Positions 1-64,000 of a DNA stretch of 64,000 nucleotides are shown one piece after another. This DNA comes from Acidobacteriota bacterium. GTDB taxonomy: Bacteria > Acidobacteriota > Thermoanaerobaculia > Multivoradales > Multivoraceae. The DNA lies in contig JAPPFP010000009.1 in the NCBI GenBank assembly GCA_028877275.1, positions 354,889-418,888 of the forward strand, written 5' to 3'. The notes below the pieces were generated by a model. The model ran no database searches, was not told where the DNA came from, and saw only the letters and a list, made by a program, of their open reading frames with translations. The position numbers and the translations under genes were made by a program. Position 1 is the stretch's first letter; each line of letters starts with the position of its first letter.

Positions 1-1129
1 GGCCGCTGCCCCCGGTCGACGACGAGGTCACGGCGGTCCACCGGCCTCGCCGTTCCGGCCTGATCGCCGCCCGGGCCAGGTCCTGCAGTTCCTCGAAGTA
101 GCTGCGGAACGTCTCCTGGGGCCTGGGCGAGCGCTCCGAGAGGGTGATCATCGTCATCACGATGTCGGCTTCCGGGTCGACGCCGATGTACTGGCCGTTG
201 TAGCCGTGGGCGAGGTAGCGCCCCCGTGGCCTTATCCACCACTGGTAGCCGTAGCTCGGCGCGCCCGCGATGTTCGCGGTCTGGTTGCGCGTGGACTCCG
301 CGATCCACTCGCGGGAGACGAGGCGCCGGCCTTCCCAAAGGCCTTCCTGCAGGGCGAGCTGGCCGATCTTCGCCATGTCGCGTGGCCGGATGCGGAGACC
401 GGTGCCGCCCCAGTGGCGGCCGCTGAGGTCCGGGTCCCAGGTCGCGCTATGGATACCCAGCGGTTCGAACAGGTGCCTCCTGACAAAGGCGAGGTGGGTC
501 TGCCCGGAAGCGCGGTTGTTCGCTTCGGCGATCACGTGGGAGAGGCCGCTCGAGTAGGCGAATTCGGCCCCAGGTTGCGCCACCACTTCGCGGGTCAGCA
601 CGTAGTCGACGCTGTCAGGGTTGTTCCAGAACGCCTGGTCGGTGTCGCTCCATGCCAGGCCAGCCGTCATCGTCAGGGCGTGGCGCAGCGTCAGCCGGTT
701 CTTTGGCGCCTCCGAGAGGCGGTGCGCGTAGTGCGGAATGAGATCCGCCAGCCTGGCGTCGACGGAGGGGATGAGGCCGCGGTCGAGCGCGATTCCCGTC
801 GCGAGCGAGGTCACGCTCTTGCTGACGGAGTGGACGTTCTTGAGTGTCGTGTTCGTGAAGCCGCCGAAGTAGGTCTCGGCGACCAGGGTTCCGTGGCGAA
901 CGATGACGATGCCGCGCACGTTCTGGAACTCGGGGCGGGAGGCGGCGCGGTCGAAGATGTCCTGGACGACTCCCTGATCCAGACCCTGGTGGTCCGGGAC
1001 GGAGCGGGCCCAGCCGTCGCCGATGTCGGGTGGCTGTGCCAGACCGGGCAGGGCCGCCAGGGCGAGGAGCGCAACGAAGGCCGCTGCTGCGCCTCCACCT
1101 GGATCAAGGTTCGACATGGGGTTCGACAT
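1..1129 (-). CDS. Serine hydrolase / beta-lactamase-family protein. N-terminus is at 1129; the C-terminal end runs off the left edge of the window.
   Basis: Minus-strand translation from ATG 1129..1127 gives MSNPMSNLDPGGGAAAAFVALLALAALPGLA (signal-like), then an S-x-x-K motif (HSVSKSVT) and an open, high-GC3 frame to position 1. The ORF track lists only the antisense frame 206..1225, which I reject. Confidence 0.7.
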   Translation of the reverse strand, partial: MSNPMSNLDPGGGAAAAFVALLALAALPGLAQPPDIGDGWARSVPDHQGLDQGVVQDIFDRAASRPEFQNVRGIVIVRHGTLVAETYFGGFTNTTLKNVHSVSKSVTSLATGIALDRGLIPSVDARLADLIPHYAHRLSEAPKNRLTLRHALTMTAGLAWSDTDQAFWNNPDSVDYVLTREVVAQPGAEFAYSSGLSHVIAEANNRASGQTHLAFVRRHLFEPLGIHSATWDPDLSGRHWGGTGLRIRPRDMAKIGQLALQEGLWEGRRLVSREWIAESTRNQTANIAGAPSYGYQWWIRPRGRYLAHGYNGQYIGVDPEADIVMTMITLSERSPRPQETFRSYFEELQDLARAAIRPERRGRWTAVTSSSTGGSG

Positions 1130-1221
1130 GAGCGCTATTCTTGGGCACTGAGCTTAGTCACAGGCGGAGCAAAGGGTCCGAATCGCCGGTCTGCGCGGAG
1201 CCGGCTGGAAGGAGTTCCACA

Positions 1222-2856
1222 ATGAACCGAAGAAAGTCTCTTGTCGCAGCCCTCATCGTAGTTCCGACGGTCTGGCTGGCGGCAGCGGGGTGTGCCGTCA
1301 GCGGTGGTTCGGAGGCGGAAGCCGCGACCGACGTGTCCGACTTCGACGCCTCGGTCGATGTCGGATCGATCCATTTTCCGACATCGGCGGGTGAGGAGGC
1401 GCAGAAGCACTTCATCCGCGGCGTCGCGATCCTTCACAGCTTCGGCTACGAGCAGGCCCGCGAGCAGTTCCACGCGGCGCAGGAACTGGAGCCCGAGTTT
1501 GCGCTCGCCTACTGGGGCGAGACCCTGACCTACAACCACCCGCTGCTGCCGGAGCGTGATCTCGAGTCACCCCGCGACGCCCTGGAGCGACTGGGCGCTA
1601 CGCGAGAGGAACGGGCGGCCAAGGCTGGTGACGAGCGTGAGCGCGGCTTCCTGGCCGCGGTCGAGGACCTGTTCGACGAGGGTGAGCTCGCCGAGCGCCG
1701 GATCGCCTACATGGAAGCGATGGAGCGGCTCTACGACAGGTACCCGGACGACGACGAGGTGGCCGCGTTCTACGCCCTGTCCCTGCTGCAGGCGGTGGGG
1801 CCGCTCGGCGACGACTCCTTCCGGCTGAACGTGCTGGCCGGATCGATCGCGCTCGGCGTCTTCGAGCGCAACCCGGTTCACCCGGGCGCGGCCCACTACA
1901 TCATCCACGCCTTCGACGACCCGGTGCACGCGCCGCTGGCGCTGCCGGCGGCCTATCGTTTCGCCGACATCGCGGCCGCCGTGTCCCACGCCCGGCACAT
2001 GCCGTCGCACATCTTCATCCAGCGCGGCATGTGGGATCGGGTGTCGCAGTCGAACGACTCGGCGTACGAGGCCGCGGTAGCGCTTTGGGATCCGGGCGAA
2101 CGCGTCGGCGACATGGTCCACTCCCTCGACTGGGGGCAGTACGGCGACCTGCAGCGCGGCGACTACGCCAAGGCCCGCGAGTGGATCGCGGAACTCGACG
2201 ACCTGGTGGAGCGCACCGGCGACGAGGGCCGCGGCAAGAGCACGGTGCCCCTGGTGCGCGCCCGCTACATCGTGGAGACGGAGGAGTGGGAGACGCGCGA
2301 GATCACGGACGACACGCCCAGTTCGGAGTTGCTGGCGACCGGGATTTCGGCGGTTCACACCGGCGAGCTCGACCTGGCCCGTGAAGCCGCCGCGCGGCTC
2401 AGGAAGGCGGGCGAGCGGCAGAGCGGCGACAGCTCGACGTTCCAGCGCGGTCCCAAGCCCGCCCAGGTCATGCACCACGAGGTCGCCGGCCTGGTCCGGC
2501 TCGCCGAGGGCGACGCCGACGGCGCTGTCGAGATGTTCGACAAGGGGCTGGCGATTGCTTCGACGATGGGGCCGCCGCGCGGCGCGGCGTCGCCGATCAA
2601 GCCGATCAGGGAACTCTACGGCGAGGTGCTGCTGCAGCTCGAGCGCCCGGAGGACGCGATCGCGCAGTTCGAAGACCAGTTGCTGTACACCCCCAACCGG
2701 CCTCGTACGCTGTTGGGGCTGGCCCGCGCGCAGTCCGCCGCGGGCAACAGGGCGGCCGCCTCCGAGGCATATCAGAGGCTGCTCGAGATGTGGTCAGGCA
2801 CGACCGAGCCGAAGGAGCTTGCCGAGGCGCGGGAGTTCGTCGCCGCCTCCGCGTGA
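1222..2856 (+). CDS. TPR-like helical-repeat lipoprotein, function unknown
   Basis: ATG at 1222 is preceded by GGAAGGAG. N-terminus MNRRKSLVAALIVVPTVWLAAAGC is a lipobox-type signal. Alpha-helical repeat composition. The ORF track start at 1141 is probably too far upstream. Confidence 0.6.
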   Translation: MNRRKSLVAALIVVPTVWLAAAGCAVSGGSEAEAATDVSDFDASVDVGSIHFPTSAGEEAQKHFIRGVAILHSFGYEQAREQFHAAQELEPEFALAYWGETLTYNHPLLPERDLESPRDALERLGATREERAAKAGDERERGFLAAVEDLFDEGELAERRIAYMEAMERLYDRYPDDDEVAAFYALSLLQAVGPLGDDSFRLNVLAGSIALGVFERNPVHPGAAHYIIHAFDDPVHAPLALPAAYRFADIAAAVSHARHMPSHIFIQRGMWDRVSQSNDSAYEAAVALWDPGERVGDMVHSLDWGQYGDLQRGDYAKAREWIAELDDLVERTGDEGRGKSTVPLVRARYIVETEEWETREITDDTPSSELLATGISAVHTGELDLAREAAARLRKAGERQSGDSSTFQRGPKPAQVMHHEVAGLVRLAEGDADGAVEMFDKGLAIASTMGPPRGAASPIKPIRELYGEVLLQLERPEDAIAQFEDQLLYTPNRPRTLLGLARAQSAAGNRAAASEAYQRLLEMWSGTTEPKELAEAREFVAASA

Positions 2857-2866
2857 GGTCGGCAGC

Positions 2867-3271
2867 TTGACCTTCGAGACCGGGTTCGAGACCAGACACA
2901 GCGACTGCTTCGCCGCCACCGGCTTCGTCCACGCCGGTGTGCTGCTGGCGCTGACCGAGATGGCCTACGCGCGGTTCGAGCAGCATTGCGGCATCGATGC
3001 CGGACTGAAGCCCGAGCACATCTACGCAGTGCAGCGGTCGACGACGGCGACCTACTACTCGCCGCTCCGTTGGCAGGAGGGGGCTCGCATACGGGTCCGC
3101 ACGACCGAAGCGAACGAGCGCGGGTTCGATCAGGACTTCGAGGTTCTCTCCGCCGCCGACGGTCGCGAGGTCGCCCGGTTCACCCACCGCTGGGTGTTGT
3201 TCGACACCCGGGCCGGACGCCCGGTGCCTCTGTCCGAGGACCTTCGGCAGCGGCTGCTGGCCCCGGATTGA
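2867..3271 (+). CDS. Hotdog-fold acyl-CoA thioesterase (4HBT/YbgC-like)
   Basis: In-frame TTG at 2867 just after the upstream stop. The C-terminal roughly 135 aa (FVHAGVLLALTEMAYARF...HRWVLFDTRAGRPVPL) looks hotdog-like. The ORF track N-terminal extension from 2381 overlaps the upstream gene and is rejected. Confidence 0.5.
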   Translation: MTFETGFETRHSDCFAATGFVHAGVLLALTEMAYARFEQHCGIDAGLKPEHIYAVQRSTTATYYSPLRWQEGARIRVRTTEANERGFDQDFEVLSAADGREVARFTHRWVLFDTRAGRPVPLSEDLRQRLLAPD

Positions 3272-3293
3272 GTACTGGCTGGAAGGAGTTGCC

Positions 3294-4943
3294 ATGAACC
3301 GTAGACCGCCTTGTGCTCTCGTGGCCGCGATCGTCGTGGCCGTAGCCGCCTGTGAGGTGTCGGGAGACCCCGGGGCTGAGGGTCCGGGCCTGGTCGTCGA
3401 GACCTCCTACGGGGCGGTCGAGGGCGCGGCCGTCGACGACGGCCGCGGCCCCGCCGGCGACGTGCTCGCCTTCCGCGGCATTCCCTACGCCGTACCGCCG
3501 GTGGGCGACCTGCGCTGGCGGCCTCCGCAGCCGCCGGCATCGTGGGAGGGCGTGCGGCCGGCGCTGGAGTCCGGTGCGCCGTGCTGGCAGCGGATCAGTC
3601 CGGACACGTCCATCTGGAGCCGCGGCGAGCTCGACCGCAGCGAGGACTGCCTCTATCTCGATCTGTGGACGGCGTCCGTCGGCGACGCCGATCCGCGGCC
3701 GGTCATGGTCTGGTTCCACGGCGGCAGCCACGAGGTGGGCCACGGTTCGTCGCTCATCTTCGACGGCGCGGCGCTTGCCCGCAAGGGCGTCGTCCTGGTG
3801 TCGATCAACTACCGGCTCGGGTCCTTCGGGTTCCTGGCACACGCCGGGCTGAGTGCCGAGTCGGAGCACGGGTCTTCCGGCAACTACGGCCTGCTCGACA
3901 AGATCGCCGCACTGCGATGGGTGCGGGACAACGCGGCGGCGTTCGGTGGCGACCCGGCGCGAGTGACCATCTTTGGCCAGTCGGCGGGCTCGATGAGCGT
4001 CTGCAGCCTGGTCGCGTCGCCGCTGGCGACCGGTCTGTTCCATCGCGCGATCGGTCAGTCCGCCGGTTGCTTCACTCCGCTCGAGGGCCTGGAGCAGGCG
4101 GAGCGGCGCGGTGTGCTGCTCGCCGACGAGCTGGGCGTCGCGGCGGATGCCGCCGCCGCTGAGATCGCCGCCGCGATGAGGGCCGCTTCGGCCGAGGACG
4201 TGCTGGGCGCCGCCGGCAGTTCCGGGTGGTCCGACGGTTCGAAGACGGTGGTCGACGGCTGGTACCTGCCGGACCAACCGTCGGCGATCTACGCCCGCGG
4301 CGAGCACAACCGTGTACCGATGATGGTGGGCTTCATGGGCGACGAGTCGCGCGCCCTGTTCGCGCCCGGTCCGCCGCTCGAACGCCCGGCGCTCGAACGG
4401 CAGTTGGAGGAGCAGTACGGGAAGGCGGCCGCCGGGCTCCTGGCCGCCTACGCCGCGGAGGCGGAGAAGGCGCCCGGGGCGGTGCCAAGCCTGATCTTCT
4501 CCGACACGATCTTCGGCTGGGGTAGCCGGACCTGGGTCCGCCACGTCGCGGCCGCCGGCGGCGACGCGTACCTCTACTACATCCCGCACGCGCCGCCCGT
4601 GTTCCGGCTCTACCTGCCGGACCGGCCGGACCTGGGCGGCGAGGGCGGTCCGCGCCGGATGGGCGCCTACCATTCCGGCGATCTGGCCTACGTCTTCGGC
4701 AACACCGATCTGGTGGGCATCGACTGGGAGGACTGGGACCACGAGATCGCCGACCTGCTGTCGAGCTACTGGACGAACTTTGCGAAGACCGGTGACCCGA
4801 ACGGCGAGGGGCTTCCGGAGTGGCCGAGATACCGGTCCGAAACCGATCTGGCGCTCGTTGTGCGCGACACGGTCGGTGTCGAGTCGGGTGTGCTGAGAGA
4901 GAAGCTCGACGCCCTGGACGGAGCGCTGGGCGGAGGCGGATAG
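3294..4943 (+). CDS. Type-B carboxylesterase/lipase (para-nitrobenzyl-esterase-like), lipoprotein
   Basis: GQSAGS nucleophile elbow, HGGS oxyanion-hole motif and RGIPYA... N-terminal block typical of the family. Lipobox AVAAC after MNRRPP. The same GCTGGAAGGAGTT leader as the gene at 1222. Confidence 0.85.
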   Translation: MNRRPPCALVAAIVVAVAACEVSGDPGAEGPGLVVETSYGAVEGAAVDDGRGPAGDVLAFRGIPYAVPPVGDLRWRPPQPPASWEGVRPALESGAPCWQRISPDTSIWSRGELDRSEDCLYLDLWTASVGDADPRPVMVWFHGGSHEVGHGSSLIFDGAALARKGVVLVSINYRLGSFGFLAHAGLSAESEHGSSGNYGLLDKIAALRWVRDNAAAFGGDPARVTIFGQSAGSMSVCSLVASPLATGLFHRAIGQSAGCFTPLEGLEQAERRGVLLADELGVAADAAAAEIAAAMRAASAEDVLGAAGSSGWSDGSKTVVDGWYLPDQPSAIYARGEHNRVPMMVGFMGDESRALFAPGPPLERPALERQLEEQYGKAAAGLLAAYAAEAEKAPGAVPSLIFSDTIFGWGSRTWVRHVAAAGGDAYLYYIPHAPPVFRLYLPDRPDLGGEGGPRRMGAYHSGDLAYVFGNTDLVGIDWEDWDHEIADLLSSYWTNFAKTGDPNGEGLPEWPRYRSETDLALVVRDTVGVESGVLREKLDALDGALGGGG

Positions 4944-4951
4944 CTCGTGCC

Positions 4952-6166
4952 ATGACCGCGATTGCCGAGCCACTGCCGGCGGAAGTCGACGATTTCCGGC
5001 AGCGGGCGCTGGAGTTCGCCGAGCGCGAGGTGCTACCGCGGCACGAGCGGCATGGCGCACTGCTCGACGATCCGCGTGAGCGCTACGACGCCGGCGGGCG
5101 ACTCCAACCGGCCGTCGTCGACCTCATCAGGGAAGTACGCACGGCGTCTGCCCGCGAAGGGATTTTCACCGCGTGCGTACCCGAGGAGCTCGGTGGCGGC
5201 GGCCACGGTCATCTGGCCTACTACGCCGGCTGGCAGGCGCTCTTTCACAGTCTGGGGCCGCGGCCGTGGCTTCTGTTGCACGTCCTGGCGCACTGGGCGT
5301 TCGGTCCCAGCCGGCTGCTGTCGCAGCTTTCCGAGCGGGCGCGCGAGCGCTTCCTGCCGGGGTTGATGGATGGCTCGAAGATCATGTGCTTCGGGCTCTC
5401 GGAGCCGGGTGCCGGCTCCGACCTCTCGGCGCTGGCGACGAGAGCGGAGCGGGATGGTGACGGCTGGCGGATCACCGGCCGGAAGATCTGGACCACGCAC
5501 GGACCCATCGCCGACTACTGCGTGCTCTTTGCGCGCACCGGCGAGCAGGGGATCACCGCCTTCATCGTTCCGACCGAGGCTGACGGCTTCCGGAGGATGC
5601 GCGTGGTCGAACTCTTCGGCGACATCGGCGGCGACGAGGCCGAGATCGCGCTGGAGGGCCTGTACGTAGAGCCCTGGCAGGTCATCGGCGAGGTCGACCG
5701 CGGTCTGGCCGCGGCGCTCTACGGTGTGTCGCTCGGCCGCGTCTACAACTCGGCGCGAGCGGTGGGGACCGGTCGTTGGGCGATCGAGACGGCGCTCGCC
5801 TACGCCCAGAAGCGTGAAGCCTTCGGCTCCCCGATCGCCGAGTACCAGGGAGTCAGCTTTCCCCTGGCCGAGTCCGCAACGGAACTCCATGCTGCCCACC
5901 TGATGGGGCGAAACGCTGCCCGGCTGCTCGATGGCGGCAGCCGCGCGATCAAGGAGCTGAGCATGACGAAGGCCTACTCGGTCCAGGTAGGGCTGCGGGC
6001 CGTCGACCGGGCGATGCAGACCCACGGCGCCCTTGGCTTCACGAACGACCTCGGTCTCACCGAGGCCTGGAAGGCGCTCCGGGTTGTCAACGTCGCCGAC
6101 GGCTCGAACGAGATCATGAACCGGATGATCGCCCGCCAGCTACTCCGGGGCGACACCGATCTCTGA
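4952..6166 (+). CDS. Acyl-CoA dehydrogenase family protein
   Basis: ACAD-like layout: N-terminal helical domain, middle block (GLSEPGAGSD) and C-terminal helical domain. ATG at 4952 lies 8 nt after the upstream stop. Confidence 0.8.
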   Translation: MTAIAEPLPAEVDDFRQRALEFAEREVLPRHERHGALLDDPRERYDAGGRLQPAVVDLIREVRTASAREGIFTACVPEELGGGGHGHLAYYAGWQALFHSLGPRPWLLLHVLAHWAFGPSRLLSQLSERARERFLPGLMDGSKIMCFGLSEPGAGSDLSALATRAERDGDGWRITGRKIWTTHGPIADYCVLFARTGEQGITAFIVPTEADGFRRMRVVELFGDIGGDEAEIALEGLYVEPWQVIGEVDRGLAAALYGVSLGRVYNSARAVGTGRWAIETALAYAQKREAFGSPIAEYQGVSFPLAESATELHAAHLMGRNAARLLDGGSRAIKELSMTKAYSVQVGLRAVDRAMQTHGALGFTNDLGLTEAWKALRVVNVADGSNEIMNRMIARQLLRGDTDL

Positions 6167-6176
6167 GGGTGCCTCC

Positions 6177-6716
6177 TCAGTACTTCCCCATCTCCAGCGT
6201 CCCGGACGCCAGCTCGTGGGTCTCCTCTCCCATGCGGTGGACCGCCTTGACGGTCAGGTAGTAGCTGTTGCCGCGGCCGCCTGAGCAAGGCGGCAGGTAG
6301 GCGCCGGCTTTGTCCCAGGTTGGCGCCTTGTGCTCTTCGACGACGAAGAAGCCGGCCGGCAGGTCGCTCGTGTGGCCGGGCACGGAACCGACGTCGATGC
6401 TCGTCGTCCCGGGCTCGACCTCCAGGCCGAACTTGCCGTGGCCGCCGTTGTCCATGGGCGGAAAGTCGCGGTCGCTGAACTCGATGATCAGCGCGTTCGC
6501 CTGCTCGGGAATGCCTGCGACGTGAAGGGCGGGAGACCCCGCCTCTCCTCCAAACTTCTGGCACTGGCTGCCCGCCGGTACGGCCTCACCGTTCCATGCC
6601 TCGTCGAGGAAGCGGACTTCGAGGTCTTCTGCCGAGAGCGCAGCGCCGGTGGTGGCGACAACGGTGATGACCAGTGTGGCGGCTGCGACGTGTACGGCGA
6701 CGGCTCGATGAGGCAT
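6177..6716 (-). CDS. YbhB/YbcL (PEBP) family secreted protein
   Basis: Start at MPHRAVAVHVAAATLVITVVATTGAALSAE (signal peptide). C-terminal block AYLPPCSGGRGNSYYLTVKAV resembles the PEBP G-P-x-P-P-x-G-x-H-R-Y motif region. The longer 261-aa ORF-track N-terminus is rejected. Confidence 0.55.
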   Translation of the reverse strand: MPHRAVAVHVAAATLVITVVATTGAALSAEDLEVRFLDEAWNGEAVPAGSQCQKFGGEAGSPALHVAGIPEQANALIIEFSDRDFPPMDNGGHGKFGLEVEPGTTSIDVGSVPGHTSDLPAGFFVVEEHKAPTWDKAGAYLPPCSGGRGNSYYLTVKAVHRMGEETHELASGTLEMGKY

Positions 6717-6765
6717 AGACTGCTCCTGCTTTGTACGTTGAACCTGTCCCGATCCGGGAGTCGAG

Positions 6766-8169
6766 ATGAGCCTACCCGCCGAAGCGACTTCGTTCGCCCC
6801 CTCCACGTCAGATCGCGACCATCTGTCCGTCCTGCATCCGACAACCGACCTGCCGGCGCTGCGGCGCGACGGTCCGCTGGTGATCGAACGGGGGCAGGGC
6901 ATCCGTGTCTGGGACGAGGACGGCAACGAGTACATCGAGGGGTTGGCGGGCCTCTGGTGCACCGCTCTGGGCTATGGCGTCGAGGAGCTCGCGGAAGCCG
7001 CCGCCGAGCAGATTCGGAAGCTCTCCTTCGCTCATCTCTTCGCGGGTCGCAGCCACGAACCGGCGGTCGCGCTGGCCGAGAAGCTGCGCGAGATCGCGCC
7101 GATTCCGAACGCGAAGGCGTTCTTCGGCACCTCCGGCTCCGACGCGAACGACACCCAGGTCAAGCTCGTCTGGTACTACAACAACGCGCTCGGCCGGCCG
7201 GAGAAGAAGAAGATCATCAGCCGCCGGCGGGGCTACCACGGGGTTTCCGTGGCCGCCGGCAGCATGACCGGGCTGCCGCCGTTCCACAAGAGTTTCGACC
7301 TGCCGCTGCCGCAGTTCCGCCATGTGACCTGCCCGCACTACTACCGCGAGGGTGAGCCGGGGGAGACGGAAGCGGAGTTCACGGCCCGGCTGGCGGCCGA
7401 ACTCGACGAGCTGATCCGCGCCGAGGGGCCCGAGACCGTCGCGGCCTTCATCGCCGAGCCGGTCCTGGGCGCCGGGGGCGTCGTCGTGCCGCCCGAGGGC
7501 TACTACCCGGCGATCCAGGCGGTCCTGGACGAGCACGATGTCCTGCTGATCGACGACGAGGTGATCTGCGGTTTCGGCCGGCTCGGCACGCCGTTCGGCG
7601 CCGAGGCGATGGAGATGAGGCCGGACACCGCCTCGGTCGCGAAAGCGCTGTCCTCCGCTTATCTGCCGATCAGCGCGGTGCTCGTGCCGGACGAGATGGT
7701 CGACGTCTTCGTCGAGGCCGGGGAGCGCTGGGGCGTGTTCGGTCACGGCTTCACCTACACCGGCCATCCCGTCTGTGCGGCCGTGGCGCTCAAGGCGCTC
7801 GAGCTGATGGAGGAGCGGAACCTCTTCGCTCACGCCGCCCGGGTCGGGCACTACTTTCAGGCCGGGCTGCGGCGCTTTGCTGATCATCCGCTGGTGGGGG
7901 AAACGCGGGGCAAGGGACTGCTCGGCGCCTGCGAGCTCGTGGCGGACAGGCAGAGCCGCGAGGCCTTTCCGATCCAGCGCGGAGTGGGGGCGTACTGCAT
8001 GCAACGCTGCCTGGACCACGGTCTGATCGTGCGGGCGCTGGGCGACACGGTGGCGTTCTGCCCGCCGTTGATCGTCACCGAGTCGGACGTCGACGAGATC
8101 CTGGAGCGCTTCGGTCGCGGCCTGAACGACACGCTTGCCTGGGTCGAGACCGGAGGCGCGGCGTCATGA
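6766..8169 (+). CDS. Class-III (omega) aminotransferase, PLP-dependent
   Basis: Family hallmarks: GLWCTALGYG, DEVICGFGRLG, TYTGHP. Confidence 0.85.
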   Translation: MSLPAEATSFAPSTSDRDHLSVLHPTTDLPALRRDGPLVIERGQGIRVWDEDGNEYIEGLAGLWCTALGYGVEELAEAAAEQIRKLSFAHLFAGRSHEPAVALAEKLREIAPIPNAKAFFGTSGSDANDTQVKLVWYYNNALGRPEKKKIISRRRGYHGVSVAAGSMTGLPPFHKSFDLPLPQFRHVTCPHYYREGEPGETEAEFTARLAAELDELIRAEGPETVAAFIAEPVLGAGGVVVPPEGYYPAIQAVLDEHDVLLIDDEVICGFGRLGTPFGAEAMEMRPDTASVAKALSSAYLPISAVLVPDEMVDVFVEAGERWGVFGHGFTYTGHPVCAAVALKALELMEERNLFAHAARVGHYFQAGLRRFADHPLVGETRGKGLLGACELVADRQSREAFPIQRGVGAYCMQRCLDHGLIVRALGDTVAFCPPLIVTESDVDEILERFGRGLNDTLAWVETGGAAS

Positions 8170-8945
8170 CGGAACTGAGCACGTTGAGCCGGTCGGTGGC
8201 GGGGAAGACGGCGCTGATCACGGGCTGCGCCTCGGGCATGGGCAGGGCGACCGCGATGCTGTTCGCGGCGGAGGGCGCCAACGTCGCCGCGACCGACATC
8301 AACGGCCCGGGCGTTGAAGCGGTGGTTGCCGGAATCCGCGAGGCTGGCCGGGAAGCCACCGCCTGGACCCTCGACGTGGGCGACGGCGATGCGATCGAAC
8401 GCGTCGTCGGCGAGGTGGCCGACCGTTACGGCTGCCTGGACATCCTGGTGAACAACGCCGGCATCTCGCGCGGCGGCCCGATCGACGCGGACGAGTACGA
8501 GGCGCGCTGGCAGGAGACGGTCAACGTGCTCCTGACCGCCCACCAGCGGACGATCCGGGCGGCGCTGCCCTATCTGCGCAAGTCGGACTCGCCGCGGATC
8601 GTCAACATCGCTTCGACCGAGGGGCTGGGAGCGACGGCCATGAACAGCGCCTACTCGGCCGCCAAGACGGGGGTGATCGGCTTGACCAGGGGGCTGGCGG
8701 TGGAGCTCGGCAAGGAGGGCATCACCGTGAACTGCATCTGCCCTGGCCCGATCCGCACCGCGATGACGGAGCGGATCCCCGAGGAGCACAAGCAGATCTA
8801 CGCCCGCCGCCGCACCGCGTTACGCCGCTACGGCGATCCCGAGGAGGTAGCCCACGGCACGCTGCACCTTTGCCTGCCGGCGTCGTCGTTCATCACCGGC
8901 GTGGCGCTGCCAGTCGACGGCGGATTGACCGTTCGCCGCGCCTGA
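8166..8945 (+). CDS. SDR family oxidoreductase
   Basis: TALITGCASGMGRA Rossmann motif, NNAG, YSAAK catalytic Tyr/Lys. Start overlaps the upstream stop (ATGA). Confidence 0.85.
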   Translation: MTELSTLSRSVAGKTALITGCASGMGRATAMLFAAEGANVAATDINGPGVEAVVAGIREAGREATAWTLDVGDGDAIERVVGEVADRYGCLDILVNNAGISRGGPIDADEYEARWQETVNVLLTAHQRTIRAALPYLRKSDSPRIVNIASTEGLGATAMNSAYSAAKTGVIGLTRGLAVELGKEGITVNCICPGPIRTAMTERIPEEHKQIYARRRTALRRYGDPEEVAHGTLHLCLPASSFITGVALPVDGGLTVRRA

Positions 8946-8951
8946 GTGTGA

Positions 8952-8973
8952 CCGTGGGTCTTCTGACCCACGG
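8952..8973. terminator. Candidate bidirectional terminator hairpin between convergent genes
   Basis: Perfect 9-bp inverted repeat CCGTGGGTC ttct GACCCACGG, 7 nt after the SDR stop and about 30 nt from the convergent sulfatase-like stop. No U-tract, which is common in high-GC taxa. Confidence 0.35.
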
Positions 8974-9002
8974 AAGACGACGCGCCGCGTAGCGGCGACG
9001 AT

Positions 9003-11273
9003 TCAGTCCAGGTAGCCGAGCGCCTCGAGCGCCCGGCGTTGCTCGGGCGGCATGTCCGGTTCCAGGCCGGGTTCGAGTTGCTGCCGCGAGCCGCGGCGCA
9101 TGAGTCTGCCGATCGCCCGGAGGTAACCGGCCCAATGCGGTTCCCTCGCGCCCAGGTTGCGCAGTTCGGCCGGGTCGTTGGTTGTGTCGAAGAGCTGGTG
9201 AGCCTCTCCGAACGAGGCGCTCCAGTAGTCGATCAGCTTGCGGCGGGGTTCGTCGTCCTGCTCGAGCAGTAGCGCGTCCACGGCCTCTCCGTCGTTGCGG
9301 AGGTCGGACATGGCGATCCGGACCTCCTCCCGGCTGCCTCGGGAGCGCATGAGAGGCAGAAGCGACCGGCCGTCGGTCTCGATCAGACCGGAGCGACCGA
9401 TCGCTTCAAGAATCGTCGGCGCGATATCGATCTGCTGCACCTGTTCTTCGACCACCGAGCGTTCGACCGCCGCGCGCAGCCGGGCGGGGAGCTGGACGAT
9501 CAGGGGTACGTGGATCTGTTCACGGTAGAGGTTCGAACCGTGGCCGTGGTTGCCGTGGTCCTGAAACTCCTCGCCGTGGTCGGAAACGAACACGACCAGG
9601 GTGTCGTCGAGGAAGCCTCGCCGGTCGAGTTCCTCGAGCAGGCGGCCGAAGTGCTCGTCCACCGCGGCGATTTCGGCGTCGTAGAGATCGCTCAGGTGAG
9701 GGATCTCGAAGGGTTGCAACTTGCCCATGTTCTTCCCCAGGGCGCCGGCGGGAGCGTCAGGCGCAAAGCGCGACCGGTGCGGCTCCGGGGGGTAGTAAGG
9801 CGCGTGCGGATCCATCGCGTGCATGTACACGAAGAAGGAATCTTCGGGGCCTATCCGCTCCAGCCACTCCAGCGTCTCGTTGACGACCCGCCACACCGGA
9901 ATGTGGATGCCAGGGCTCGAGAGGTTCTCCGGCAGTTGCTTGAAGTGGCTGAAGCCGCGGCGGAACCCGAAGGTCGGTCCGGCGATGCTGTTGCTGGACA
10001 CGCCGAGCGCCCGATAGCCGATGGAGCGGAGAACCTCGGGCAGGTAGGCCACGTCGCGGGCCAGAACGTGGTTTCGGCTGCGGGCGCCGTGGCTGTGCGG
10101 GTAGAGGCCGGTGAGGATGCTGGCCGTCGACGGCCGGGTCCACGAAGACTGGGCCACCGCGTGCTCGAACCGAACGGCTCCGGCGGCGAACCGGTCGATG
10201 TTCGGGGAGGTCGGACGGTCGTAGCCGTAGCAGCCGAGTCGATCGGCGCGGAGCGTATCGACGAGGAAGATGAGTACGTGGGGAGGCTTCGCCCCAGGGC
10301 TGTCGGCGTCGCCTTCCGGTGCGGACGTCGCGGTCGCCGGCGCCGCGGCGGCGGGTGAAGCCGCGTGCGGCCACGGGTTGGCCGCGCTGTGCAGTGCGCC
10401 GGAGAAGCGGAATCCGGCCTCGGCCTGGGGCAATCGCGCGCCGGCCACCGGCTCGATGCGGACCCTGATCGGGAGGTGGTGCGGTCGCAAGCGGACGCGC
10501 TTGCGCCCCTCCGTGATCGTCTCGCTCACCGCGGCCGGCGCCGCCGGGTAGCGATGGACGGAGACCAGAAGCGCGGGGGCGGGCTCGGTGTTTCGCCAGG
10601 CGCCCTGGGGACCGTAGAGCGCGATGTCGTCCAGCGCGAGAGAGCCGCCGTCGGGCAGCATGACGTAGAAGTCGACTGCCGTTCGGAACGGCAGATGCAG
10701 GCTCCCATCGGCGGTCGTCGTCGGCTTGGCGCCGACACCGGCGCCCTCGACCCGGATATGACTCCAGGCGACCTCCGGCGGTGTCGGCGAGGACGCGCCC
10801 CCGGTGGAGTAGTCGAGAAGAACCGTGTTGGCGCCGATCCGCTGCACCTCAACCGGCACTTCCAGCCGGTGGTCTTGCACCCCGGCGCCCGCGGTCAGGT
10901 GGAGGTCGCCGAGCAGTTCACCGTTCCAGGACACCGCCACCCTGGTCGGCGCGCCGTTCGCCGCCGTCAAGGAACGACCGCTGAGCACGAGCTCGAGCGG
11001 TCGGGTCCAGGCGAGGCGCCAGGCGATCTCCGACCGCGGTCCTTCGTTCGTGGCGAAGGCGCCCTCCGCGTCCTGGTTGGGCGGAGACCAGCCGGCCATC
11101 AGTTCCCGTCGCTGGTCGTAGTCGCCCGGAACGACCTCGCTCGACTCGGCCGTGAGGTCGGCAAGGTCCAGATGCGAGGCGAGATCGGTAGCGAGCGGCG
11201 GCGAGCCGCCTCCGCAGGCGAGAAACGCCAGGGCGACCGCGCCCAGGGCGCGGCGGGGCTCGGGCATCGCCAT
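9003..11273 (-). CDS. Sulfatase-family (alkaline-phosphatase superfamily) lipoprotein with a roughly 300-aa N-terminal extension
   Basis: Lipobox LAFLACGGGS. C-terminal half carries DTLRADRLGCYGYDRPTSPNIDRF and SDHGEE family motifs. The canonical C/S-x-P-x-R formylglycine signature seems replaced (TRPSTASILTG). Confidence 0.75.
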   Translation of the reverse strand: MAMPEPRRALGAVALAFLACGGGSPPLATDLASHLDLADLTAESSEVVPGDYDQRRELMAGWSPPNQDAEGAFATNEGPRSEIAWRLAWTRPLELVLSGRSLTAANGAPTRVAVSWNGELLGDLHLTAGAGVQDHRLEVPVEVQRIGANTVLLDYSTGGASSPTPPEVAWSHIRVEGAGVGAKPTTTADGSLHLPFRTAVDFYVMLPDGGSLALDDIALYGPQGAWRNTEPAPALLVSVHRYPAAPAAVSETITEGRKRVRLRPHHLPIRVRIEPVAGARLPQAEAGFRFSGALHSAANPWPHAASPAAAAPATATSAPEGDADSPGAKPPHVLIFLVDTLRADRLGCYGYDRPTSPNIDRFAAGAVRFEHAVAQSSWTRPSTASILTGLYPHSHGARSRNHVLARDVAYLPEVLRSIGYRALGVSSNSIAGPTFGFRRGFSHFKQLPENLSSPGIHIPVWRVVNETLEWLERIGPEDSFFVYMHAMDPHAPYYPPEPHRSRFAPDAPAGALGKNMGKLQPFEIPHLSDLYDAEIAAVDEHFGRLLEELDRRGFLDDTLVVFVSDHGEEFQDHGNHGHGSNLYREQIHVPLIVQLPARLRAAVERSVVEEQVQQIDIAPTILEAIGRSGLIETDGRSLLPLMRSRGSREEVRIAMSDLRNDGEAVDALLLEQDDEPRRKLIDYWSASFGEAHQLFDTTNDPAELRNLGAREPHWAGYLRAIGRLMRRGSRQQLEPGLEPDMPPEQRRALEALGYLD

Positions 11274-11275
11274 CG

Positions 11276-12043
11276 TTACCGGCTGCCGCCGTCGATCCGC
11301 AGGATCGCCCCCGTCGTGTAGCTCGAAGCGTCGGAGGCGAGGTAGAGCGCCGCGCCCACGACCTCGTCAGGCTCCCCGCCGCGGCCGAGCGCGATGGAGG
11401 TCTTCGCACGGCGGTTGAACGCCTCCAGGTCCCACGCTTTCGAGATGTCGGTCAGGAACGGTCCGGGCATGATCGCGTTGACCCGGACCCTGGGGCCATA
11501 GGCGTGAGCGAGAGACTCGGTCAGGGCGTTCAGTCCGGCCTTGGCCGCGCCATAGGGTTCGGCATTGGCGCTCGGGTGGATCGCGGCGGTGCTGGTCACG
11601 TTGATGATGCTGCCGCCGTCGCCTTCCGCCATCCGCGAGCCGATCACCGCGGCAAGTCGAAAGGGTCCTTTCAGGTTGACGCCGACGACCTTGTCGAACA
11701 GCTCCTCGCTGACCTCGGAGAGGCTCGGGTAGAGCGGCGACATGCCGGCGTTGTTGACGAGGACGTCGACCTTGCCGAAGCGTTCGTAGGCGGCATCGAT
11801 CAGGGCGTCGACGTCGTTCCAGTGGCCGACGTGGCAGGCGTGGGCAAGGCCGTTCCCGCCCATCGCTTCGATCTCCGAGACGACACGGCGACAGGAGTCG
11901 ATCTTCCGGCTGGTGACGACGACGTTCGCTCCGGCGGCGGCGAAGGCGAGCGACATCTCGCGGCCGAGACCGCGGCTGCCGCCGGTGACGAGGGCGGTGC
12001 GTCCTGACAGGTCGAAGATGCTGCGTGCGTCTCTGGTCGTCAT
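11276..12043 (-). CDS. SDR family oxidoreductase
   Basis: TALVTGGSRGLG, NNAG, YGAAKAG motifs. Stop lies 3 nt from the sulfatase-like start, so the two are likely co-transcribed. Confidence 0.85.
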   Translation of the reverse strand: MTTRDARSIFDLSGRTALVTGGSRGLGREMSLAFAAAGANVVVTSRKIDSCRRVVSEIEAMGGNGLAHACHVGHWNDVDALIDAAYERFGKVDVLVNNAGMSPLYPSLSEVSEELFDKVVGVNLKGPFRLAAVIGSRMAEGDGGSIINVTSTAAIHPSANAEPYGAAKAGLNALTESLAHAYGPRVRVNAIMPGPFLTDISKAWDLEAFNRRAKTSIALGRGGEPDEVVGAALYLASDASSYTTGAILRIDGGSR

Positions 12044-12091
12044 GGCGCGAGATTACAACCGCGGCCGGGGCCGGGGTAGATTCCGCGGACG

Positions 12092-12775
12092 ATGAGCGCC
12101 GGAGAACCACGACTGATCCAGATCCAGGCCGGACCGATGGCGAATTTCGTCTACGTTCTGGCCGATCCGTCGACCCGTCACGCCTGGGTCGTCGATCCGG
12201 CCTGGGAGCCGCTCGGCGTCGTCAGGATCGCCGGGGAGCAGGGCTACGAGGTGGTCGGTGTGCTGGCGACCCACTTTCACCAGGATCACATCGGCGGCGA
12301 CATCTTTGGGCAGCACGTGCCGGGAGTGCGGGAGCTGCGCGCCGAGTTCGACCTGCCGATGCTGATTCATGAGGCCGAAGCGGAGCGCGGCGCCGAGATC
12401 GCCGGTTGCCCGCCCCACCGCGTGGAGTCGTTCCGGGACGGCGACGTCCTTGAACTGGGCGAGCTGGCGGTCGAGGTGCTGCACACCCCGGGCCACTCGC
12501 CGGGCAGTTGCTGTTTCCGCGCCGGCAGCCACGTACTCACCGCGGACACGCTGTTCGTGCAGGGCATCGGCCGGATCGACCTGCCGCACAGCGATGTCGA
12601 CGCGATGTACCGCTCGCTGCAGCGGCTGAAGACCCTGCCGCCGGAACTCACGATCTACCCGGGCCACGACTACGGCCCCGAGTCCAGCTCGACGATCGGT
12701 CGCGAACTCATGTGGAACGCCTACCTCCGACCGGACAGCCTCGAGCAGTGGCGGGCGATGCTGGGCTTCCTTTGA
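12092..12775 (+). CDS. MBL-fold metallo-hydrolase (glyoxalase-II-like)
   Basis: HFHQDHIGG metal-binding motif, TPGHSPGS, and distal H/D ligands. Confidence 0.8.
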   Translation: MSAGEPRLIQIQAGPMANFVYVLADPSTRHAWVVDPAWEPLGVVRIAGEQGYEVVGVLATHFHQDHIGGDIFGQHVPGVRELRAEFDLPMLIHEAEAERGAEIAGCPPHRVESFRDGDVLELGELAVEVLHTPGHSPGSCCFRAGSHVLTADTLFVQGIGRIDLPHSDVDAMYRSLQRLKTLPPELTIYPGHDYGPESSSTIGRELMWNAYLRPDSLEQWRAMLGFL

Positions 12776-13500
12776 GTCCCGAAGAGGCGGCCGGGTCGGC
12801 GGCACCCGTGTCGCAGGGGGCTCCGGCCCGCCTCGAGACGCGCGGACTGCGTCGCGAACTGCGTTCAGGAGAACGCACCCTCGTCGTGGTCGACGACGTC
12901 GATCTCGAAGTGGCCGCAGGTGAGTGCGTTTCCGTCCGGGGCCCCTCCGGGGCCGGCAAGTCGACGCTCCTTGCCCTGCTTGCCGGACTCGACCGGCCGA
13001 CCGCCGGGAGCGTCCTGATCGACGGCCAGCCGATCGAGCATCTGAGCGAGGACGAACTGGCCCTGCTGCGGCGGGAGAAGATCGGCTTCGTCTTCCAGGC
13101 GTTTCAGTTGCTCCCAAACCTGACCGCTCGCGAGAACGTCCAGTTTCCGCTCGACCTCCTGGGGCGCAGGCGTTCCGGCCGGCGGGCGGAGGAGCTCCTG
13201 GCGGAGGTCGGTCTGGCGGAACGCGTCCACCACTATCCGTCGCAACTCTCGGGCGGGGAGCAGCAGCGCGTGGCTCTGGCCAGGGCGTTCGCGGCGGAGC
13301 CCCGGATCCTCCTGGGGGACGAGCCCACAGGGAACCTGGACTCGGTGACCGGCGCGGCGGTTCTCGATGTGATGATGGCGTTGCGGGATCGATTCGGATC
13401 GACCCTGGTGCTGGTGACCCATGACCCGGCTGTGGCCGCGCGCGCCGACCGAGAGCTGGTCATGGTGGACGGCCGCATTGCGGAAGCAAGCGCGCGGTGA
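12772..13500 (+). CDS. ABC transporter ATP-binding protein (LolD/MacB/YbbA-like)
   Basis: Walker A GPSGAGKST, signature LSGGEQQRV, Walker B LLGDEPTGNLD. In-frame TTG at 12772 overlaps the MBL stop; GTG at 12808 is an alternative start. The upstream part of the ORF-track ORF is rejected. Confidence 0.8.
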   Translation: MSPEEAAGSAAPVSQGAPARLETRGLRRELRSGERTLVVVDDVDLEVAAGECVSVRGPSGAGKSTLLALLAGLDRPTAGSVLIDGQPIEHLSEDELALLRREKIGFVFQAFQLLPNLTARENVQFPLDLLGRRRSGRRAEELLAEVGLAERVHHYPSQLSGGEQQRVALARAFAAEPRILLGDEPTGNLDSVTGAAVLDVMMALRDRFGSTLVLVTHDPAVAARADRELVMVDGRIAEASAR

Positions 13501-16079
13501 GCCCGCGGGTCGCGCTCCGGTACTCGCTGCGGGAGCTTCGCGGTTCCCTGGGGCGGGTCTGGGTCTGGGTGGCGTGCCTCTCGGTCGGGGTCGGCGCCGT
13601 GGTTTCGGTGGCGGGACTCGCGTCGAGCGTCGACGGCGCGATCCGGGGGGAGGCCCGGAAGCTGCTGGCGGCTGACCTGGCGGTTCGCTCACGGAGCCCG
13701 ATTCCGGAACACGTGCTGGAGACGATCGATGGAGTCCCCGGGGCCGTTCGTGCCGAGGTCCGCGAGATGGCGGCGATGGTGGGCCGCGCCGCGCCCCGCG
13801 CGGTCTCGCCTGGAGAATCGGGCGGCGACGGGCCGTCGAGCCTGCTGGCCGAACTGAAGGCGGTCTCAGGCGGCTATCCGTTCTATGGCGATCTCGTAAC
13901 GGAGCCGCCGCTACCGGCGGGAACGAGCCCTGCGGACGTTCTGGGGGACCACTCGGCGCTCGTGTCGCCCGAGGCGCTGTCCCGGCTCCGTCTGGAGGTT
14001 GGCGACGATCTTCGTCTCGGCGGGCGGACGCTGCGGATCATCGGTTCGCTTGAAGGGGAGCCGGACCGGCTGCCCACCGGCTTCGCGTTCGGGCCGCGGG
14101 TCGTGGTGGGCGTCGCGGCGCAGGAGGCGGCGCGGGTCTTCCCCTTCGCCGGCTTCGGCGGCTACCGGATGCTGGTCCGGTTGCCCGGGGAGTACTCGCT
14201 CGAGGAGCTTGAACTCCGGGCGAATGCCCTGCGCGAAGAAATCGACGACAGCGCGGCGGTGCGTGTCGAGACCTACGCCGATGCCCAGCCCGGCATTCGA
14301 GAGGACCTCGAGCGGCTCTCGCGCTACCTGGGGCTGGTCGCGCTGCTGTCGCTTCTGGTGGGCGGCGTCGGCGTGGCCCAGGGCATTCGCGCCTGGCTGA
14401 CCCAGCGTCTCGACGCGCTCGCGGTGCTCAAGTGCCTGGGAGCCCGGCCACGCGATCTGATGCGCACCTACGTCGTCCAGGCGGTCCTGCTGGGCCTCGT
14501 GGCGGGGGTGATCGGAGGCGTCGCCGGGCTGCTCTCCATCCTCCTCGTGCCGGCGATCCTGGGCGGCGCGCTGCCGGTCGAGGCTGTTTCGATCTGGCAG
14601 CCCTGGGCCTTCGTCCGAGGCGTGGCCCTGGGCATCGGCGCATCGACCGCGTTTTCGGCTCCGGCGCTGCTCGTCGTGTTGAGGGCGCCGCCGGTGCGCG
14701 TGTTCCGCAGCGGCGCCGAACCGCTGCCGGGTTCACGGCTGGCCAGCGCGCTGTCCGTGTTCGCCGTAGGCGGGGGCGTGGCCGGTTCGACGGCGCTTCA
14801 GGCCGGGTCGCTGTGGCTGGCCCTTCGGTTCATGGGCGCGGTGGCGGCGTCTGTCGTCGCCCTGATTCTGGCGGCCCTGGTGTTGCGGAGGCTGGCCCGG
14901 TTCCTGGCGCCCAGATGCCGCTCCTCCTGGCTCCGCTATGGCGTCGCGGCGCTGGCGCGCCCTGAATCGGGAACGCTGGCGGCCTCGGTCGCACTGGGAA
15001 TGGGCCTGATGGTGTTGCTTGCCATGTTCGTGGTCCAGGGACACCTTCATGACGAACTGGCCGCCGGGCTTCCGGACGAGGCGCCGAGCGCGTTCCTCCT
15101 GAATGTGCCTGCGACGGGCTGGGCCGATCTCGCCGGACTTCTGGAGCGTCAGGGGGCGGAGAGGGTGCAGTCGGCGCCGGTGGTGATGGCCCGTGTCAGG
15201 GCGATCGACGGAGTTCCGGTGGCGGAACGGTTGAACGAGCGCAACCGCTGGGCGTTGAGGCGGCAACTGCGGCTGACCTTTCTCGATGAGCTGCCCGCCG
15301 ACAACGTGATCCTCGACGCATCAGGGCCGGCGACGGCGCCGCGACCGTGGGTCGATCCCGCGCTTGGCGAGGTCAGTGTCGAGCAGGACTTCGCGGAGAC
15401 GATCGGAGTGAGCGTCGGCTCGACGATCGACCTGGAGGTCGGCGGTCGGGAGACCAGGATCACCGTGACCAGCCTGCGACGGGTGGACTGGGAGGGTTTC
15501 GGCATCAACTTCTTCCTCGTGGTCGAACCGGCCGCGCTGGACTGGGCGCCGCACACCCGGCTCGCGGCGGCCTGGCTCCCACAGGAGCGGGAACAGCGGA
15601 TCCAGGACGAGATCTACGTCGCGTATCCCGGTGTCGCCGTGGTCCGGATCCGGGAAGTGCTCCAGAAGGTGGTCGACCTGGTGGGAAACCTCCAGGTTGG
15701 CGTGCGGGTTCTCGGCAGCTTCACGGTGGCCGCGGCCCTGCTGACGCTGGCCGGCGCGGTCGCTGCCAGCTCGGCCCGACGTGGCCGTGAGGCGGCCCTG
15801 CTCAAGACGATCGGCTCGACCCGCTTCGATGTGCTGCGCGCGTTCGCTGCCGAGTACGCCCTGGTCGGCCTGTCGGCGGCGGTCGTGGCGGCCGTGCTCG
15901 GCTCGGCGGCGGCATGGTGGCTGGTCACGCGGGAGCTTGAACTTGCCTGGTCGTTCAGGCCCTGGGCGGTGTTCGGGGCGCTCGCCGCGGGCAGCCTGCT
16001 GTCGCTCGCGACCGGGCTCCTCGCAAGCGTTGGCGCGTTGCAGAGGCCCCCGATCGACTCCCTGCGCGAGGCGCGTTGA
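13497..16079 (+). CDS. ABC transporter permease with two FtsX domains (YbbP-like)
   Basis: 860 aa with two blocks of four TM helices, each ending in an FtsX-type segment. Start overlaps the ATPase stop. Confidence 0.8.
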   Translation: MSPRVALRYSLRELRGSLGRVWVWVACLSVGVGAVVSVAGLASSVDGAIRGEARKLLAADLAVRSRSPIPEHVLETIDGVPGAVRAEVREMAAMVGRAAPRAVSPGESGGDGPSSLLAELKAVSGGYPFYGDLVTEPPLPAGTSPADVLGDHSALVSPEALSRLRLEVGDDLRLGGRTLRIIGSLEGEPDRLPTGFAFGPRVVVGVAAQEAARVFPFAGFGGYRMLVRLPGEYSLEELELRANALREEIDDSAAVRVETYADAQPGIREDLERLSRYLGLVALLSLLVGGVGVAQGIRAWLTQRLDALAVLKCLGARPRDLMRTYVVQAVLLGLVAGVIGGVAGLLSILLVPAILGGALPVEAVSIWQPWAFVRGVALGIGASTAFSAPALLVVLRAPPVRVFRSGAEPLPGSRLASALSVFAVGGGVAGSTALQAGSLWLALRFMGAVAASVVALILAALVLRRLARFLAPRCRSSWLRYGVAALARPESGTLAASVALGMGLMVLLAMFVVQGHLHDELAAGLPDEAPSAFLLNVPATGWADLAGLLERQGAERVQSAPVVMARVRAIDGVPVAERLNERNRWALRRQLRLTFLDELPADNVILDASGPATAPRPWVDPALGEVSVEQDFAETIGVSVGSTIDLEVGGRETRITVTSLRRVDWEGFGINFFLVVEPAALDWAPHTRLAAAWLPQEREQRIQDEIYVAYPGVAVVRIREVLQKVVDLVGNLQVGVRVLGSFTVAAALLTLAGAVAASSARRGREAALLKTIGSTRFDVLRAFAAEYALVGLSAAVVAAVLGSAAAWWLVTRELELAWSFRPWAVFGALAAGSLLSLATGLLASVGALQRPPIDSLREAR

Positions 16080-17278
16080 TGCGGCGCATCTCCACTCGTT
16101 GGCAGATCGTGGGCGCACTGTTCGCGATGATGATGTTCTCCTCCGGCCTCGGCTTCTACAACCAGTCGGTGCTGCTCGAGGCGCTGACGCGTGAACGCGG
16201 GCTGACCGTCTTCGCGGCCTCCCTTGCGCCGACGATCTTCTTCGCCGTGAGCGGTTTCGCCGGGCTCGGTGTCGCCAGCGTGATCGAACGGGTCGATGCC
16301 CGCTGGTCGGTCGCGGCGGGTGTCGCGATCTGCGCCGCGTCTCTCGTCCTGATCGGTCGTGTGGAGACGATCCTGCAGGTCTACCTTGCCTTCGCTCTCT
16401 TCGGTTTCGGATTCTCCGCCACGAACATGCTGACCGCGAGCACGGTCGTCACGAGGTGGTTCGCGCGCCGGCGGGCCCTTGCCCTGTCGGTCGTGTTCAC
16501 GGGGCTCTCGGTCGGCGGCATCGCGGTCGCTCCCTTCGCCGCCTGGGTGATGGGTGAGTACGGACTGCGGCGCGGCAGCGAGATCGTGGCCGCCGTGTAT
16601 GTCGTGGGCATCCTGCCCCTGTCGCTGTGGCGGCTGATTCCGCGGCCGCGCGGAGAGATGGACCGGGTGGGGGAGTTCGAGGGCGCCGAGGAGCCGGGTG
16701 TCGCCGCCCGGGAGGCGTTCCGCTCACGCTACTTCCTGGGCATCGCGGGCACGTTCTTCTTCGGTCTGATGGCGCAGGTCGGCGCCATCGCCCACCAGTT
16801 TCGCCTGGTCAGCGTTCATGAGCCCGGCGTGGCGGGCCTCGCGGTCTCGGTGCTGGCCGCCTCGAGCGTGGTGGGACGGCTGGCCTCCGGCGCCTTGCTG
16901 GAGCGGATTCCCTACCGTGGGTTCGCCTTGGTGCTGCTGGTTTTTCAGGGACTCACACTGGTCGTCCTGGGATCGAGCACCAGCGCGGCGAGCCTGCTGA
17001 TCGCGTCGGGCGCCTTCGGGCTCACCATCGGCAGTTTCCTCATGATGCAGCCGCTCCTGATCGCCGAGGCTTTCGGCACCCGGAGCTACGCGCGGATCTA
17101 CTCGGTGAGCACGCTGTTGGCCTCGATCGGCGTCGCGCTGGGACCCTTCCTGCTGGGCTGGGCTCACGACCTGGCGGGCGGCTACCGGAACGCCTACGCG
17201 CTGGGAGCGGTCATGTCCTGGCTCGGCTGCGTTGCCCTGTGGGCGGCGGGGAGAGACTTCGTGCGCCGGACAGCGTGA
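16079..17278 (+). CDS. MFS transporter
   Basis: 12-TM hydrophobic profile. ATG overlaps the permease stop (TTGATG context); TTG at 16076 is an alternative start. Confidence 0.8.
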   Translation: MRRISTRWQIVGALFAMMMFSSGLGFYNQSVLLEALTRERGLTVFAASLAPTIFFAVSGFAGLGVASVIERVDARWSVAAGVAICAASLVLIGRVETILQVYLAFALFGFGFSATNMLTASTVVTRWFARRRALALSVVFTGLSVGGIAVAPFAAWVMGEYGLRRGSEIVAAVYVVGILPLSLWRLIPRPRGEMDRVGEFEGAEEPGVAAREAFRSRYFLGIAGTFFFGLMAQVGAIAHQFRLVSVHEPGVAGLAVSVLAASSVVGRLASGALLERIPYRGFALVLLVFQGLTLVVLGSSTSAASLLIASGAFGLTIGSFLMMQPLLIAEAFGTRSYARIYSVSTLLASIGVALGPFLLGWAHDLAGGYRNAYALGAVMSWLGCVALWAAGRDFVRRTA

Positions 17279-17383
17279 GACTGGCGGATCTTCGTGGCAC
17301 CAACAAAGATGGAACAATGGTGGATCGACTGTAGACTCTGCGACGCTCTCGGGCGGCGCGGGCTCCCGGGATGAGGAGGTTCC

Positions 17384-18055
17384 TTGGCGGGTAGAAGAGA
17401 ACAGAACATGCGCCGGCGCAAGCGGCGGATCCTGGAGGCGGCGACGAAGTTGATCTCCAATGGAGGCGTCGAGGCGTGCACGATGCGCGAGCTGGCACGG
17501 AAGTCCCGGCTCGACGTGACGACGCTCTACAACTACTACGGCTCCAAGGATGAGATCCTCGAGGCCCTGCGGCGATCGGGCGCCAGGAAGCTCGAACGCC
17601 GGATCGCGCAACTCGAGGAAACGGATCCCGTCGATCGCATTCGGGCGATCGTCGACCTGATGCTGGGCGTGCGGGAGTCGCCCGCCCGTCTGGCGAGGCC
17701 CATCAATCTTCCGGGACCGCGGCGCCGTCCGGGCACCGGGCCGATCGAACTCGTCGCAAAGGCGCAGTTGGAACACGAACTCCGGCGGGCCAGCGCGGCG
17801 GGCGACCTGGCTGCCTCTGTCGACCCGGAACAAATGGCCTTGGTGATCCTTGGCCACTCCGTCGTGTGGCTACCCTTGTGGGCACGGCGCGTGATCGACG
17901 CCGAAGAGACGGCGGCTCGGGTCGGCCATCTCGTGAGCCTCTGCCTGCTGGCGGTCGCGACGGACCAGTCGAGACCGCGACTCGAGCAGGCGATGCTCGA
18001 AAGTCAGGGTCGGCTGGCCGCTCTCGACGCGGAACTCGAAGCCGCGGCGGTCTGA
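17384..18055 (+). CDS. TetR/AcrR family transcriptional regulator
   Basis: N-terminal HTH (ILEAATKLISNGGVEACTMRELARKSRLDVTTLYNYYGSKDEIL). Confidence 0.8.
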   Translation: MAGRREQNMRRRKRRILEAATKLISNGGVEACTMRELARKSRLDVTTLYNYYGSKDEILEALRRSGARKLERRIAQLEETDPVDRIRAIVDLMLGVRESPARLARPINLPGPRRRPGTGPIELVAKAQLEHELRRASAAGDLAASVDPEQMALVILGHSVVWLPLWARRVIDAEETAARVGHLVSLCLLAVATDQSRPRLEQAMLESQGRLAALDAELEAAAV

Positions 18056-18074
18056 CGCGGCTCCAAGCACACTT

Positions 18075-18815
18075 CTAGATCAGCCCCTGGTAGGCGCCGC
18101 CGTCGAGCAGGAGGCTTGTGCCCGTGATGAACCGCGCCGGTTCCGAGCACAGGAAGGCTACGGCCTTGCCGAAGTCGTCGGCTGTACCCAGCGTGCCGGT
18201 GGGTACTCGCTGCGCCACGACGTCCGTGTTGCCGAGTCCTTTGATCCGGTCGGTGGCGTGGATCCCGGGCTGGGCCGAGTTGACCGTCACGCCGTCCCGG
18301 GCGACCTCCGCGGACAGGGTCTTGAGAAAGCTGCTGACGCCAGCGCGGGCGACCGAGGACGCGGCGAGGTTGCCGATCGGCTGGCGGGCACCGATCGAAG
18401 TGATCGCCACGATTCGCCCCCAGCCGCGCTCGCGCATTCCGGGTAGGGCGGCCTGACACATGACGATGGTCGACAGCAGGTTCAAGTCGATCGCCTCGCG
18501 GTAGCCGTCGATCGACGTGGTCGCCGGCGAGCCGGGCGGGGGCCCGCCGGCATTGGCGACCAGGATGTCCACCTGACCCAGCTTCGCGATCGCCTGTTCG
18601 ACGAAGGAACGCGCGCCGTCCTCCGTCGACATGTCGGCGACGATCGGCACGGCGCCGGCGCCCAGCTCTGCAGCGGCTTCCCTGATCCGCTCCTCGCTGC
18701 GGCTGCAGATCGCGACGTCCACGCCGTCCTCGAGCAGCGCCTTGGCGCAGCCGAAGCCGAGTCCCGTCGATGCCGCGGCCACGGCGGCCTTCTTTCCGTG
18801 GATTCCCAGATCCAT
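18075..18815 (-). CDS. SDR family oxidoreductase
   Basis: Start at MDLGIHGKKAAVAAASTGLGFG with GAAGGAG-type RBS. NAG and S...Y-x-x-x-K-type catalytic region. The ORF-track 5' extension is rejected. Confidence 0.8.
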   Translation of the reverse strand: MDLGIHGKKAAVAAASTGLGFGCAKALLEDGVDVAICSRSEERIREAAAELGAGAVPIVADMSTEDGARSFVEQAIAKLGQVDILVANAGGPPPGSPATTSIDGYREAIDLNLLSTIVMCQAALPGMRERGWGRIVAITSIGARQPIGNLAASSVARAGVSSFLKTLSAEVARDGVTVNSAQPGIHATDRIKGLGNTDVVAQRVPTGTLGTADDFGKAVAFLCSEPARFITGTSLLLDGGAYQGLI

Positions 18816-18829
18816 CCTTGTCTCTCCTT

Positions 18830-19825
18830 CTAGCCCCGGCGAGCCTGTGCCAGTTCGGCCATGCGGGTGAACAGTTCCTGCATGTGCGTGCGGTCGCCGG
18901 CGCCGCCGCTGAACTCGCGGTACAGGGAGTCGACGTTGATCGCGATCCGCTCGCTGTCGCCCCACGACTCGAAGTCGCCGAGAGCGATGTCGAACGCCGC
19001 GTCGCGCGCGGAAAGCCCCGCGTCGTAGCGCTTTCTCGCCTCGTCGCGGATGTAGACCAGATAGGCGCGCATGGCCTCGACGCCGCGATTGTCGGTGATG
19101 GGACCGTGACCGGGCACGATCGTCTCGAGGTCCCAGCTCAGCAGCAGGTCGCAGGCGTCGATCCAGTTCTGGACGGGGCCCGCCCAGATGATCGGGGCGC
19201 CCTCGATGAACAGGATGTCGCCGGTGAACACGGTCCGGTCGTCGGGGACGTGGACCATGATGTCGCCGCCGGTGTGGGCCGGACCGACCTCGGTCAGCTC
19301 GACGCGCTTGTCGCCCACCGTGAGCGTCAACTGGCCCTCAAAGGTCCGGCTGGGCAGTGTGTGAGTGATCCCCTCGAAGTCGAAGCTGCCGAAGCACTCC
19401 ACCAGAAAGTCGCCGACCAGGCCGCCGTTCTCGCGGGCGCCTCGCATCAGCGCCGCGAGGCCCGCCGGCGTGGTTGCTTCCATCTCGGCGGCCGCGGTCG
19501 CCGACGCGACGATCTCGGCCCCGGCGACGAGTTCGTTGCCGTGCGTGTGGTCCCCGTTCGAGTGGGTGTTCACTAGCCGATCGATGTCGGCGGCGGCGTT
19601 GTGCGCACTCTTCATCGCGGCGAGCATCTCGCGCGTGTTCGGTAGGTCGAACAGGGTGTCGACGAGCAGCGACTCGTCGCCGCTCACGATCAGCCCGGCG
19701 TTGCTCCAGCCCCAGCCTCCGTCCGGCTGCAGCCAGGCGAACGAATTGTTGCCGAGGTCGTGGAGACCCCGTTCGAAGGCGAACCGTGGACTTCCGAGGC
19801 CGGTCCAGGGCGAAGTGTCAAGCAT
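18830..19825 (-). CDS. MBL-fold metallo-hydrolase
   Basis: THSNGDHTHGN (H-x-H-x-D-H), then downstream H and D ligands. Confidence 0.8.
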   Translation of the reverse strand: MLDTSPWTGLGSPRFAFERGLHDLGNNSFAWLQPDGGWGWSNAGLIVSGDESLLVDTLFDLPNTREMLAAMKSAHNAAADIDRLVNTHSNGDHTHGNELVAGAEIVASATAAAEMEATTPAGLAALMRGARENGGLVGDFLVECFGSFDFEGITHTLPSRTFEGQLTLTVGDKRVELTEVGPAHTGGDIMVHVPDDRTVFTGDILFIEGAPIIWAGPVQNWIDACDLLLSWDLETIVPGHGPITDNRGVEAMRAYLVYIRDEARKRYDAGLSARDAAFDIALGDFESWGDSERIAINVDSLYREFSGGAGDRTHMQELFTRMAELAQARRG

Positions 19826-19871
19826 GGGCGCACTTTAGCCAAAACGCCTCGGGCGTAGATACGATTGCGCG

Positions 19872-20273
19872 ATGACTGCCCCGACCGCGGTCGAGCGTTC
19901 CCGGGCCACGCTCGATCTCGACGCGTTCTGGAACTGGCTCGTCCTCCATCCAAACTGCGTCGTCCGGGCCGGATCGGTCGACGCGCTGCTCTGCGACGAC
20001 GAGGACTTCCACTGGCAGTTCGTCGCGGAGGAGAACAACCTCCTCATCGCACAGCTCGTCTACGGCAAGCGCCTGGTGGGAGAGATCCTGATCGACCGCG
20101 AGCGGGTCGCCTACGTCCAGGCTTTCCAGGGGGAGCAGGACGGCGAGTACGTGTTCGAGTTGATCTCGGAGACGGAGCGGGAGCGCACGGCGGCGTGGGT
20201 CTTCGTCATGTCCCACGGCCTGGACGACGAACCCCAGGAGTCGGCTCATTCCACTCCTACGCTGGTTCACTGA
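19872..20273 (+). CDS. Hypothetical protein (133 aa)
   Basis: Strong GC3 bias in this frame. Overlapping alternative-frame ORFs are arginine-rich artefacts. Confidence 0.5.
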   Translation: MTAPTAVERSRATLDLDAFWNWLVLHPNCVVRAGSVDALLCDDEDFHWQFVAEENNLLIAQLVYGKRLVGEILIDRERVAYVQAFQGEQDGEYVFELISETERERTAAWVFVMSHGLDDEPQESAHSTPTLVH

Positions 20274-20324
20274 CGGTCGCACGGACCCAATGGTGGGTGG
20301 GCGCGGGCAGACGGAGGCCCTGAG

Positions 20325-20993
20325 TTGACGCTGCGCATCCTCGGGGTCGTCGACCTGCACTGGTCCGGAAAGAGACCGCCACGGCTGCCGGACCCGTCCG
20401 GCTTCGATCTGGTCCTTCTGGCCGGAGACCTGACGAACTTCCTCGGTCCGGAACACGCCCGCCGCATCGTCGAGCCGCTTCGGGACTCCGGCGTTCCGCT
20501 GCTGGCGGTGTGCGGCAACTGCGATCAGCGGTCGGTGGATGACTACTTCCGCGAGATCGACATCGACCTCGACCGTCGCGCTCGCGTCATCGACGGCGTC
20601 CGCTTCCTCGGTCTCTCCGGCGGTCTCCCCTTCGGTGACCTTCCCTACGAACGGACCGAGGAAGACTACGAGCGGGTGGCCGCCGACACCTTCGAGCAGG
20701 CCGCTGCAGTCGAGGGAAGGCCCACCATCCTGGTCTCCCACCAGCCGCCCTTCGGCACCGCCTGCGACCTGGCCCGCGGCCAGCACGTCGGCTCGACGTC
20801 GCTCCGCGCCGCCGTCGAACGCCACCAGCCCGACCTCGTCTTTTCCGGCCACATCCACGAGTCCATCGGCGCCGGCACGATCGGCCCCACCCGCCTCGTC
20901 AACCCCGGCCCCTGGTTCCAGGGCCGCTCCGTCGTCATCGAAGCCGATCCGGATGCTGGGACCGTCGACTTCGAGATCCGCGCGCCGGACTAG
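20325..20993 (+). CDS. Metallophosphoesterase (calcineurin-like)
   Basis: DLH, GD, GNCD, and GHIH-type motifs in order. TTG start. Confidence 0.7.
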   Translation: MTLRILGVVDLHWSGKRPPRLPDPSGFDLVLLAGDLTNFLGPEHARRIVEPLRDSGVPLLAVCGNCDQRSVDDYFREIDIDLDRRARVIDGVRFLGLSGGLPFGDLPYERTEEDYERVAADTFEQAAAVEGRPTILVSHQPPFGTACDLARGQHVGSTSLRAAVERHQPDLVFSGHIHESIGAGTIGPTRLVNPGPWFQGRSVVIEADPDAGTVDFEIRAPD

Positions 20994-21015
20994 CGGCGCG
21001 CGCGCGGCGCTGTTT

Positions 21016-21218
21016 GGTTCGGGCCGCCTGCCGGCGTGGCCGGAGGGGAGGTTCCCATCGGACGCTCACGCTTGTTGGGTGGACGGGGGTTCAGCGCTCG
21101 CTTCGGTCGGCTGCGCTGCGGTAGGTCGTCGGTCGAGGTGACGGTCTGGGGAGACGCTTGCCTCCAGCCCGCTGGGAACCTCCCCCCGCACTCGCCGGCA
21201 GGCGGCCATCACCGAACC
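21016..21218. repeat. Long imperfect inverted-repeat element: about 36-nt arms (21022-21057 and 21173-21208) around a roughly 115-nt core
   Basis: Arms contain two perfectly complementary blocks, GGCCGCCTGCCGGCG (15 nt) and about 13 nt of GGGGAGGTTCCCA, plus flanking GGTTCGG/CCGAACC. Lies between convergent stops at 20993 and 21209. Internal mini-hairpin CAGCGC...GCGCTG. Confidence 0.5.
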
Positions 21219-22363
21219 CGTCGCAGCCGCGCCACGAGTTCATCGATCGCCGGCAGGTCGACGTTGGCGAAGGCGAGGCGGAGGTAGCGGTCCTGGCCGG
21301 GGCCGAACATGGAGCCGGCGAGGCAGAGGATGCCGTGGTCCTCGGCGAGTTTGCGGCCGACTTCGACGGAGGAGCGGTCGGTGAAGGGGTGGCGGAGGTA
21401 GACGAAGTAGCCGCCGGAGGAGACGACGTCGAAGCCCGTGTTCGCTTCGCGGAGGCGGCGGGCGGCGTAGGCGACGCGGTCGCGGACGGTGCGGCGGTAC
21501 TCCCGCTTCCAGTCGTCGAGGTGCTCGAGGCAGAAGGTGGCCGCCAACTGGCCGATGTGCGACGGGCAGAGGGCTACGCAGTCGGCGATCTTGAGCGTCT
21601 CCCGGAGCAGGGCAGGATTCGTGGCCATGCAGCCGATCCGGTAGCCCGCCATGCAGTAGGCCTTGGAGAAGCTGTAGAGGTGGATCAGCGTCTCACTCCA
21701 GTCGGGACGGGCGAAGAGCGTGTGCGGCGGCTCGGAGTGCTCGCGGAACTCGCGGTAGGTCTCGTCGATCACCAGGACCAGTCCGCGTTCGCGGGCGAGT
21801 TCGAAGAAGCTCTCGATGAGGGCCGGCGGGTAGACAGCGCCGGTCGGGTTGTTCGGCGTCACCAGGACGATCGCGCGTGTTCGGTCGGTGATGGACGCCG
21901 CCGCCCCTTGCGGGTCGGGGAGCATGTCCGGACCGGGCTCCAGGTAGACCGGCTCGACATCCTGGGAACGCAGCCACATGTCGTGGTTGAAGTAGGAGGG
22001 CAGGGGCAGCAGGACCTCGTCACCTGGTTCGGTCAGCGCCATCATCGCCAGGCAGAAGGCCTGGTTGCAGCCGGCGGTGACAGCCATGTGCTCGACGGCT
22101 ACCGGGGCGTCGTAGTCCGCGGTCAGAGCACGGGCCAGCGCTACGCGCAGCTCCGGGACTCCCTGCTGGTCGGTGTAGGTCGCGGTGGCCGGGCTCTGGG
22201 CCTGGGCCGCGATGTGGTTGCGCAGTTCCCGGGCGGGCGGGTAGGTAGGCGCTGCCTGGGAGACGTCGATGAGGGGCAGGTCCGGGGAGGCGTCGTTCTT
22301 CCACCGCCCGACCTGGGTGATCGGCGAATCGATCACCCGATGCACTACCTCCCTGATACGCAT
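21209..22363 (-). CDS. Class I/II PLP-dependent aminotransferase
   Basis: Fold-type-I aminotransferase architecture with SFSKAY lysine motif. Confidence 0.85.
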   Translation of the reverse strand: MRIREVVHRVIDSPITQVGRWKNDASPDLPLIDVSQAAPTYPPARELRNHIAAQAQSPATATYTDQQGVPELRVALARALTADYDAPVAVEHMAVTAGCNQAFCLAMMALTEPGDEVLLPLPSYFNHDMWLRSQDVEPVYLEPGPDMLPDPQGAAASITDRTRAIVLVTPNNPTGAVYPPALIESFFELARERGLVLVIDETYREFREHSEPPHTLFARPDWSETLIHLYSFSKAYCMAGYRIGCMATNPALLRETLKIADCVALCPSHIGQLAATFCLEHLDDWKREYRRTVRDRVAYAARRLREANTGFDVVSSGGYFVYLRHPFTDRSSVEVGRKLAEDHGILCLAGSMFGPGQDRYLRLAFANVDLPAIDELVARLRRVR

Positions 22364-22429
22364 TGAGGGCGTAAGCTACCGGATCGATTCGGCGGCTGCG
22401 GGGTTGACCGGGATGGAGGAAGACGAAGG

Positions 22430-22870
22430 ATGAAGTACCTGCACACGATGGTCCGGGTCCACAGCCTGGAGAAGGCGCTCGACTTCTACTGCGGCAAACT
22501 GGGCATGGTCGAGCTGCGGCGGTTCGACAGCGAGCAGGGGCGGTTCACGCTCGTTTTCCTGGCCGCTCCCTCGGACCTCGAACTCGCTCGCGAGCGGACC
22601 GCGCCGTTGCTCGAGCTGACGCACAACTGGGATCCGGAGGACTACACCGGGGGGCGCAACTTCGGGCATCTCGCCTTCGAGGTCGAGGACATCTACGGCA
22701 CCTGCCGCTCGCTGCAGGAACAGGGCGTTGTCATCAACCGCCCGCCGCGGGACGGTCGCATGGCGTTCATCCGCTCGCCGGACGGGATCTCGATCGAACT
22801 CCTGCAGGCCGGCGGCTCCCTGCCGGTCGAGGAGCCGTGGGCCTCGATGCCGAACGAAGGCACCTGGTAG
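22430..22870 (+). CDS. gloA: Lactoylglutathione lyase-like VOC protein (glyoxalase I)
   Basis: [26 protein letters not shown]..., [20 protein letters not shown]. Confidence 0.75.
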
Positions 22871-22876
22871 TGGCGA

Positions 22877-22895
22877 GGCCGCCGGCCTGGCGGCC
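22877..22895. terminator. Short GC hairpin between convergent genes
   Basis: GGCCGCC ggcct GGCGGCC (7-bp stem) directly after the gloA-like stop. Confidence 0.25.
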
Positions 22896-22918
22896 CGCGC
22901 GCCCAATCTGCGACCGCC

Positions 22919-23311
22919 TCAGTAGTCGGCGTAGTCCTTCTCTTCGACCAGTTCGGAGCCCAGCAGTTCGTTGATGCTCCGTTTGGCCGCGGCGCGCCGG
23001 TCGTTCGTGCGGTAGACCGCCCGCGCGAGTTCGATGAAGCGCTCGCCGAAGTCGCCGTTCCGCTCGCAGTCGCGGATGTCGTCCTCGATCTCCCACAGCC
23101 GCTCGTTGATCCGGCGCAGTTCCGTGGTGAACTCGTCGAGCTCAGGCGAGGCGTCCAGCGCTTCTTCGCGAGTGGCGGTCAGGCTCCGCAGCTCGCGGTG
23201 GACGTTGGCGAGCTTCCGCGGGTCGGCGATCCGCTCGGCCTTGATCTCGAGGATCGTGATCTTGTCGATCAACTCGCCCGGCGACACTTCGACCTGCAGC
23301 ACGGTCCCCAC
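22919..23311 (-). CDS. Conserved hypothetical protein often found beside glycosyltransferases (DUF6165-like, by recollection)
   Basis: 130 aa, acidic, coding-biased frame. Lies directly downstream of a GT4 gene. Confidence 0.5.
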   Translation of the reverse strand: MGTVLQVEVSPGELIDKITILEIKAERIADPRKLANVHRELRSLTATREEALDASPELDEFTTELRRINERLWEIEDDIRDCERNGDFGERFIELARAVYRTNDRRAAAKRSINELLGSELVEEKDYADY

Positions 23312-23353
23312 AACGGCGGAGACACTACAGGACTTCGCGTGTCCGGTTGCCGC

Positions 23354-24574
23354 TCAACTTCTCTCCCGCCGCACGAGGACGTTCCCGGCCTCGATGACTC
23401 GGGCGGCCACTTGCCGCCAGTCGTAGCCGGCTGCCCGCTCGACGGCAGAGCTCGAAGCGGCGGCGAGTTCTCCGGGTTCGGCGAGCAACCGTTCCAGCAA
23501 CCCGGTCAGGTCGCCGGCGTGGGGGTCGACGGCCCAGCCTTCCCGGCCGTCGCGGACGAGTTCGGACACCGCGCTGTTCGGCGACCGGCAGTGGACCACC
23601 GGCACGCCGGCGGCCATCGCTTCCAGCGGGAAGAGTCCGAAGCCCTCGCGTGCGGAGGGTTGGACCGCGAGGCGGGCGCCGGCCACGGCGCGCCACACGT
23701 CCTCGTTCTCGGGCAGTCTGCCGGCGAAGTCGACGATCGCGTTGAGATTCTCCCGCTCGATGTGGGCGCGGAGATCGTCCTCCGCCGGGCCGCCGCCGAT
23801 GATCCGGAGCAGGGCCCCGCGTTCGGTGGCGAGCTTGCGGCCCGTCTCCGTGGCCGCCAGCCTGGCCGTGGCGTCGAGCAGCAGGTCGATCCGTTTCTCC
23901 GGGATCAGTCTGCCTGCGTAGACCAGGGGCGGCGCGGTCGCGTCCGCGTCGGCCGCGAGGGTGCGGATTCTCTCGAACGGAATGCCGTTCGGAATCACAT
24001 CGACCGTTTCGCCGCGGACCGTCGAGACACGGTCCGCGGTGAGCCGGCTGACCGCGGCCGCCTGGGTGCCGAAGCGCGCCGACCAGTGTTCGCAGAGGGC
24101 GTAGAGGCGCCACATGCCGGGGCTGAACGGCCCTGGAGGCCGGTGCTCCCGCCAATAGCGCCCCCAGTGCTCGTGCCAGGTGACGAGCAGCGGGATGCGC
24201 CGCCTGCGGCAGCGCCGGGCGAGCAGGGGCAGGTGGAGATAGGGGATGTTCGCGGTCTCGACGATGTCGACGCCGTCCAGCGGAATGCGGCGCACCTGGG
24301 AGGCAAGCGTCAGCGCTTCGATTCCCGATCTGCGGCCGCGCGCCACGTAGCGGCGGCTCGCCCTCGCCACCGGTTGAACGCGGACGTTCGGGTGGGGTTC
24401 GGCCGGAGACTCGGCCCAGCCCGACAGCAGGACCTCATGGCCGAGCCGGCCCAGCTCCCGCGCCAGCTCGTAGTTCCGGTGCTCGACGCCGCCGACCGAC
24501 TCCGGGTAGATGCAGTCGTAGAAGAACAGCCAGCGCAGGGGGCGTCCCGTCATCGCGGAAAGCGTACCCGCCAC
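23354..24574 (-). CDS. GT4 family glycosyltransferase
   Basis: GT-B fold with E-x7-E-like C-terminal motif region (EGFGLFPLEAMAAGVPVV). Confidence 0.8.
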   Translation of the reverse strand: MAGTLSAMTGRPLRWLFFYDCIYPESVGGVEHRNYELARELGRLGHEVLLSGWAESPAEPHPNVRVQPVARASRRYVARGRRSGIEALTLASQVRRIPLDGVDIVETANIPYLHLPLLARRCRRRRIPLLVTWHEHWGRYWREHRPPGPFSPGMWRLYALCEHWSARFGTQAAAVSRLTADRVSTVRGETVDVIPNGIPFERIRTLAADADATAPPLVYAGRLIPEKRIDLLLDATARLAATETGRKLATERGALLRIIGGGPAEDDLRAHIERENLNAIVDFAGRLPENEDVWRAVAGARLAVQPSAREGFGLFPLEAMAAGVPVVHCRSPNSAVSELVRDGREGWAVDPHAGDLTGLLERLLAEPGELAAASSSAVERAAGYDWRQVAARVIEAGNVLVRRERS

Positions 24575-24644
24575 TGGCTGCTGCTAGCGTCTCGGCTGCA
24601 TGGCGCCGCGGTCGGAACGGGGAAGAGTCTCGCGGGGACGCGGG

Positions 24645-25937
24645 ATGCGGATCGCCCTGCTCGTTGCCGTGGGCTGGGCGCTGGTGGCTACCATTCTGGC
24701 GATCGGACCGGATCGGATCGCGAGATGGCTGGGGGTGCCGAAGGAAGCAGAGACGCCGGTACCGCCCGAGGCCGCTGCGATTGCCGTCTACGGACCGCCG
24801 GTCGAGGTCGCGGCGCTGCCGGGCTGGGCCGGTGACGATGTGTCGGAGGCTTTGCCGGCCCTGCTCAGGAGTTGCGATCGACTGCTGGCGCAGCCCGCGG
24901 ACCGGCCGCTCCAGCCGGTCGAGCTGGGCGGCACGCCCGACGACTGGCGTCCGTTGTGCGGCGCACTGCGTGGCTTGGGCGACGCGGCCGGGGAGGAGGA
25001 GGTGCGCGCGATCATCGAGCGGGAGGCGGTCGCGGTACCGCTTTCCCGGGCCGACGTGGAGGCGGCCGGCGGCCGGCCGGGCGAAGGCTCGGTCTGGTCG
25101 CGCCGGATCGGCCTCTTCACCGGCTACTTCGAGCCCCTGCTGCATGGCAGCCGCCGTCGCAGCGCCCGCTACAGGGTGCCGCTCTACATGCAGCCCCCGG
25201 ACCTCGTCTCGGTCGACCTGGGGCGGTTTCGGGACGATCTGCGGGGGCGCCGCGTGGCCGGGAGAGTCCGGGAGCGCAGCCTGGAGCCCTACGACGACCG
25301 CCAGGCGATCACGTCCGGTTCGCTGGCCGGCCGCAACCTCGAACTTGTGTGGGTCGACGACGCGATCGACGCCTTCTTTCTTCACATCCAGGGTTCGGGG
25401 AGGATCGAACTCGACGACGGCTCCAGCTTCCGGGTCGGCTATGCGGCACAGAACGGCCACCCCTACCACGCGATCGGCCGCACCCTGGTCGACCGGGGGG
25501 AGCTGACGCTGGAGGAGGTGTCATTGCAATCGATCGATGCCTGGCTGCGGGAGCATTCCGACCGTGCCGGCGAGGTCATGGCGACGAACGACTCCTACGT
25601 TTTCTTTCGTGAGATCCGCGGCGAAGGCCCGGTGGGCGCCCAGGGCGTCGCGCTGACCCCGGAGCGTTCCCTGGCGGTCGACCGTCAGCACGTTCCGCTC
25701 GGCGTTCCCGTCTGGCTCGATGCGATGATCCCGGCAGCCAGCGTCAACGCGCCGGACGAGCGCCGCCAGTGGCTCCTCGTGGCCCAGGACGTCGGCGGCG
25801 CGATCCGCGGCGCCGTACGCGGCGACGTCTTCTGGGGGGCCGGCGAACGAGCCCGTGCGATTGCAGGCCGCATGGCGCACCGGGGCCGCTACTGGGCGCT
25901 GGTGCCCCGGGGCGTGGCGCTGGCACTCAATCTGTAG
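24645..25937 (+). CDS. mltA: Membrane-bound lytic murein transglycosylase A
   Basis: MltA blocks (LVWVDDAIDAFFLHIQGSGRI, VGYAAQNGHPY, 3D-domain C-terminus). Start at MRIALLVAV; the ORF-track 5' extension is rejected. Confidence 0.75.
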   Translation: MRIALLVAVGWALVATILAIGPDRIARWLGVPKEAETPVPPEAAAIAVYGPPVEVAALPGWAGDDVSEALPALLRSCDRLLAQPADRPLQPVELGGTPDDWRPLCGALRGLGDAAGEEEVRAIIEREAVAVPLSRADVEAAGGRPGEGSVWSRRIGLFTGYFEPLLHGSRRRSARYRVPLYMQPPDLVSVDLGRFRDDLRGRRVAGRVRERSLEPYDDRQAITSGSLAGRNLELVWVDDAIDAFFLHIQGSGRIELDDGSSFRVGYAAQNGHPYHAIGRTLVDRGELTLEEVSLQSIDAWLREHSDRAGEVMATNDSYVFFREIRGEGPVGAQGVALTPERSLAVDRQHVPLGVPVWLDAMIPAASVNAPDERRQWLLVAQDVGGAIRGAVRGDVFWGAGERARAIAGRMAHRGRYWALVPRGVALALNL

Positions 25938-25969
25938 CGTTCTGCGGCGCAAGCCCATAGTGTCGGGCC

Positions 25970-27157
25970 ATGGAGACGGTGCGCAACCTGGAACCGACGG
26001 ACGCAAGCGGCGGCATCGGCGTCGTCGAGACCCGGTTCGAGCATTTCGACGAACCGCTCGAACTCCGCTGCGGCGACACGCTGTCCGGTTTCACCCTGGC
26101 CTGGGAGCAGTACGGCGAACTGAACGCCGCGCGCGACAACGTCGTCCTCCTGTTCCACGCCCTGACCGGGAGCCACCACGCGGCGGGGACGAACCACGGC
26201 GTGGCCGGCATCGGAGACGCCTGGACCGACGAGATGGTCGTTGGCTGGTGGCACGAGTTCATCGGACCGGGGCGTGCGATCGACACGGACCACTTCTGCG
26301 TCATCTGCGTCAACTACATCGGCGGCTGCTACGGCTCGACCGGCCCGCTGTCGATCGACCCGGCCACGGGGGAGCGCTGGGGCCCGTCCTTCCCCCGGGT
26401 GCGCTTTTCGGACTCGGTGCGGGCGGCGATGCGCCTCGTCGACCGGCTGGGAATCGACGTGCTGCACGCTGGAATCGGTCCCTCGACCGGGGGCATGGCG
26501 GTGCTCGATCTCGCGGTCATGTTCCCGGAGCGGGTGCGTAACGTCGTCGTCGTCGCCGCCGGCATGGAGGTGACGCCGCTCCAGCGGATCCACAACTTCG
26601 AGCAGATCCAGGCGATCTGCAACGATCCGCGATTCGACGGCGGCAACTACCCGCCGGACACGGAACTCGAAGGGATGAAGATCGCGCGCCAGATCAACCA
26701 CAAGACGTTCGTGTCGCTGCGCACGTTGCGGCGGCGGGCGCGGAGCACGGTTGCCGAGGCGTCGGGCGTGCCGTGGTACGGCGTGAACCACCCGATCGAG
26801 TCCTACATGCGGCACCAGGGCCGGAAGTTCGCGGCCCGGTTCGACGCCAACTCCTACCTGCGGATTCTCGACGCCTGGAGCCAGTTCGAGCTGGCCGCGG
26901 CCGCCGGTGCCGGTTCTCTCCGGGAGGCGTTCGAGCGCTGCCGCGATCAGCGCTTCCTGATCTTCTCGATCAACTCCGACGTCTGCTACTACCCCGAAGA
27001 ACAGGGCGAGCTGATGGCGACGCTCGAGGAGGCCGGCGTCAGTTGCATGAGGATCATCGTCCACTCCGACAAGGGGCACGACTCCTTCCTGCTGGAGCCG
27101 GCGCTGTATCACCCGCACCTGACCTTCATGCTGGAGGGGCGGGGTTCCTGGCCGTAG
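25970..27157 (+). CDS. metX: Homoserine O-acetyltransferase (alpha/beta hydrolase MetX family)
   Basis: MetX-type layout: catalytic Ser in a GPSTGG-type segment, then downstream Asp/His blocks. Confidence 0.8.
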   Translation: METVRNLEPTDASGGIGVVETRFEHFDEPLELRCGDTLSGFTLAWEQYGELNAARDNVVLLFHALTGSHHAAGTNHGVAGIGDAWTDEMVVGWWHEFIGPGRAIDTDHFCVICVNYIGGCYGSTGPLSIDPATGERWGPSFPRVRFSDSVRAAMRLVDRLGIDVLHAGIGPSTGGMAVLDLAVMFPERVRNVVVVAAGMEVTPLQRIHNFEQIQAICNDPRFDGGNYPPDTELEGMKIARQINHKTFVSLRTLRRRARSTVAEASGVPWYGVNHPIESYMRHQGRKFAARFDANSYLRILDAWSQFELAAAAGAGSLREAFERCRDQRFLIFSINSDVCYYPEEQGELMATLEEAGVSCMRIIVHSDKGHDSFLLEPALYHPHLTFMLEGRGSWP

Positions 27158-27190
27158 TCCTGGCACTCGTTACACAAGGGAGAACTCACT

Positions 27191-27955
27191 ATGTGGTTGC
27201 GCTTGCGGCAGATCTGTCTGGTAGCCGAGAAACTCGCCCCGGTCGTCGACGACCTGGAGGCTGTCTTCGACATCGAGGTCTGCTTCAACGATCCCGGCAT
27301 CGTTCGGTTCGGGCTCGAGAACGCTCTGCTGCCGATCGGTAACCAGTTGCTCGAGGTCGTGGCCCCGATCGAGGAGAACACCGCCGGCGGGCGCTACCTG
27401 GAGAAGCGCGGCGGCGACGGCGGCTACATGTTCATCACCCAGTGCGACGACCATGCCCCGCGCCGGCGCCGGGTCGCCGAACTGGGGATTCGCCTGGTCA
27501 ACGAGTTCGAGCGCCACGGCTTCCAGAACATGCAGCTCCATCCCAAGGACACGGGCGGGACGTTCTTCGAGATCGACTGCCAGACGAACGGCCTGGAGCC
27601 GGGCGGGCCCTGGGAACCGGCGGGAGAGAACTGGCAGCGCTGCAGGCGGACTGACGTCGTCGACGCGATCGTGGCGGGGGAGATTCAGACCCCGGACCCG
27701 GACCGCCTTGCCGCCCGCTGGAGCGAGATCGCCGAGATTCCGCTGCACGATGTCGACGGCGTGCCGACGATCCCGTTCGAGAATGCTGACCTGCGGTTCG
27801 TTCTGCCGACCGACGGCCGGCCCGAAGGCCTGGGTGGCATCGATCTGCGCGCGGTCGACGCGGACCGCGCCCGTTCAGCCGCGGGCGAGCGGGGCTGCCT
27901 CGGCGCCGACGGCGTGATCCACATCTGCGGTACCCGCATCCGGCTCGTCGACTGA
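27191..27955 (+). CDS. VOC/glyoxalase-like domain protein
   Basis: Glyoxalase-like fold signals. The 3' end overlaps the convergent sqdB by about 80 nt. Confidence 0.6.
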   Translation: MWLRLRQICLVAEKLAPVVDDLEAVFDIEVCFNDPGIVRFGLENALLPIGNQLLEVVAPIEENTAGGRYLEKRGGDGGYMFITQCDDHAPRRRRVAELGIRLVNEFERHGFQNMQLHPKDTGGTFFEIDCQTNGLEPGGPWEPAGENWQRCRRTDVVDAIVAGEIQTPDPDRLAARWSEIAEIPLHDVDGVPTIPFENADLRFVLPTDGRPEGLGGIDLRAVDADRARSAAGERGCLGADGVIHICGTRIRLVD

Positions 27956-29215
27956 CGGCTTCGCGGCGGCGGGCTCGTCCGGTCCCGCACCGTTGCCGCC
28001 TTCCAGACGGGTCGTTCCATCCAGGAAACCGGACCTCCGCCGGCTGCCGTCCCAACGGATGTCGGGCAGCAGTACGTCCCGCTTCGACGCGATCCGGTCG
28101 TGGTGCGGCAGGAGGTCCTCGAGCATCGCCCGGAGCTCCGAGTCCATGTCGCGGGTCGGCTGGTAACCCAGGGCCAGCAGGTGGTCGTGGTCCGGGTTGT
28201 AGTGGTGCTCTTCCATTTCCTTGCGGGGATTCTCGATGCGCCGGATTCGCGGATCGAGGCCCATTTCGGAAGCGACGGCAGCGACCTTGGCGGCGAGCTC
28301 CGAGATGGTGTACGTCTCCTCGAACTGATTGAAGACGCGGTAGTCGCCTGCCTCGGGCGGGTTGTCGACCGCCAGAGTCAGGCACTGCATCGAGTCGCAG
28401 ATCGGCAGGAAGCCGCGGCGCTGGTTGCCGAGCCCGAAGAGGGTCAGCGGTTCCCCGATCACGGACTGGCAGCAGAAGCGGTTGAGGGCCGTGCCGAAAG
28501 CCTGGTCGAAGTCGAGCCGGGTGTGGAGCGCGGGATCGGCGGGGTGGTCGGCGGCGCTGCCGAAGAAGCGGGTGCCGTAGACGACGCCCTGCATCACGTC
28601 GGTGGCCCGCAGCCCGAAGATGCGGCACGCGAACATCACGTTGTTGCTGTCGTGGACCTTGCTCCAGTGGTACCAGGAGCCGGCTTGCCGCGGGAAGGGC
28701 AAGCGGTCGCGACGACCGCGGTACTCGACTTCGAAGAAGCCCTCGGGGATGTCGAGGTTCGGCGTGCCGTACTCGCCCATCGTGCCGAGCTTGACCAGGT
28801 GCGCCGCGGGGGCCAGATCGCGCATCGCGTAGAGCACGTTCATCGTGCCCTCGATGTTGTTGCGCTGCACCCAGATGGCGTGGTCCGCGTCCATCATGGA
28901 GTAGGGCGCCGAGGGGCATTCGCCCAGGTGGACAATCGCCTCCGGTCGGACGTCCTCGAACAGCCGGTACACCACGGCCTTGTCGGTCACGTCGCCCTGC
29001 ACCAGGTGCGGACGCCGGCCGTGGGCGGACTCGAAAGCGTCGAGGCGGGCCTCGACGGAGGCGACCGGCAAGGCGGAATGGCCGCCCATTTCGGCGACCC
29101 ACTCGCGGCGGAAGCCGGCATCGATGCCGGAAACCTCGTGGCCGCGGGCAGTCAGGTACTGCGCCAACGGCCAGCCGAGATAGCCGTCGATGCCTGCTAT
29201 GAGAACGCGCGTGAT
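27875..29215 (-). CDS. sqdB: UDP-sulfoquinovose synthase (SQD1/SqdB family). Proposed non-canonical ATC start at 29215; the ORF-track TTG start is 29167.
   Basis: Collinear similarity (recalled) to SQD1: GECPSAPYSM, QRNNIEGTMNVL, HLVKLGTMGEYGTPNLDIPEGFFEV, WYHWSKVHDSNN (catalytic Y-x-x-x-K), RLDFDQAFGTALNRFCCQ, YRVFNQF. The Rossmann loop IAGIDGYLGW is in frame upstream of TTG 29167, only 7 codons after a TGA. Confidence 0.8.
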   Translation of the reverse strand: MTRVLIAGIDGYLGWPLAQYLTARGHEVSGIDAGFRREWVAEMGGHSALPVASVEARLDAFESAHGRRPHLVQGDVTDKAVVYRLFEDVRPEAIVHLGECPSAPYSMMDADHAIWVQRNNIEGTMNVLYAMRDLAPAAHLVKLGTMGEYGTPNLDIPEGFFEVEYRGRRDRLPFPRQAGSWYHWSKVHDSNNVMFACRIFGLRATDVMQGVVYGTRFFGSAADHPADPALHTRLDFDQAFGTALNRFCCQSVIGEPLTLFGLGNQRRGFLPICDSMQCLTLAVDNPPEAGDYRVFNQFEETYTISELAAKVAAVASEMGLDPRIRRIENPRKEMEEHHYNPDHDHLLALGYQPTRDMDSELRAMLEDLLPHHDRIASKRDVLLPDIRWDGSRRRSGFLDGTTRLEGGNGAGPDEPAAAKPSVDEPDAGTADVDHAVGAEAAPLARG

Positions 29216-29340
29216 GTCACCCCCGAATCAAGCAAGTCGATTGTAGGGGCTTGCACGGCGGAACGCTACGGGTAAGGTCCCGTGGTGCTACCTTCCGCCC
29301 TCGTGCTCTGGTCGGGAACAAGACCGCCCCCCACCCCGTC

Positions 29341-30405
29341 ATGAGGATTCTCTACGGAGTGCAGGGCACGGGCCACGGTCACCTGGTGCGGTCGGCGGCG
29401 ATGGTGGCGGGCTTGCGAAGTCGGGGCCACGATGTGCACTGCCTGTTGACCGGCCGGTCTTCGGCGGCGTTCGCTGACCCTGAGATCCGGGCCAGCCACA
29501 CCCTGCTCGAGGGCTTCACCGGCCAGGCGGCCGGTGGGCGAGTGCGGTTGCTCCAGACCATTCGGCAGTTGCGGGTGGTTCGCTTTCTGCGCGACGTGCG
29601 CAGCTTCGACGCGTCCGGTTTCGACCTCGTGCTGACCGACTACGAACCGGTGTCCGCGTGGATCGCTCGTCGCTGCCGCCGGCGCAGCATCGGCGTCGGC
29701 CATCTGTACGCGTTCCACCGGCGGCTGAGACTGCCGGGCCGGACCGGGCCGGCCCGCTGGATGCTGCGCCTGTTCGCCCCGCTCTATACCCCTGTACGCA
29801 CCGCGGTCGGCCTTCACTGGCATCGATTCGGCGGCACGAATCTGCCACCGACGATCAGCCCCGACCTCGTCGCGGCGGCCGCCGGCGGTTCTGCCCGTAG
29901 CGATGGCCGGCGGTTCCTCGTCTACCTGCCCGCGGAGAGCGAACAGAGCATCGTGGAGCTTCTGGGGCGACTGCCGGGTCAGCGGTTTGTCGCCTACCGG
30001 CCGGTGCCCGAGCCGCTGGAGCGCGGCAACGTCTCGATTCGCCCCTACGATCGCGAGGCTTTCGTGGCCGATCTGGTCGACTGCGCGGGAGTCATCACGA
30101 ATGCGGGTTTCTCGCTCGTCAGTGAGGCGCTCCATCTGGGTCGCCGTCTCCTGGTGCAGCCCATTCGCCGCCATCCGGAGCAGTTCCTCAACGGCCGGGC
30201 TCTCACGGCCCTGGGTCTTGGCACCGTCGTCGAGCGGCTGACGGTGGAGGGGATCGAGTCCTGGATCGATACTCCGGAGCCGGCTCCCATGAACTATCCG
30301 GACGTAACGCGCCACCTGGTCGGCTGGATCGACGGTGGCGCCGAGCGTCCGCTCGGCGACCTGGCGTCCGATGCGTGGGACGAAGTGTCCTGGCGGCCGG
30401 CATGA
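29341..30405 (+). CDS. MurG/MGD-type (GT28-like) glycosyltransferase
   Basis: N-terminus MRILYGVQGTGHGHLVRS (G-rich GT-B N-domain like MurG/MGD). C-domain GVITNAGFSLVSEALHLGRRLLVQP. Divergent from sqdB with a 125-bp gap. Confidence 0.7.
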   Translation: MRILYGVQGTGHGHLVRSAAMVAGLRSRGHDVHCLLTGRSSAAFADPEIRASHTLLEGFTGQAAGGRVRLLQTIRQLRVVRFLRDVRSFDASGFDLVLTDYEPVSAWIARRCRRRSIGVGHLYAFHRRLRLPGRTGPARWMLRLFAPLYTPVRTAVGLHWHRFGGTNLPPTISPDLVAAAAGGSARSDGRRFLVYLPAESEQSIVELLGRLPGQRFVAYRPVPEPLERGNVSIRPYDREAFVADLVDCAGVITNAGFSLVSEALHLGRRLLVQPIRRHPEQFLNGRALTALGLGTVVERLTVEGIESWIDTPEPAPMNYPDVTRHLVGWIDGGAERPLGDLASDAWDEVSWRPA

Positions 30406-31208
30406 ACAGACCGCGAGCGGAACGTCCGGCCGATCCCGACCTCGACTTCACACTGGATCACTACCGGGAGATCCTGGCCCGGATTACCTCGACGCACCGC
30501 ACCCTCTCGTTCGGCGAGGCGGCTCCGCTGGATGAGGCGTTGCTCGAGGTGGAGCGCTTCGTCCTGATGCGGCACGACGTCGAGTTCAGTCTCGACGCCG
30601 CCCTGACCATGGCGCGAGCCGACCACGACGCCGGCGTCCGCTCGACCTTCTTCGTCCAGATCGGTTCCGACTACAACCTGTTCGAGGCCGACGGTGCGGA
30701 GGCTGTCGAGCAGATCCTCGATCTGGGGCACGACCTGGGATTCCACTACGATCTCGGACTGCTGGAGCGTTCCGGCGGCGACCCGGTGGCGCTGGCCGGC
30801 CGGGCGATCGACCTGATCGAGGGCTTCTTCGACACGCGCATCCGGGCCGCCAGCCCCCACATGCCGATGCGGTCGGGCCGGACGCTGCCGATTCCCGGCG
30901 TCGTCGACGCCTACGACCCGCTCTACTTCGAGCGGATCAAGTACCTCTCCGACAGCACCCAGGTCTGGCGCGAGGGCGTGGTGACGTCGCTGCTCGACCG
31001 CTACGACCAGATCCAGCTCCTCACCCACGAGTACCACTGGACGGAGGAGGGCCTGGGTTGGGACAAGTTGCTGTTGCTCGAGGCCGAGTTCAAGTACCGG
31101 CGGCTCAGGCGCCGCGCCGAGGCCAACATCGAGCGCTTTCGGGAGGGGCTGCGCCTGCGGGCCGAGCGCGACGCCGCGTTTCGCGCAGGGCGCGGCGGGT
31201 CGAAGTAG
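30402..31208 (+). CDS. Polysaccharide-deacetylase-like protein / hypothetical
   Basis: ATGA-coupled to the GT. Conserved acidic/His blocks (LMRHDVEFSLD, HDAGVRSTFF, HDLGFHYD) reminiscent of NodB-type deacetylases. Assignment is weak. Confidence 0.45.
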   Translation: MNRPRAERPADPDLDFTLDHYREILARITSTHRTLSFGEAAPLDEALLEVERFVLMRHDVEFSLDAALTMARADHDAGVRSTFFVQIGSDYNLFEADGAEAVEQILDLGHDLGFHYDLGLLERSGGDPVALAGRAIDLIEGFFDTRIRAASPHMPMRSGRTLPIPGVVDAYDPLYFERIKYLSDSTQVWREGVVTSLLDRYDQIQLLTHEYHWTEEGLGWDKLLLLEAEFKYRRLRRRAEANIERFREGLRLRAERDAAFRAGRGGSK

Positions 31209-31219
31209 CCTTCGGGTCG

Positions 31220-32152
31220 ATGGATCGGGTGCGCACGGTTCGGGACGTCCTGCTGCGCCCGACGGCCGAGAACGAACTCCCGCGTCTCTCCGAACTGACG
31301 GAGGTCGTCTACGGCGTCCGGCGCGAGCCGGAGGTGCTGCGCTGGCTTCTCTTCCATTCCGGTCCGGGGCCGGAGGTCGAGTCTTCCGTCGCCGAACGGC
31401 ATGGCCGAATCGTCGGCCACGTGGCTTCGTTGCACTGCCGCTACCGGATCCATGGCGGAACGGTGACGGGTGCTCACCGGATGCTGTGGATGGTTGAACA
31501 CGCCGCGAGGGGCAGGGCCGGCGTCCCCCTTGCCGGTCGCACCCCCGACACGGACTTCGAGGTCGTGCTCGGCGGCACCGCCGCCACCAAGGCGATGCTG
31601 GTCATGCGCGGATTCCGCGAGGCCGGCGAAGCGCTCGAAGTACGTCTGAGCACCGCGGCGCCGGGCCCCGCCACGACCAGGCCGACCGGCCTGGAGCTGG
31701 TCAACTTCGATCCTGCCGCGGTCGGCCCGGTCGCTCCTCCGGACACGCTGGTCAATCTCGCCGAGCCCGACCACCTGACGTGGCTGGCGGCCTGTCCGGA
31801 GCACGACGGACTACTGTTCACCCTGGAACGCTCGGGCGAGCCGCTGGGTCCGGTCCTGCTCTACGTCAACCGGGCGAACGATCCGCCCACCGGCCGGATC
31901 GTCCACATGCCGTGGCTTGAAGACGATGCGGATCTGGCGCTGCTTGCCCTCCTCGACCGATTGGGCCGGGAAGGCTGCGCCGAGGCGACCATCCTGACCA
32001 CGGAAGAGGGCCTGTTGCGGGCCACGGAGTCGCTAGGGGGCGAGGTCTTCTACAGGCGTCCGCTCTGGTTCCGCAACCCGAACGGCGCGGTCGAGCCTGC
32101 CCGCTTCTTTCTCACCTACATGGAGGGGGACCTCGCCTACCGGCGGGTATAG
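31220..32152 (+). CDS. GNAT-fold acyltransferase (FemAB/BioF2-like), hypothetical
   Basis: ATG at 31220, 12 nt after the upstream stop. Coding bias. Weak family resemblance only. Confidence 0.45.
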   Translation: MDRVRTVRDVLLRPTAENELPRLSELTEVVYGVRREPEVLRWLLFHSGPGPEVESSVAERHGRIVGHVASLHCRYRIHGGTVTGAHRMLWMVEHAARGRAGVPLAGRTPDTDFEVVLGGTAATKAMLVMRGFREAGEALEVRLSTAAPGPATTRPTGLELVNFDPAAVGPVAPPDTLVNLAEPDHLTWLAACPEHDGLLFTLERSGEPLGPVLLYVNRANDPPTGRIVHMPWLEDDADLALLALLDRLGREGCAEATILTTEEGLLRATESLGGEVFYRRPLWFRNPNGAVEPARFFLTYMEGDLAYRRV

Positions 32153-32158
32153 AGGTGG

Positions 32159-33307
32159 CTACCCGTGCGGCGTCACGAGGTACTTCTCGCCGGTCGCCTG
32201 CTTCGCGTAGACCGCGATGGACGCCGGGTCGAGAGCCTGCCGCAGGGTGATCGTCTTCGCGTAGCTCGACGCGAACGTCGTCGTGATCTCGGCGGCGACC
32301 CGCTTGCGGAGGCGTTCCGAGGCCTCGTAGCCGATGCGGCGCAGGAAGTGGGGCAGCAGCCAGCCGCCCAGGCCCCAGGCCATGCCGAAGTTGCGGGTCA
32401 GGACGGTCTGTCTGCGGTCGAGTCCGCCGTAGATGTAGACCTGCTTGAGTGTCGCCGAGCCGTAGCGGCTGTACTCGGGAGCGTTGGCGGAGAGCGCCGC
32501 CTCCATCGCGGTCAGGATCTGGCCGGCCAGCACACCGCCGCCGGTGGCGTCGAAGCCGAGCGTGGCAGAGGTCGCCGCGAGGGCGGCAATCAGGTCGGCC
32601 ATGAAGGTCTCGGAACTCGAGTTCACGACGTGGGTGGCGCCGATGCCGCGCAGGAGTTCCTCGTGTTCCTGCCGGCGGACGACGTTGACCAGCGGCACGC
32701 CGTCCGCGGTGCAGATCTTCTGGAGCATCTGGCCGAGGTTGGAGGCGGCGGCGGTGTGGACCAGGGCGGTGTGGCCCTCGAGGCGCATCGTTTCGACCAT
32801 GCCCAGGGCGGTCAGCGGGTTGACGAAGCAGGAGGCTCCTTCCGCGGGTGTCGTGCCCTCGGGCAGCGACAGGCACTGCCGGGCCTCGGCCAGCCGGTAC
32901 TCCGCGTACATCGAGCCGCCGAGGACGGCAACCGTGCGGCCGATCAGGGCCTGGGCGGCCGGCGACGAGCCGGCGGCGACGACGACGCCGGCGCCCTCGT
33001 TGCCGGTCGGTATTGCCTGGTCGAGACGACCGGCCACCAGCCGCGCCAGTCCCTTGGGGAGGTCGGCGACTACGACCGGGCCGTGCTCGCCGTTCGAGGC
33101 GCGGACCGTGGAGACGTCGGCCGGACCGAACAGCACGCCCAGGTCGGACGGGTTGATCGGCGACGCCTCGACGCGGATCACGACCTGGTCCGGTCCGGGT
33201 TCGGGTACCGGGACCCTGATCAGCGCCAGTTCGACGGTGCCGCCGCCGCTATCGTCGGCGCGGATCGTGGAGTGGAGTGTCAGGCCATCGGCGGGAAGTT
33301 CGGTCAT
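32159..33307 (-). CDS. MDR-superfamily oxidoreductase (quinone-oxidoreductase/alcohol-dehydrogenase-like)
   Basis: GroES-like N-domain plus Rossmann domain pattern. Confidence 0.75.
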   Translation of the reverse strand: MTELPADGLTLHSTIRADDSGGGTVELALIRVPVPEPGPDQVVIRVEASPINPSDLGVLFGPADVSTVRASNGEHGPVVVADLPKGLARLVAGRLDQAIPTGNEGAGVVVAAGSSPAAQALIGRTVAVLGGSMYAEYRLAEARQCLSLPEGTTPAEGASCFVNPLTALGMVETMRLEGHTALVHTAAASNLGQMLQKICTADGVPLVNVVRRQEHEELLRGIGATHVVNSSSETFMADLIAALAATSATLGFDATGGGVLAGQILTAMEAALSANAPEYSRYGSATLKQVYIYGGLDRRQTVLTRNFGMAWGLGGWLLPHFLRRIGYEASERLRKRVAAEITTTFASSYAKTITLRQALDPASIAVYAKQATGEKYLVTPHG

Positions 33308-33402
33308 GGTCGGTTTCCGGTTGGTTGAGGTGTGAGCGGCGGCGAAGGCTATCGCGGCTCAGTCGCGCTGGACGACTATGCTCCCCGAACGGAGCCCAAC
33401 CG

Positions 33403-33939
33403 ATGACCGCGACCTACCACGCCTTCGACACGCCGATCGGCACCCTCCGCCTGGTGGGCGGAGAGGACTCGATCGATTGCATCGACTTGCCGAATCGGGC
33501 GGTGGAACCAGCGAATCCGGCCTGGAAGCCCTCGAGTGAGGTGCTTCCGGCCGCGCTGGCGGAAGCGAAACGGCAGCTCGAGGAGTACTTCGCCGGCGAG
33601 CGGCAGGACTTCGACCTGCCGCTCTCTCCCCACGGCACAGCGTTCCAGCGCCGCGTCTGGACCGAACTGCGGCGCATCCCGTTTGGCGAGACGATCTCCT
33701 ACGGGGAACTCGCGGCGCGGATCGGCAAGCCGTCGGCCTCGAGGGCCGTTGGCGCCGCGAACGGCCGCAACCCGCTGCCGGTCGTCGTGCCCTGCCATCG
33801 GGTGATCGGCAGCGACGGCCGACTGACCGGCTTCGGCGGCGGTCTGCCAACGAAGCAGGCGTTGCTGGACCTGGAACGGCGGGTGGCCGGAAGGCAGCTA
33901 CTCCTTGCGCCGGTGCTAAGCTCGCGCGCGACTTCGTAG
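33403..33939 (+). CDS. ogt: Methylated-DNA--protein-cysteine methyltransferase
   Basis: PCHRVIG active-site motif and HTH region FQRRVWTELRRIPFGETISYGELA. Confidence 0.85.
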   Translation: MTATYHAFDTPIGTLRLVGGEDSIDCIDLPNRAVEPANPAWKPSSEVLPAALAEAKRQLEEYFAGERQDFDLPLSPHGTAFQRRVWTELRRIPFGETISYGELAARIGKPSASRAVGAANGRNPLPVVVPCHRVIGSDGRLTGFGGGLPTKQALLDLERRVAGRQLLLAPVLSSRATS

Positions 33940-33956
33940 GCAGTTTCCCAGCCCGA

Positions 33957-35351
33957 GTGACCTCCACCTGGAGAATCCGGATGCGCACATCTCGACACGT
34001 GTTCCCCGCGGCCACAGCCGCCCTCCTCTTCGCCGGTGCCGCCCTCGCCGCGCCGCCGGCCACGGAAAACTGGCCGGCTTTCCGCGGCCCGGATGCCATG
34101 AGCGTCGCCGACGACGACCCGCGTCTGCCGGAGTCCTGGAGCACGGAGGAGAACGTGGCCTGGGTCGTTGACGTGCCGGGTCTGGGGTGGTCTTCGCCGA
34201 TCGTGCAGGGCGATCGCGTCTACCTGACCACTGTGTGGAGCGAGGGCGAGGTCGAGGAGCCGAAGAAGGGCCTCTATCTCGGCGGAAACCGGATGCAGCC
34301 GTCGGCCGACCAGCACCACTGGTCGGTCTACTGCCTGGAGGTGGAGACCGGCGAGAAGTGCTGGGAGCGCGAGGTACTGGTCGGGGCGCCGGACTTCCCG
34401 CGCCACCTGAAGAACACCTACGCCTCGGAGACTCCGGTCACGGACGGCGAGCGGATCTACGCCTACTTCGGCAACGTCGGCGTCTTCGCCTTCACGCTGG
34501 ACGGCGAGCCGCTCTGGGAGCAGCGCTTCGAGGTCGTGCGGACGCGCTTCGGGTGGGGGACGGCGGCGTCGCCGGTCGTGCACAACGGGCAGCTCTACGT
34601 CGTGAACGACAACGAGGACCAGTCCTTCCTGATGGCCCTCGACGCGGCGACCGGCGAGGAACTGTGGCGCGACGCTCGGGAGGAGGGGAGCAACTGGGCG
34701 ACCCCCTTCGTGTGGGAGAACGAACTCCGGACGGAGGTGATTACGCCGGGTACCGACCAGGTTCGCTCGTACGACGAGCAGGGCAACCTCCTGTGGCACT
34801 TCGGCGGCATGTCGTCCATCGCGATTCCGCAGCCGTTCTCGAAGTACGGCCTGCTCTACGTGTCGTCGGGCTACATCGGTGACCAGGTCCGCCCGGTGTA
34901 CGCGATCAAGCCGGGCGCCGAAGGCGACATCACGCTGGAGAAGGACCAGCAGAGCAACCGCTGGGTGGTTTGGTACCAGCCCCAGGCCGGCGCCTACAAC
35001 CCGACGCCGCTGATCTACCGCGACCGCTTCTACACCCTGCTCGACCGGGGCTTCTTCACCGCGCACGATCCGAAGACGGGCGCCGAGGTCTACGGCAAGC
35101 AGCGGATCGAACGCGGATCGGGCGCCTTCACGGCGTCGCCCTGGGCCTACAACGGCAAGGTCTTCGTTCTCAGCGAGGACGGCGACACGTTCGTGATCGA
35201 GGCCGGCGACGAGTTCAAGGTCGTCGGCAAGAACTCGCTCGACGAGATGGCGATGTCGACGCCGGCGATCGCCGACGGCAGCCTCTACATCCGTACCCGG
35301 AGCAAGCTGTACCGGATCACGAATCAGGCGGGCGGCGCGAGCGGACCCTGA
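33957..35351 (+). CDS. Secreted PQQ-like beta-propeller repeat protein
   Basis: Signal peptide, then repeated W/Y-rich beta-propeller blades (RVYLTT, GERIYAYFG, GQLYVVNDN, GLLYVSSG, DGSLYIRT). Confidence 0.7.
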   Translation: MTSTWRIRMRTSRHVFPAATAALLFAGAALAAPPATENWPAFRGPDAMSVADDDPRLPESWSTEENVAWVVDVPGLGWSSPIVQGDRVYLTTVWSEGEVEEPKKGLYLGGNRMQPSADQHHWSVYCLEVETGEKCWEREVLVGAPDFPRHLKNTYASETPVTDGERIYAYFGNVGVFAFTLDGEPLWEQRFEVVRTRFGWGTAASPVVHNGQLYVVNDNEDQSFLMALDAATGEELWRDAREEGSNWATPFVWENELRTEVITPGTDQVRSYDEQGNLLWHFGGMSSIAIPQPFSKYGLLYVSSGYIGDQVRPVYAIKPGAEGDITLEKDQQSNRWVVWYQPQAGAYNPTPLIYRDRFYTLLDRGFFTAHDPKTGAEVYGKQRIERGSGAFTASPWAYNGKVFVLSEDGDTFVIEAGDEFKVVGKNSLDEMAMSTPAIADGSLYIRTRSKLYRITNQAGGASGP

Positions 35352-36556
35352 ACGCCGGGGCTGTCGCGGCCGCGCTTTGGTTCGGCCTGACGGCGCTCGC
35401 CCAGTCCGCTGCCGCGGTCGACTTCGACGCGGTAGCGGAGGTGTTCCGGAGCCGCTGCTCCGGTTGTCACACGGAGGGCGGTCCGGCGCCGTTCGCGCTG
35501 CGGACGTTCGAGCAGGCGCGCGCCTGGTCGTCCTCGATCCGCCGGGCGGTCACCTCGGGAGCGATGCCTCCATGGCACGCCGACCCGCGTTACGGCGAGT
35601 TCGCGAACGACCGGCGTCTGCCGGCGTCGGAGAAAGCGAAGCTGCTGGCCTGGATCGATGGCGGCAGCCTGCCCGGGTCTTCTTCGCTTGAGGCAGCGCC
35701 GGAAGAACGGCCCGCATCCTCCCGGAGAATCGACTGGAGCATCGGTGTTCCCGATCTCGTCTTCGAACTGCCGGAAGACGTGACGGTACCCGCGGCCGGT
35801 GACGTTCCGTACCACGGCTACCGCGTGGAAACGGGTCTGACCGAGGACGTGTGGATCCAGGCGGCGGAGACGAAGCCGGGCAACCCGGCCGTGGTCCATC
35901 ACGTCATCGTGCAGGCGTTCCGGGGAGCCGGCGCCGTCCGGGAGAGCCCCGGCGGCGATCCGCGCACGGCGGGGGATCTCGGCGGTTACGCGCCGGGCAC
36001 CGGACCCCTGGTCATGCCACCGGGGGTCGGCCGCCGGCTTCCGGCCGGCGCCGTGCTCGACTTCCAGATGCACTACACGCCGACGGGAAGGGAGGAGACG
36101 GACCGGAGCCGGATCGGCCTGATCCTGGCGGCCGAGCCGCCTCGCCACGAGTCCCTCACGGCGCTCTGCTCGACGCCCTTCCTGTGGATTCCGGCGGGCG
36201 AGCGGGACATCCGGTTCGAGGCCGACCTGACCTTCCCGCGCGCCGCCCGCCTGCTGTCGCTCAGGCCGCACATGCACCTGCGGGGCGACACGTTCGAGTT
36301 CCGGGCGGAGTACCCGGACGGACGCTCCGAGATTCTGCTCCTGGTCACCGGCTACGACTTCAACTGGCAGACGACCTACCGGTTCGCCGAGCCCAGGCTG
36401 CTTCCTGCCGGCACACGGCTTCGCTGCACGGCGACCTACAACAACAGCGACGCCAATCCACAGAACCCCGATCCCACCCGGGACGTCTCCTGGGGACGCG
36501 AGACGACGGACGAGATGATGATCGGGTTCGTCGACTACTACGAGGTGGGGGACTAG
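35348..36556 (+). CDS. Secreted c-type heme (CxxCH) plus copper type-II monooxygenase-like domain fusion protein. Start uncertain: CTG 35348 or GTG 35441.
   Basis: CSGCH heme-binding motif and MPPW. Downstream HH...H...HMH...M pattern (VVHHVIV, QMHYTP, RPHMHLRGD, DEMMIGF) resembles PHM/DBH copper sites. Signal-like AVAAALWFGLTALAQSAAA lies upstream of the first canonical start. Confidence 0.5.
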   Translation: MNAGAVAAALWFGLTALAQSAAAVDFDAVAEVFRSRCSGCHTEGGPAPFALRTFEQARAWSSSIRRAVTSGAMPPWHADPRYGEFANDRRLPASEKAKLLAWIDGGSLPGSSSLEAAPEERPASSRRIDWSIGVPDLVFELPEDVTVPAAGDVPYHGYRVETGLTEDVWIQAAETKPGNPAVVHHVIVQAFRGAGAVRESPGGDPRTAGDLGGYAPGTGPLVMPPGVGRRLPAGAVLDFQMHYTPTGREETDRSRIGLILAAEPPRHESLTALCSTPFLWIPAGERDIRFEADLTFPRAARLLSLRPHMHLRGDTFEFRAEYPDGRSEILLLVTGYDFNWQTTYRFAEPRLLPAGTRLRCTATYNNSDANPQNPDPTRDVSWGRETTDEMMIGFVDYYEVGD

Positions 36557-36574
36557 AGCCGCCGCCGCTGGGGC

Positions 36575-37822
36575 CTAGGCGGGGCTCCATTCGCCGCGAG
36601 CGACGGCGGGCACGAACTCGTCGAGACCTTGGGGCGGGTAGTCGACGGCCCGGCCGAGTTCGGCGCTCATGTAGGCGGCCATCAGCAGGCGGGTGACCTC
36701 CAGGCCGTCCTCGAAGGTCTCCCGCGGTCGCTCCCCGCGCCGGAAGCTCGCCACCATGTGCCGATTCTCGGCGTCGTAGCCGTAGGCGGCCGGCTCGTTC
36801 GGAAGCACCGGCATGAGGCCCATCTCGGCGTTCTGCTTCTCGACCAGATCCTCGCCGCTGTACTGCTCGAGGTCACGACTGAAGAAGAGTTCGAGCTCCG
36901 TGTCGAGGCTGTTGGCCCGCATCGAGTACTCCGGCCCCAGCAGCTCCATCGACAGACGCAGGCCGGCGCCGACGTAGCTCCACGAGGTTGTCGCCTCGAC
37001 CACCAGCGGCGTGCCGTTCTCGTCTTCGTACTCCACCATCGCCCGGGCGAAGTCCTCGGCCGGTCGCTGCTCATAGTCGACGGCCTCTCCGTACTCGTCG
37101 CGCAGCTTGCGGGCGTACTCGGGACGCTGCCACTTGAGGCAGTGGATCTGGGCGTGGACGCGCTTCGGGGTCAGGCTGCTGCGCGGCTTGCCGGGTTCGG
37201 TGAGCAGGAAGCGCGCCGCCTCGACCGAGTGGCACATCATGTCGTTCAGCACCCCGCCGCCCTGGAGTTCGCCCTGCCAGAACCAGGCGTTGTGCGGGCC
37301 GGAGTGTTCCTCGGCGGCACGGGCCAGGTACGGGCGGCCGGCTGCCCGGGCGCCGCGCTCCCATGCCAGCTCGCGGCCTCTGACGACCGCCGGGCTGAAC
37401 ACCTGGTTCTCGAGGTAGCCGTCGAGTACGCCGATCTCGTTCGCGAGCTCGACCATTCGCCTCGCTTCGCCCGCGTTGCGGGCAAGCGGCTTCTCGCAGG
37501 CGATGCCGACCAGGCGGCCGCGGCCACTGGCGACGGCCTCGGCGATCTCCTCCATGTTGGCGATCCGGCGGTCGTTGCGGCCGCAGATCCAGATCGCGTC
37601 GATGGCGTCGTCGGCGACCATCGCCGCGATCGACTCGTAGGCCCCGGCGCCGCCGACGTCCAGCTCGGTGGCCAGAGCCGCCGCGGACTCGGCGCTTTCG
37701 CGGTTCGGGCTCCACACCCCCCGTACATCGGCGCCGCGGACGGCGGTCCAGGAACGGATGTGGAAGCGGGTGATGAAGCCGCTGCCGACGAAACCGATGC
37801 CGAGAGTTCGCTGGGCAGGCAC
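36575..37822 (-). CDS. Gfo/Idh/MocA family oxidoreductase
   Basis: N-terminal Rossmann GFVGSGFITRFH and a C-terminal alpha/beta domain. Confidence 0.8.
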   Translation of the reverse strand: MPAQRTLGIGFVGSGFITRFHIRSWTAVRGADVRGVWSPNRESAESAAALATELDVGGAGAYESIAAMVADDAIDAIWICGRNDRRIANMEEIAEAVASGRGRLVGIACEKPLARNAGEARRMVELANEIGVLDGYLENQVFSPAVVRGRELAWERGARAAGRPYLARAAEEHSGPHNAWFWQGELQGGGVLNDMMCHSVEAARFLLTEPGKPRSSLTPKRVHAQIHCLKWQRPEYARKLRDEYGEAVDYEQRPAEDFARAMVEYEDENGTPLVVEATTSWSYVGAGLRLSMELLGPEYSMRANSLDTELELFFSRDLEQYSGEDLVEKQNAEMGLMPVLPNEPAAYGYDAENRHMVASFRRGERPRETFEDGLEVTRLLMAAYMSAELGRAVDYPPQGLDEFVPAVARGEWSPA

Positions 37823-37835
37823 CGCGTGTGCGGCC

Positions 37836-38243
37836 TCAGCTGGCCGCCTCCTTCAGCTCCTTCGCCTTCGCGATCCAGCGTTCCACCATCGGCACCGACG
37901 GCGCGCGGCGGCTCAGCTTCTTCTTCGCGTTGACGGCGCTCACCTTGAGCGCGAGGTTCAGGGGCCGGCGGCGGCTCAGGTCGCGTACGGTGCTGACCCC
38001 CGAGGCGACGAGCAGTTCCGCGAAGTCCCCGCCGACGCCGCGAATGCGCATCAGGTCCGCCCGGTTGACGAACCTCTGGATCTGGCGCTCGGGCAGTCCG
38101 GTGCGTTCCGACAGGAGTCGGCGCTCGCGGCGGTCGCGGCAGGCGGCGAGGAGACCGTCCGTGGTTCGGATTCCGGCCTTCGCCAGCTTGGCGGCAACTG
38201 CGGGACCGACGCCTCCGATCTTCCGGACGCCGTAGGGCATCAA
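37836..38243 (-). CDS. DUF4332-like helix-hairpin-helix protein
   Basis: Two HhH-like G-I-G segments (IGGVGPAVAAKLAKAGI, IRGVGGDFAELLVASGV). Confidence 0.55.
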   Translation of the reverse strand: MMPYGVRKIGGVGPAVAAKLAKAGIRTTDGLLAACRDRRERRLLSERTGLPERQIQRFVNRADLMRIRGVGGDFAELLVASGVSTVRDLSRRRPLNLALKVSAVNAKKKLSRRAPSVPMVERWIAKAKELKEAAS

Positions 38244-38272
38244 CCTACGGAGTGGAAGGGCGTCGTCGTCAC

Positions 38273-39004
38273 TTACTCGCTGCCTTCGAAGGTGAGGTTC
38301 AGACCCTCGACGTCGGCGGTGACTTCGACTTCAAGGATCTGTTCGCCGAGCTTCTCGTGCCAGAACACCAGTTCGTAGGAGCCGGCGGGAAGCGCGTCGA
38401 TGCGGTACTTGCCGTCGCTGCCGGTAGTCGAGTGGAACGAGTGTTCCATGACGAAGACATAGGCGGACATCCAGGGATGGACGTCGCACTTCACCTGAAT
38501 CGGCTTTTCGGGCGCCCTGAAGGACTTGATCCTCGTGCCGCGCGCGGGCTGGCCGATGTTGAACGGGCGGTTCGCCTTGGCCAGGGCGCGGACGTTGTGC
38601 AGAGTCGGGTCGTCGTTGACGATCTCGATGTCCTGTTCCACGCGGACGCCGATGATCCGCGGCGTGTAGAGGCAGCCACGCTGCTCCAGCCGGACGGTTT
38701 CCTCGGGCGTGTCGCCGGCGGCGCCTTCGGGCGCCTCCCGCAGATAGACGAAGACGTTCCGGACCGCGCCGTCGTCGCCGACCAGGCTGTCGCGCGAGAG
38801 GACGCGCTTCCCTTCGTACATCGCGGCGCAGTTCGGGTCGGCGTCCATGCGCAGCGGGTAGCGCTTGAGCGGTTCGCCCTCGTAGGTGACCGTGCCGCTG
38901 ATGCTGAAGTCCGCGGCGGCGGCACTGCCGGAGACCAGGAGAGCCGCGGCCAGCGCCCAGGCGGCGATGGCTGGGCCTGAGCGGCGGGCGCGCAGGTGGA
39001 GCAT
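38273..39004 (-). CDS. Secreted carboxypeptidase-regulatory-like / cupredoxin-like protein with a putative type-1 copper site
   Basis: Signal peptide, then a SGTVTYEGEPL Ig-like block. A C-terminal H ... C-D-V-H-P-W-M arrangement matches the cupredoxin ligand spacing. Confidence 0.55.
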   Translation of the reverse strand: MLHLRARRSGPAIAAWALAAALLVSGSAAAADFSISGTVTYEGEPLKRYPLRMDADPNCAAMYEGKRVLSRDSLVGDDGAVRNVFVYLREAPEGAAGDTPEETVRLEQRGCLYTPRIIGVRVEQDIEIVNDDPTLHNVRALAKANRPFNIGQPARGTRIKSFRAPEKPIQVKCDVHPWMSAYVFVMEHSFHSTTGSDGKYRIDALPAGSYELVFWHEKLGEQILEVEVTADVEGLNLTFEGSE

Positions 39005-39024
39005 CGATCGTCGTTACCCGCTCG

Positions 39025-39618
39025 TCAGCGGGAGTAGAACTCGATGACCAGCGGCACTTCGCACACGATCGGGACTTCGTCCCGAACCGGTGTGCTGCGC
39101 AGGGTCGCCTGATAACCGGTTTCGTCCGTCTCTACGTAGGTAGGGACCGTCACGCCGCGCGGCTCGTTGAAGCAGCGGAGTTTCCGGCTCTTCTCCCGCA
39201 CCTCGACGACATCGCCTTCCTTCACCCCGTAGGACGGGATGTTGACACGCCGCCCGTTGACCAGGATGTGGCCGTGGCCGACGAACTGGCGAGCGGCGAA
39301 CACGCTGGGCGCGAAGGCCCGGTGCACGACCGAGTCGAGACGGGTCTCCAGGAGACCGACCAGATTGTCGCCGGTCACGCCCCTCATCCTCGACGCCCGC
39401 TTGTAGTAGTTGCGGAGCTGGCGCTCGCTGACGTTGTACTGGTAGCGCAGCCGTTGCTTCTCGAGCAACTGCCGCCCGTAGTTGCTCTGGCGTCGCCGTC
39501 GCTTGAGACCGTGCATGCCCGGCGGATGGCCCTTCTTTTCCATGTAGCGCGCGGCCTTGGGCGTCAGTGGTATGCCCAGCTTGCGCGAGAGCTTGACCTT
39601 GGGCCCGTTGAACTTCAC
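39025..39618 (-). CDS. rpsD: 30S ribosomal protein S4 (zinc-ribbon-less form)
   Basis: GTG start with GGAG 9 nt upstream. VKFNGPKVKLSRKLG..., S4-domain blocks QRLRYQYNVSERQLRNYY, LLETRLDSVV, GHILVNGRRVNIPSY. The 657-aa ORF-track ORF is an artefact of the open frame upstream. Confidence 0.9.
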   Translation of the reverse strand: MKFNGPKVKLSRKLGIPLTPKAARYMEKKGHPPGMHGLKRRRRQSNYGRQLLEKQRLRYQYNVSERQLRNYYKRASRMRGVTGDNLVGLLETRLDSVVHRAFAPSVFAARQFVGHGHILVNGRRVNIPSYGVKEGDVVEVREKSRKLRCFNEPRGVTVPTYVETDETGYQATLRSTPVRDEVPIVCEVPLVIEFYSR

Positions 39619-39836
39619 GTGGTGTATCTCCGAGTGTCCTGTGCCGAATGTCTTGGGGGTAATGCGCCGCTTGATCCGCGCGCGGGCCCCGGGCCGATCT
39701 CTTGCCCCGATGGGTCGGTTCGACCGGCGTCGTGGCCCCTGGTCGCCTGGCCGGGGCTGGCTGGCGCCTGCAGCGGACCGCGGATTGTAGCAGCGAGTCG
39801 CCGCCGGCCCAAGCCCTCCTCCGGCCCGGTTTGGTT
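39619..39836 (-). promoter_or_regulatory. rpsD 5' leader / promoter region (about 218 nt)
   Basis: Unusually long untranslated gap between the radical SAM stop and the rpsD start. S4 genes are often autoregulated through a structured leader. Confidence 0.3.
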
Positions 39837-40979
39837 TCAGGGATGTGCTTCCGGAGCGGCGGCTTCGTCGAAGAGACTTCGCTGGTCCGTGCGCCGCCGG
39901 AAAGCCGACGCGGAGGGGCTGCCGAGCCGCCTGCTCCGACCGCCGTCGAGCCCGACGCGGCGGCGCACCGTCTCGAACAGCCTGCCGATCTGCTCGGCGT
40001 ACTCCCCGCCGCCCTTCATGCGGTGGTGGAAGCGGGGGTCGTTCAGGTTGCCGTCGCGCGCTTCCCGAAGCCGGTTCAGCACCCGGTCGCGGCGGTCGGG
40101 GAAGTGGGTCGCGAGCCAGTTGGAGAAGAGCTCCCGCAGGCCGTGGGGCAGGCGCACCAAGATGTAGCCCGCCCGGTTCGCTCCGGCTTCGGCTGCGGCT
40201 TCCAGGATGGCGGGGATCTGGTCGTCGTTCAGACCCGGGATGATTGGTGCGGCCATCACGCCGCAGGGGATGCCGGCGGCGCTCAGTTCTCGCAGTGCGT
40301 CTAACCGCCGCCGTGGCGTCGAGGCCCGCGGTTCCATTCGCGCCGAGAGCGAGGCGGAGACCGACGTGATCGAGAGGTAGACGCCGCAGGCCTGGAATCG
40401 GTTGAGTTCCAGGAGCAGGTCGAGGTCGCGGGTCACGAGGTGGTTCTTCGTGATGATCGCCACCGGGTTGCGGAACTCGGCGAGGATCTCCAGGCAGCGC
40501 CGGGTGATCTGGAGCTTCCGTTCGATCGGCTGGTAGGGATCGGTGACGCCGGAGAGGACGATGACCTGGGGTTTCCAGCGCGGGTTCAGGAGCGCCTTTC
40601 GCAGCAGTTCCGGCGCACGCTCCTTGACGAGGATCCGGCTCTCGAAGTCCAGCCCGGCGGAGAAGCCGAGGAACTCGTGGGTGGGACGGGCGTAGCAGTA
40701 GATGCAGCCGTGCTCGCAGCCGCGGTAGGGGTTCAGGCTGTACTCGAAGCCGATGTCTGGTGAGTCGTTTCGGGACAGGATGGTCTTCGAGTGATCCCGG
40801 AACAACTCGGTAGAAGGCGAAACGCCGCGCTCGGCGACGCTCTCTCCCGGTTCGAAGTCGATGTCGATCCTCTCGAAGCGGTTGCGGGGGTTGGCGGCTG
40901 TGCCGCGGCCGCGTACCGAGCCCGCGGGCGCCCCAGGGGGTTTCGAGCGGCGGTCGGGGAGACGGTCGGGAGTCTTCAC
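39837..40979 (-). CDS. Radical SAM protein, PA0069 family (SplB-like)
   Basis: NRFERIDIDFE..., LNPYRGCEHGCIYCYA (C-x3-C-x2-C). Confidence 0.8.
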   Translation of the reverse strand: MKTPDRLPDRRSKPPGAPAGSVRGRGTAANPRNRFERIDIDFEPGESVAERGVSPSTELFRDHSKTILSRNDSPDIGFEYSLNPYRGCEHGCIYCYARPTHEFLGFSAGLDFESRILVKERAPELLRKALLNPRWKPQVIVLSGVTDPYQPIERKLQITRRCLEILAEFRNPVAIITKNHLVTRDLDLLLELNRFQACGVYLSITSVSASLSARMEPRASTPRRRLDALRELSAAGIPCGVMAAPIIPGLNDDQIPAILEAAAEAGANRAGYILVRLPHGLRELFSNWLATHFPDRRDRVLNRLREARDGNLNDPRFHHRMKGGGEYAEQIGRLFETVRRRVGLDGGRSRRLGSPSASAFRRRTDQRSLFDEAAAPEAHP

Positions 40980-41044
40980 GGGGAAGGCAGCCTAGCATGA
41001 CTTACGCCCTGTTTGCGGTCGGCAAGCCGGCCGACTTGGCGCCG

Positions 41045-43294
41045 TCAAGCCAGAATCAGCCTCGGGCTGCCGGAAGACGCGGGCCTCGCGCGGGCGATGA
41101 CCGAGGCTGCCTGGAGGCCGTTGTTCCGGAGGGCGCGGACCAGACTGTCGGCGCCCTCCGGAGAGACCGCCGCCACCAGTCCGCCGGCCGTCTGGGGATC
41201 GAAGGCCAGCTCCAGGCGTGGTCCCGCGGCGGCCAGGCGCTCGACCTCGACCGGCAGCCGGGTGTTCTGATCGTGGCTCGTGCTGCGCTCGCCGCGGCCC
41301 AGCAGTTCGATCGCGCCGGGAAGCGCGGGCAGGGCGTCGACATAGACCTCGAGGTCCACGCCGCTCGCCTGCGCCATCTCGCCCAGGTGACCGGCGAGGC
41401 CGAAACCGCTCACGTCGGTCGCAGCGGTTACGCCGGCTCGTCTGGCCGCTTCCATCGCGCCACGGTTGCTGGTCTGCATCGAGGCGAGGCAGGCCCGCAG
41501 CCAGCGACCGGGACAGAGCCCCATCCTGTCGGCGGCGAGCAGGACGCCGGAGCCCAGTGGCTTGGTCAGGACCAGGGCGTCGCCGGGCCGGACCCGCCTC
41601 TTGAGCAGCAGGTCATGGCCGTCTTCCGACACGCCCTCGACGTGGAAGCCGACGACCAGTTCAGGCCCGGTGTTCGTGTGGCCGCCGAGGAGCCGGACAC
41701 CTTCCGGCTCAAGCGCCGCGCGGGCGCCTGCGAGGACCTGGGCCAGGAGCTCCTCGGCGGTTGCGCCGGCGGCAGCCTGCGGCAGAGTGACCAGAGCCTG
41801 GGCAAACCGGGGCGTCACCCCGGTGGCGTGGAGATCGGAGCAGGCGTTCACGGCAGCTACGCGGCCCACGAGCCAGGGGTCGTCGGTGAAGGCGGGGAAG
41901 GCGTCCAGAGAAGCCACGATGCGATCCCCGGCCGGCGTCCGGTAGGCCACCGCATCGTCCGGCGTCCGAGTGTCCAGAATGATCTGGTCCGGGAGGATCT
42001 GGTCGCCGGTCTCCGGCCGAGCGTGCAGACCCGCGCGCGCCAGGGCCCTGCCCAGCCGGTCGGGTCCTACTTTCGCCGCGCAACCGCCGCAGTACATGGG
42101 GACCGGCTGAGGCACGTCGTTCACCCCGTGCGTTTCGGGACCTGCCGTCATGACGCCGAACGCGGGCAGCGCCGCGCCGTCCGGAGCGAGGGCCTGGAAG
42201 CGTTCCATGAACCGGCGGTCGATCCGGTCCTTGAGCCGCATGACCCAGCGACCTTCGAAGGCGGCGCCCCACTTGGCGCCGGCGGCCCGGCCGTCGCCGA
42301 GATTGAGCAGAGCCAGGAAGTCGCCCTGCGGCCGGTACCGGAGGAGTCGCTGTCCCGACTGCAGGCGCTCCAGGTTCTCGATCAGGTAGGGCCCCATGCG
42401 CACCGCGTAGACGCCTGCCCGAGGGCGATTCGGCTGGTCGGTCAGGGTCGCGCAGTCGCCGACGGCGAAGATGTGGTCGTGGCCCTCCACCTGCAGAGTG
42501 GGCCGGGTGCGTGCGAAGCCACGATCGCAGAGGGGCAGGTCGGAACCCCGGAAGATCGGCAACGCGGCGGCGCCGGTTACCCAGAAGGTCAGGTCCGAGT
42601 CGAGGCTCTTGCCGTCTTCGAGCCGCACGCCGTGCTCCTCGACGGCGACGACGGCCGTATCGACCAGGGTGCGGAGGTCGCGCTCGCGTGCCGCCGCCTC
42701 GATGCGCCGCGCCAGTGCCGGGTGGTAGCCGGGCAGGATGTGGTGGCCGGCCTCGACGATCGTGACCCGGGGTTCCAGGTCCAGACCGCGCAGCCGGGCG
42801 TCGATGCAGAACGCGAGTTCGATGCCGCCCGCGCCGCTGCCGACGACGACCACGTTCGGCTGCCGGCTGGTCAGGCCCTCGAGACGGCCGGAGATCGCGG
42901 CCGCCAGCCGGTTGATCGGCCGCGTGGGAACCGCGTGCTCGCGCACGCCGGGCAGCTCGAGCCCGGCCACTGTCGACCCAACGTCGAAAGAGGCGACGTC
43001 GAACGGGAGTGGCTCCCGGCCCTCGACCAGAACGCGCCGGTCCGCCGCTTCGACGCCGGTGCAGGGCGCGAGCACCACGCGGACTCCCGCCCGGCGCGCA
43101 AGCGGCACCGCGTCGATCTCCAGTTCATGCCGTTCGTACTGTCCGGCGACGAGTCCGGGCGCCATGCCGGAGTAGACGGCGATGGGCGTGTCGACGACGA
43201 GGGTCGCCTCGATCGCCGGATCCGGGTGCATCATCCAGTGGCGCAGGACCTGGATGTGGGTGTGCCCGGCGCCGACCAGGACAACCTGCGGCAT
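41045..43294 (-). CDS. selD: Fusion protein: FAD/NAD(P)-binding pyridine-nucleotide-disulfide oxidoreductase domain plus selenide, water dikinase (SelD)
   Basis: N-terminus VVLVGAGHTHIQ (FAD Rossmann) and a second GxGxxG (VVVVGSGAGGIE). The C-terminal roughly 350 aa is SelD-like: MYCGGCAAKVGP (Cys-containing glycine-rich N-terminal loop) and TDVSGFGLAGHLGEMA (AIR-synthase-like). Start is coupled to the CaiB stop (TGATG). Confidence 0.8.
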   Translation of the reverse strand: MPQVVLVGAGHTHIQVLRHWMMHPDPAIEATLVVDTPIAVYSGMAPGLVAGQYERHELEIDAVPLARRAGVRVVLAPCTGVEAADRRVLVEGREPLPFDVASFDVGSTVAGLELPGVREHAVPTRPINRLAAAISGRLEGLTSRQPNVVVVGSGAGGIELAFCIDARLRGLDLEPRVTIVEAGHHILPGYHPALARRIEAAARERDLRTLVDTAVVAVEEHGVRLEDGKSLDSDLTFWVTGAAALPIFRGSDLPLCDRGFARTRPTLQVEGHDHIFAVGDCATLTDQPNRPRAGVYAVRMGPYLIENLERLQSGQRLLRYRPQGDFLALLNLGDGRAAGAKWGAAFEGRWVMRLKDRIDRRFMERFQALAPDGAALPAFGVMTAGPETHGVNDVPQPVPMYCGGCAAKVGPDRLGRALARAGLHARPETGDQILPDQIILDTRTPDDAVAYRTPAGDRIVASLDAFPAFTDDPWLVGRVAAVNACSDLHATGVTPRFAQALVTLPQAAAGATAEELLAQVLAGARAALEPEGVRLLGGHTNTGPELVVGFHVEGVSEDGHDLLLKRRVRPGDALVLTKPLGSGVLLAADRMGLCPGRWLRACLASMQTSNRGAMEAARRAGVTAATDVSGFGLAGHLGEMAQASGVDLEVYVDALPALPGAIELLGRGERSTSHDQNTRLPVEVERLAAAGPRLELAFDPQTAGGLVAAVSPEGADSLVRALRNNGLQAASVIARARPASSGSPRLILA

Positions 43295-44514
43295 CAGTTC
43301 GTGTCTGCTGTGTCCGCGGCCCGCACCGCGCCGGACGCTTCGAGACCGGCGATTCGCTCCGAGCCGTAGCCCAACTCCGCGAGCACTTCGCCCGTGTGCT
43401 CGCCTAGACGCGGGGCGGGCCTTCGGATGGCTCCCGGTGTCTGAGAGAAACGCCAGGGCACGCCGGCCATGCGCAGGTTGCCGAGTTGCGGGTGACGGAC
43501 GACCTGGCTCATCGCCATCGCCTCGACCTGCGGGTCGTCGAAGAACTCCTCGGCCGAGCGGACGGCGGCGCAGGGAACGCCGACCGCGACCAGCTCCGCC
43601 TCCAGTTCCCGTGCCGGTCTTCCTGCCACGATCGGGTCGATCTCGGCGCTCAGCGCGGCGGCGTTGCTGACCCGCTGGGGGTTCGTCTCGTAGCGCGGGT
43701 CATTGGCCAGGTCGTCGCGACCGATCGCTTCGCAGAACAGCTTCCAGAACTTGTCCGTGCCGGCGGCGATGAAGATCGGCCCGTCGGCGGCGGCGAACAT
43801 CCGGTAGGGGAAGATGCCGGGAGGCCCGGTGATCTCGGCCTCGAGGGGCTGGAGGTAGGACTGCGCCTGGGCCGTCATGATCGCCTGCAGCAGAGAGGTC
43901 TCGATGTGCTGGCCAACGCCGGTGCGCTCGCGGTGGAGGAGGGCGGCGTTGATCGAGCAGACCGTCAGCACGGCGGCCATGTAGTCGGAGACCGCCACCG
44001 GGCAGATGGCGGCGACGCCGTTCATCAGTTGCTGCAGGTGGGCGGCGCCGGCCATCGACTGCAGCACCGGGTCGTAGCCGGGCCGCTGCGCGTACGGTCC
44101 GCTGCCGCCGAAGGCGCTCGAGGAGGCGTAGATGAGTCCGGGGTTGTGGCGGCTCAGGGTGTCGTAGTCGATGCCGAGTCTGGCGGCGACGCCCGGACGG
44201 AAGTTCTCCATCGCGACGTCGGCATCCCCGGCCAGGTCGTAGATCACCTGCCGGCCCTCCGTCGTCTTCAGGTTGACAGAGATGCCGCGCTTGTTTCGGT
44301 TCCAGGCCTGGAACATCCGGCTTTCGCCCTCGATGAAGGGTCCCCAGTGGCGGGCGTTGTCGCCGCCGGGCGATTCGATCTTCAGGACATCGGCGCCCAT
44401 GTCGCCGAGCAGCATGGCGCCGTAGGAGCCGGCGATGAAGCTCGTGAAGTCGAGGACCCGGATGCCGTCGAGCGGGCCGCCCGAACCGGCCTCGGGCGAA
44501 GGCGTCTCAGACAT
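43294..44514 (-). CDS. CaiB/BaiF family (class III) CoA-transferase
   Basis: GIRVLDFTSFIAGSYGAMLLGDMGADVLKIE N-terminal signature and a catalytic Asp region. Confidence 0.85.
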   Translation of the reverse strand: MSETPSPEAGSGGPLDGIRVLDFTSFIAGSYGAMLLGDMGADVLKIESPGGDNARHWGPFIEGESRMFQAWNRNKRGISVNLKTTEGRQVIYDLAGDADVAMENFRPGVAARLGIDYDTLSRHNPGLIYASSSAFGGSGPYAQRPGYDPVLQSMAGAAHLQQLMNGVAAICPVAVSDYMAAVLTVCSINAALLHRERTGVGQHIETSLLQAIMTAQAQSYLQPLEAEITGPPGIFPYRMFAAADGPIFIAAGTDKFWKLFCEAIGRDDLANDPRYETNPQRVSNAAALSAEIDPIVAGRPARELEAELVAVGVPCAAVRSAEEFFDDPQVEAMAMSQVVRHPQLGNLRMAGVPWRFSQTPGAIRRPAPRLGEHTGEVLAELGYGSERIAGLEASGAVRAADTADTN

Positions 44515-44548
44515 TCGGCGATTGTAGCTCCGCCGAACCTCCCCGCGC

Positions 44549-46348
44549 CTACTCCACGAGCTCGACGTTGTCGATCTCGAGCCGGAACGGGCCGTGATCG
44601 GTAGGGCCGCCGATGAAGAACGCCCAGGCGCCCGAGGGATCGAGACCGTTGAACGAGGACAGCGGGATCTCGATCCGGCCCCAGGCCTCTCCGGCCTCGA
44701 AGGAGACGGCGGCCGGTTGCATTCCCAGGCTCTCGGCGAACACCATCGCCTGGTAGGCCGCGCCCTCGCCGCGGGCGTCGAAGGCCAGAGCGCGGAGACC
44801 GCTGGCGTCGACCGGGTCGTTGAACCGGGAGCCGAGCAGGACCATCACACCTGACCACGGAAAGGCGAAGCCCTCCTTGATCTCGCCTTCGATCCGCAGG
44901 GCGTTGCCGCCCCCGTCGCCGGGCGCTGCGCCGGTTGTCACCGTCGACTTGCCGCCGGCGAAGGCGTCGGTCGAGTGCGACCACTTGGGGGGCAGTGCGC
45001 CGGCGGCCAGGTTCTCGAAATCGCTGAGCAGGGTGGGTTCAAGGCGGGGCCGGCCGCTAGCGGGTGCGGTGATCCGTCGCTCGAAGCGGATCCCGTCCTT
45101 CCAGATCGCCGCGACGTCGCGGGTGGCGCGCACGTCGGCGGTCGCGTCGTCGCGAACCAGGAGCAGGTCGGCCTTGAGGCCGGCCGCTACCCGGCCGCGG
45201 TCCTCCAGGCCGAATGCGTCGACGGGCGCGGTGGTGGCCGCTCGCAGGGCCTCGACCGGCGTCAGACCGGCGCGGACCAGCAGTTCGAGTTCCCGGTGGA
45301 CGCTCGCGCCATGAGTCGTTCCAGGATTCGGCGCGTCCGAACCGGCCAGAATCGGCACTCCGGCGGCGTGCAGCGCGCCTACATCGGCCAGGATGTTCGC
45401 CATCAACTCGGGGTCCGGTTCCCGGCCGAAGTTCTGACCCAGACCGCCTCGCTGTTCGGGCGTCAGAAAGGGGGCGATGAGCGGATCCGCGGCCAGCTCC
45501 GGACCGCCGCCGGTGGCCGCGATCGTTTCGAGCACGGCGAGCGTGGGGACGACGAAGATCCCCGCCTCGCGGGCCGCTTCGACAATCTCTCCGCTTCCGG
45601 CGCGGTCGAAGTGCATGTGGACCAGGCCGTCGGCGCCCGCGGCGATGACCTCCCCAGCCGCTTCCTCCGTGCTGATGTGGAAGACAGCCAGCAGATCGTT
45701 ACTGTGCGCGGCGGCCACGATCCGGGGCAGGGTCGAGACCGCGAACGTGGGAAGCGGGCGTCCGGCGGTTCCGGCTTCGTAGATCACCTTGATGAAGTCG
45801 GCGCCCGCGGCCGCCCGGTCGCCGATGAAGGCCTCGGTCTGCTCCGGGTCGTCCAGAGTGGGCAACGCGACGCCGAACTGCGTGCCGTGCCCGCCCGTGA
45901 CGGTTACGGGACCGCCGGCGAAGACGTCGGCCCGGCCCGGAACCGCTCCCGCTGCCTGCTGCCGCCGCCACTGTGCCGCCATGGCCTCGGCGGTGAGCAT
46001 GTCCAGAACGGTCGTGACGCCGAAGTTCAGCGCCTGTTCGAGCGCCGGTCCGAAGTTGTGGGTGTGGCTGTCGATCAGCCCTGGCAGCAGGGTCATGTCG
46101 GCGCCGTCGACGACCTCCGCTTCGGCGCCGGCGGTCGCTGGAATGTCGGCGCCTGTCGTCACCGACTCGATCGTCCGGCCGCGGATCACGACGGTGCCTG
46201 TCGGGAGTACCTCGTCGCCCGTGAAGACGCGCGCGCCCTGGATCACCGTGGCCTGCGCGAGGGCGACGCTGGAGAGACCGGTCAGACCGCATACCGCGAC
46301 GGCGGCGATGCGGAGAAGGCGGAACGACGTGCGGCGACAGACCCCCAT
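44549..46348 (-). CDS. Secreted amidohydrolase-family protein with a C-terminal roughly 150-aa beta-rich extra domain (CIA30/CBM-like)
   Basis: Signal peptide. DSHTHN metal-binding start of the amidohydrolase TIM barrel and a later HAAGVPILAGSDAPN block. The C-terminal domain is outside the barrel. Confidence 0.75.
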   Translation of the reverse strand: MGVCRRTSFRLLRIAAVAVCGLTGLSSVALAQATVIQGARVFTGDEVLPTGTVVIRGRTIESVTTGADIPATAGAEAEVVDGADMTLLPGLIDSHTHNFGPALEQALNFGVTTVLDMLTAEAMAAQWRRQQAAGAVPGRADVFAGGPVTVTGGHGTQFGVALPTLDDPEQTEAFIGDRAAAGADFIKVIYEAGTAGRPLPTFAVSTLPRIVAAAHSNDLLAVFHISTEEAAGEVIAAGADGLVHMHFDRAGSGEIVEAAREAGIFVVPTLAVLETIAATGGGPELAADPLIAPFLTPEQRGGLGQNFGREPDPELMANILADVGALHAAGVPILAGSDAPNPGTTHGASVHRELELLVRAGLTPVEALRAATTAPVDAFGLEDRGRVAAGLKADLLLVRDDATADVRATRDVAAIWKDGIRFERRITAPASGRPRLEPTLLSDFENLAAGALPPKWSHSTDAFAGGKSTVTTGAAPGDGGGNALRIEGEIKEGFAFPWSGVMVLLGSRFNDPVDASGLRALAFDARGEGAAYQAMVFAESLGMQPAAVSFEAGEAWGRIEIPLSSFNGLDPSGAWAFFIGGPTDHGPFRLEIDNVELVE

Positions 46349-46389
46349 GCGGCGTATGCTAGCGACGGTTTCAGAGGAAGGGAGAACCC

Positions 46390-46620
46390 GTGAAGATCAA
46401 ACTCGATATCGACTGTACGCCCGAAGAGGCGCGCGCCTTTCTCGGCCTCCCCGACGTCGCCGGAGTCCAGAACGAGATGCTGGAGAAGGTTCGCGACCGC
46501 ATGGTCGCCAACCTGAAGTACGCGGACCCGCAGGAGATGTTCCGGTTCTGGTTCCCGGGCGCCGCGGCGCGCATCGCGGCGCGGAGCGGCTCCGGCGCCG
46601 ACTCCGAGGACGGCGAGTAG
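46390..46620 (+). CDS. Small conserved hypothetical protein (76 aa)
   Basis: GTG start with GGAAGGGAG RBS. Coding-biased frame. Confidence 0.45.
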   Translation: MKIKLDIDCTPEEARAFLGLPDVAGVQNEMLEKVRDRMVANLKYADPQEMFRFWFPGAAARIAARSGSGADSEDGE

Positions 46621-46629
46621 GGGCGCCGG

Positions 46630-47199
46630 CTAGGCGCCCGCCCCCGCTTCCAGGCCCGTCACGTCGTACGACATGAGGATCAGGTCGTGCGTGGCGTCGT
46701 TCGGGTCGATGACCCAGTCGGCCAGCAGGGCCTCCACCGAGAAGCCCAGGTTCTGGAACATCTGACGGGCGCCGCGCTGCTCCCGGGCCATCTGGGCGAT
46801 GATCTTGGTCAGCCCGATCTGCTGGGCCAGGTGGAACACGTCGTGCGCCAGTTGGCCGCCGAGGCCGACCTGGCGGACCTCGGGCAGGACCATGATCCTG
46901 ATCTCGCCCAGGTGCCTCATCCAGGCCGACTCCCGCCGGTTCAGGCTGCCGTAGCCGACGACACGATCGCCGAGATGAGCGAGCACCGCGACGCGGGTTC
47001 CGGCCATCGCGCCTTCGACCCAGTTGTCGACGACCTTCGGATCCGTCATGTCGACGCGCAGGAATCGGAGGTCCTCTTCCGGCAGCGCCCGGGCAAAGGC
47101 GAGCACGTCATCGCGGTCTTCCTGCCTCAGAAGGCTGAACTGGAAGGACTGGTTCTCGAGGCGGACCGTCCGCGGGTACTGGGTCGCCATGTCGTTCAC
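46630..47199 (-). CDS. GNAT family N-acetyltransferase
   Basis: GNAT motif A region (VRQVGLGGQL...). GTG start overlaps the upstream stop (GTGA). Confidence 0.8.
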   Translation of the reverse strand: MNDMATQYPRTVRLENQSFQFSLLRQEDRDDVLAFARALPEEDLRFLRVDMTDPKVVDNWVEGAMAGTRVAVLAHLGDRVVGYGSLNRRESAWMRHLGEIRIMVLPEVRQVGLGGQLAHDVFHLAQQIGLTKIIAQMAREQRGARQMFQNLGFSVEALLADWVIDPNDATHDLILMSYDVTGLEAGAGA

Positions 47200-47564
47200 T
47201 CGGCTGTCTCCTCTTGGACTTGGGGCGTGGGTGGGGCCTGGTCGGTTGCCTCGTCGGTGGCGGAGCCGTCGGCGAGGCGATCGAGGTAGGTAGTGACGGC
47301 ATCGAAGGATCCGTCGATCGTGTTCTTGAACTGGCGCTGGCCTTCCTGTGCGGCGCCCCGCCAGGTCTGGATCAGATCACGTGCCTCCTCGGGGAGGTTC
47401 GGGACCTGGTTCATCATCCGGTCGGCGAGTTCGAGCTGACGGTCCTGGAGGGCGACGATCGCGTCGTAGCCGTTCTCGAAAGCGGCCCTCTGGAACTCGA
47501 GGACCTGCCTCTGGAAGGCAAGCACCTGTCTTGGGATGTTGCTCGGAATGTTGGCTCGGGTCAT
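47196..47564 (-). CDS. Phasin-like (granule/lipid-body-associated) small protein
   Basis: 122 aa, amphipathic helical. LAFQRQVLEFQRAAFENGYDAIVALQDRQLELADRMMNQ is reminiscent of phasin_2-type repeats. ATGA coupling on both sides. Confidence 0.5.
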   Translation of the reverse strand: MTRANIPSNIPRQVLAFQRQVLEFQRAAFENGYDAIVALQDRQLELADRMMNQVPNLPEEARDLIQTWRGAAQEGQRQFKNTIDGSFDAVTTYLDRLADGSATDEATDQAPPTPQVQEETAE

Positions 47565-48949
47565 GGTGTCTCCAGGTTGTGGAACTGCCGCGGTTTGGAC
47601 GGGGCCGGAACACTGCGCCGCCGTCGTCGGGGAGCGCGACCTGCCGCTTCGCGAAGTTCGTCGAACGACTCCGCGAGCAGGTCGGGCAGCACTTCGGCGT
47701 CGGGACAGGCTCGTTCGTCCACCGTGACGCCGACGTGCAGCGCCTGGTTGTAGGCGAAGAACGCGCAGGAGAGGCCCTGGCCGTAACCGATAGGCCAGGA
47801 GGGCGTGTAGCCGGAAAGCGGCCGGCCGGCCAGGAACTGGGGGATCTGGGGACCGTTCGCGTTGGCGACGGTCAGATGGAACGGCGGCCGCAACGAAGAG
47901 GTCATCGCGGTCGCGGCGGCCGCCAGCGGGCCGGCGGCGCCCTGCACGCCGGCGAAGCGCGACAGCACGTCCGCCACCCGCGCCGTCCGCATCAGGCGCG
48001 CGAGCTGGTGCACCGTACGGAGCCGGTCCGCTGCGCCGACGCTCAGGGGAACTTCGATGGGCAGCAGGCTTCGTCGTTTCCGATCGCGTTCGGGGAGGTC
48101 GGTGGCCAGAGCCACGCGCAGACTTCGGCCTCTGGTCGAGACGCCTCTCAGGTCCAGATAGCGTTCGAGTGCGCCGCCGGCCAGGGCGACGACCACATCC
48201 GAGAGCGCGCCGCCCAGCCGGGCCCGGATCAGCCGGATGTCGCGGTAGGAGAAGGCGCACCGAATCAGGCGGCGCCGTCCCCCCAGCTTTCGGTTGAACG
48301 GCATGGGCACCGGCGGCAGTGCGAGATCGGGCATCGTTTCGTTCAGGGTCAGGAGCGCGGTCCGCGTGTCTTCCGAGGTGAGTTCCTGGAGGCCCGCGGC
48401 CAGATGCTGGCCAATCAGTGTCCAGTTCTGGAGCCACTCCGCCCCGCGAGCGCCGCATCGGGCGCCGTTCGACGCCGGTTCGCCGGCCTTCTTCTCCTCG
48501 ACCGTCGTACCGCTCGCAAACAGCGCGTGGAAGAGGTCGCCGGTGCCCAGTCCGTCGACGGCGACCAGGTGGGATTTGACCAGCAGAGCGTCGCCGCCGT
48601 CGTGGTAGCCGGGCGCCAGATGGAACTCCCACAGCGGCCGGCGGGGATCGAGCGGCTTGCCGAGGGCTTCGTCGAACGCGGAAGCAGGGTCGCCGTTCGC
48701 GACGACGTGCAGGTGCTTGTCGAGTTCGAACGGCGCCGGGCGCCAGCGCGGAGGGCCATAGGGCGGTCCGTCGACACGGAGGCTGAACCGCGGCAGCCTG
48801 CGCAGCCGACCCATCCAGTGCAGGAGTTCCTGCCGGTCGATCTCGCCATCGACGAGCGCCAGACCCGCGACGTGCAGTCCGGGGCCGCGGCGCTCGAGGT
48901 TCCACAGGACCGCCTGGTCGGGCGTCAGGAGGGTGTTGGGAGCGGTCAC
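47561..48949 (-). CDS. Wax ester synthase/diacylglycerol acyltransferase (WS/DGAT) paralogue with a variant active-site motif
   Basis: WS/DGAT-like length and blocks. The H-H-x-x-x-D-G motif appears as SHLVAVDG. ATGA-coupled to the upstream hydrolase gene. Confidence 0.75.
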   Translation of the reverse strand: MTAPNTLLTPDQAVLWNLERRGPGLHVAGLALVDGEIDRQELLHWMGRLRRLPRFSLRVDGPPYGPPRWRPAPFELDKHLHVVANGDPASAFDEALGKPLDPRRPLWEFHLAPGYHDGGDALLVKSHLVAVDGLGTGDLFHALFASGTTVEEKKAGEPASNGARCGARGAEWLQNWTLIGQHLAAGLQELTSEDTRTALLTLNETMPDLALPPVPMPFNRKLGGRRRLIRCAFSYRDIRLIRARLGGALSDVVVALAGGALERYLDLRGVSTRGRSLRVALATDLPERDRKRRSLLPIEVPLSVGAADRLRTVHQLARLMRTARVADVLSRFAGVQGAAGPLAAAATAMTSSLRPPFHLTVANANGPQIPQFLAGRPLSGYTPSWPIGYGQGLSCAFFAYNQALHVGVTVDERACPDAEVLPDLLAESFDELREAAGRAPRRRRRSVPAPSKPRQFHNLETP

Positions 48950-49770
48950 GTGGCCGTCTCCGCGGTGAGCGCGGGACTCGGGTGGCGCTTCAGGAACCGT
49001 GCGAGATGCCAGTACGCGAGGGCGTTGGCGGCCAGGCCGGAATGGGTGCCGAGGACCTCCCGATTCAGCGACGGGTCGTGTAGCCGCGTGTAGCGCCAGG
49101 CGACGACGCCGTCCCGCCGGGTGAAGATGGCGAGCTGCGGCACCTCTTCCGGAAACGGGCTCTGCACCGAGCGGACCAGGTCGCAGCGGCAGTCACCCGA
49201 GAAGCAGGCGGGTTCCCGGGCGCCGTCCCGTTCGACGACGCGGCGGCGTACCGCCTCCGCCAGCCGCATCACCATGGGATGGGAGCGGACGCCCCGGATC
49301 GGTGAGCCCATCGTGGTGACGGACGCGACCAGATCGGGACGCAGGCTCGTTACACCGCGCGAGAGCATGCCGCCCAGGCTGTGGCCGACCAGGTGCGCGC
49401 GCCGGCCGGTCTCGTCCGCGGCCTTCTGGAGCGTTCCGATCAGCCGGTTGCCCAGCCGGTCGAGACAGTCGGCGTTCTGCCCGATGGCCGAACGGTAGGG
49501 GCGGTAGCCGATGCGGCCAAGCCAGCGGCGCATCGGCGCCAGGTAGCCGTCGGTTCCGGTGAAGCCGGGAACGACGATCACCGCGGCGCCGTCGCCGCGC
49601 GGCACGCCCATGCCGTGGTAGATGGGCGTGAACGGCAGGAAGGCAAACTCGGCGGCCGCGAACGGCTCGCGCCAAAGCGGCAGCGCCGCCGGCACCGAAT
49701 CCCGCAGGAGACGCGGGTTCGCGCTCCAGATCGGGCTGGCCTGACGCCCCCGCCGGGCCGACGCCGTCAC
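48946..49770 (-). CDS. Alpha/beta-hydrolase lipase/esterase (GHSLGG)
   Basis: VIVVPGFTG..., nucleophile elbow GHSLGG. GTG start overlaps the WS/DGAT stop (TAGTG). The ORF-track 5' extension is rejected. Confidence 0.7.
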   Translation of the reverse strand: MTASARRGRQASPIWSANPRLLRDSVPAALPLWREPFAAAEFAFLPFTPIYHGMGVPRGDGAAVIVVPGFTGTDGYLAPMRRWLGRIGYRPYRSAIGQNADCLDRLGNRLIGTLQKAADETGRRAHLVGHSLGGMLSRGVTSLRPDLVASVTTMGSPIRGVRSHPMVMRLAEAVRRRVVERDGAREPACFSGDCRCDLVRSVQSPFPEEVPQLAIFTRRDGVVAWRYTRLHDPSLNREVLGTHSGLAANALAYWHLARFLKRHPSPALTAETAT

Positions 49771-51284
49771 TAGGCGACTCCTCGCAGGGACGCGTCGGAA
49801 TGGGAGTCGGTCGCGGCGGCCTCTTCGGCCTGCGGCAGATCGACCTGGGGTGACGCTGCCGCGAAGCAGCGCGCGCCGCTCGGCTCCTCGCTCTCCACCC
49901 CGGCCGCCTCCCGGAGTTCGGCGTACGACTCCTCCAGGCACTGGGCGAGGAACCACGCGTCGGGGATGAGCTTGGCGTCCACCGTCACTCCCAGGGTGAT
50001 GCGCTGGTTGTAGCTCAGGATGGCGACGAACAGGCCGATGTTGTTCGAAACGATGCCGAGTGGTAGCCAGTCGACCAGCTTGTGGGGTCCGAAGTACAGC
50101 GGAATCATCGGCCCGGGCACGTTGGTCGAGACGGTGTTGAACAGGGTCTGGGAGAAGGGCATCGTCGCGGCGACGGCAGCCATGAGCGGCGGGACCCGGT
50201 CGCTGAACTGGGTCATCTGGTAAAAGGCCTTCGCCTGCCCGGCCTCCTTCAGCTTGTTCATCGCGTCCCGTTCCCTGCCGAGGCGTTCGACCGGGTCGTC
50301 GACCCCGACGAAGAGCGGAGCGATCATGTTCGAGACGAGATTCCCGAGCTGACCCCGTTCGTCCTGCTGGCGCATGCTGACCGGGCACATGGCGCGCAGC
50401 TCGAGTCCCTTCGGGTCCTGGCCGCGCTCACGCAGGTAGCGACCGATGCCGCCGGCGAGCACGGTGAGCACGACGTCGTTGACGGTGCCGCTCAGGGCGG
50501 ACTTGACGGCGCGCAGTTCGGGGAAGGAGAACTGGGCCCATGCGAACCCCCGCTCCTTGCTGACCGGTCGATTGAAGACGGTGCGCGGCGCAGGAGCGGC
50601 GGAGACCGGCAGGGTCGCGGCGCTGGCCGCCACCATCTCGCGTACGCGGTCCGCCATCTGGCGAGGGCGCGCGGCGTCGAAGGCGGCGTTCGTCCAGGAC
50701 TCGTTCAGTTGTCCGAGGCGATGCTGCATCGCTTCCTGGAGGAGGCTCAGAGAGTCCGGCAGCGGCTTCGGCGCCCAGGGCTCGGCGGGTGCGTCCGGCA
50801 GTTCCTCGGTGGGTGAGAAGTCGCTCAGCACCATCGACAGGTCGACGCCGGAGACGCCGTCGACCATCGCGTGGTGGATCTTCCAGACGACCGCCGTGTG
50901 TCCCGGGATGCCGCGGAGCAGAATCCCCTTCCAGAGCGGCCGGTTGCGGTCGAGCATGCCGCCGTAGGCCTCGGCGGCGGCGCGGGCCAGTACCTGGTGG
51001 TCGCTGTCCTCAGGGATCCAGACCTCCTCGACGTGGTTCTCCAGGTTGAAGGACGGGTCATCGACCCACACCGGGTGGGAGACGAGGAAGGGCGGGAACA
51101 GCACGCGCTGGCGGTAGCGGGGCAGCAGGTGCATGCGGGCGGCAAGCTGTTCGACCATGTACTCGCGCGAGAACTCGCCTTCGTAGACCATGCAGCCGCC
51201 GATGTGCATCGTCTCGTGGGGGCGTTCGACATAGAGGAAGGCGGCGTCGAGCGGGGTCAGGAATCGGTTCAGTTCCGTGGCCAT
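49770..51284 (-). CDS. Wax ester synthase/diacylglycerol acyltransferase (WS/DGAT)
   Basis: Canonical HHAMVDGVSG active-site motif and WS/DGAT N-terminal block LTPLDAAFLYVE. Confidence 0.85.
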   Translation of the reverse strand: MATELNRFLTPLDAAFLYVERPHETMHIGGCMVYEGEFSREYMVEQLAARMHLLPRYRQRVLFPPFLVSHPVWVDDPSFNLENHVEEVWIPEDSDHQVLARAAAEAYGGMLDRNRPLWKGILLRGIPGHTAVVWKIHHAMVDGVSGVDLSMVLSDFSPTEELPDAPAEPWAPKPLPDSLSLLQEAMQHRLGQLNESWTNAAFDAARPRQMADRVREMVAASAATLPVSAAPAPRTVFNRPVSKERGFAWAQFSFPELRAVKSALSGTVNDVVLTVLAGGIGRYLRERGQDPKGLELRAMCPVSMRQQDERGQLGNLVSNMIAPLFVGVDDPVERLGRERDAMNKLKEAGQAKAFYQMTQFSDRVPPLMAAVAATMPFSQTLFNTVSTNVPGPMIPLYFGPHKLVDWLPLGIVSNNIGLFVAILSYNQRITLGVTVDAKLIPDAWFLAQCLEESYAELREAAGVESEEPSGARCFAAASPQVDLPQAEEAAATDSHSDASLRGVA

Positions 51285-51397
51285 TTTGGGGTCTCCAGAA
51301 CGGGCGGATCGCGTATGGGTAGGGGTTTATGCTGCGCTGCTTGCTGCAACGCAGCAGAAGCCTCGCACAGAAACGGGCGATTGGCAAGGGTTGGCCC

Positions 51398-53404
51398 CTA
51401 GGCCGGTCGCCGCCACCGGAACACGGCTACGTCGATGACCTCCCGCGCCGGCTCGACCAGGATCCGTATCGGTGACTGCGGCACGTCGAAACGCTGCGTT
51501 AGACAGCGGCGCCGTTCCCTGCCTCTCTGGGTGTGGCGGCAGGGCAGCGGATTGCCATCGACTTCAATGGAGATCTCCACCGCGTCGCGTGAGGGACTGC
51601 GGACTGCGATCTCCAGCGACACGAGGCCAGGGCCTGCTGCGGGTGCGTCGGTCCCTGCTGGCAGCGCCGCCGGATCGACTTCGTAGAGTCCCTCGCCCGT
51701 ACGGGAGAAGGCGGTGGGCGCGGGTGGTCCCAGCGCCTCGAAGGGTCGGCGCACGAGGACGACGGGATCTCCGCGCAGCCGGAACAGCTTCGGATCGAAA
51801 CGCTGAACGGTCACACCCGGCTGAGCCGCGGCCAACTCCCGGTAGGCGGAGTCCTGGTCGGGTTCAAGCCGCGAAGCCGGGAAGAGCAGGATGTCGGCCG
51901 CCTCCCGCTCCGACCGGGACTCGGCGGCGATGCTGTCCGCGCGGATGAGTGTGGTTACGTAGTTCCCGTTCCAGATCCGGGGGTCGAAGTCCTGGATCCC
52001 GAGCGGCAGTTCGGTCATGAACGTCCGTCCCCTGAGCGGCTTCGGCCTCCCGGCCGTTCGGGCGGCCTCCGCCGAAGTCAGCGGGACGTTCTCTTCGTAC
52101 ACCGCGGTGTGGACGAAGCGGGCCTTGTCGAGTCCGGCCAGTCCGGCGCCGGCAGCCAGGACGGCCAGGGAGACGATCGTCCACCGGCGTTGCGGCAGGC
52201 CGCGGGCTGCGCGCACCAGCTTGCCGAGGAACCAGGCGCCGGCCAGGGCGACCACCGGAGCGACGATCAGCCAGTTGGGCGGCTTCGGATACCGGGTGAC
52301 GACCCACAGGGAGGCGACGTAGCCGCCGAAGAAGACGCCCAGGACGAGCGCGTCGGCAACCGTGGCGCCGCCCCGTTCGCCCGGCAGCCGCCCCCGGACA
52401 TCGCGCCGGGCCCGCAGCGCGAGAACGAGCATCCAGCCCAGGCCGAGGAGCCCGCAGGCGCCCAGCACGGGGCTGAAGTAGACGCTGCCTGCGAGGCTCG
52501 TCACCGCGTTCAGCGGCTGGTCGAAGAGCCCGGCGCCTACTTCGGCGAGTCGCTCCCGGTAGTGGCTCACGGTCGACCCGAGATGGCGCCGGTACATCTC
52601 GGGTGCCAGCACCAGCCAGGGATTGAGCAGGAGCAGCACGCCGGCGCCGCCGGCGGCCGCGGCCGCGGTACGGCGGACCAGCAGACCGATGTCGCGGACG
52701 CCGCCCAGGGCGATCGCAACGAGCAGCGGTAGCGCCAGCGCCGCGCCGTTCCACTTGGCGGCGGCGGTTGCGCCGACCATGGCGCCGGCGATCGCGTACC
52801 CTCGGAGACTCTCGCTTCGCCGCGCGGCGAGGATCGCGTAGAGGGTCAGGACGGCAGTCAGGACCAGCATGATGTCGGGCTTGAACACGCCCGACTGGCG
52901 CATGTGCCAGGGGGCGACGGCGAGCAGGAAGGCCGCGCCCAGACCGACCCAGGGGCCGAACAGCCGCCGGCCGATCACGAACACGACGAACAGCGAGGCG
53001 GTGCCCAGCAGCGTCTGGATGATCCGGGAGACGCGCACGGCGATCCGGGTGAGATAGGGCCGTCCGTCCGGTGCGATCCCGAACGTCGTCGGCAGGGAGG
53101 AGAGCCAGGGCAGGGAGCGGGCCGTTTCGTATGCCTTGAGGGCCGCCGCGTGGGGCAGGTAGGAGAGCGTCGGGTAGTGCGTGCGCACCGGTCGCCACTG
53201 GTCGTGGGCCAGGACCGCGGCGACGTTGCCGGCGTTGTAGCGCTCGTCCCAGAGCCGGTTCATCGTCGGGTCCGGCCAACTGAAGAGCACGCGGACCGCA
53301 AGCGCCCACAGGAGCAGCAACCCGAGCAGCCACTTCTGCAGGCTCGTCGTCCGGAGCGGCGTCCCTTCCGGGTCCAGATGACTCCCCGGCTCTACCGCGC
53401 TCAT
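51398..53404 (-). CDS. GT39/GT83-like (PMT/ArnT-type) polyprenyl-phosphate-sugar-dependent glycosyltransferase, integral membrane
   Basis: Multi-TM N-terminal region with the ArnT/PMT-like loop pattern and a large C-terminal periplasmic domain. Confidence 0.7.
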   Translation of the reverse strand: MSAVEPGSHLDPEGTPLRTTSLQKWLLGLLLLWALAVRVLFSWPDPTMNRLWDERYNAGNVAAVLAHDQWRPVRTHYPTLSYLPHAAALKAYETARSLPWLSSLPTTFGIAPDGRPYLTRIAVRVSRIIQTLLGTASLFVVFVIGRRLFGPWVGLGAAFLLAVAPWHMRQSGVFKPDIMLVLTAVLTLYAILAARRSESLRGYAIAGAMVGATAAAKWNGAALALPLLVAIALGGVRDIGLLVRRTAAAAAGGAGVLLLLNPWLVLAPEMYRRHLGSTVSHYRERLAEVGAGLFDQPLNAVTSLAGSVYFSPVLGACGLLGLGWMLVLALRARRDVRGRLPGERGGATVADALVLGVFFGGYVASLWVVTRYPKPPNWLIVAPVVALAGAWFLGKLVRAARGLPQRRWTIVSLAVLAAGAGLAGLDKARFVHTAVYEENVPLTSAEAARTAGRPKPLRGRTFMTELPLGIQDFDPRIWNGNYVTTLIRADSIAAESRSEREAADILLFPASRLEPDQDSAYRELAAAQPGVTVQRFDPKLFRLRGDPVVLVRRPFEALGPPAPTAFSRTGEGLYEVDPAALPAGTDAPAAGPGLVSLEIAVRSPSRDAVEISIEVDGNPLPCRHTQRGRERRRCLTQRFDVPQSPIRILVEPAREVIDVAVFRWRRPA

Positions 53405-53414
53405 CCCTAAGCCC

Positions 53415-54314
53415 TCAGCTCAGGATGGGATAGCCGCTGACGGCGGTCAGCTTGCGGAACAGGCCCTGCAGCCGCTCGAGCACGGGCCGGTCGGTGCCGC
53501 CGATCGGACGGCCGTCCACCTCCGCGACGGCCACCAGTTCGCCCATCGTGCCGGTACAGAAGGCCTCGTCGGCACGGTAGAGCTCGGCCTGCGTGAAGTC
53601 GGCGACTTCATGAGGGATGCCGTGGTTTCGGCAGAGTTCGAGCACGGTCGAGCGGGTGACGCCCTCGGGACAGGCGTGGCAATGGCTGGTCACCACGACT
53701 CCGTCGCGCACCAGGAAGACGTGGGTCGCGTTCGTTTCCGCCACGAAGCCCTGGCGGTCGAGCATCAGGGCGTCGTCGGCGCCGGCGGCGTTCGCCTCGA
53801 TCTTGGCCAGGATCGACTGGATCAGGTTGTTGTGGTGGATCTTCGGATCCATGCAGTCGGGCGGAAAGCGGCGGATCGAGGAGGTCATCAGCCGGATGGG
53901 TTGTGAGCCGTAGACCGGCGCCTTGTGCTCGGCGAGGACGATCAGGGTGGGTCCGGCGGTGTTGAGGCGGGGGTCCATGCCGGACGTGATCTTGACGCCC
54001 CGGGTCAGGGTCAGGCGGATGTGGACATCGTCCCGCATCCCGTTCGCCTCCAGGGTGCGGCGGATCTCGTCGATGATCTCCTCGTGCTGCGGGATCTCCG
54101 CGAAGGCCAGAGCCAGCGCCGAGTGGCGGAGGCGGTCCAGGTGCTGCTCGAGCCTGAAGATGCGGCCGTCGTACAGGCGCAGCCCCTCCCAGACGGCGTC
54201 GCCGCCCTGGACGGCCGAATCGAAGGGGCTGATGCCCGCCTGGTCGCGGTGGATCAGGTCGCCGTTGATGTTGATCAGCAGGTCGCGGTTTCTGGGGTTG
54301 GCCTTCTGCAGCAT
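53415..54314 (-). CDS. Class IV (branched-chain / D-amino-acid) aminotransferase
   Basis: Start at MLQKANPRNRDLLININGDL. Fold-type-IV blocks HVFLVRDGVVVT, EAFCTGTMGELV. The ORF-track 5' extension is rejected. Confidence 0.8.
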   Translation of the reverse strand: MLQKANPRNRDLLININGDLIHRDQAGISPFDSAVQGGDAVWEGLRLYDGRIFRLEQHLDRLRHSALALAFAEIPQHEEIIDEIRRTLEANGMRDDVHIRLTLTRGVKITSGMDPRLNTAGPTLIVLAEHKAPVYGSQPIRLMTSSIRRFPPDCMDPKIHHNNLIQSILAKIEANAAGADDALMLDRQGFVAETNATHVFLVRDGVVVTSHCHACPEGVTRSTVLELCRNHGIPHEVADFTQAELYRADEAFCTGTMGELVAVAEVDGRPIGGTDRPVLERLQGLFRKLTAVSGYPILS

Positions 54315-54367
54315 GACGGGTTCGCTGGCGGCTGGGGCGGGCGGTCTCTCGGTTCGGAAGACGAGGC

Positions 54368-55111
54368 TCAGAAGAGGAGACGATGCGCGGCGAGGTGATC
54401 GTAGTGCTCCTGGCACTCCTCGAGCACGTCGGCAAGGAACTCCGGAACCGGCTCGTTCTTGGGCCGGTAGGGCGCGAAGCCCGTGCTCTTCTCGACCGCA
54501 CCGTACCAGTGCGGCGCCCAGATGCCGTCCGTCTCGCGGCGGCCGGACGGCCAGTGCAGCATCGCTTCGTCGAACTCGGCTCCGACCGCGCGGCAGAGAC
54601 TCTCGAGGCCCGCTCGGGGGTCCCGCAGCACGTCGGCCGAGTCGATGACCGCCGGAGCCTGGCCGAGCCGCTCGCACTCCAGGTCGAAGAGCTCCCGCTG
54701 CTGGGGCAGGCCGGTATCGGGCAGCCCGGGTTGCGGGAGGATGTGGATCAGGGACGTCAGCATCTCCGCCGGGTCGCGGATCAGGAAGACGTTCGTGAGC
54801 TTCGCCACCCAGGACCGGTCCGTTTCCGGCAGCAGGTGGTGCGCCATGTGCTTCTGGTAGAAGACCGTCCGGCCAAAGGAGGTGTCCTCCGTCAACCAGT
54901 GGACGACCTGCCGCAGGTCACTGTCATGGTGGGCGAGGATCTCGTCCCGGCCAGGGTGGTCGAGCCCGTGCTGGAGCAGGTAGTTGGCGTAGAGCGGCTC
55001 ATCGCACACGAAGGTGTCGTCGCGGTTCCCCCAGGCCCGGAGCATCGCGGTCGAGATGTTCCGGGGGCCGGACCACATCGCGATCCTCAGCACCTGTCGT
55101 TCGCCTGGCAC
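54368..55111 (-). CDS. PAPS-type sulfotransferase family protein
   Basis: N-terminal IAMWSGPRNISTA resembles the 5'-phosphosulfate-binding loop of cytosolic-type sulfotransferases. Confidence 0.6.
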   Translation of the reverse strand: MPGERQVLRIAMWSGPRNISTAMLRAWGNRDDTFVCDEPLYANYLLQHGLDHPGRDEILAHHDSDLRQVVHWLTEDTSFGRTVFYQKHMAHHLLPETDRSWVAKLTNVFLIRDPAEMLTSLIHILPQPGLPDTGLPQQRELFDLECERLGQAPAVIDSADVLRDPRAGLESLCRAVGAEFDEAMLHWPSGRRETDGIWAPHWYGAVEKSTGFAPYRPKNEPVPEFLADVLEECQEHYDHLAAHRLLF

Positions 55112-55118
55112 TTCGTTG

Positions 55119-55964
55119 TTACGAAGGCGCCGCCGCGGTCGCTTCGCCGGCCGTTCCGTACCCGGCTCGCATCCGGGCGAACAGGGCGGTCATGTCGTCG
55201 TGGGTGGCCTCGGTCAGGAAGCGCTGGGTCCACATGATCCTCGGCGCTGCCGACACGTTCGGAGCGGGTGAGTGCAGCAGACGCATGTCGATCAGGTAGA
55301 CGTCCCCGCGCCGCCCCGTCAGCTCGACGACGCGAAGGTCGGCGTCGCCGCAGCGCACGGTCTCGCGCAGGAACCGGCCGCGGTGCTTCACCTGCTTCGA
55401 CATGAGTTCCCGGAAGTAGCGCTCCCGGCGAAGGCGTTCCGTGATCTGCCGGGAACCGAGCCACGGAATGTCGTACAGGAGCCGGTGGCCGCCCTGGACG
55501 ACGACCGTGCCGCCGCTGCCCGGCTCGACCGTGTCGAGCATCGCGAACGCCTGCACGCCTGGAGTGGTCCGGCGATTGGGCAGTTTCGGCAGGTCGACGT
55601 GCCAGGTGGTCTCGGGCAGGGACCAGGCGCCCGGTTGCGGAAACGAGAAGAGGAGTTGCGGCCACTTCATCATCGGCCTGGCCGGGCCGCCAGCCGCCGC
55701 CTCGACCGCGGCCTCGAGGCCCGGTGTGACCAGATCGGCGAGCACGCAGGCGTGTCGGATTCCCTCGAGCAGCCGCTTGTTGTGGCGCTGGAGAGGCTCG
55801 TCGGTCAGTTGGTCCAGTAGCCAGACGCCGTTCCGGCGCACCCCTGCCTGCTCCGACTTCTCGTAGACGAGTCTCAGCGCGCGGCTGGTCAGCTCGTCCG
55901 GGAGCAGCCCGGGCAACTTGACCAGTCCGGCGGCCTCGAATCGTTCGCGGGCGGTCCGGTTCAT
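55119..55964 (-). CDS. Phytanoyl-CoA dioxygenase (PhyH) family Fe(II)/2-oxoglutarate oxygenase
   Basis: Start chosen at MNRTARERFEAAGLVKLPGLL (typical PhyH N-terminus). WHVD (H-x-D) and a distal His region. Confidence 0.7.
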   Translation of the reverse strand: MNRTARERFEAAGLVKLPGLLPDELTSRALRLVYEKSEQAGVRRNGVWLLDQLTDEPLQRHNKRLLEGIRHACVLADLVTPGLEAAVEAAAGGPARPMMKWPQLLFSFPQPGAWSLPETTWHVDLPKLPNRRTTPGVQAFAMLDTVEPGSGGTVVVQGGHRLLYDIPWLGSRQITERLRRERYFRELMSKQVKHRGRFLRETVRCGDADLRVVELTGRRGDVYLIDMRLLHSPAPNVSAAPRIMWTQRFLTEATHDDMTALFARMRAGYGTAGEATAAAPS

Positions 55965-56015
55965 TGCGTCCCTCGGGACAAGCATACGGCGTTCACCCGG
56001 TGATAGCTTGCGCCG

Positions 56016-57182
56016 ATGAGTCGGCGGGCCGAGTTCGAGGCTGAGCACCCGGAAGTTCACGTCCTGTCGGCCGACCAGGCGGGGCGAGTGGACCTGGTGA
56101 TGGGCGCGGTCGGGTGGTTAGGTGACGAGGAGCAGGTCACGACCTGTGCCTCCCTGGGCGGCGAGTCGAGCACCGTGATGCGGGTCGAACTCCAGGAACT
56201 GCGCGGAGGGTGGCGTACCGCGGTTCTGAAGCAGTCGCTTCCCTGGCTGCGGCGAGACGAGTCGATCGCCATGCCGACCGGCCGCTGGAGCGGCGAGCGC
56301 GCCTTCTATGCGGAGGTAGCCCGTGTGCCCGAGGTCGCGGCCCGCATGCCGCGCCTGATGGCGGCCAACGAAGCGAGGTTCCTGTTGCTGCTCGAGGACT
56401 TTCGCGGCGCTCCGAATCTCGTGTCGCTCTACCGGGGCGGTTCGCTGGCCGATCAGGCCGCGAGTGCTCTGGGCGCGTTCCTTGGGGCGCTTCGCCGCGG
56501 GACGCGCGGCCAGGAGGAGCCGGACCGTGCGAACACCGGCATGAAGGCTCTGAACCATCGGCTCCTGTTCGAGGCGCCGTTCGCTTCTTCGATGGTGAGA
56601 GGCGACGGCTTCGGGCCCGACGGTCCGGCGCCGGAAAGCGCCGCCCTCGACGCAACCGAACCCGGGCTCGGCGAGGCGGCGGCGGCCCTGCGGTCGGATC
56701 GTGTCTTCGGGGAGGCCGTCTCGGAGCTGGGGAGCCGCTTTCTCGGCGCCGGCGCCTGCCTGGTTCACGGCGCGTTCCATCCCGCCAACTGGCTGGTCGC
56801 GCAGGACGGCGGCGTTCGCGTGGTAGACCCGCAGTACGGCGGCTGGGGCGATTCCGAGTTCGACATCGGCACGGGGCTCGCGCACCTGCTGCTTGCCCGG
56901 CAGCCGGCGGAGGTTGTCGCGGCGTTCCTGGCGGCGGCCGTCGGCTTGGAGGAGGCCGGTGGAGAAGAGCCGGGGGACGCCGAAGGCGGGGAACCCGGCG
57001 TCGACCGACCACTCGTGGCCCGGTACGCGGGAGTCGAGATCGTCCGCCGGCTGATTGGCGGCGGCCAGCTGCCGCTCGAGGCGGCTGAACTTTCCGAGCC
57101 GGAGGCGGGTTTTCGCTGCGGTCTGCTGGAGACGGCCCGGAAGGCCGTTCTGTCGGGCCGCCTGGAGGTACTGGAAACATGA
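56016..57182 (+). CDS. Phosphotransferase-family protein (APH / choline-kinase / MTR-kinase-like fold)
   Basis: HGAFHPANWLV (Brenner-type H-x-D/N loop) followed by a D-x-E/D region. Confidence 0.55.
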   Translation: MSRRAEFEAEHPEVHVLSADQAGRVDLVMGAVGWLGDEEQVTTCASLGGESSTVMRVELQELRGGWRTAVLKQSLPWLRRDESIAMPTGRWSGERAFYAEVARVPEVAARMPRLMAANEARFLLLLEDFRGAPNLVSLYRGGSLADQAASALGAFLGALRRGTRGQEEPDRANTGMKALNHRLLFEAPFASSMVRGDGFGPDGPAPESAALDATEPGLGEAAAALRSDRVFGEAVSELGSRFLGAGACLVHGAFHPANWLVAQDGGVRVVDPQYGGWGDSEFDIGTGLAHLLLARQPAEVVAAFLAAAVGLEEAGGEEPGDAEGGEPGVDRPLVARYAGVEIVRRLIGGGQLPLEAAELSEPEAGFRCGLLETARKAVLSGRLEVLET

Positions 57183-58573
57183 AGCGCTCTCCCGTGCGCC
57201 GGCTGGTCGTTGCCCTCGGTCTGGTCACGCTCGGCGCGGCGCCCGCAATCGCCCAGGGCACGGACTTCGAGCAGGGACGGGTGCTCCACGGACCCGGCCA
57301 TGTGCTGCCGCACCGGGACCGGGTGGAGCCCTTCAACCGCATGCTCGAGGAGCGGCTGAACGAACTCCTGCCGCGGTTGATGCGCGAAACCGGGATCGAC
57401 ATGTGGCTCGTCATCAACCGCGAGTACAACGAGGATCCGGTGTTCTTCAGCCTGGTGCCGCGGCCGGTGTTCGCCGCCCGCCGGACGACGATGCTCGTGT
57501 TCTTCGACCGAGGGGCGGACAACGGTGGCATCGAACTCCTGACGGTGAACCGCTACCCGTACGGCGCGCTCTACGAGTCGGCCTGGGAGGGCGGCGACCT
57601 GGAGGAGCAGTGGCGGGGACTGGGCGAGGTGATCGCCGCCCGCGACCCGAAACGGATCGGCGTCAACGTCTCGCGTCATTGGCCCGTCGCGGACGGTCTC
57701 TCGGCGGCGCTCCACGAGCGGCTGCTGGAGGTGCTCACGCCCGAACTCAAGGAGCGGTTGACCAGCGCCGAGGAGCTGGTCGTACGCTGGATCGAGACCC
57801 GCAGTCCGCTGCAGATGGAGGCCTATCCCCAGATCGTCTCCCTGGCACGCGGCGTGATCGCGGAGGCCTTCTCGGAACGCGTGATCACCGCGGGCGCCAC
57901 GACCACGGACGATGTCGCCTGGTACATCGCCCAGCGGTTCGAGGACCTGGGGCTCGACATCTGGTTCCTGCCCTCCGTCAACGCCCAGCGCCGGGCGTCC
58001 GAAGAGGACGACGCCTGCGGTCGCGGTGAGCCCTTCTGCGGTGGCAGCGGCGAGTTCGTCATCCAGCGCGGCGACGTCCTGCACACGGACGTCGGCATCT
58101 GTTACCTCGGCCTGTGCACCGACACCCAGGAGATGGGCTACGTACTACGCCTCGGCGAGAGCGAGGCGCCGGTCGAGCTCCAGGGCGCACTGGCCGCCGG
58201 CAACCGCTGGCAGGACATCCTCACCGGCGAGTTCAGGACCGGCCGAACCGGCAACGAGATCCTGGCGGCGACGATCGCGATCGCCACCGACGAGGGTCTG
58301 CGTTCCAGTACCTACACCCACCCGCTCGGCGTGTTCGGCCACGCTCCCGGACCGACGATCGGCATGTGGGACAACCAGGGAGCGACGCCGATTCGCGGCG
58401 ACTGGCCGCTTCACCCGGACACCGCCTACGCGATCGAGGGCAACGTCAAGGTCGAACTCGAGATGTGGGGCGGCCAGGACGTCCAGATCAAGCTGGAGCA
58501 GAGCGCCGTCTACGACGGCGAGCAGGTGCTCTACCTGGCGGGCCGCCAGACCGAGTGGCACCTGGTCCGCTGA
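57179..58573 (+). CDS. Secreted M24-like (creatinase/Xaa-Pro peptidase fold) metallopeptidase
   Basis: Signal peptide, then a creatinase-N-like domain and a pita-bread C-domain with His/Glu-rich blocks. ATGA-coupled to the upstream gene. Confidence 0.55.
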   Translation: MKRSPVRRLVVALGLVTLGAAPAIAQGTDFEQGRVLHGPGHVLPHRDRVEPFNRMLEERLNELLPRLMRETGIDMWLVINREYNEDPVFFSLVPRPVFAARRTTMLVFFDRGADNGGIELLTVNRYPYGALYESAWEGGDLEEQWRGLGEVIAARDPKRIGVNVSRHWPVADGLSAALHERLLEVLTPELKERLTSAEELVVRWIETRSPLQMEAYPQIVSLARGVIAEAFSERVITAGATTTDDVAWYIAQRFEDLGLDIWFLPSVNAQRRASEEDDACGRGEPFCGGSGEFVIQRGDVLHTDVGICYLGLCTDTQEMGYVLRLGESEAPVELQGALAAGNRWQDILTGEFRTGRTGNEILAATIAIATDEGLRSSTYTHPLGVFGHAPGPTIGMWDNQGATPIRGDWPLHPDTAYAIEGNVKVELEMWGGQDVQIKLEQSAVYDGEQVLYLAGRQTEWHLVR

Positions 58574-58576
58574 CGC

Positions 58577-58867
58577 CTAGAAGATCGCGCTCAGCAGACC
58601 GAAGCCGGCGCAGACGGCGGCCACGAGACCGCCGACGACCAGCAGTACGACGCCGACGGCGATCGTCACCGGAAGGGCCACGATGGCGATCGGAATCAGG
58701 ACCGCGGCCAGCAGGGTCGCGGCGATGAAGCCGATGATCTTGAACGGCAGCAGGACCAGCTTGAAGGCGATCTTCGCGACGAACGCGACGACGGCGAAGA
58801 CGGCAAGCAGTCCGAGGGCGATCGCTCCGAGGGTCAGGATGGTCAGGACTTCCATTTCGAGTTGCAC
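58577..58867 (-). CDS. Small hydrophobic membrane protein
   Basis: 96 aa, almost entirely two or three TM helices. Confidence 0.4.
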   Translation of the reverse strand: MQLEMEVLTILTLGAIALGLLAVFAVVAFVAKIAFKLVLLPFKIIGFIAATLLAAVLIPIAIVALPVTIAVGVVLLVVGGLVAAVCAGFGLLSAIF

Positions 58868-58953
58868 TCCTCCTGCCTCAGGACTACGGAGATGAAGCGT
58901 AGAGGTTTCGCGGCGCGCTACACTGCCTGGATTCTCTGCCGCAGGGAGACGCG

Positions 58954-59982
58954 ATGAAGATGGATCGCAGACGTTTTCTGCAAACCGGCGCCGTGCTCGG
59001 CGCGGCTGCCGCTGCCGGCTGCATGGACGGCGACGCCGGGTCCGGTGACGAGGCGGCGCCGGCCGCCGAGGCCGCGGTCGAGCCCCTCTACCGCATATCC
59101 CTGGCCGAGTGGTCCTACTTCCGTGAACTCTTCGGTGAGGGTGGCCGGGAGGCGCTGAGGGAGGGCACGTTCGGGGAAGTGCTCGGCAGCGACCCTCGTT
59201 CGCTCTACGGGGGCGAGCTGGATCACCTGGACTTCCCGGCGCGCGCCCGCGGCCTGGGGATCGAGGCGGTCGAGTACGTGAACACGTTCTTCTTCGACCG
59301 CGCGCGGGATGAGGAGTACCTGGCGGATCTCAAGTCGCGCTGCGACGGGGAGGGCGTGACCAGCCTGCTGATCATGTGCGACGCGGAGGGCGATATCGGG
59401 GCTCCTGATGCGGCTGCCCGCACGCAAACGGTCGAGAACCATCACAAGTGGGTCGAGGCGGCGGCCTTTCTCGGCTGTCATTCGGTGCGCGTGAACGCGG
59501 CTAGCGCGGGGTCCTTCGAGGAGCAGCAGAAGCTGGCGGCCGACGGTCTGCGACAGTTGTGCGAGTACGCCGACGGCTACGGCATCGACGTCCTGGTCGA
59601 GAACCACGGCGGCATCTCGAGCAACGGCGAGTGGCTGGCCGGCACCCTCGCCATGGTCGATCACCCCCGCATCGGATCCCTGCCCGACTTCGGCAACTTC
59701 CGGGTTTCCTACGAACCCGAAGAGTGGTACGACAGGTACAAGGGCGTCACCGAGCTGATGCCCTTCGCCCGCGCCGTCAGCGCCAAGAGCTACGACTTCG
59801 ACGAGGCCGGCGACGAGACGACGATCGACTACGAGCAGATGATGCGGATCGTCCTCGACGCGGGCTACCGCGGCTGGGTCGGCATCGAGTTCGAGGGGCC
59901 GATGGCCGCCGACGACGGCATCGTGAGGACGAAGGAACTGCTCGAACGGCTGCGGGACGATCTCGCGCCCGAGTACGTCTGA
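58954..59982 (+). CDS. Tat-exported xylose-isomerase-like TIM-barrel protein (sugar phosphate isomerase/epimerase family)
   Basis: Twin-arginine signal MDRRRFLQTGAVLGAAAAAG. TIM-barrel metal-ligand blocks (VENHGG...). Confidence 0.8.
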   Translation: MKMDRRRFLQTGAVLGAAAAAGCMDGDAGSGDEAAPAAEAAVEPLYRISLAEWSYFRELFGEGGREALREGTFGEVLGSDPRSLYGGELDHLDFPARARGLGIEAVEYVNTFFFDRARDEEYLADLKSRCDGEGVTSLLIMCDAEGDIGAPDAAARTQTVENHHKWVEAAAFLGCHSVRVNAASAGSFEEQQKLAADGLRQLCEYADGYGIDVLVENHGGISSNGEWLAGTLAMVDHPRIGSLPDFGNFRVSYEPEEWYDRYKGVTELMPFARAVSAKSYDFDEAGDETTIDYEQMMRIVLDAGYRGWVGIEFEGPMAADDGIVRTKELLERLRDDLAPEYV

Positions 59983-59986
59983 ACTC

Positions 59987-61447
59987 CTACGCCGGAAGGC
60001 GTACGCTGGCGTCCGCGCGTGAGCCCGTTTCCGGCGCACCCTCTGCCTGGAAGACGCGCCCGGGATTGAGGATGCCCCTCGGGTCGAGAGTCCGCTTGAG
60101 CGTCCTCATGAGGGCGATCTCCGCCGGCGTTCGGCTGCGCCCCAGGTGAGCCCGCTTCTCGAAGCCGATGCCGTGTTCGGCCGACACCGAACCGCCGATC
60201 GGCTCGAGGCCTCCGTAGACGACTTCCTCGACCGCGGTGCGCGCTTCAGGAGAACCGTCGCCGACGGCGACGACGACGTGGAGGTTGCCGTCGCCCAGAT
60301 GGCCGAAGACGACGCACTGGCTCTCCGGCCAGCGCTTGGCCAGGGCCGCCTTGATCCCGGCGACGTAGCTCTCCATGTCGGCGATCCGGAGGCTGACGTC
60401 GAACGTGAAGATCGGCGCCAGGTGGTTGAGCTGTTCGACGTCGTCGCGCAGCGCCCAGATCTCGTCGCGCTCCGCTTTGGACCGGCCGAGCACCGCGTCT
60501 CCGATCAAGCCGGCTTCCATGCAGCCGCCGAGCGTCTCCTCGAACTGCGCCGCGTCCTCCTCGGGCCGCGCACCGAGCGACTCGACCAGAACGTAGTAGG
60601 GATCGCCGTGCGGAATCGGGGGCGCCGTCCTCGCCTGCGGGCCGGTGACCAGTTCGTAGAACTCGCGCCACATGACCTCGAAGGCGCTCATCGAGCCGCC
60701 GATCTCCTCTTCCAGCCGGCGCAACAGTTCGACCACTTCGGCGAAGCCCGGCACCGCCAGCAGGGCGCAGTCGTGGCTGCGGGGCCGCCGCTCCAGACGC
60801 AGGACAACGCGGGTGACGATTCCAAGGGTGCCTTCGGAACCGACGAATAGGTGTTTCAGGTCATAGCCCGCGTTGTTCTTGACCATCTTGTTCAGGCTGG
60901 AGAGCACCGTGCCGTCAGCGAGCACGGCCTCCAGGCCGAGCACCGAATCGCGAGTCATGCCATAACGAATCGTTCGGTTGCCTCCGGCGTTGGTCGCCAC
61001 GTTGCCGCCGATCGTGCAGGATCCGCGGGCGCCCAGGTCGAGCGGAAACAGCAGCCCTTCGGCCTCGGCCGCCTCCTGAATGCTCTGCAGCGCGGCGCCC
61101 GCCTGAACCGTCATCGTCCGGCCCACCGGATCGATCTCCTCGATCGTGGTCATCCGTTCCAGGGTGATGGCGACCTCAAGATCACCGGCGACGCCGCCGC
61201 CGACGAGACCGGTCAGTCCGCCCTGCGGCACCACCGGCTGGTTGGCGGCGTGACAGGCCGCCAAGGCTGCCGAGAGTTGCTCCGTGGTGCGCGGGCGAAG
61301 CACTGCCCGGGCGACGCAGGGAACGGTGCCCGAGCCGTCGCCGGCCCTCGCCGTCACCGCCTCGCCAACGAGGACGCCGTCCTCCCCGAGAGCGTGGCGG
61401 AGTTCGGCGAGTAGGGCGTCGCTGGAGCGACGTGCGTGATCGGTCAT
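59987..61447 (-). CDS. FAD-binding oxidase (GlcD / D-lactate-dehydrogenase-like)
   Basis: FAD-binding PCMH domain (VVPQGGLTGLVGG) plus a C-terminal FAD-oxidase domain. Confidence 0.85.
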   Translation of the reverse strand: MTDHARRSSDALLAELRHALGEDGVLVGEAVTARAGDGSGTVPCVARAVLRPRTTEQLSAALAACHAANQPVVPQGGLTGLVGGGVAGDLEVAITLERMTTIEEIDPVGRTMTVQAGAALQSIQEAAEAEGLLFPLDLGARGSCTIGGNVATNAGGNRTIRYGMTRDSVLGLEAVLADGTVLSSLNKMVKNNAGYDLKHLFVGSEGTLGIVTRVVLRLERRPRSHDCALLAVPGFAEVVELLRRLEEEIGGSMSAFEVMWREFYELVTGPQARTAPPIPHGDPYYVLVESLGARPEEDAAQFEETLGGCMEAGLIGDAVLGRSKAERDEIWALRDDVEQLNHLAPIFTFDVSLRIADMESYVAGIKAALAKRWPESQCVVFGHLGDGNLHVVVAVGDGSPEARTAVEEVVYGGLEPIGGSVSAEHGIGFEKRAHLGRSRTPAEIALMRTLKRTLDPRGILNPGRVFQAEGAPETGSRADASVRLPA

Positions 61448-61502
61448 GGCAGTCCAGGGGAGCGCGTGGAGCGCGGATCATAGCGAGCCCAGCGGTGCCG
61501 CT

Positions 61503-62381
61503 TCACCCCGCGACGCTGTGCTCCCGCTCCCGCAACCGGATCAGGCATTCCTGGCTTGCCGAGGCGACGAGTTCGCCGTCGCGGTTGAACACGTGGCCGC
61601 GGACGAAGCCGCGGGCGCGGGCGGCTGTCGGGCTTTCCTTGCTGAAGAGGAGCCACTCGTCGGCGCGGAAGGGGCGGTGGAACCAGAGGGCGTGGTCCAG
61701 GCTGGCGCCCTGGATGCGGTAGCCCTTCATCGACGGACCGTGCGGCTGCATCGAGACGGCCATGAAGTCCAGGTCGGACATGTAGGCGAGAAAGGAGAGG
61801 TGGACGGTGTGGTCGTCGGGCAGCTCTTCGCGGCAGCGAAGCCAGGTGTTCTTTCGCGGTTCCCTTGCCTGCCGGCCCTCGCGCGGGAGCATCTGGATTC
61901 CCTCGACCTGGCGGCTGTCGATCACTTCGAAGCGGTGGGCGAAGCGCCTGTAGGACGGGTCGTCCTTCGCCATCTTCCGGTAGATGTCCCCGTCGGAGGG
62001 GAGGTCGTCGGGCGGCGGCACGTCCGGCATGTCGGACTGGTGCTCCAGACCGCCTTCCTCGACCTGGAAGGACGAGGACATGTTGAAGATGGCCCGGCCG
62101 TGCTGGATGCCGACGACGCGGCGGGTGGTGAAGCTCCTCCCGTCGCGGATCCGGTCGACGTCGAAGAGGATCGGCCGCTCCGGGTCGCCGCGGCGCAGGA
62201 AGTAGGCGTGGATGGAGTGCAGGTGACGGTTCTCGACCGTCTTCGAGGCGGCGACGATGGCCTGGCCCAGCACCTGGCCGCCGAACACGTGGTTGCCTGG
62301 TCCGTTCTGCGCCCGGAACAGGTTCTCCTCGATCTGCTCCATCTGCAGCAGGTCGATCATCTCCTGGACGGCGCCGTTCAT
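61503..62381 (-). CDS. tesB: Acyl-CoA thioesterase II
   Basis: Double hotdog with TesB blocks (LFRAQNGPGNHVFGGQVLGQA, LSFLAYMSD). Start at MNGAVQEM, coupled (ATGA) to the upstream stop. The ORF-track 5' extension is rejected. Confidence 0.8.
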   Translation of the reverse strand: MNGAVQEMIDLLQMEQIEENLFRAQNGPGNHVFGGQVLGQAIVAASKTVENRHLHSIHAYFLRRGDPERPILFDVDRIRDGRSFTTRRVVGIQHGRAIFNMSSSFQVEEGGLEHQSDMPDVPPPDDLPSDGDIYRKMAKDDPSYRRFAHRFEVIDSRQVEGIQMLPREGRQAREPRKNTWLRCREELPDDHTVHLSFLAYMSDLDFMAVSMQPHGPSMKGYRIQGASLDHALWFHRPFRADEWLLFSKESPTAARARGFVRGHVFNRDGELVASASQECLIRLREREHSVAG

Positions 62382-62956
62382 CGGAGCGGGATGGTAACGG
62401 TACGTCGTAGCCAGTCGACGAGCTGGTCGAGGTCGGTGAACACGCGCGCGCCGGCCGCGGCCGCGGCGGTCGACTGGTCGCTGTCGCCCGGCGGCCGGTC
62501 GAAGACAGCCAGGGGACGCCCGTAGCGGAGCGACAGCTCGATCTCGCTCCAGGTGCCGGCGCTGCCCGGCAGGGCAACCACGGCGTCGGCGGAGAGGACG
62601 TTGATGTGGTTGCGCGAGAAGGGACCGGTGCCGGACGCGCCGGACAGCGGCAGGTGAGTGCGGATCACGACCTCCACCCACGGGTTGGGGTAGCCGTCGG
62701 GCGAGCCGTCGCCGTCCTGCTGGCTCGGAACGACTCCCAGGCACAGGCCCTCTCGTCCCTCGGTCTCGGCGAAGGCGCGGCTGGTGGCCGTCATCGTGCC
62801 GCGGCCGGCGCCGGTCAGCAGGTGCCAGCCGTTCCCGGCGATCGCCCGGCCCAGGGGCGCGGCCAGGTCCTCGTGGCTCTCGGCGCCCGAACCCATCACG
62901 CCGACGATGGGGCGCCGCTCGACTACTGGGACTTGCCCCGGGCGCTGATCGGCCAC
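62378..62956 (-). CDS. TIGR00725/LOG-like Rossmann-fold nucleotide-binding protein
   Basis: IVGVMGSG glycine loop, GWHLLTGAGRGTM, VVALPGSAGTWSEIELS. Proposed GTG at 62956 has GGAGG 5 nt upstream but overlaps the upstream gene by 34 nt. Alternative starts are 62899 and 62896. Confidence 0.6.
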   Translation of the reverse strand: MADQRPGQVPVVERRPIVGVMGSGAESHEDLAAPLGRAIAGNGWHLLTGAGRGTMTATSRAFAETEGREGLCLGVVPSQQDGDGSPDGYPNPWVEVVIRTHLPLSGASGTGPFSRNHINVLSADAVVALPGSAGTWSEIELSLRYGRPLAVFDRPPGDSDQSTAAAAAGARVFTDLDQLVDWLRRTVTIPLR

Positions 62957-63969
62957 AGTTCCTCCACCCGGCCGTCCCGTACCGGGTAGTACACGTCGTA
63001 GAGGTTGACCGTCGGGTCGCAGTGGGGCGTGATGCAGCGGAGCCGGTCGCCGAGTTGCACGGGTCTGGACGCATCGGCGATCCGGAGGATGCCGTGCTCG
63101 TCGCCGCCCCAGCCGTAGACCACGCCGCCGACGTCGGCGAGCTGCGGGCGGTCCGCGTCCGAGGCGAACGCCTTGTAGCCGCCGTCCGTCGTGATCAGTT
63201 CCGGCACGGGCTGGCTGATCGCCGTCACCTGCACGAAGAGCGAGGTCTCGAAGTCGTCGAAGACGTCCCCGCTGCGACCGCCGATCCGCAGGTACTGCTC
63301 GTCCATGAACAGGTAGGAACCGACCTGGAGGTCGGTCATGCCATCGACCTCCGAGTCGATGTCCCAGGTGCCGGTGCCGCCGCCGCTCAACACGCTGACG
63401 GAGATGCCGTCGGCCTCGATCAGCCGCCTCGTCTCGACCGCGGCCTTGAGTGCGTCGAGGGACCGGGCCTGTCGCTCGGCGTGGCCGTGGACGTGCATCA
63501 GATGGCCGGCGTAGGCCTGAAGACCGCGCAGGTCGAGATGGGGCAGGCCGTCGATCGTCCGCGCCAGCTCGAGCGCCGGCTCGCCGGTGGCGACACCGGT
63601 ACGCCGGGTACCGACATCGAGGTCGACCAGGACGCGCTGGGTGACGCCTTCGGAGGCCGCGGCCTGGTGGAGCCGTTCGGCCGCGGCCTGGTGGTCGACC
63701 ACCAGGGTGACCTCGGGGCTCTGTTTCGAGAGGGCGACGACCCGCCCGATCTTGTCGTCGGTCACGACCGGCGACGTGATCAGGACCTCGTCGATGCCCG
63801 CCTCGACCATGACCTCCGCCTCGCTGACCTTGGCGCAGCAGACGCCGACCGCGCCGAGTTCGATCTGGCGTTTCGCCAGGAGCGGGCACTTGTGGGTCTT
63901 CGTGTGGGGGCGCAGCGAGATGCCCCGTTCCTCGGCGTGGGCGGCCATCTTCGCCAGGTTCAACTCCAT
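62923..63969 (-). CDS. DSD1-family PLP enzyme (alanine-racemase-N-domain; D-serine deaminase / D-threonine aldolase-like)
   Basis: LRPHTKTHKC PLP-lysine motif and a TIM-barrel plus beta C-domain layout. Confidence 0.75.
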   Translation of the reverse strand: MELNLAKMAAHAEERGISLRPHTKTHKCPLLAKRQIELGAVGVCCAKVSEAEVMVEAGIDEVLITSPVVTDDKIGRVVALSKQSPEVTLVVDHQAAAERLHQAAASEGVTQRVLVDLDVGTRRTGVATGEPALELARTIDGLPHLDLRGLQAYAGHLMHVHGHAERQARSLDALKAAVETRRLIEADGISVSVLSGGGTGTWDIDSEVDGMTDLQVGSYLFMDEQYLRIGGRSGDVFDDFETSLFVQVTAISQPVPELITTDGGYKAFASDADRPQLADVGGVVYGWGGDEHGILRIADASRPVQLGDRLRCITPHCDPTVNLYDVYYPVRDGRVEELWPISARGKSQ

Positions 63970-64000
63970 CCTGGCGACGTCGACGAGCAGCGCCGGCGTC

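Follow-up and report, generated by a model that had tools for sequence, protein, structure and literature searches.

A conserved two-gene unit of a sulfotransferase-fold protein and a lysine-less fold-type-IV aminotransferase homologue in a mosaic acidobacterial locus

Four genes in tight series on the minus strand of an acidobacterial contig raise the question of whether they form a single tailoring pathway or whether only part of the series belongs together. In the window, that is, the whole 64,000-nucleotide stretch that was analysed, they encode a PhyH-family Fe(II)/2-oxoglutarate oxygenase (55119-55964; 281 aa), a predicted PAPS-type sulfotransferase, here called ST5 (54368-55111; 247 aa), a BCAT-derived fold-type-IV protein, here called AT4H or AT4 (53415-54314; 299 aa), and an ArnT/PMT-like membrane glycosyltransferase of predicted GT-C fold (51398-53404; 668 aa); ST5 and AT4H are the core genes of the module discussed below. 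The ORFs and junction sequences bear out the gaps of 7, 53 and 10 nt reported in an earlier, sequence-only reading of this DNA, and profile searches with each ORF return the labels PhyH, Sulfotransfer_5, Aminotran_4 and PMT_2 that it had led us to expect. The span given for the series in that reading, 53415-55964, does contain three of the genes but takes in only those three, since the GT-C gene falls outside it. As also described there, a WS/DGAT acyltransferase gene begins 113 nt beyond the GT-C gene according to the ORF coordinates (49770-51284, minus strand; Pfam WS_DGAT_cat, 1e-47, and WS_DGAT_C; 386 bits with NCBIfam TIGR02946, which exceeds the cut-off of that model); it is a downstream neighbour outside the module and is followed by an alpha/beta hydrolase gene (about 48946-49900). 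Upstream of PhyH and divergent from the series, a kinase-fold protein is likewise present, an APH-fold kinase on the plus strand (56016-57182; Pfam APH, 7e-7), whose gene is overlapped by that of an M24 peptidase (57179-58573, plus strand; Pfam Peptidase_M24, 3e-8).

PhyH is probably co-transcribed with ST5. Its start at MNRTAR is backed by the gene calls of relatives (278-281 aa), and, because ST5 relatives are called at 236-247 aa, the start of ST5 may be the GTG at 55093. No terminator-like site was found at the gene junctions on the operon strand. Over the region as a whole, terminator-like matches number 4, against 3.3 expected from shuffled sequence, which is no excess. A search for riboswitches upstream of ST5 gave none in the window and none in 20 further loci; two c-di-GMP-I aptamers seen in this check lie on the strand opposite to ST5 and serve the divergent gene. 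PAPS-supply genes were not seen among the scanned window ORFs.

We then compared 80 species-level loci from about eight phyla, 78 of which could be judged for linkage between ST5 and AT4. ST5 occurs in 78 loci of the set and AT4 in 71, and the two are linked in some arrangement in 66 of the 78 judgeable loci (∼85%), covering at least seven bacterial phyla, and are adjacent in 59. AT4 lies immediately downstream of ST5 in 55 of the 80, with a median gap of 42 nt. The pair is present in more than 590 species genomes among the matches listed, with eukaryotic fusions in addition, and is strongly conserved, at 54-77% identity between phyla; Maioricimonas sp. JC845, Tautonia sp. JC769 and Salinibacter are among the carriers in culture. 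When all ORFs within 7 kb of ST5 were clustered across the 78 loci, no third conserved partner emerged; the next most common gene family is found in 13 loci and reflects lineage synteny. Twelve loci have ST5 without AT4 within 3-10 kb, and their neighbours are unrelated to one another. Six loci carry genes inserted between ST5 and AT4; by-eye judgement of the sequences gives prolyl oligopeptidase-like, ankyrin-like, P-loop kinase-like and molybdoenzyme-like inserts, which are mutually unrelated.

The remaining genes of the series are distributed quite differently. PhyH stands beside ST5 in one of the 80 species loci (L004), in four further loci from close relatives (L085-L088) and in the window; it is missing in other close relatives (L005-L009 and L084, the last with 89% ST5 identity) and in all other phyla, and a metagenome scan for PhyH relatives yielded none that could be confirmed. 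A GT-C gene downstream of AT4 is confined to a single acidobacterial clade (L004-L008 and L084-L088) and to five of the 80 species loci, and the WS/DGAT and alpha/beta hydrolase genes accompany the pair in most of the GT-C-bearing loci, a synteny limited to the same clade. The APH-fold kinase and M24 peptidase genes, too, adjoin ST5 at the level of the clade alone (L004-L009 and L084-L088), and the acidobacterial syntenic block extends further, including plainly unrelated genes for an FAD oxidase, a TIM-barrel protein and the M24 peptidase. The locus is a mosaic: the two-gene module of ST5 and AT4H is its sole evolutionarily coupled unit, and the genes for PhyH, the GT-C transferase and WS/DGAT are neighbours specific to the lineage. 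Co-conservation of all four members of the series across relatives was not observed, and the four-gene tailoring pathway proposed by the sequence-only reading is not supported: the synteny check named there goes against it, only ST5 and AT4 being co-conserved. For the window, this is a warning that a neat four-gene series is not to be taken as a sulfated-lipid or sulfated-glycan pathway.

The PhyH protein scores 45 bits against a profile cut-off of 22 (2e-11) and carries the metal triad, with HxD in WHVD and the distal His in LLHSP; it has no sequence match in the PDB. The GT-C protein scores 50 bits with PMT_2 against a cut-off of 26 (6e-13) and has a DE motif in LWDERYN (aa 51-57) after the first hydrophobic segment, which together support a GT-C fold. 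The GT39 label given to it earlier is looser than stated there: PMT_2 passes, but PMT proper (PF02366), at 22.3 bits, just misses its cut-off of 22.7; STT3 is weak and under its cut-off, and the CAZy family is not settled by the profile scores.

ST5 and AT4 also occur as one chain. In-frame fusions in the order ST5 then AT4 are found in bacteria (P0241, P0244 and P0251) and in eukaryotes, namely, in an MMETSP transcript from a marine protist and in the choanoflagellates Diaphanoeca and Hartaetosiga, to which a plant-like sequence (P0348) may be added. In three other candidates (P0246, P0250 and P0255) the sequence between the domains runs out of frame; because they look like frameshift read-throughs, they were left out as evidence for fusion. 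One choanoflagellate fusion (P0367) retains the canonical lysine of the aminotransferases, and therefore the histidine described below is not obligatory for the partnership of ST5 with AT4. The pTM of an AF2 model built for one natural fusion is 0.58, so the domain interface in it is unreliable and cannot be used. The extra domains of the longer fusions, GuK-PDZ repeats and a DSPc phosphatase, give no metabolic hint. The linkage, the in-frame fusions and the lack of a third partner speak for the joint action of ST5 and AT4 that is proposed below.

With Sulfotransfer_5 (PF19798; cut-off 23.2 bits), ST5 scores 176 bits (E = 9e-52). The PAPS-loop-like segment WSGPRNIST noticed earlier is real: the 5'-phosphosulfate loop WSGPRNISTA follows the strand formed by residues 8-14, opens the helix 18-28 and is invariant in 13 relatives, as is the putative 3'-phosphate motif, R112 and, eight residues on, S120 in LIRDPAEMLTS, after the strand 106-111. 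The structural model folds like a sulfotransferase and not like a nucleotide kinase, its best structural match being the activating sulfotransferase of an olefin synthase; by this model the PAPS-sulfotransferase fold of ST5 is genuine, and its PAPS motifs are intact. The closest folds, the activating sulfotransferase domains of CurM and the olefin synthase (OLS; PDB: 4gox, 4gbm), share only ∼15% identity with it. Those domains sit within megasynthases, act on ACP-bound beta-hydroxyacyl substrates and hand over to a thioesterase (TE), whereas ST5 is either a separate protein of 25 kDa or part of a fusion with a fold-type-IV protein. As no family besides AT4 occurs in more than 13 of the 78 loci, there is no co-conserved TE, ACP or PKS partner within 7 kb of ST5; the likeness to the ST-TE systems lies in the sulfotransferase fold and possibly in the logic, not in membership.

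The AT4 protein meets the Aminotran_4 domain profile with 157 bits against a cut-off of 28.5 (1e-45) but falls below the thresholds of all 22 NCBIfam models for BCAT, DAAT and ADCL, the best being PRK08320 (235 against 363), with TIGR01122 (ilvE_I) at 190 against 246. In an ungapped HMMER alignment to the BCATs 5mqz and 5cm0 and in a MAFFT alignment, the column of the catalytic lysine is occupied by His160 (codon 53835-53837); in E. coli IlvE and Bacillus DAAT, too, it is the catalytic Lys that falls opposite this His. His160 is invariant in 63 orthologues, while position -2 varies between K, R, N, Q and T. The same orthologues keep Arg46, Arg61, His98, Arg100, Lys108, Glu193, Thr220, Arg221 and Thr256, and thereby a cofactor site in which Glu193 would contact the pyridine N1 and Arg61, Thr220, Arg221 and Thr256 would form the phosphate cup (Arg, GxTR, TGT), together with the two arginines for the substrate carboxylate. 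Altogether, 75 residues are invariant across these His-type orthologues at identities down to 54%, the whole cofactor and carboxylate site included, and invariance over so wide a divergence favours a working rather than a decayed active site. With archaeal-type BCATs (PDB: 5mqz, 5cm0/5e25, 1wrv), AT4 thus shares the fold-type-IV architecture, the phosphate cup, the Glu to N1 and the carboxylate-binding Arg residues; it departs from them in that His replaces the Schiff-base Lys, Leu stands at the place of the O3'-contacting Tyr, Tyr95 (E. coli numbering) is likewise replaced by His, and the loop has one more residue and includes an invariant Lys. By its sequence, AT4 is not a canonical transaminase. 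Standard transamination is unlikely because the catalytic lysine is missing, and the transamination step of the earlier proposal is therefore doubtful.

The nearest solved relative of AT4 is an 'aminotransferase-like protein' from Variovorax paradoxus (PDB: 7z79; 221 bits, ∼42% identity), for which no function was found in the literature. It resembles AT4 in its BCAT-derived fold, in the absence of the catalytic lysine and in the TRGVK-T loop lysine, but it has Asn at the lysine column and has lost the N1-binding Glu that the window protein keeps. Such Asn-type proteins adjoin or are fused to ST5 in a few cases (L039, L059, L066 and P0384), and in the three Asn-type loci found the order of the ST5 and AT4 genes is reversed. 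Because the Glu for the pyridine nitrogen is lost, these partners probably do not bind PLP at all.

What might the pair do? We propose, with a probability of roughly 0.4, that ST5 and AT4H are a two-gene sulfate/B6 module acting on one small carboxylate-bearing metabolite, an amino acid, 2-oxo acid or hydroxy acid, with AT4H processing the sulfated compound. ST5 would transfer sulfate from PAPS to a hydroxyl of this metabolite, giving a sulfate ester; the residues likely to carry out the catalysis are Arg17, Glu38 and Lys87. AT4H would hold PLP or PMP non-covalently and use His160 as an acid/base, and its most likely chemistry would be elimination or replacement of the sulfate leaving group rather than ordinary transamination. 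Such a scheme would join the logic of the 'activating' sulfotransferases to that of the PMP enzymes with His for Lys. ColD and E1 (AscC) are PMP-dependent sugar 3-dehydratases with His in place of the Schiff-base Lys, lysine-less B6 enzymes in which the His serves as acid/base and a beta-substituent is expelled from a ketimine. They differ from AT4H in being of fold type I rather than IV, in acting on nucleotide sugars and in expelling hydroxide rather than sulfate; the resemblance is mechanistic only, and they serve as a model for catalysis by a His-type AT4. In the window's lineage, the probably co-transcribed PhyH oxygenase could conceivably supply the hydroxyl group. Some partners of ST5, those of the Asn type, fit a non-catalytic or non-PLP role better, which speaks against the module chemistry, as do the fusion P0367 with its canonical lysine, the twelve loci in which no AT4 lies within 3-10 kb of ST5 and the failure to see PAPS-supply genes among the scanned window ORFs. 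The more specific claim that the pair is an uncharacterised two-component enzyme, sometimes in one chain, that brings sulfate-activated His-for-Lys B6 chemistry to bacteria, choanoflagellates, marine protists and probably plants is unlikely. Should it prove true, the His-for-Lys PMP enzymes would gain their first counterpart of fold type IV, one that produces or consumes a small metabolite which is widespread and yet has escaped notice.

Several other readings have to be set against the module. AT4 could instead serve as a pseudoenzyme subunit, with no catalysis of its own, which binds the acceptor or an effector and presents it to ST5 or regulates ST5, sulfation being the only chemistry; in our judgement this is rather improbable, though well short of negligible. 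The catalytic Lys is lost in both the His and the Asn type and the N1-binding Glu in the latter, tight adjacency and fusion would suit an obligate complex, and the depositors of the nearest homologue chose the name 'aminotransferase-like' and also deposited an N174K mutant (PDB: 9j32), N174 being the residue that aligns with the AT4 lysine column. Against this, the His type of the window keeps all cofactor- and carboxylate-contacting residues and the His itself invariant, a stronger constraint than is usual for a mere scaffold, although the same pattern of invariance could also arise in a regulatory domain that binds a ligand. It is hardly credible, on the other hand, that AT4 is simply the ordinary branched-chain aminotransferase (IlvE) of the organism and that its adjacency to ST5 is functionally meaningless. 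Its best NCBIfam and PDB similarities are indeed to BCATs, and public sources annotate it as a 'branched-chain aminotransferase', a label contradicted by the missing lysine and the failed curated thresholds. The Schiff-base Lys and the O3'-contacting Tyr are both absent, with the fusion P0241 as query no canonical Lys-Tyr BCATs come up until identity has dropped to about 41-43%, and fusion across kingdoms with 85% linkage is unlike chance adjacency.

Two readings remain. For ST5 to be a small-molecule kinase or some other P-loop enzyme seems to us very improbable; public records do name it 'HAD family hydrolase', a label without Pfam support, whereas the Sulfotransfer_5 match, the sulfotransferase-fold model and the PAPS motifs uphold its earlier assignment as a sulfotransferase rather than a member of a different P-loop family. 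Improbable, too, is the view that PhyH, ST5, AT4 and the GT-C transferase make one tailoring pathway, perhaps connected with the WS/DGAT or sulfoquinovose genes, whose product is a sulfated amino-lipid or a glycoconjugate of the envelope. The common strand, the short gaps, the lack of a terminator-like site at the junctions and the intact PhyH HxD...H triad are all in keeping with it, and the full arrangement recurs in related marine or sponge Acidobacteriota (L004 and L085-L088). It is opposed by the absence of PhyH even at 89% ST5 identity, by the confinement of the GT-C and WS/DGAT genes to one clade in which unrelated flanking genes are conserved as well, as in ordinary synteny, and by an AT4 that lacks the catalytic lysine. 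The suggested link to the sulfoquinovose locus finds no support: the SqdB-like gene lies about 24 kb away, and in numerous genomes and varied contexts the pair has no such neighbour, no family of this kind being common within 7 kb of ST5 elsewhere.

Full-text literature yielded no publication on, or function for, the ST5-AT4 pair, the hits being confined to Pfam listings and plant omics gene lists; the plant name 'branched-chain-amino-acid aminotransferase-like' likewise appears only in such gene lists, with no functional study found. Once established, the reaction of the pair would correct thousands of annotations, give a role to two long-orphaned plant genes and show whether a fold-type-IV B6 enzyme works without its lysine and with sulfate as leaving group. 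The plant genes are At5g27410 and At3g05190, the 'branched-chain-amino-acid aminotransferase-like proteins 2 and 3', which are probably comparable in architecture to the ST5-AT4 fusions. A plant-like fusion of 559 aa (P0348), from a Logan contig, has the IHHNN motif as in AT4 and carries in one chain the two domains that are encoded by separate genes in the window.

In the window, the genes for a PhyH-family Fe(II)/2-oxoglutarate oxygenase (55119–55964), the PAPS-type sulfotransferase ST5 (Sulfotransfer_5; 54368–55111), the fold-type-IV protein AT4 (Aminotran_4; 53415–54314), an ArnT/PMT-like GT-C membrane glycosyltransferase (51398–53404), and a WS/DGAT acyltransferase (49770–51284), with an alpha/beta hydrolase next, follow one another on the minus strand with gaps of 7, 53, 10, and 113 nt. 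The window ORFs confirm the four-gene series and WS/DGAT spacing described in the sequence-only reading, as well as the kinase-fold gene divergent from PhyH, an APH-fold kinase accompanied by an M24 peptidase. The interval assigned to the series encloses three of its genes but leaves the GT-C gene outside, and the label GT39 is loosely supported, with PMT_2 above its cut-off but PMT proper slightly below. Terminator-like matches in the region are not in excess of the shuffled expectation, and the junctions carry none on the operon strand. The G+C content of the window is ∼69%. An Acidobacteriota MAG encodes a protein 98% identical to the window's ST5, and among the matches listed in a one-genome-per-species scan, MAGs of Holophagales and Thermoanaerobaculia are closest at the species level.

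The species-representative scan (one genome each) yielded at least 590 confirmed ST5 relatives, and the best 80 of these loci, from Acidobacteriota, Planctomycetota, Verrucomicrobiota, Gemmatimonadota, Chloroflexota, Gammaproteobacteria, Rhodothermia/Salinibacter, and Actinomycetota, were queried by tblastn with eight window proteins. AT4 lies immediately downstream of ST5 on the same strand in 55 of the 80 loci (median gap 42 nt) and downstream with one gene between in 6; it is immediately upstream in 4 and 2.3 kb upstream in 1, absent within 3–10 kb in 12, and not judgeable in 2 because the contig ends. When all ORFs within 7 kb of ST5 were clustered, the ST5 family occurred at 78 loci, AT4 at 71, and the third-ranked family, which reflects verrucomicrobial synteny, at just 13. 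Loci without AT4 show no consistent replacement neighbor of ST5. At one such locus, from Candidatus Multivorans (L008, 10001–12755), GT-C directly follows ST5; its sister genomes, L006 and L007, have AT4.

The other members of the series behave differently from AT4. In the tblastn searches of the 80 loci, PhyH was found in a single one (L004), GT-C only in L004–L008, and the WS/DGAT, hydrolase, kinase, and M24 peptidase in most of L004–L009. PhyH is present in closer relatives with 83% and 92% ST5 identity, lineages that also keep the whole block from the FAD oxidase and TIM-barrel protein to a second WS/DGAT, and it is missing from a lineage with 89% identity and from the Thermoanaerobaculia and Multivorans genomes. 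In the window, the FAD-linked oxidase (59990–61447, minus strand) and the TAT-signal TIM-barrel gene (58954–59979) belong to a block syntenic with the closer relatives L085, L087, and L088. The PhyH/GT-C block is thus ordinary clade-level synteny with patchy PhyH, not the product of selection for a four-gene pathway. The four genes are not co-conserved in relatives, and although the fold labels originally assigned are correct, the proposed tailoring pathway for a sulfated lipid or glycoconjugate is not borne out.

Natural fusions provide strong independent evidence that ST5 and AT4 work together. When a concatenated ST5 + AT4 query was used and proteins with both Pfam domains were kept, P0241, P0244, and P0251 emerged as clean in-frame fusions with short linkers; three others (P0246, P0250, and P0255), with an out-of-frame, low-complexity stretch between the domains, were set aside as probable frameshift read-through of adjacent genes. 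An exhaustive search with P0241 returned more fusions at 34–47% identity, among them an MMETSP transcript, a plant-like sequence of 559 aa, and proteins from two choanoflagellates, Diaphanoeca grandis and Hartaetosiga balthica. In every fusion with both domains mapped, ST5 precedes AT4, which is the usual gene order. Additional domains are found ahead of ST5-AT4 in the 1449-aa H. balthica protein P0367 (four guanylate-kinase/PDZ repeats) and in P0493 (635 aa; a dual-specificity phosphatase domain). The predicted structure of a natural fusion showed no reliable domain interface.

ST5 is a competent-looking sulfotransferase: it is highly conserved (∼60% identity between phyla), with an invariant WSGPRNISTA loop, Glu38 (in CDEPLYA), Lys87, and R112-x7-S120 motif. 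AT4 matches Aminotran_4 but falls below every curated BCAT, DAAT, and ADCL threshold. Aligned by HMMER with the archaeal BCATs 5mqz and 5cm0, with no gap from the RR anchor to the ILAKIEA helix, AT4 has His160 (DPKIHHNN) where these enzymes have their catalytic lysine (NIKSLNY); MAFFT, with more canonical enzymes included, gives the same placement. Among 65 AT4 sequences adjoining ST5, this column is His in 62 and Asn in 3, and position −2, a lysine in the window protein, is variable (K, R, N, Q, or T). Canonical Lys-Tyr BCATs return only at ∼41–43% identity to the query fusion P0241, and the AT4 domain of P0367 keeps the canonical lysine (DIKH). In the His type, 75 residues are invariant in 63 sequences with identity down to 54%, including the phosphate-cup residues Arg61, Thr220, Arg221, and Thr256; Glu193, the pyridine N1 partner; Arg46 and Arg100, which bind carboxylate in BCATs; and His98, His160, and the family-specific loop residue Lys108. 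The ligand site of the His type is under strong constraint despite the lost lysine.

The partnership of ST5 and AT4 looks obligate, and AT4 retains a conserved ligand site without the lysine. Taken jointly, the structural conclusions (a two-gene module, an AT4 that is not a canonical transaminase, and no four-gene pathway) have a probability of about 0.85. What the module catalyzes can be proposed only tentatively. ST5 would place sulfate onto a hydroxyl of a small carboxylate-bearing metabolite, and the His160-bearing AT4 would then act on the sulfate ester through non-covalent PLP or PMP, with His160 as acid/base; most likely, the sulfate would be eliminated or substituted. The proposal is made by analogy, because sulfate is an installed leaving group in CurM/OLS, retinol dehydratase, and LGS1, and because the PMP-dependent dehydratases ColD and E1 have a histidine in place of the Schiff-base lysine; we regard this catalytic sequence as possible rather than probable.

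The main rival, that AT4 is a non-catalytic subunit with an acceptor-binding or regulatory role, is about equally likely, and it draws on the Asn-type proteins, which lack the lysine and have also lost the pyridine-nitrogen-binding Glu. These adjoin ST5 in reversed order, with AT4 upstream (L039, 2950–4556; L059, 12–1636; L066, 2497–4124), and one is fused to ST5 in P0384. They resemble 7z79, the nearest solved structure to AT4, titled "aminotransferase-like protein from Variovorax paradoxus"; the residue mutated in its N174K variant, 9j32, aligns with the His160 column. The locus is a widespread module of a sulfotransferase and a lysine-less fold-type-IV protein amid lineage-specific neighbors. 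No published function for the module was found in the literature searched.

The suggested tie to a sulfoquinovose locus found no support. That locus presumably comprises a 450-aa SqdB-like NAD epimerase/dehydratase ORF with a divergent Glyco_trans_1_3 gene (27878–30402) and, near the epimerase, a GT4 gene with a DUF6165 neighbor (23357–24583). These genes lie ∼24 kb from ST5, to which no link was found, and none of the gene families that recur within 7 kb of ST5 at the other loci is an SqdB-like epimerase, a glycosyltransferase of this kind, or a sulfatase. The sulfatase-domain ORF of the window (9006–11366, minus strand), likewise distant from the module, has its domain from about residue 362 of a 787-aa frame, reflecting either a long N-terminal region or an overcalled start codon. 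No Rfam element that would serve ST5 was found upstream of it, either in the window or in 20 loci. In two gammaproteobacterial MAGs, c-di-GMP-I aptamers lie just upstream of ST5 on the opposite strand (L041, 6000–6081, and L038, 4045–4125, both minus) and presumably control the divergent gene rather than ST5. Two further minus-strand window ORFs were noted: an 884-aa ORF (41048–43699) combining pyridine-nucleotide-disulfide oxidoreductase and AIRS/AIRS_C domains resembles a SelD-like/flavoprotein fusion, and an Ala_racemase_N + D-ser_dehydrat protein (62926–63999) resembles D-threonine aldolase or D-serine dehydratase.
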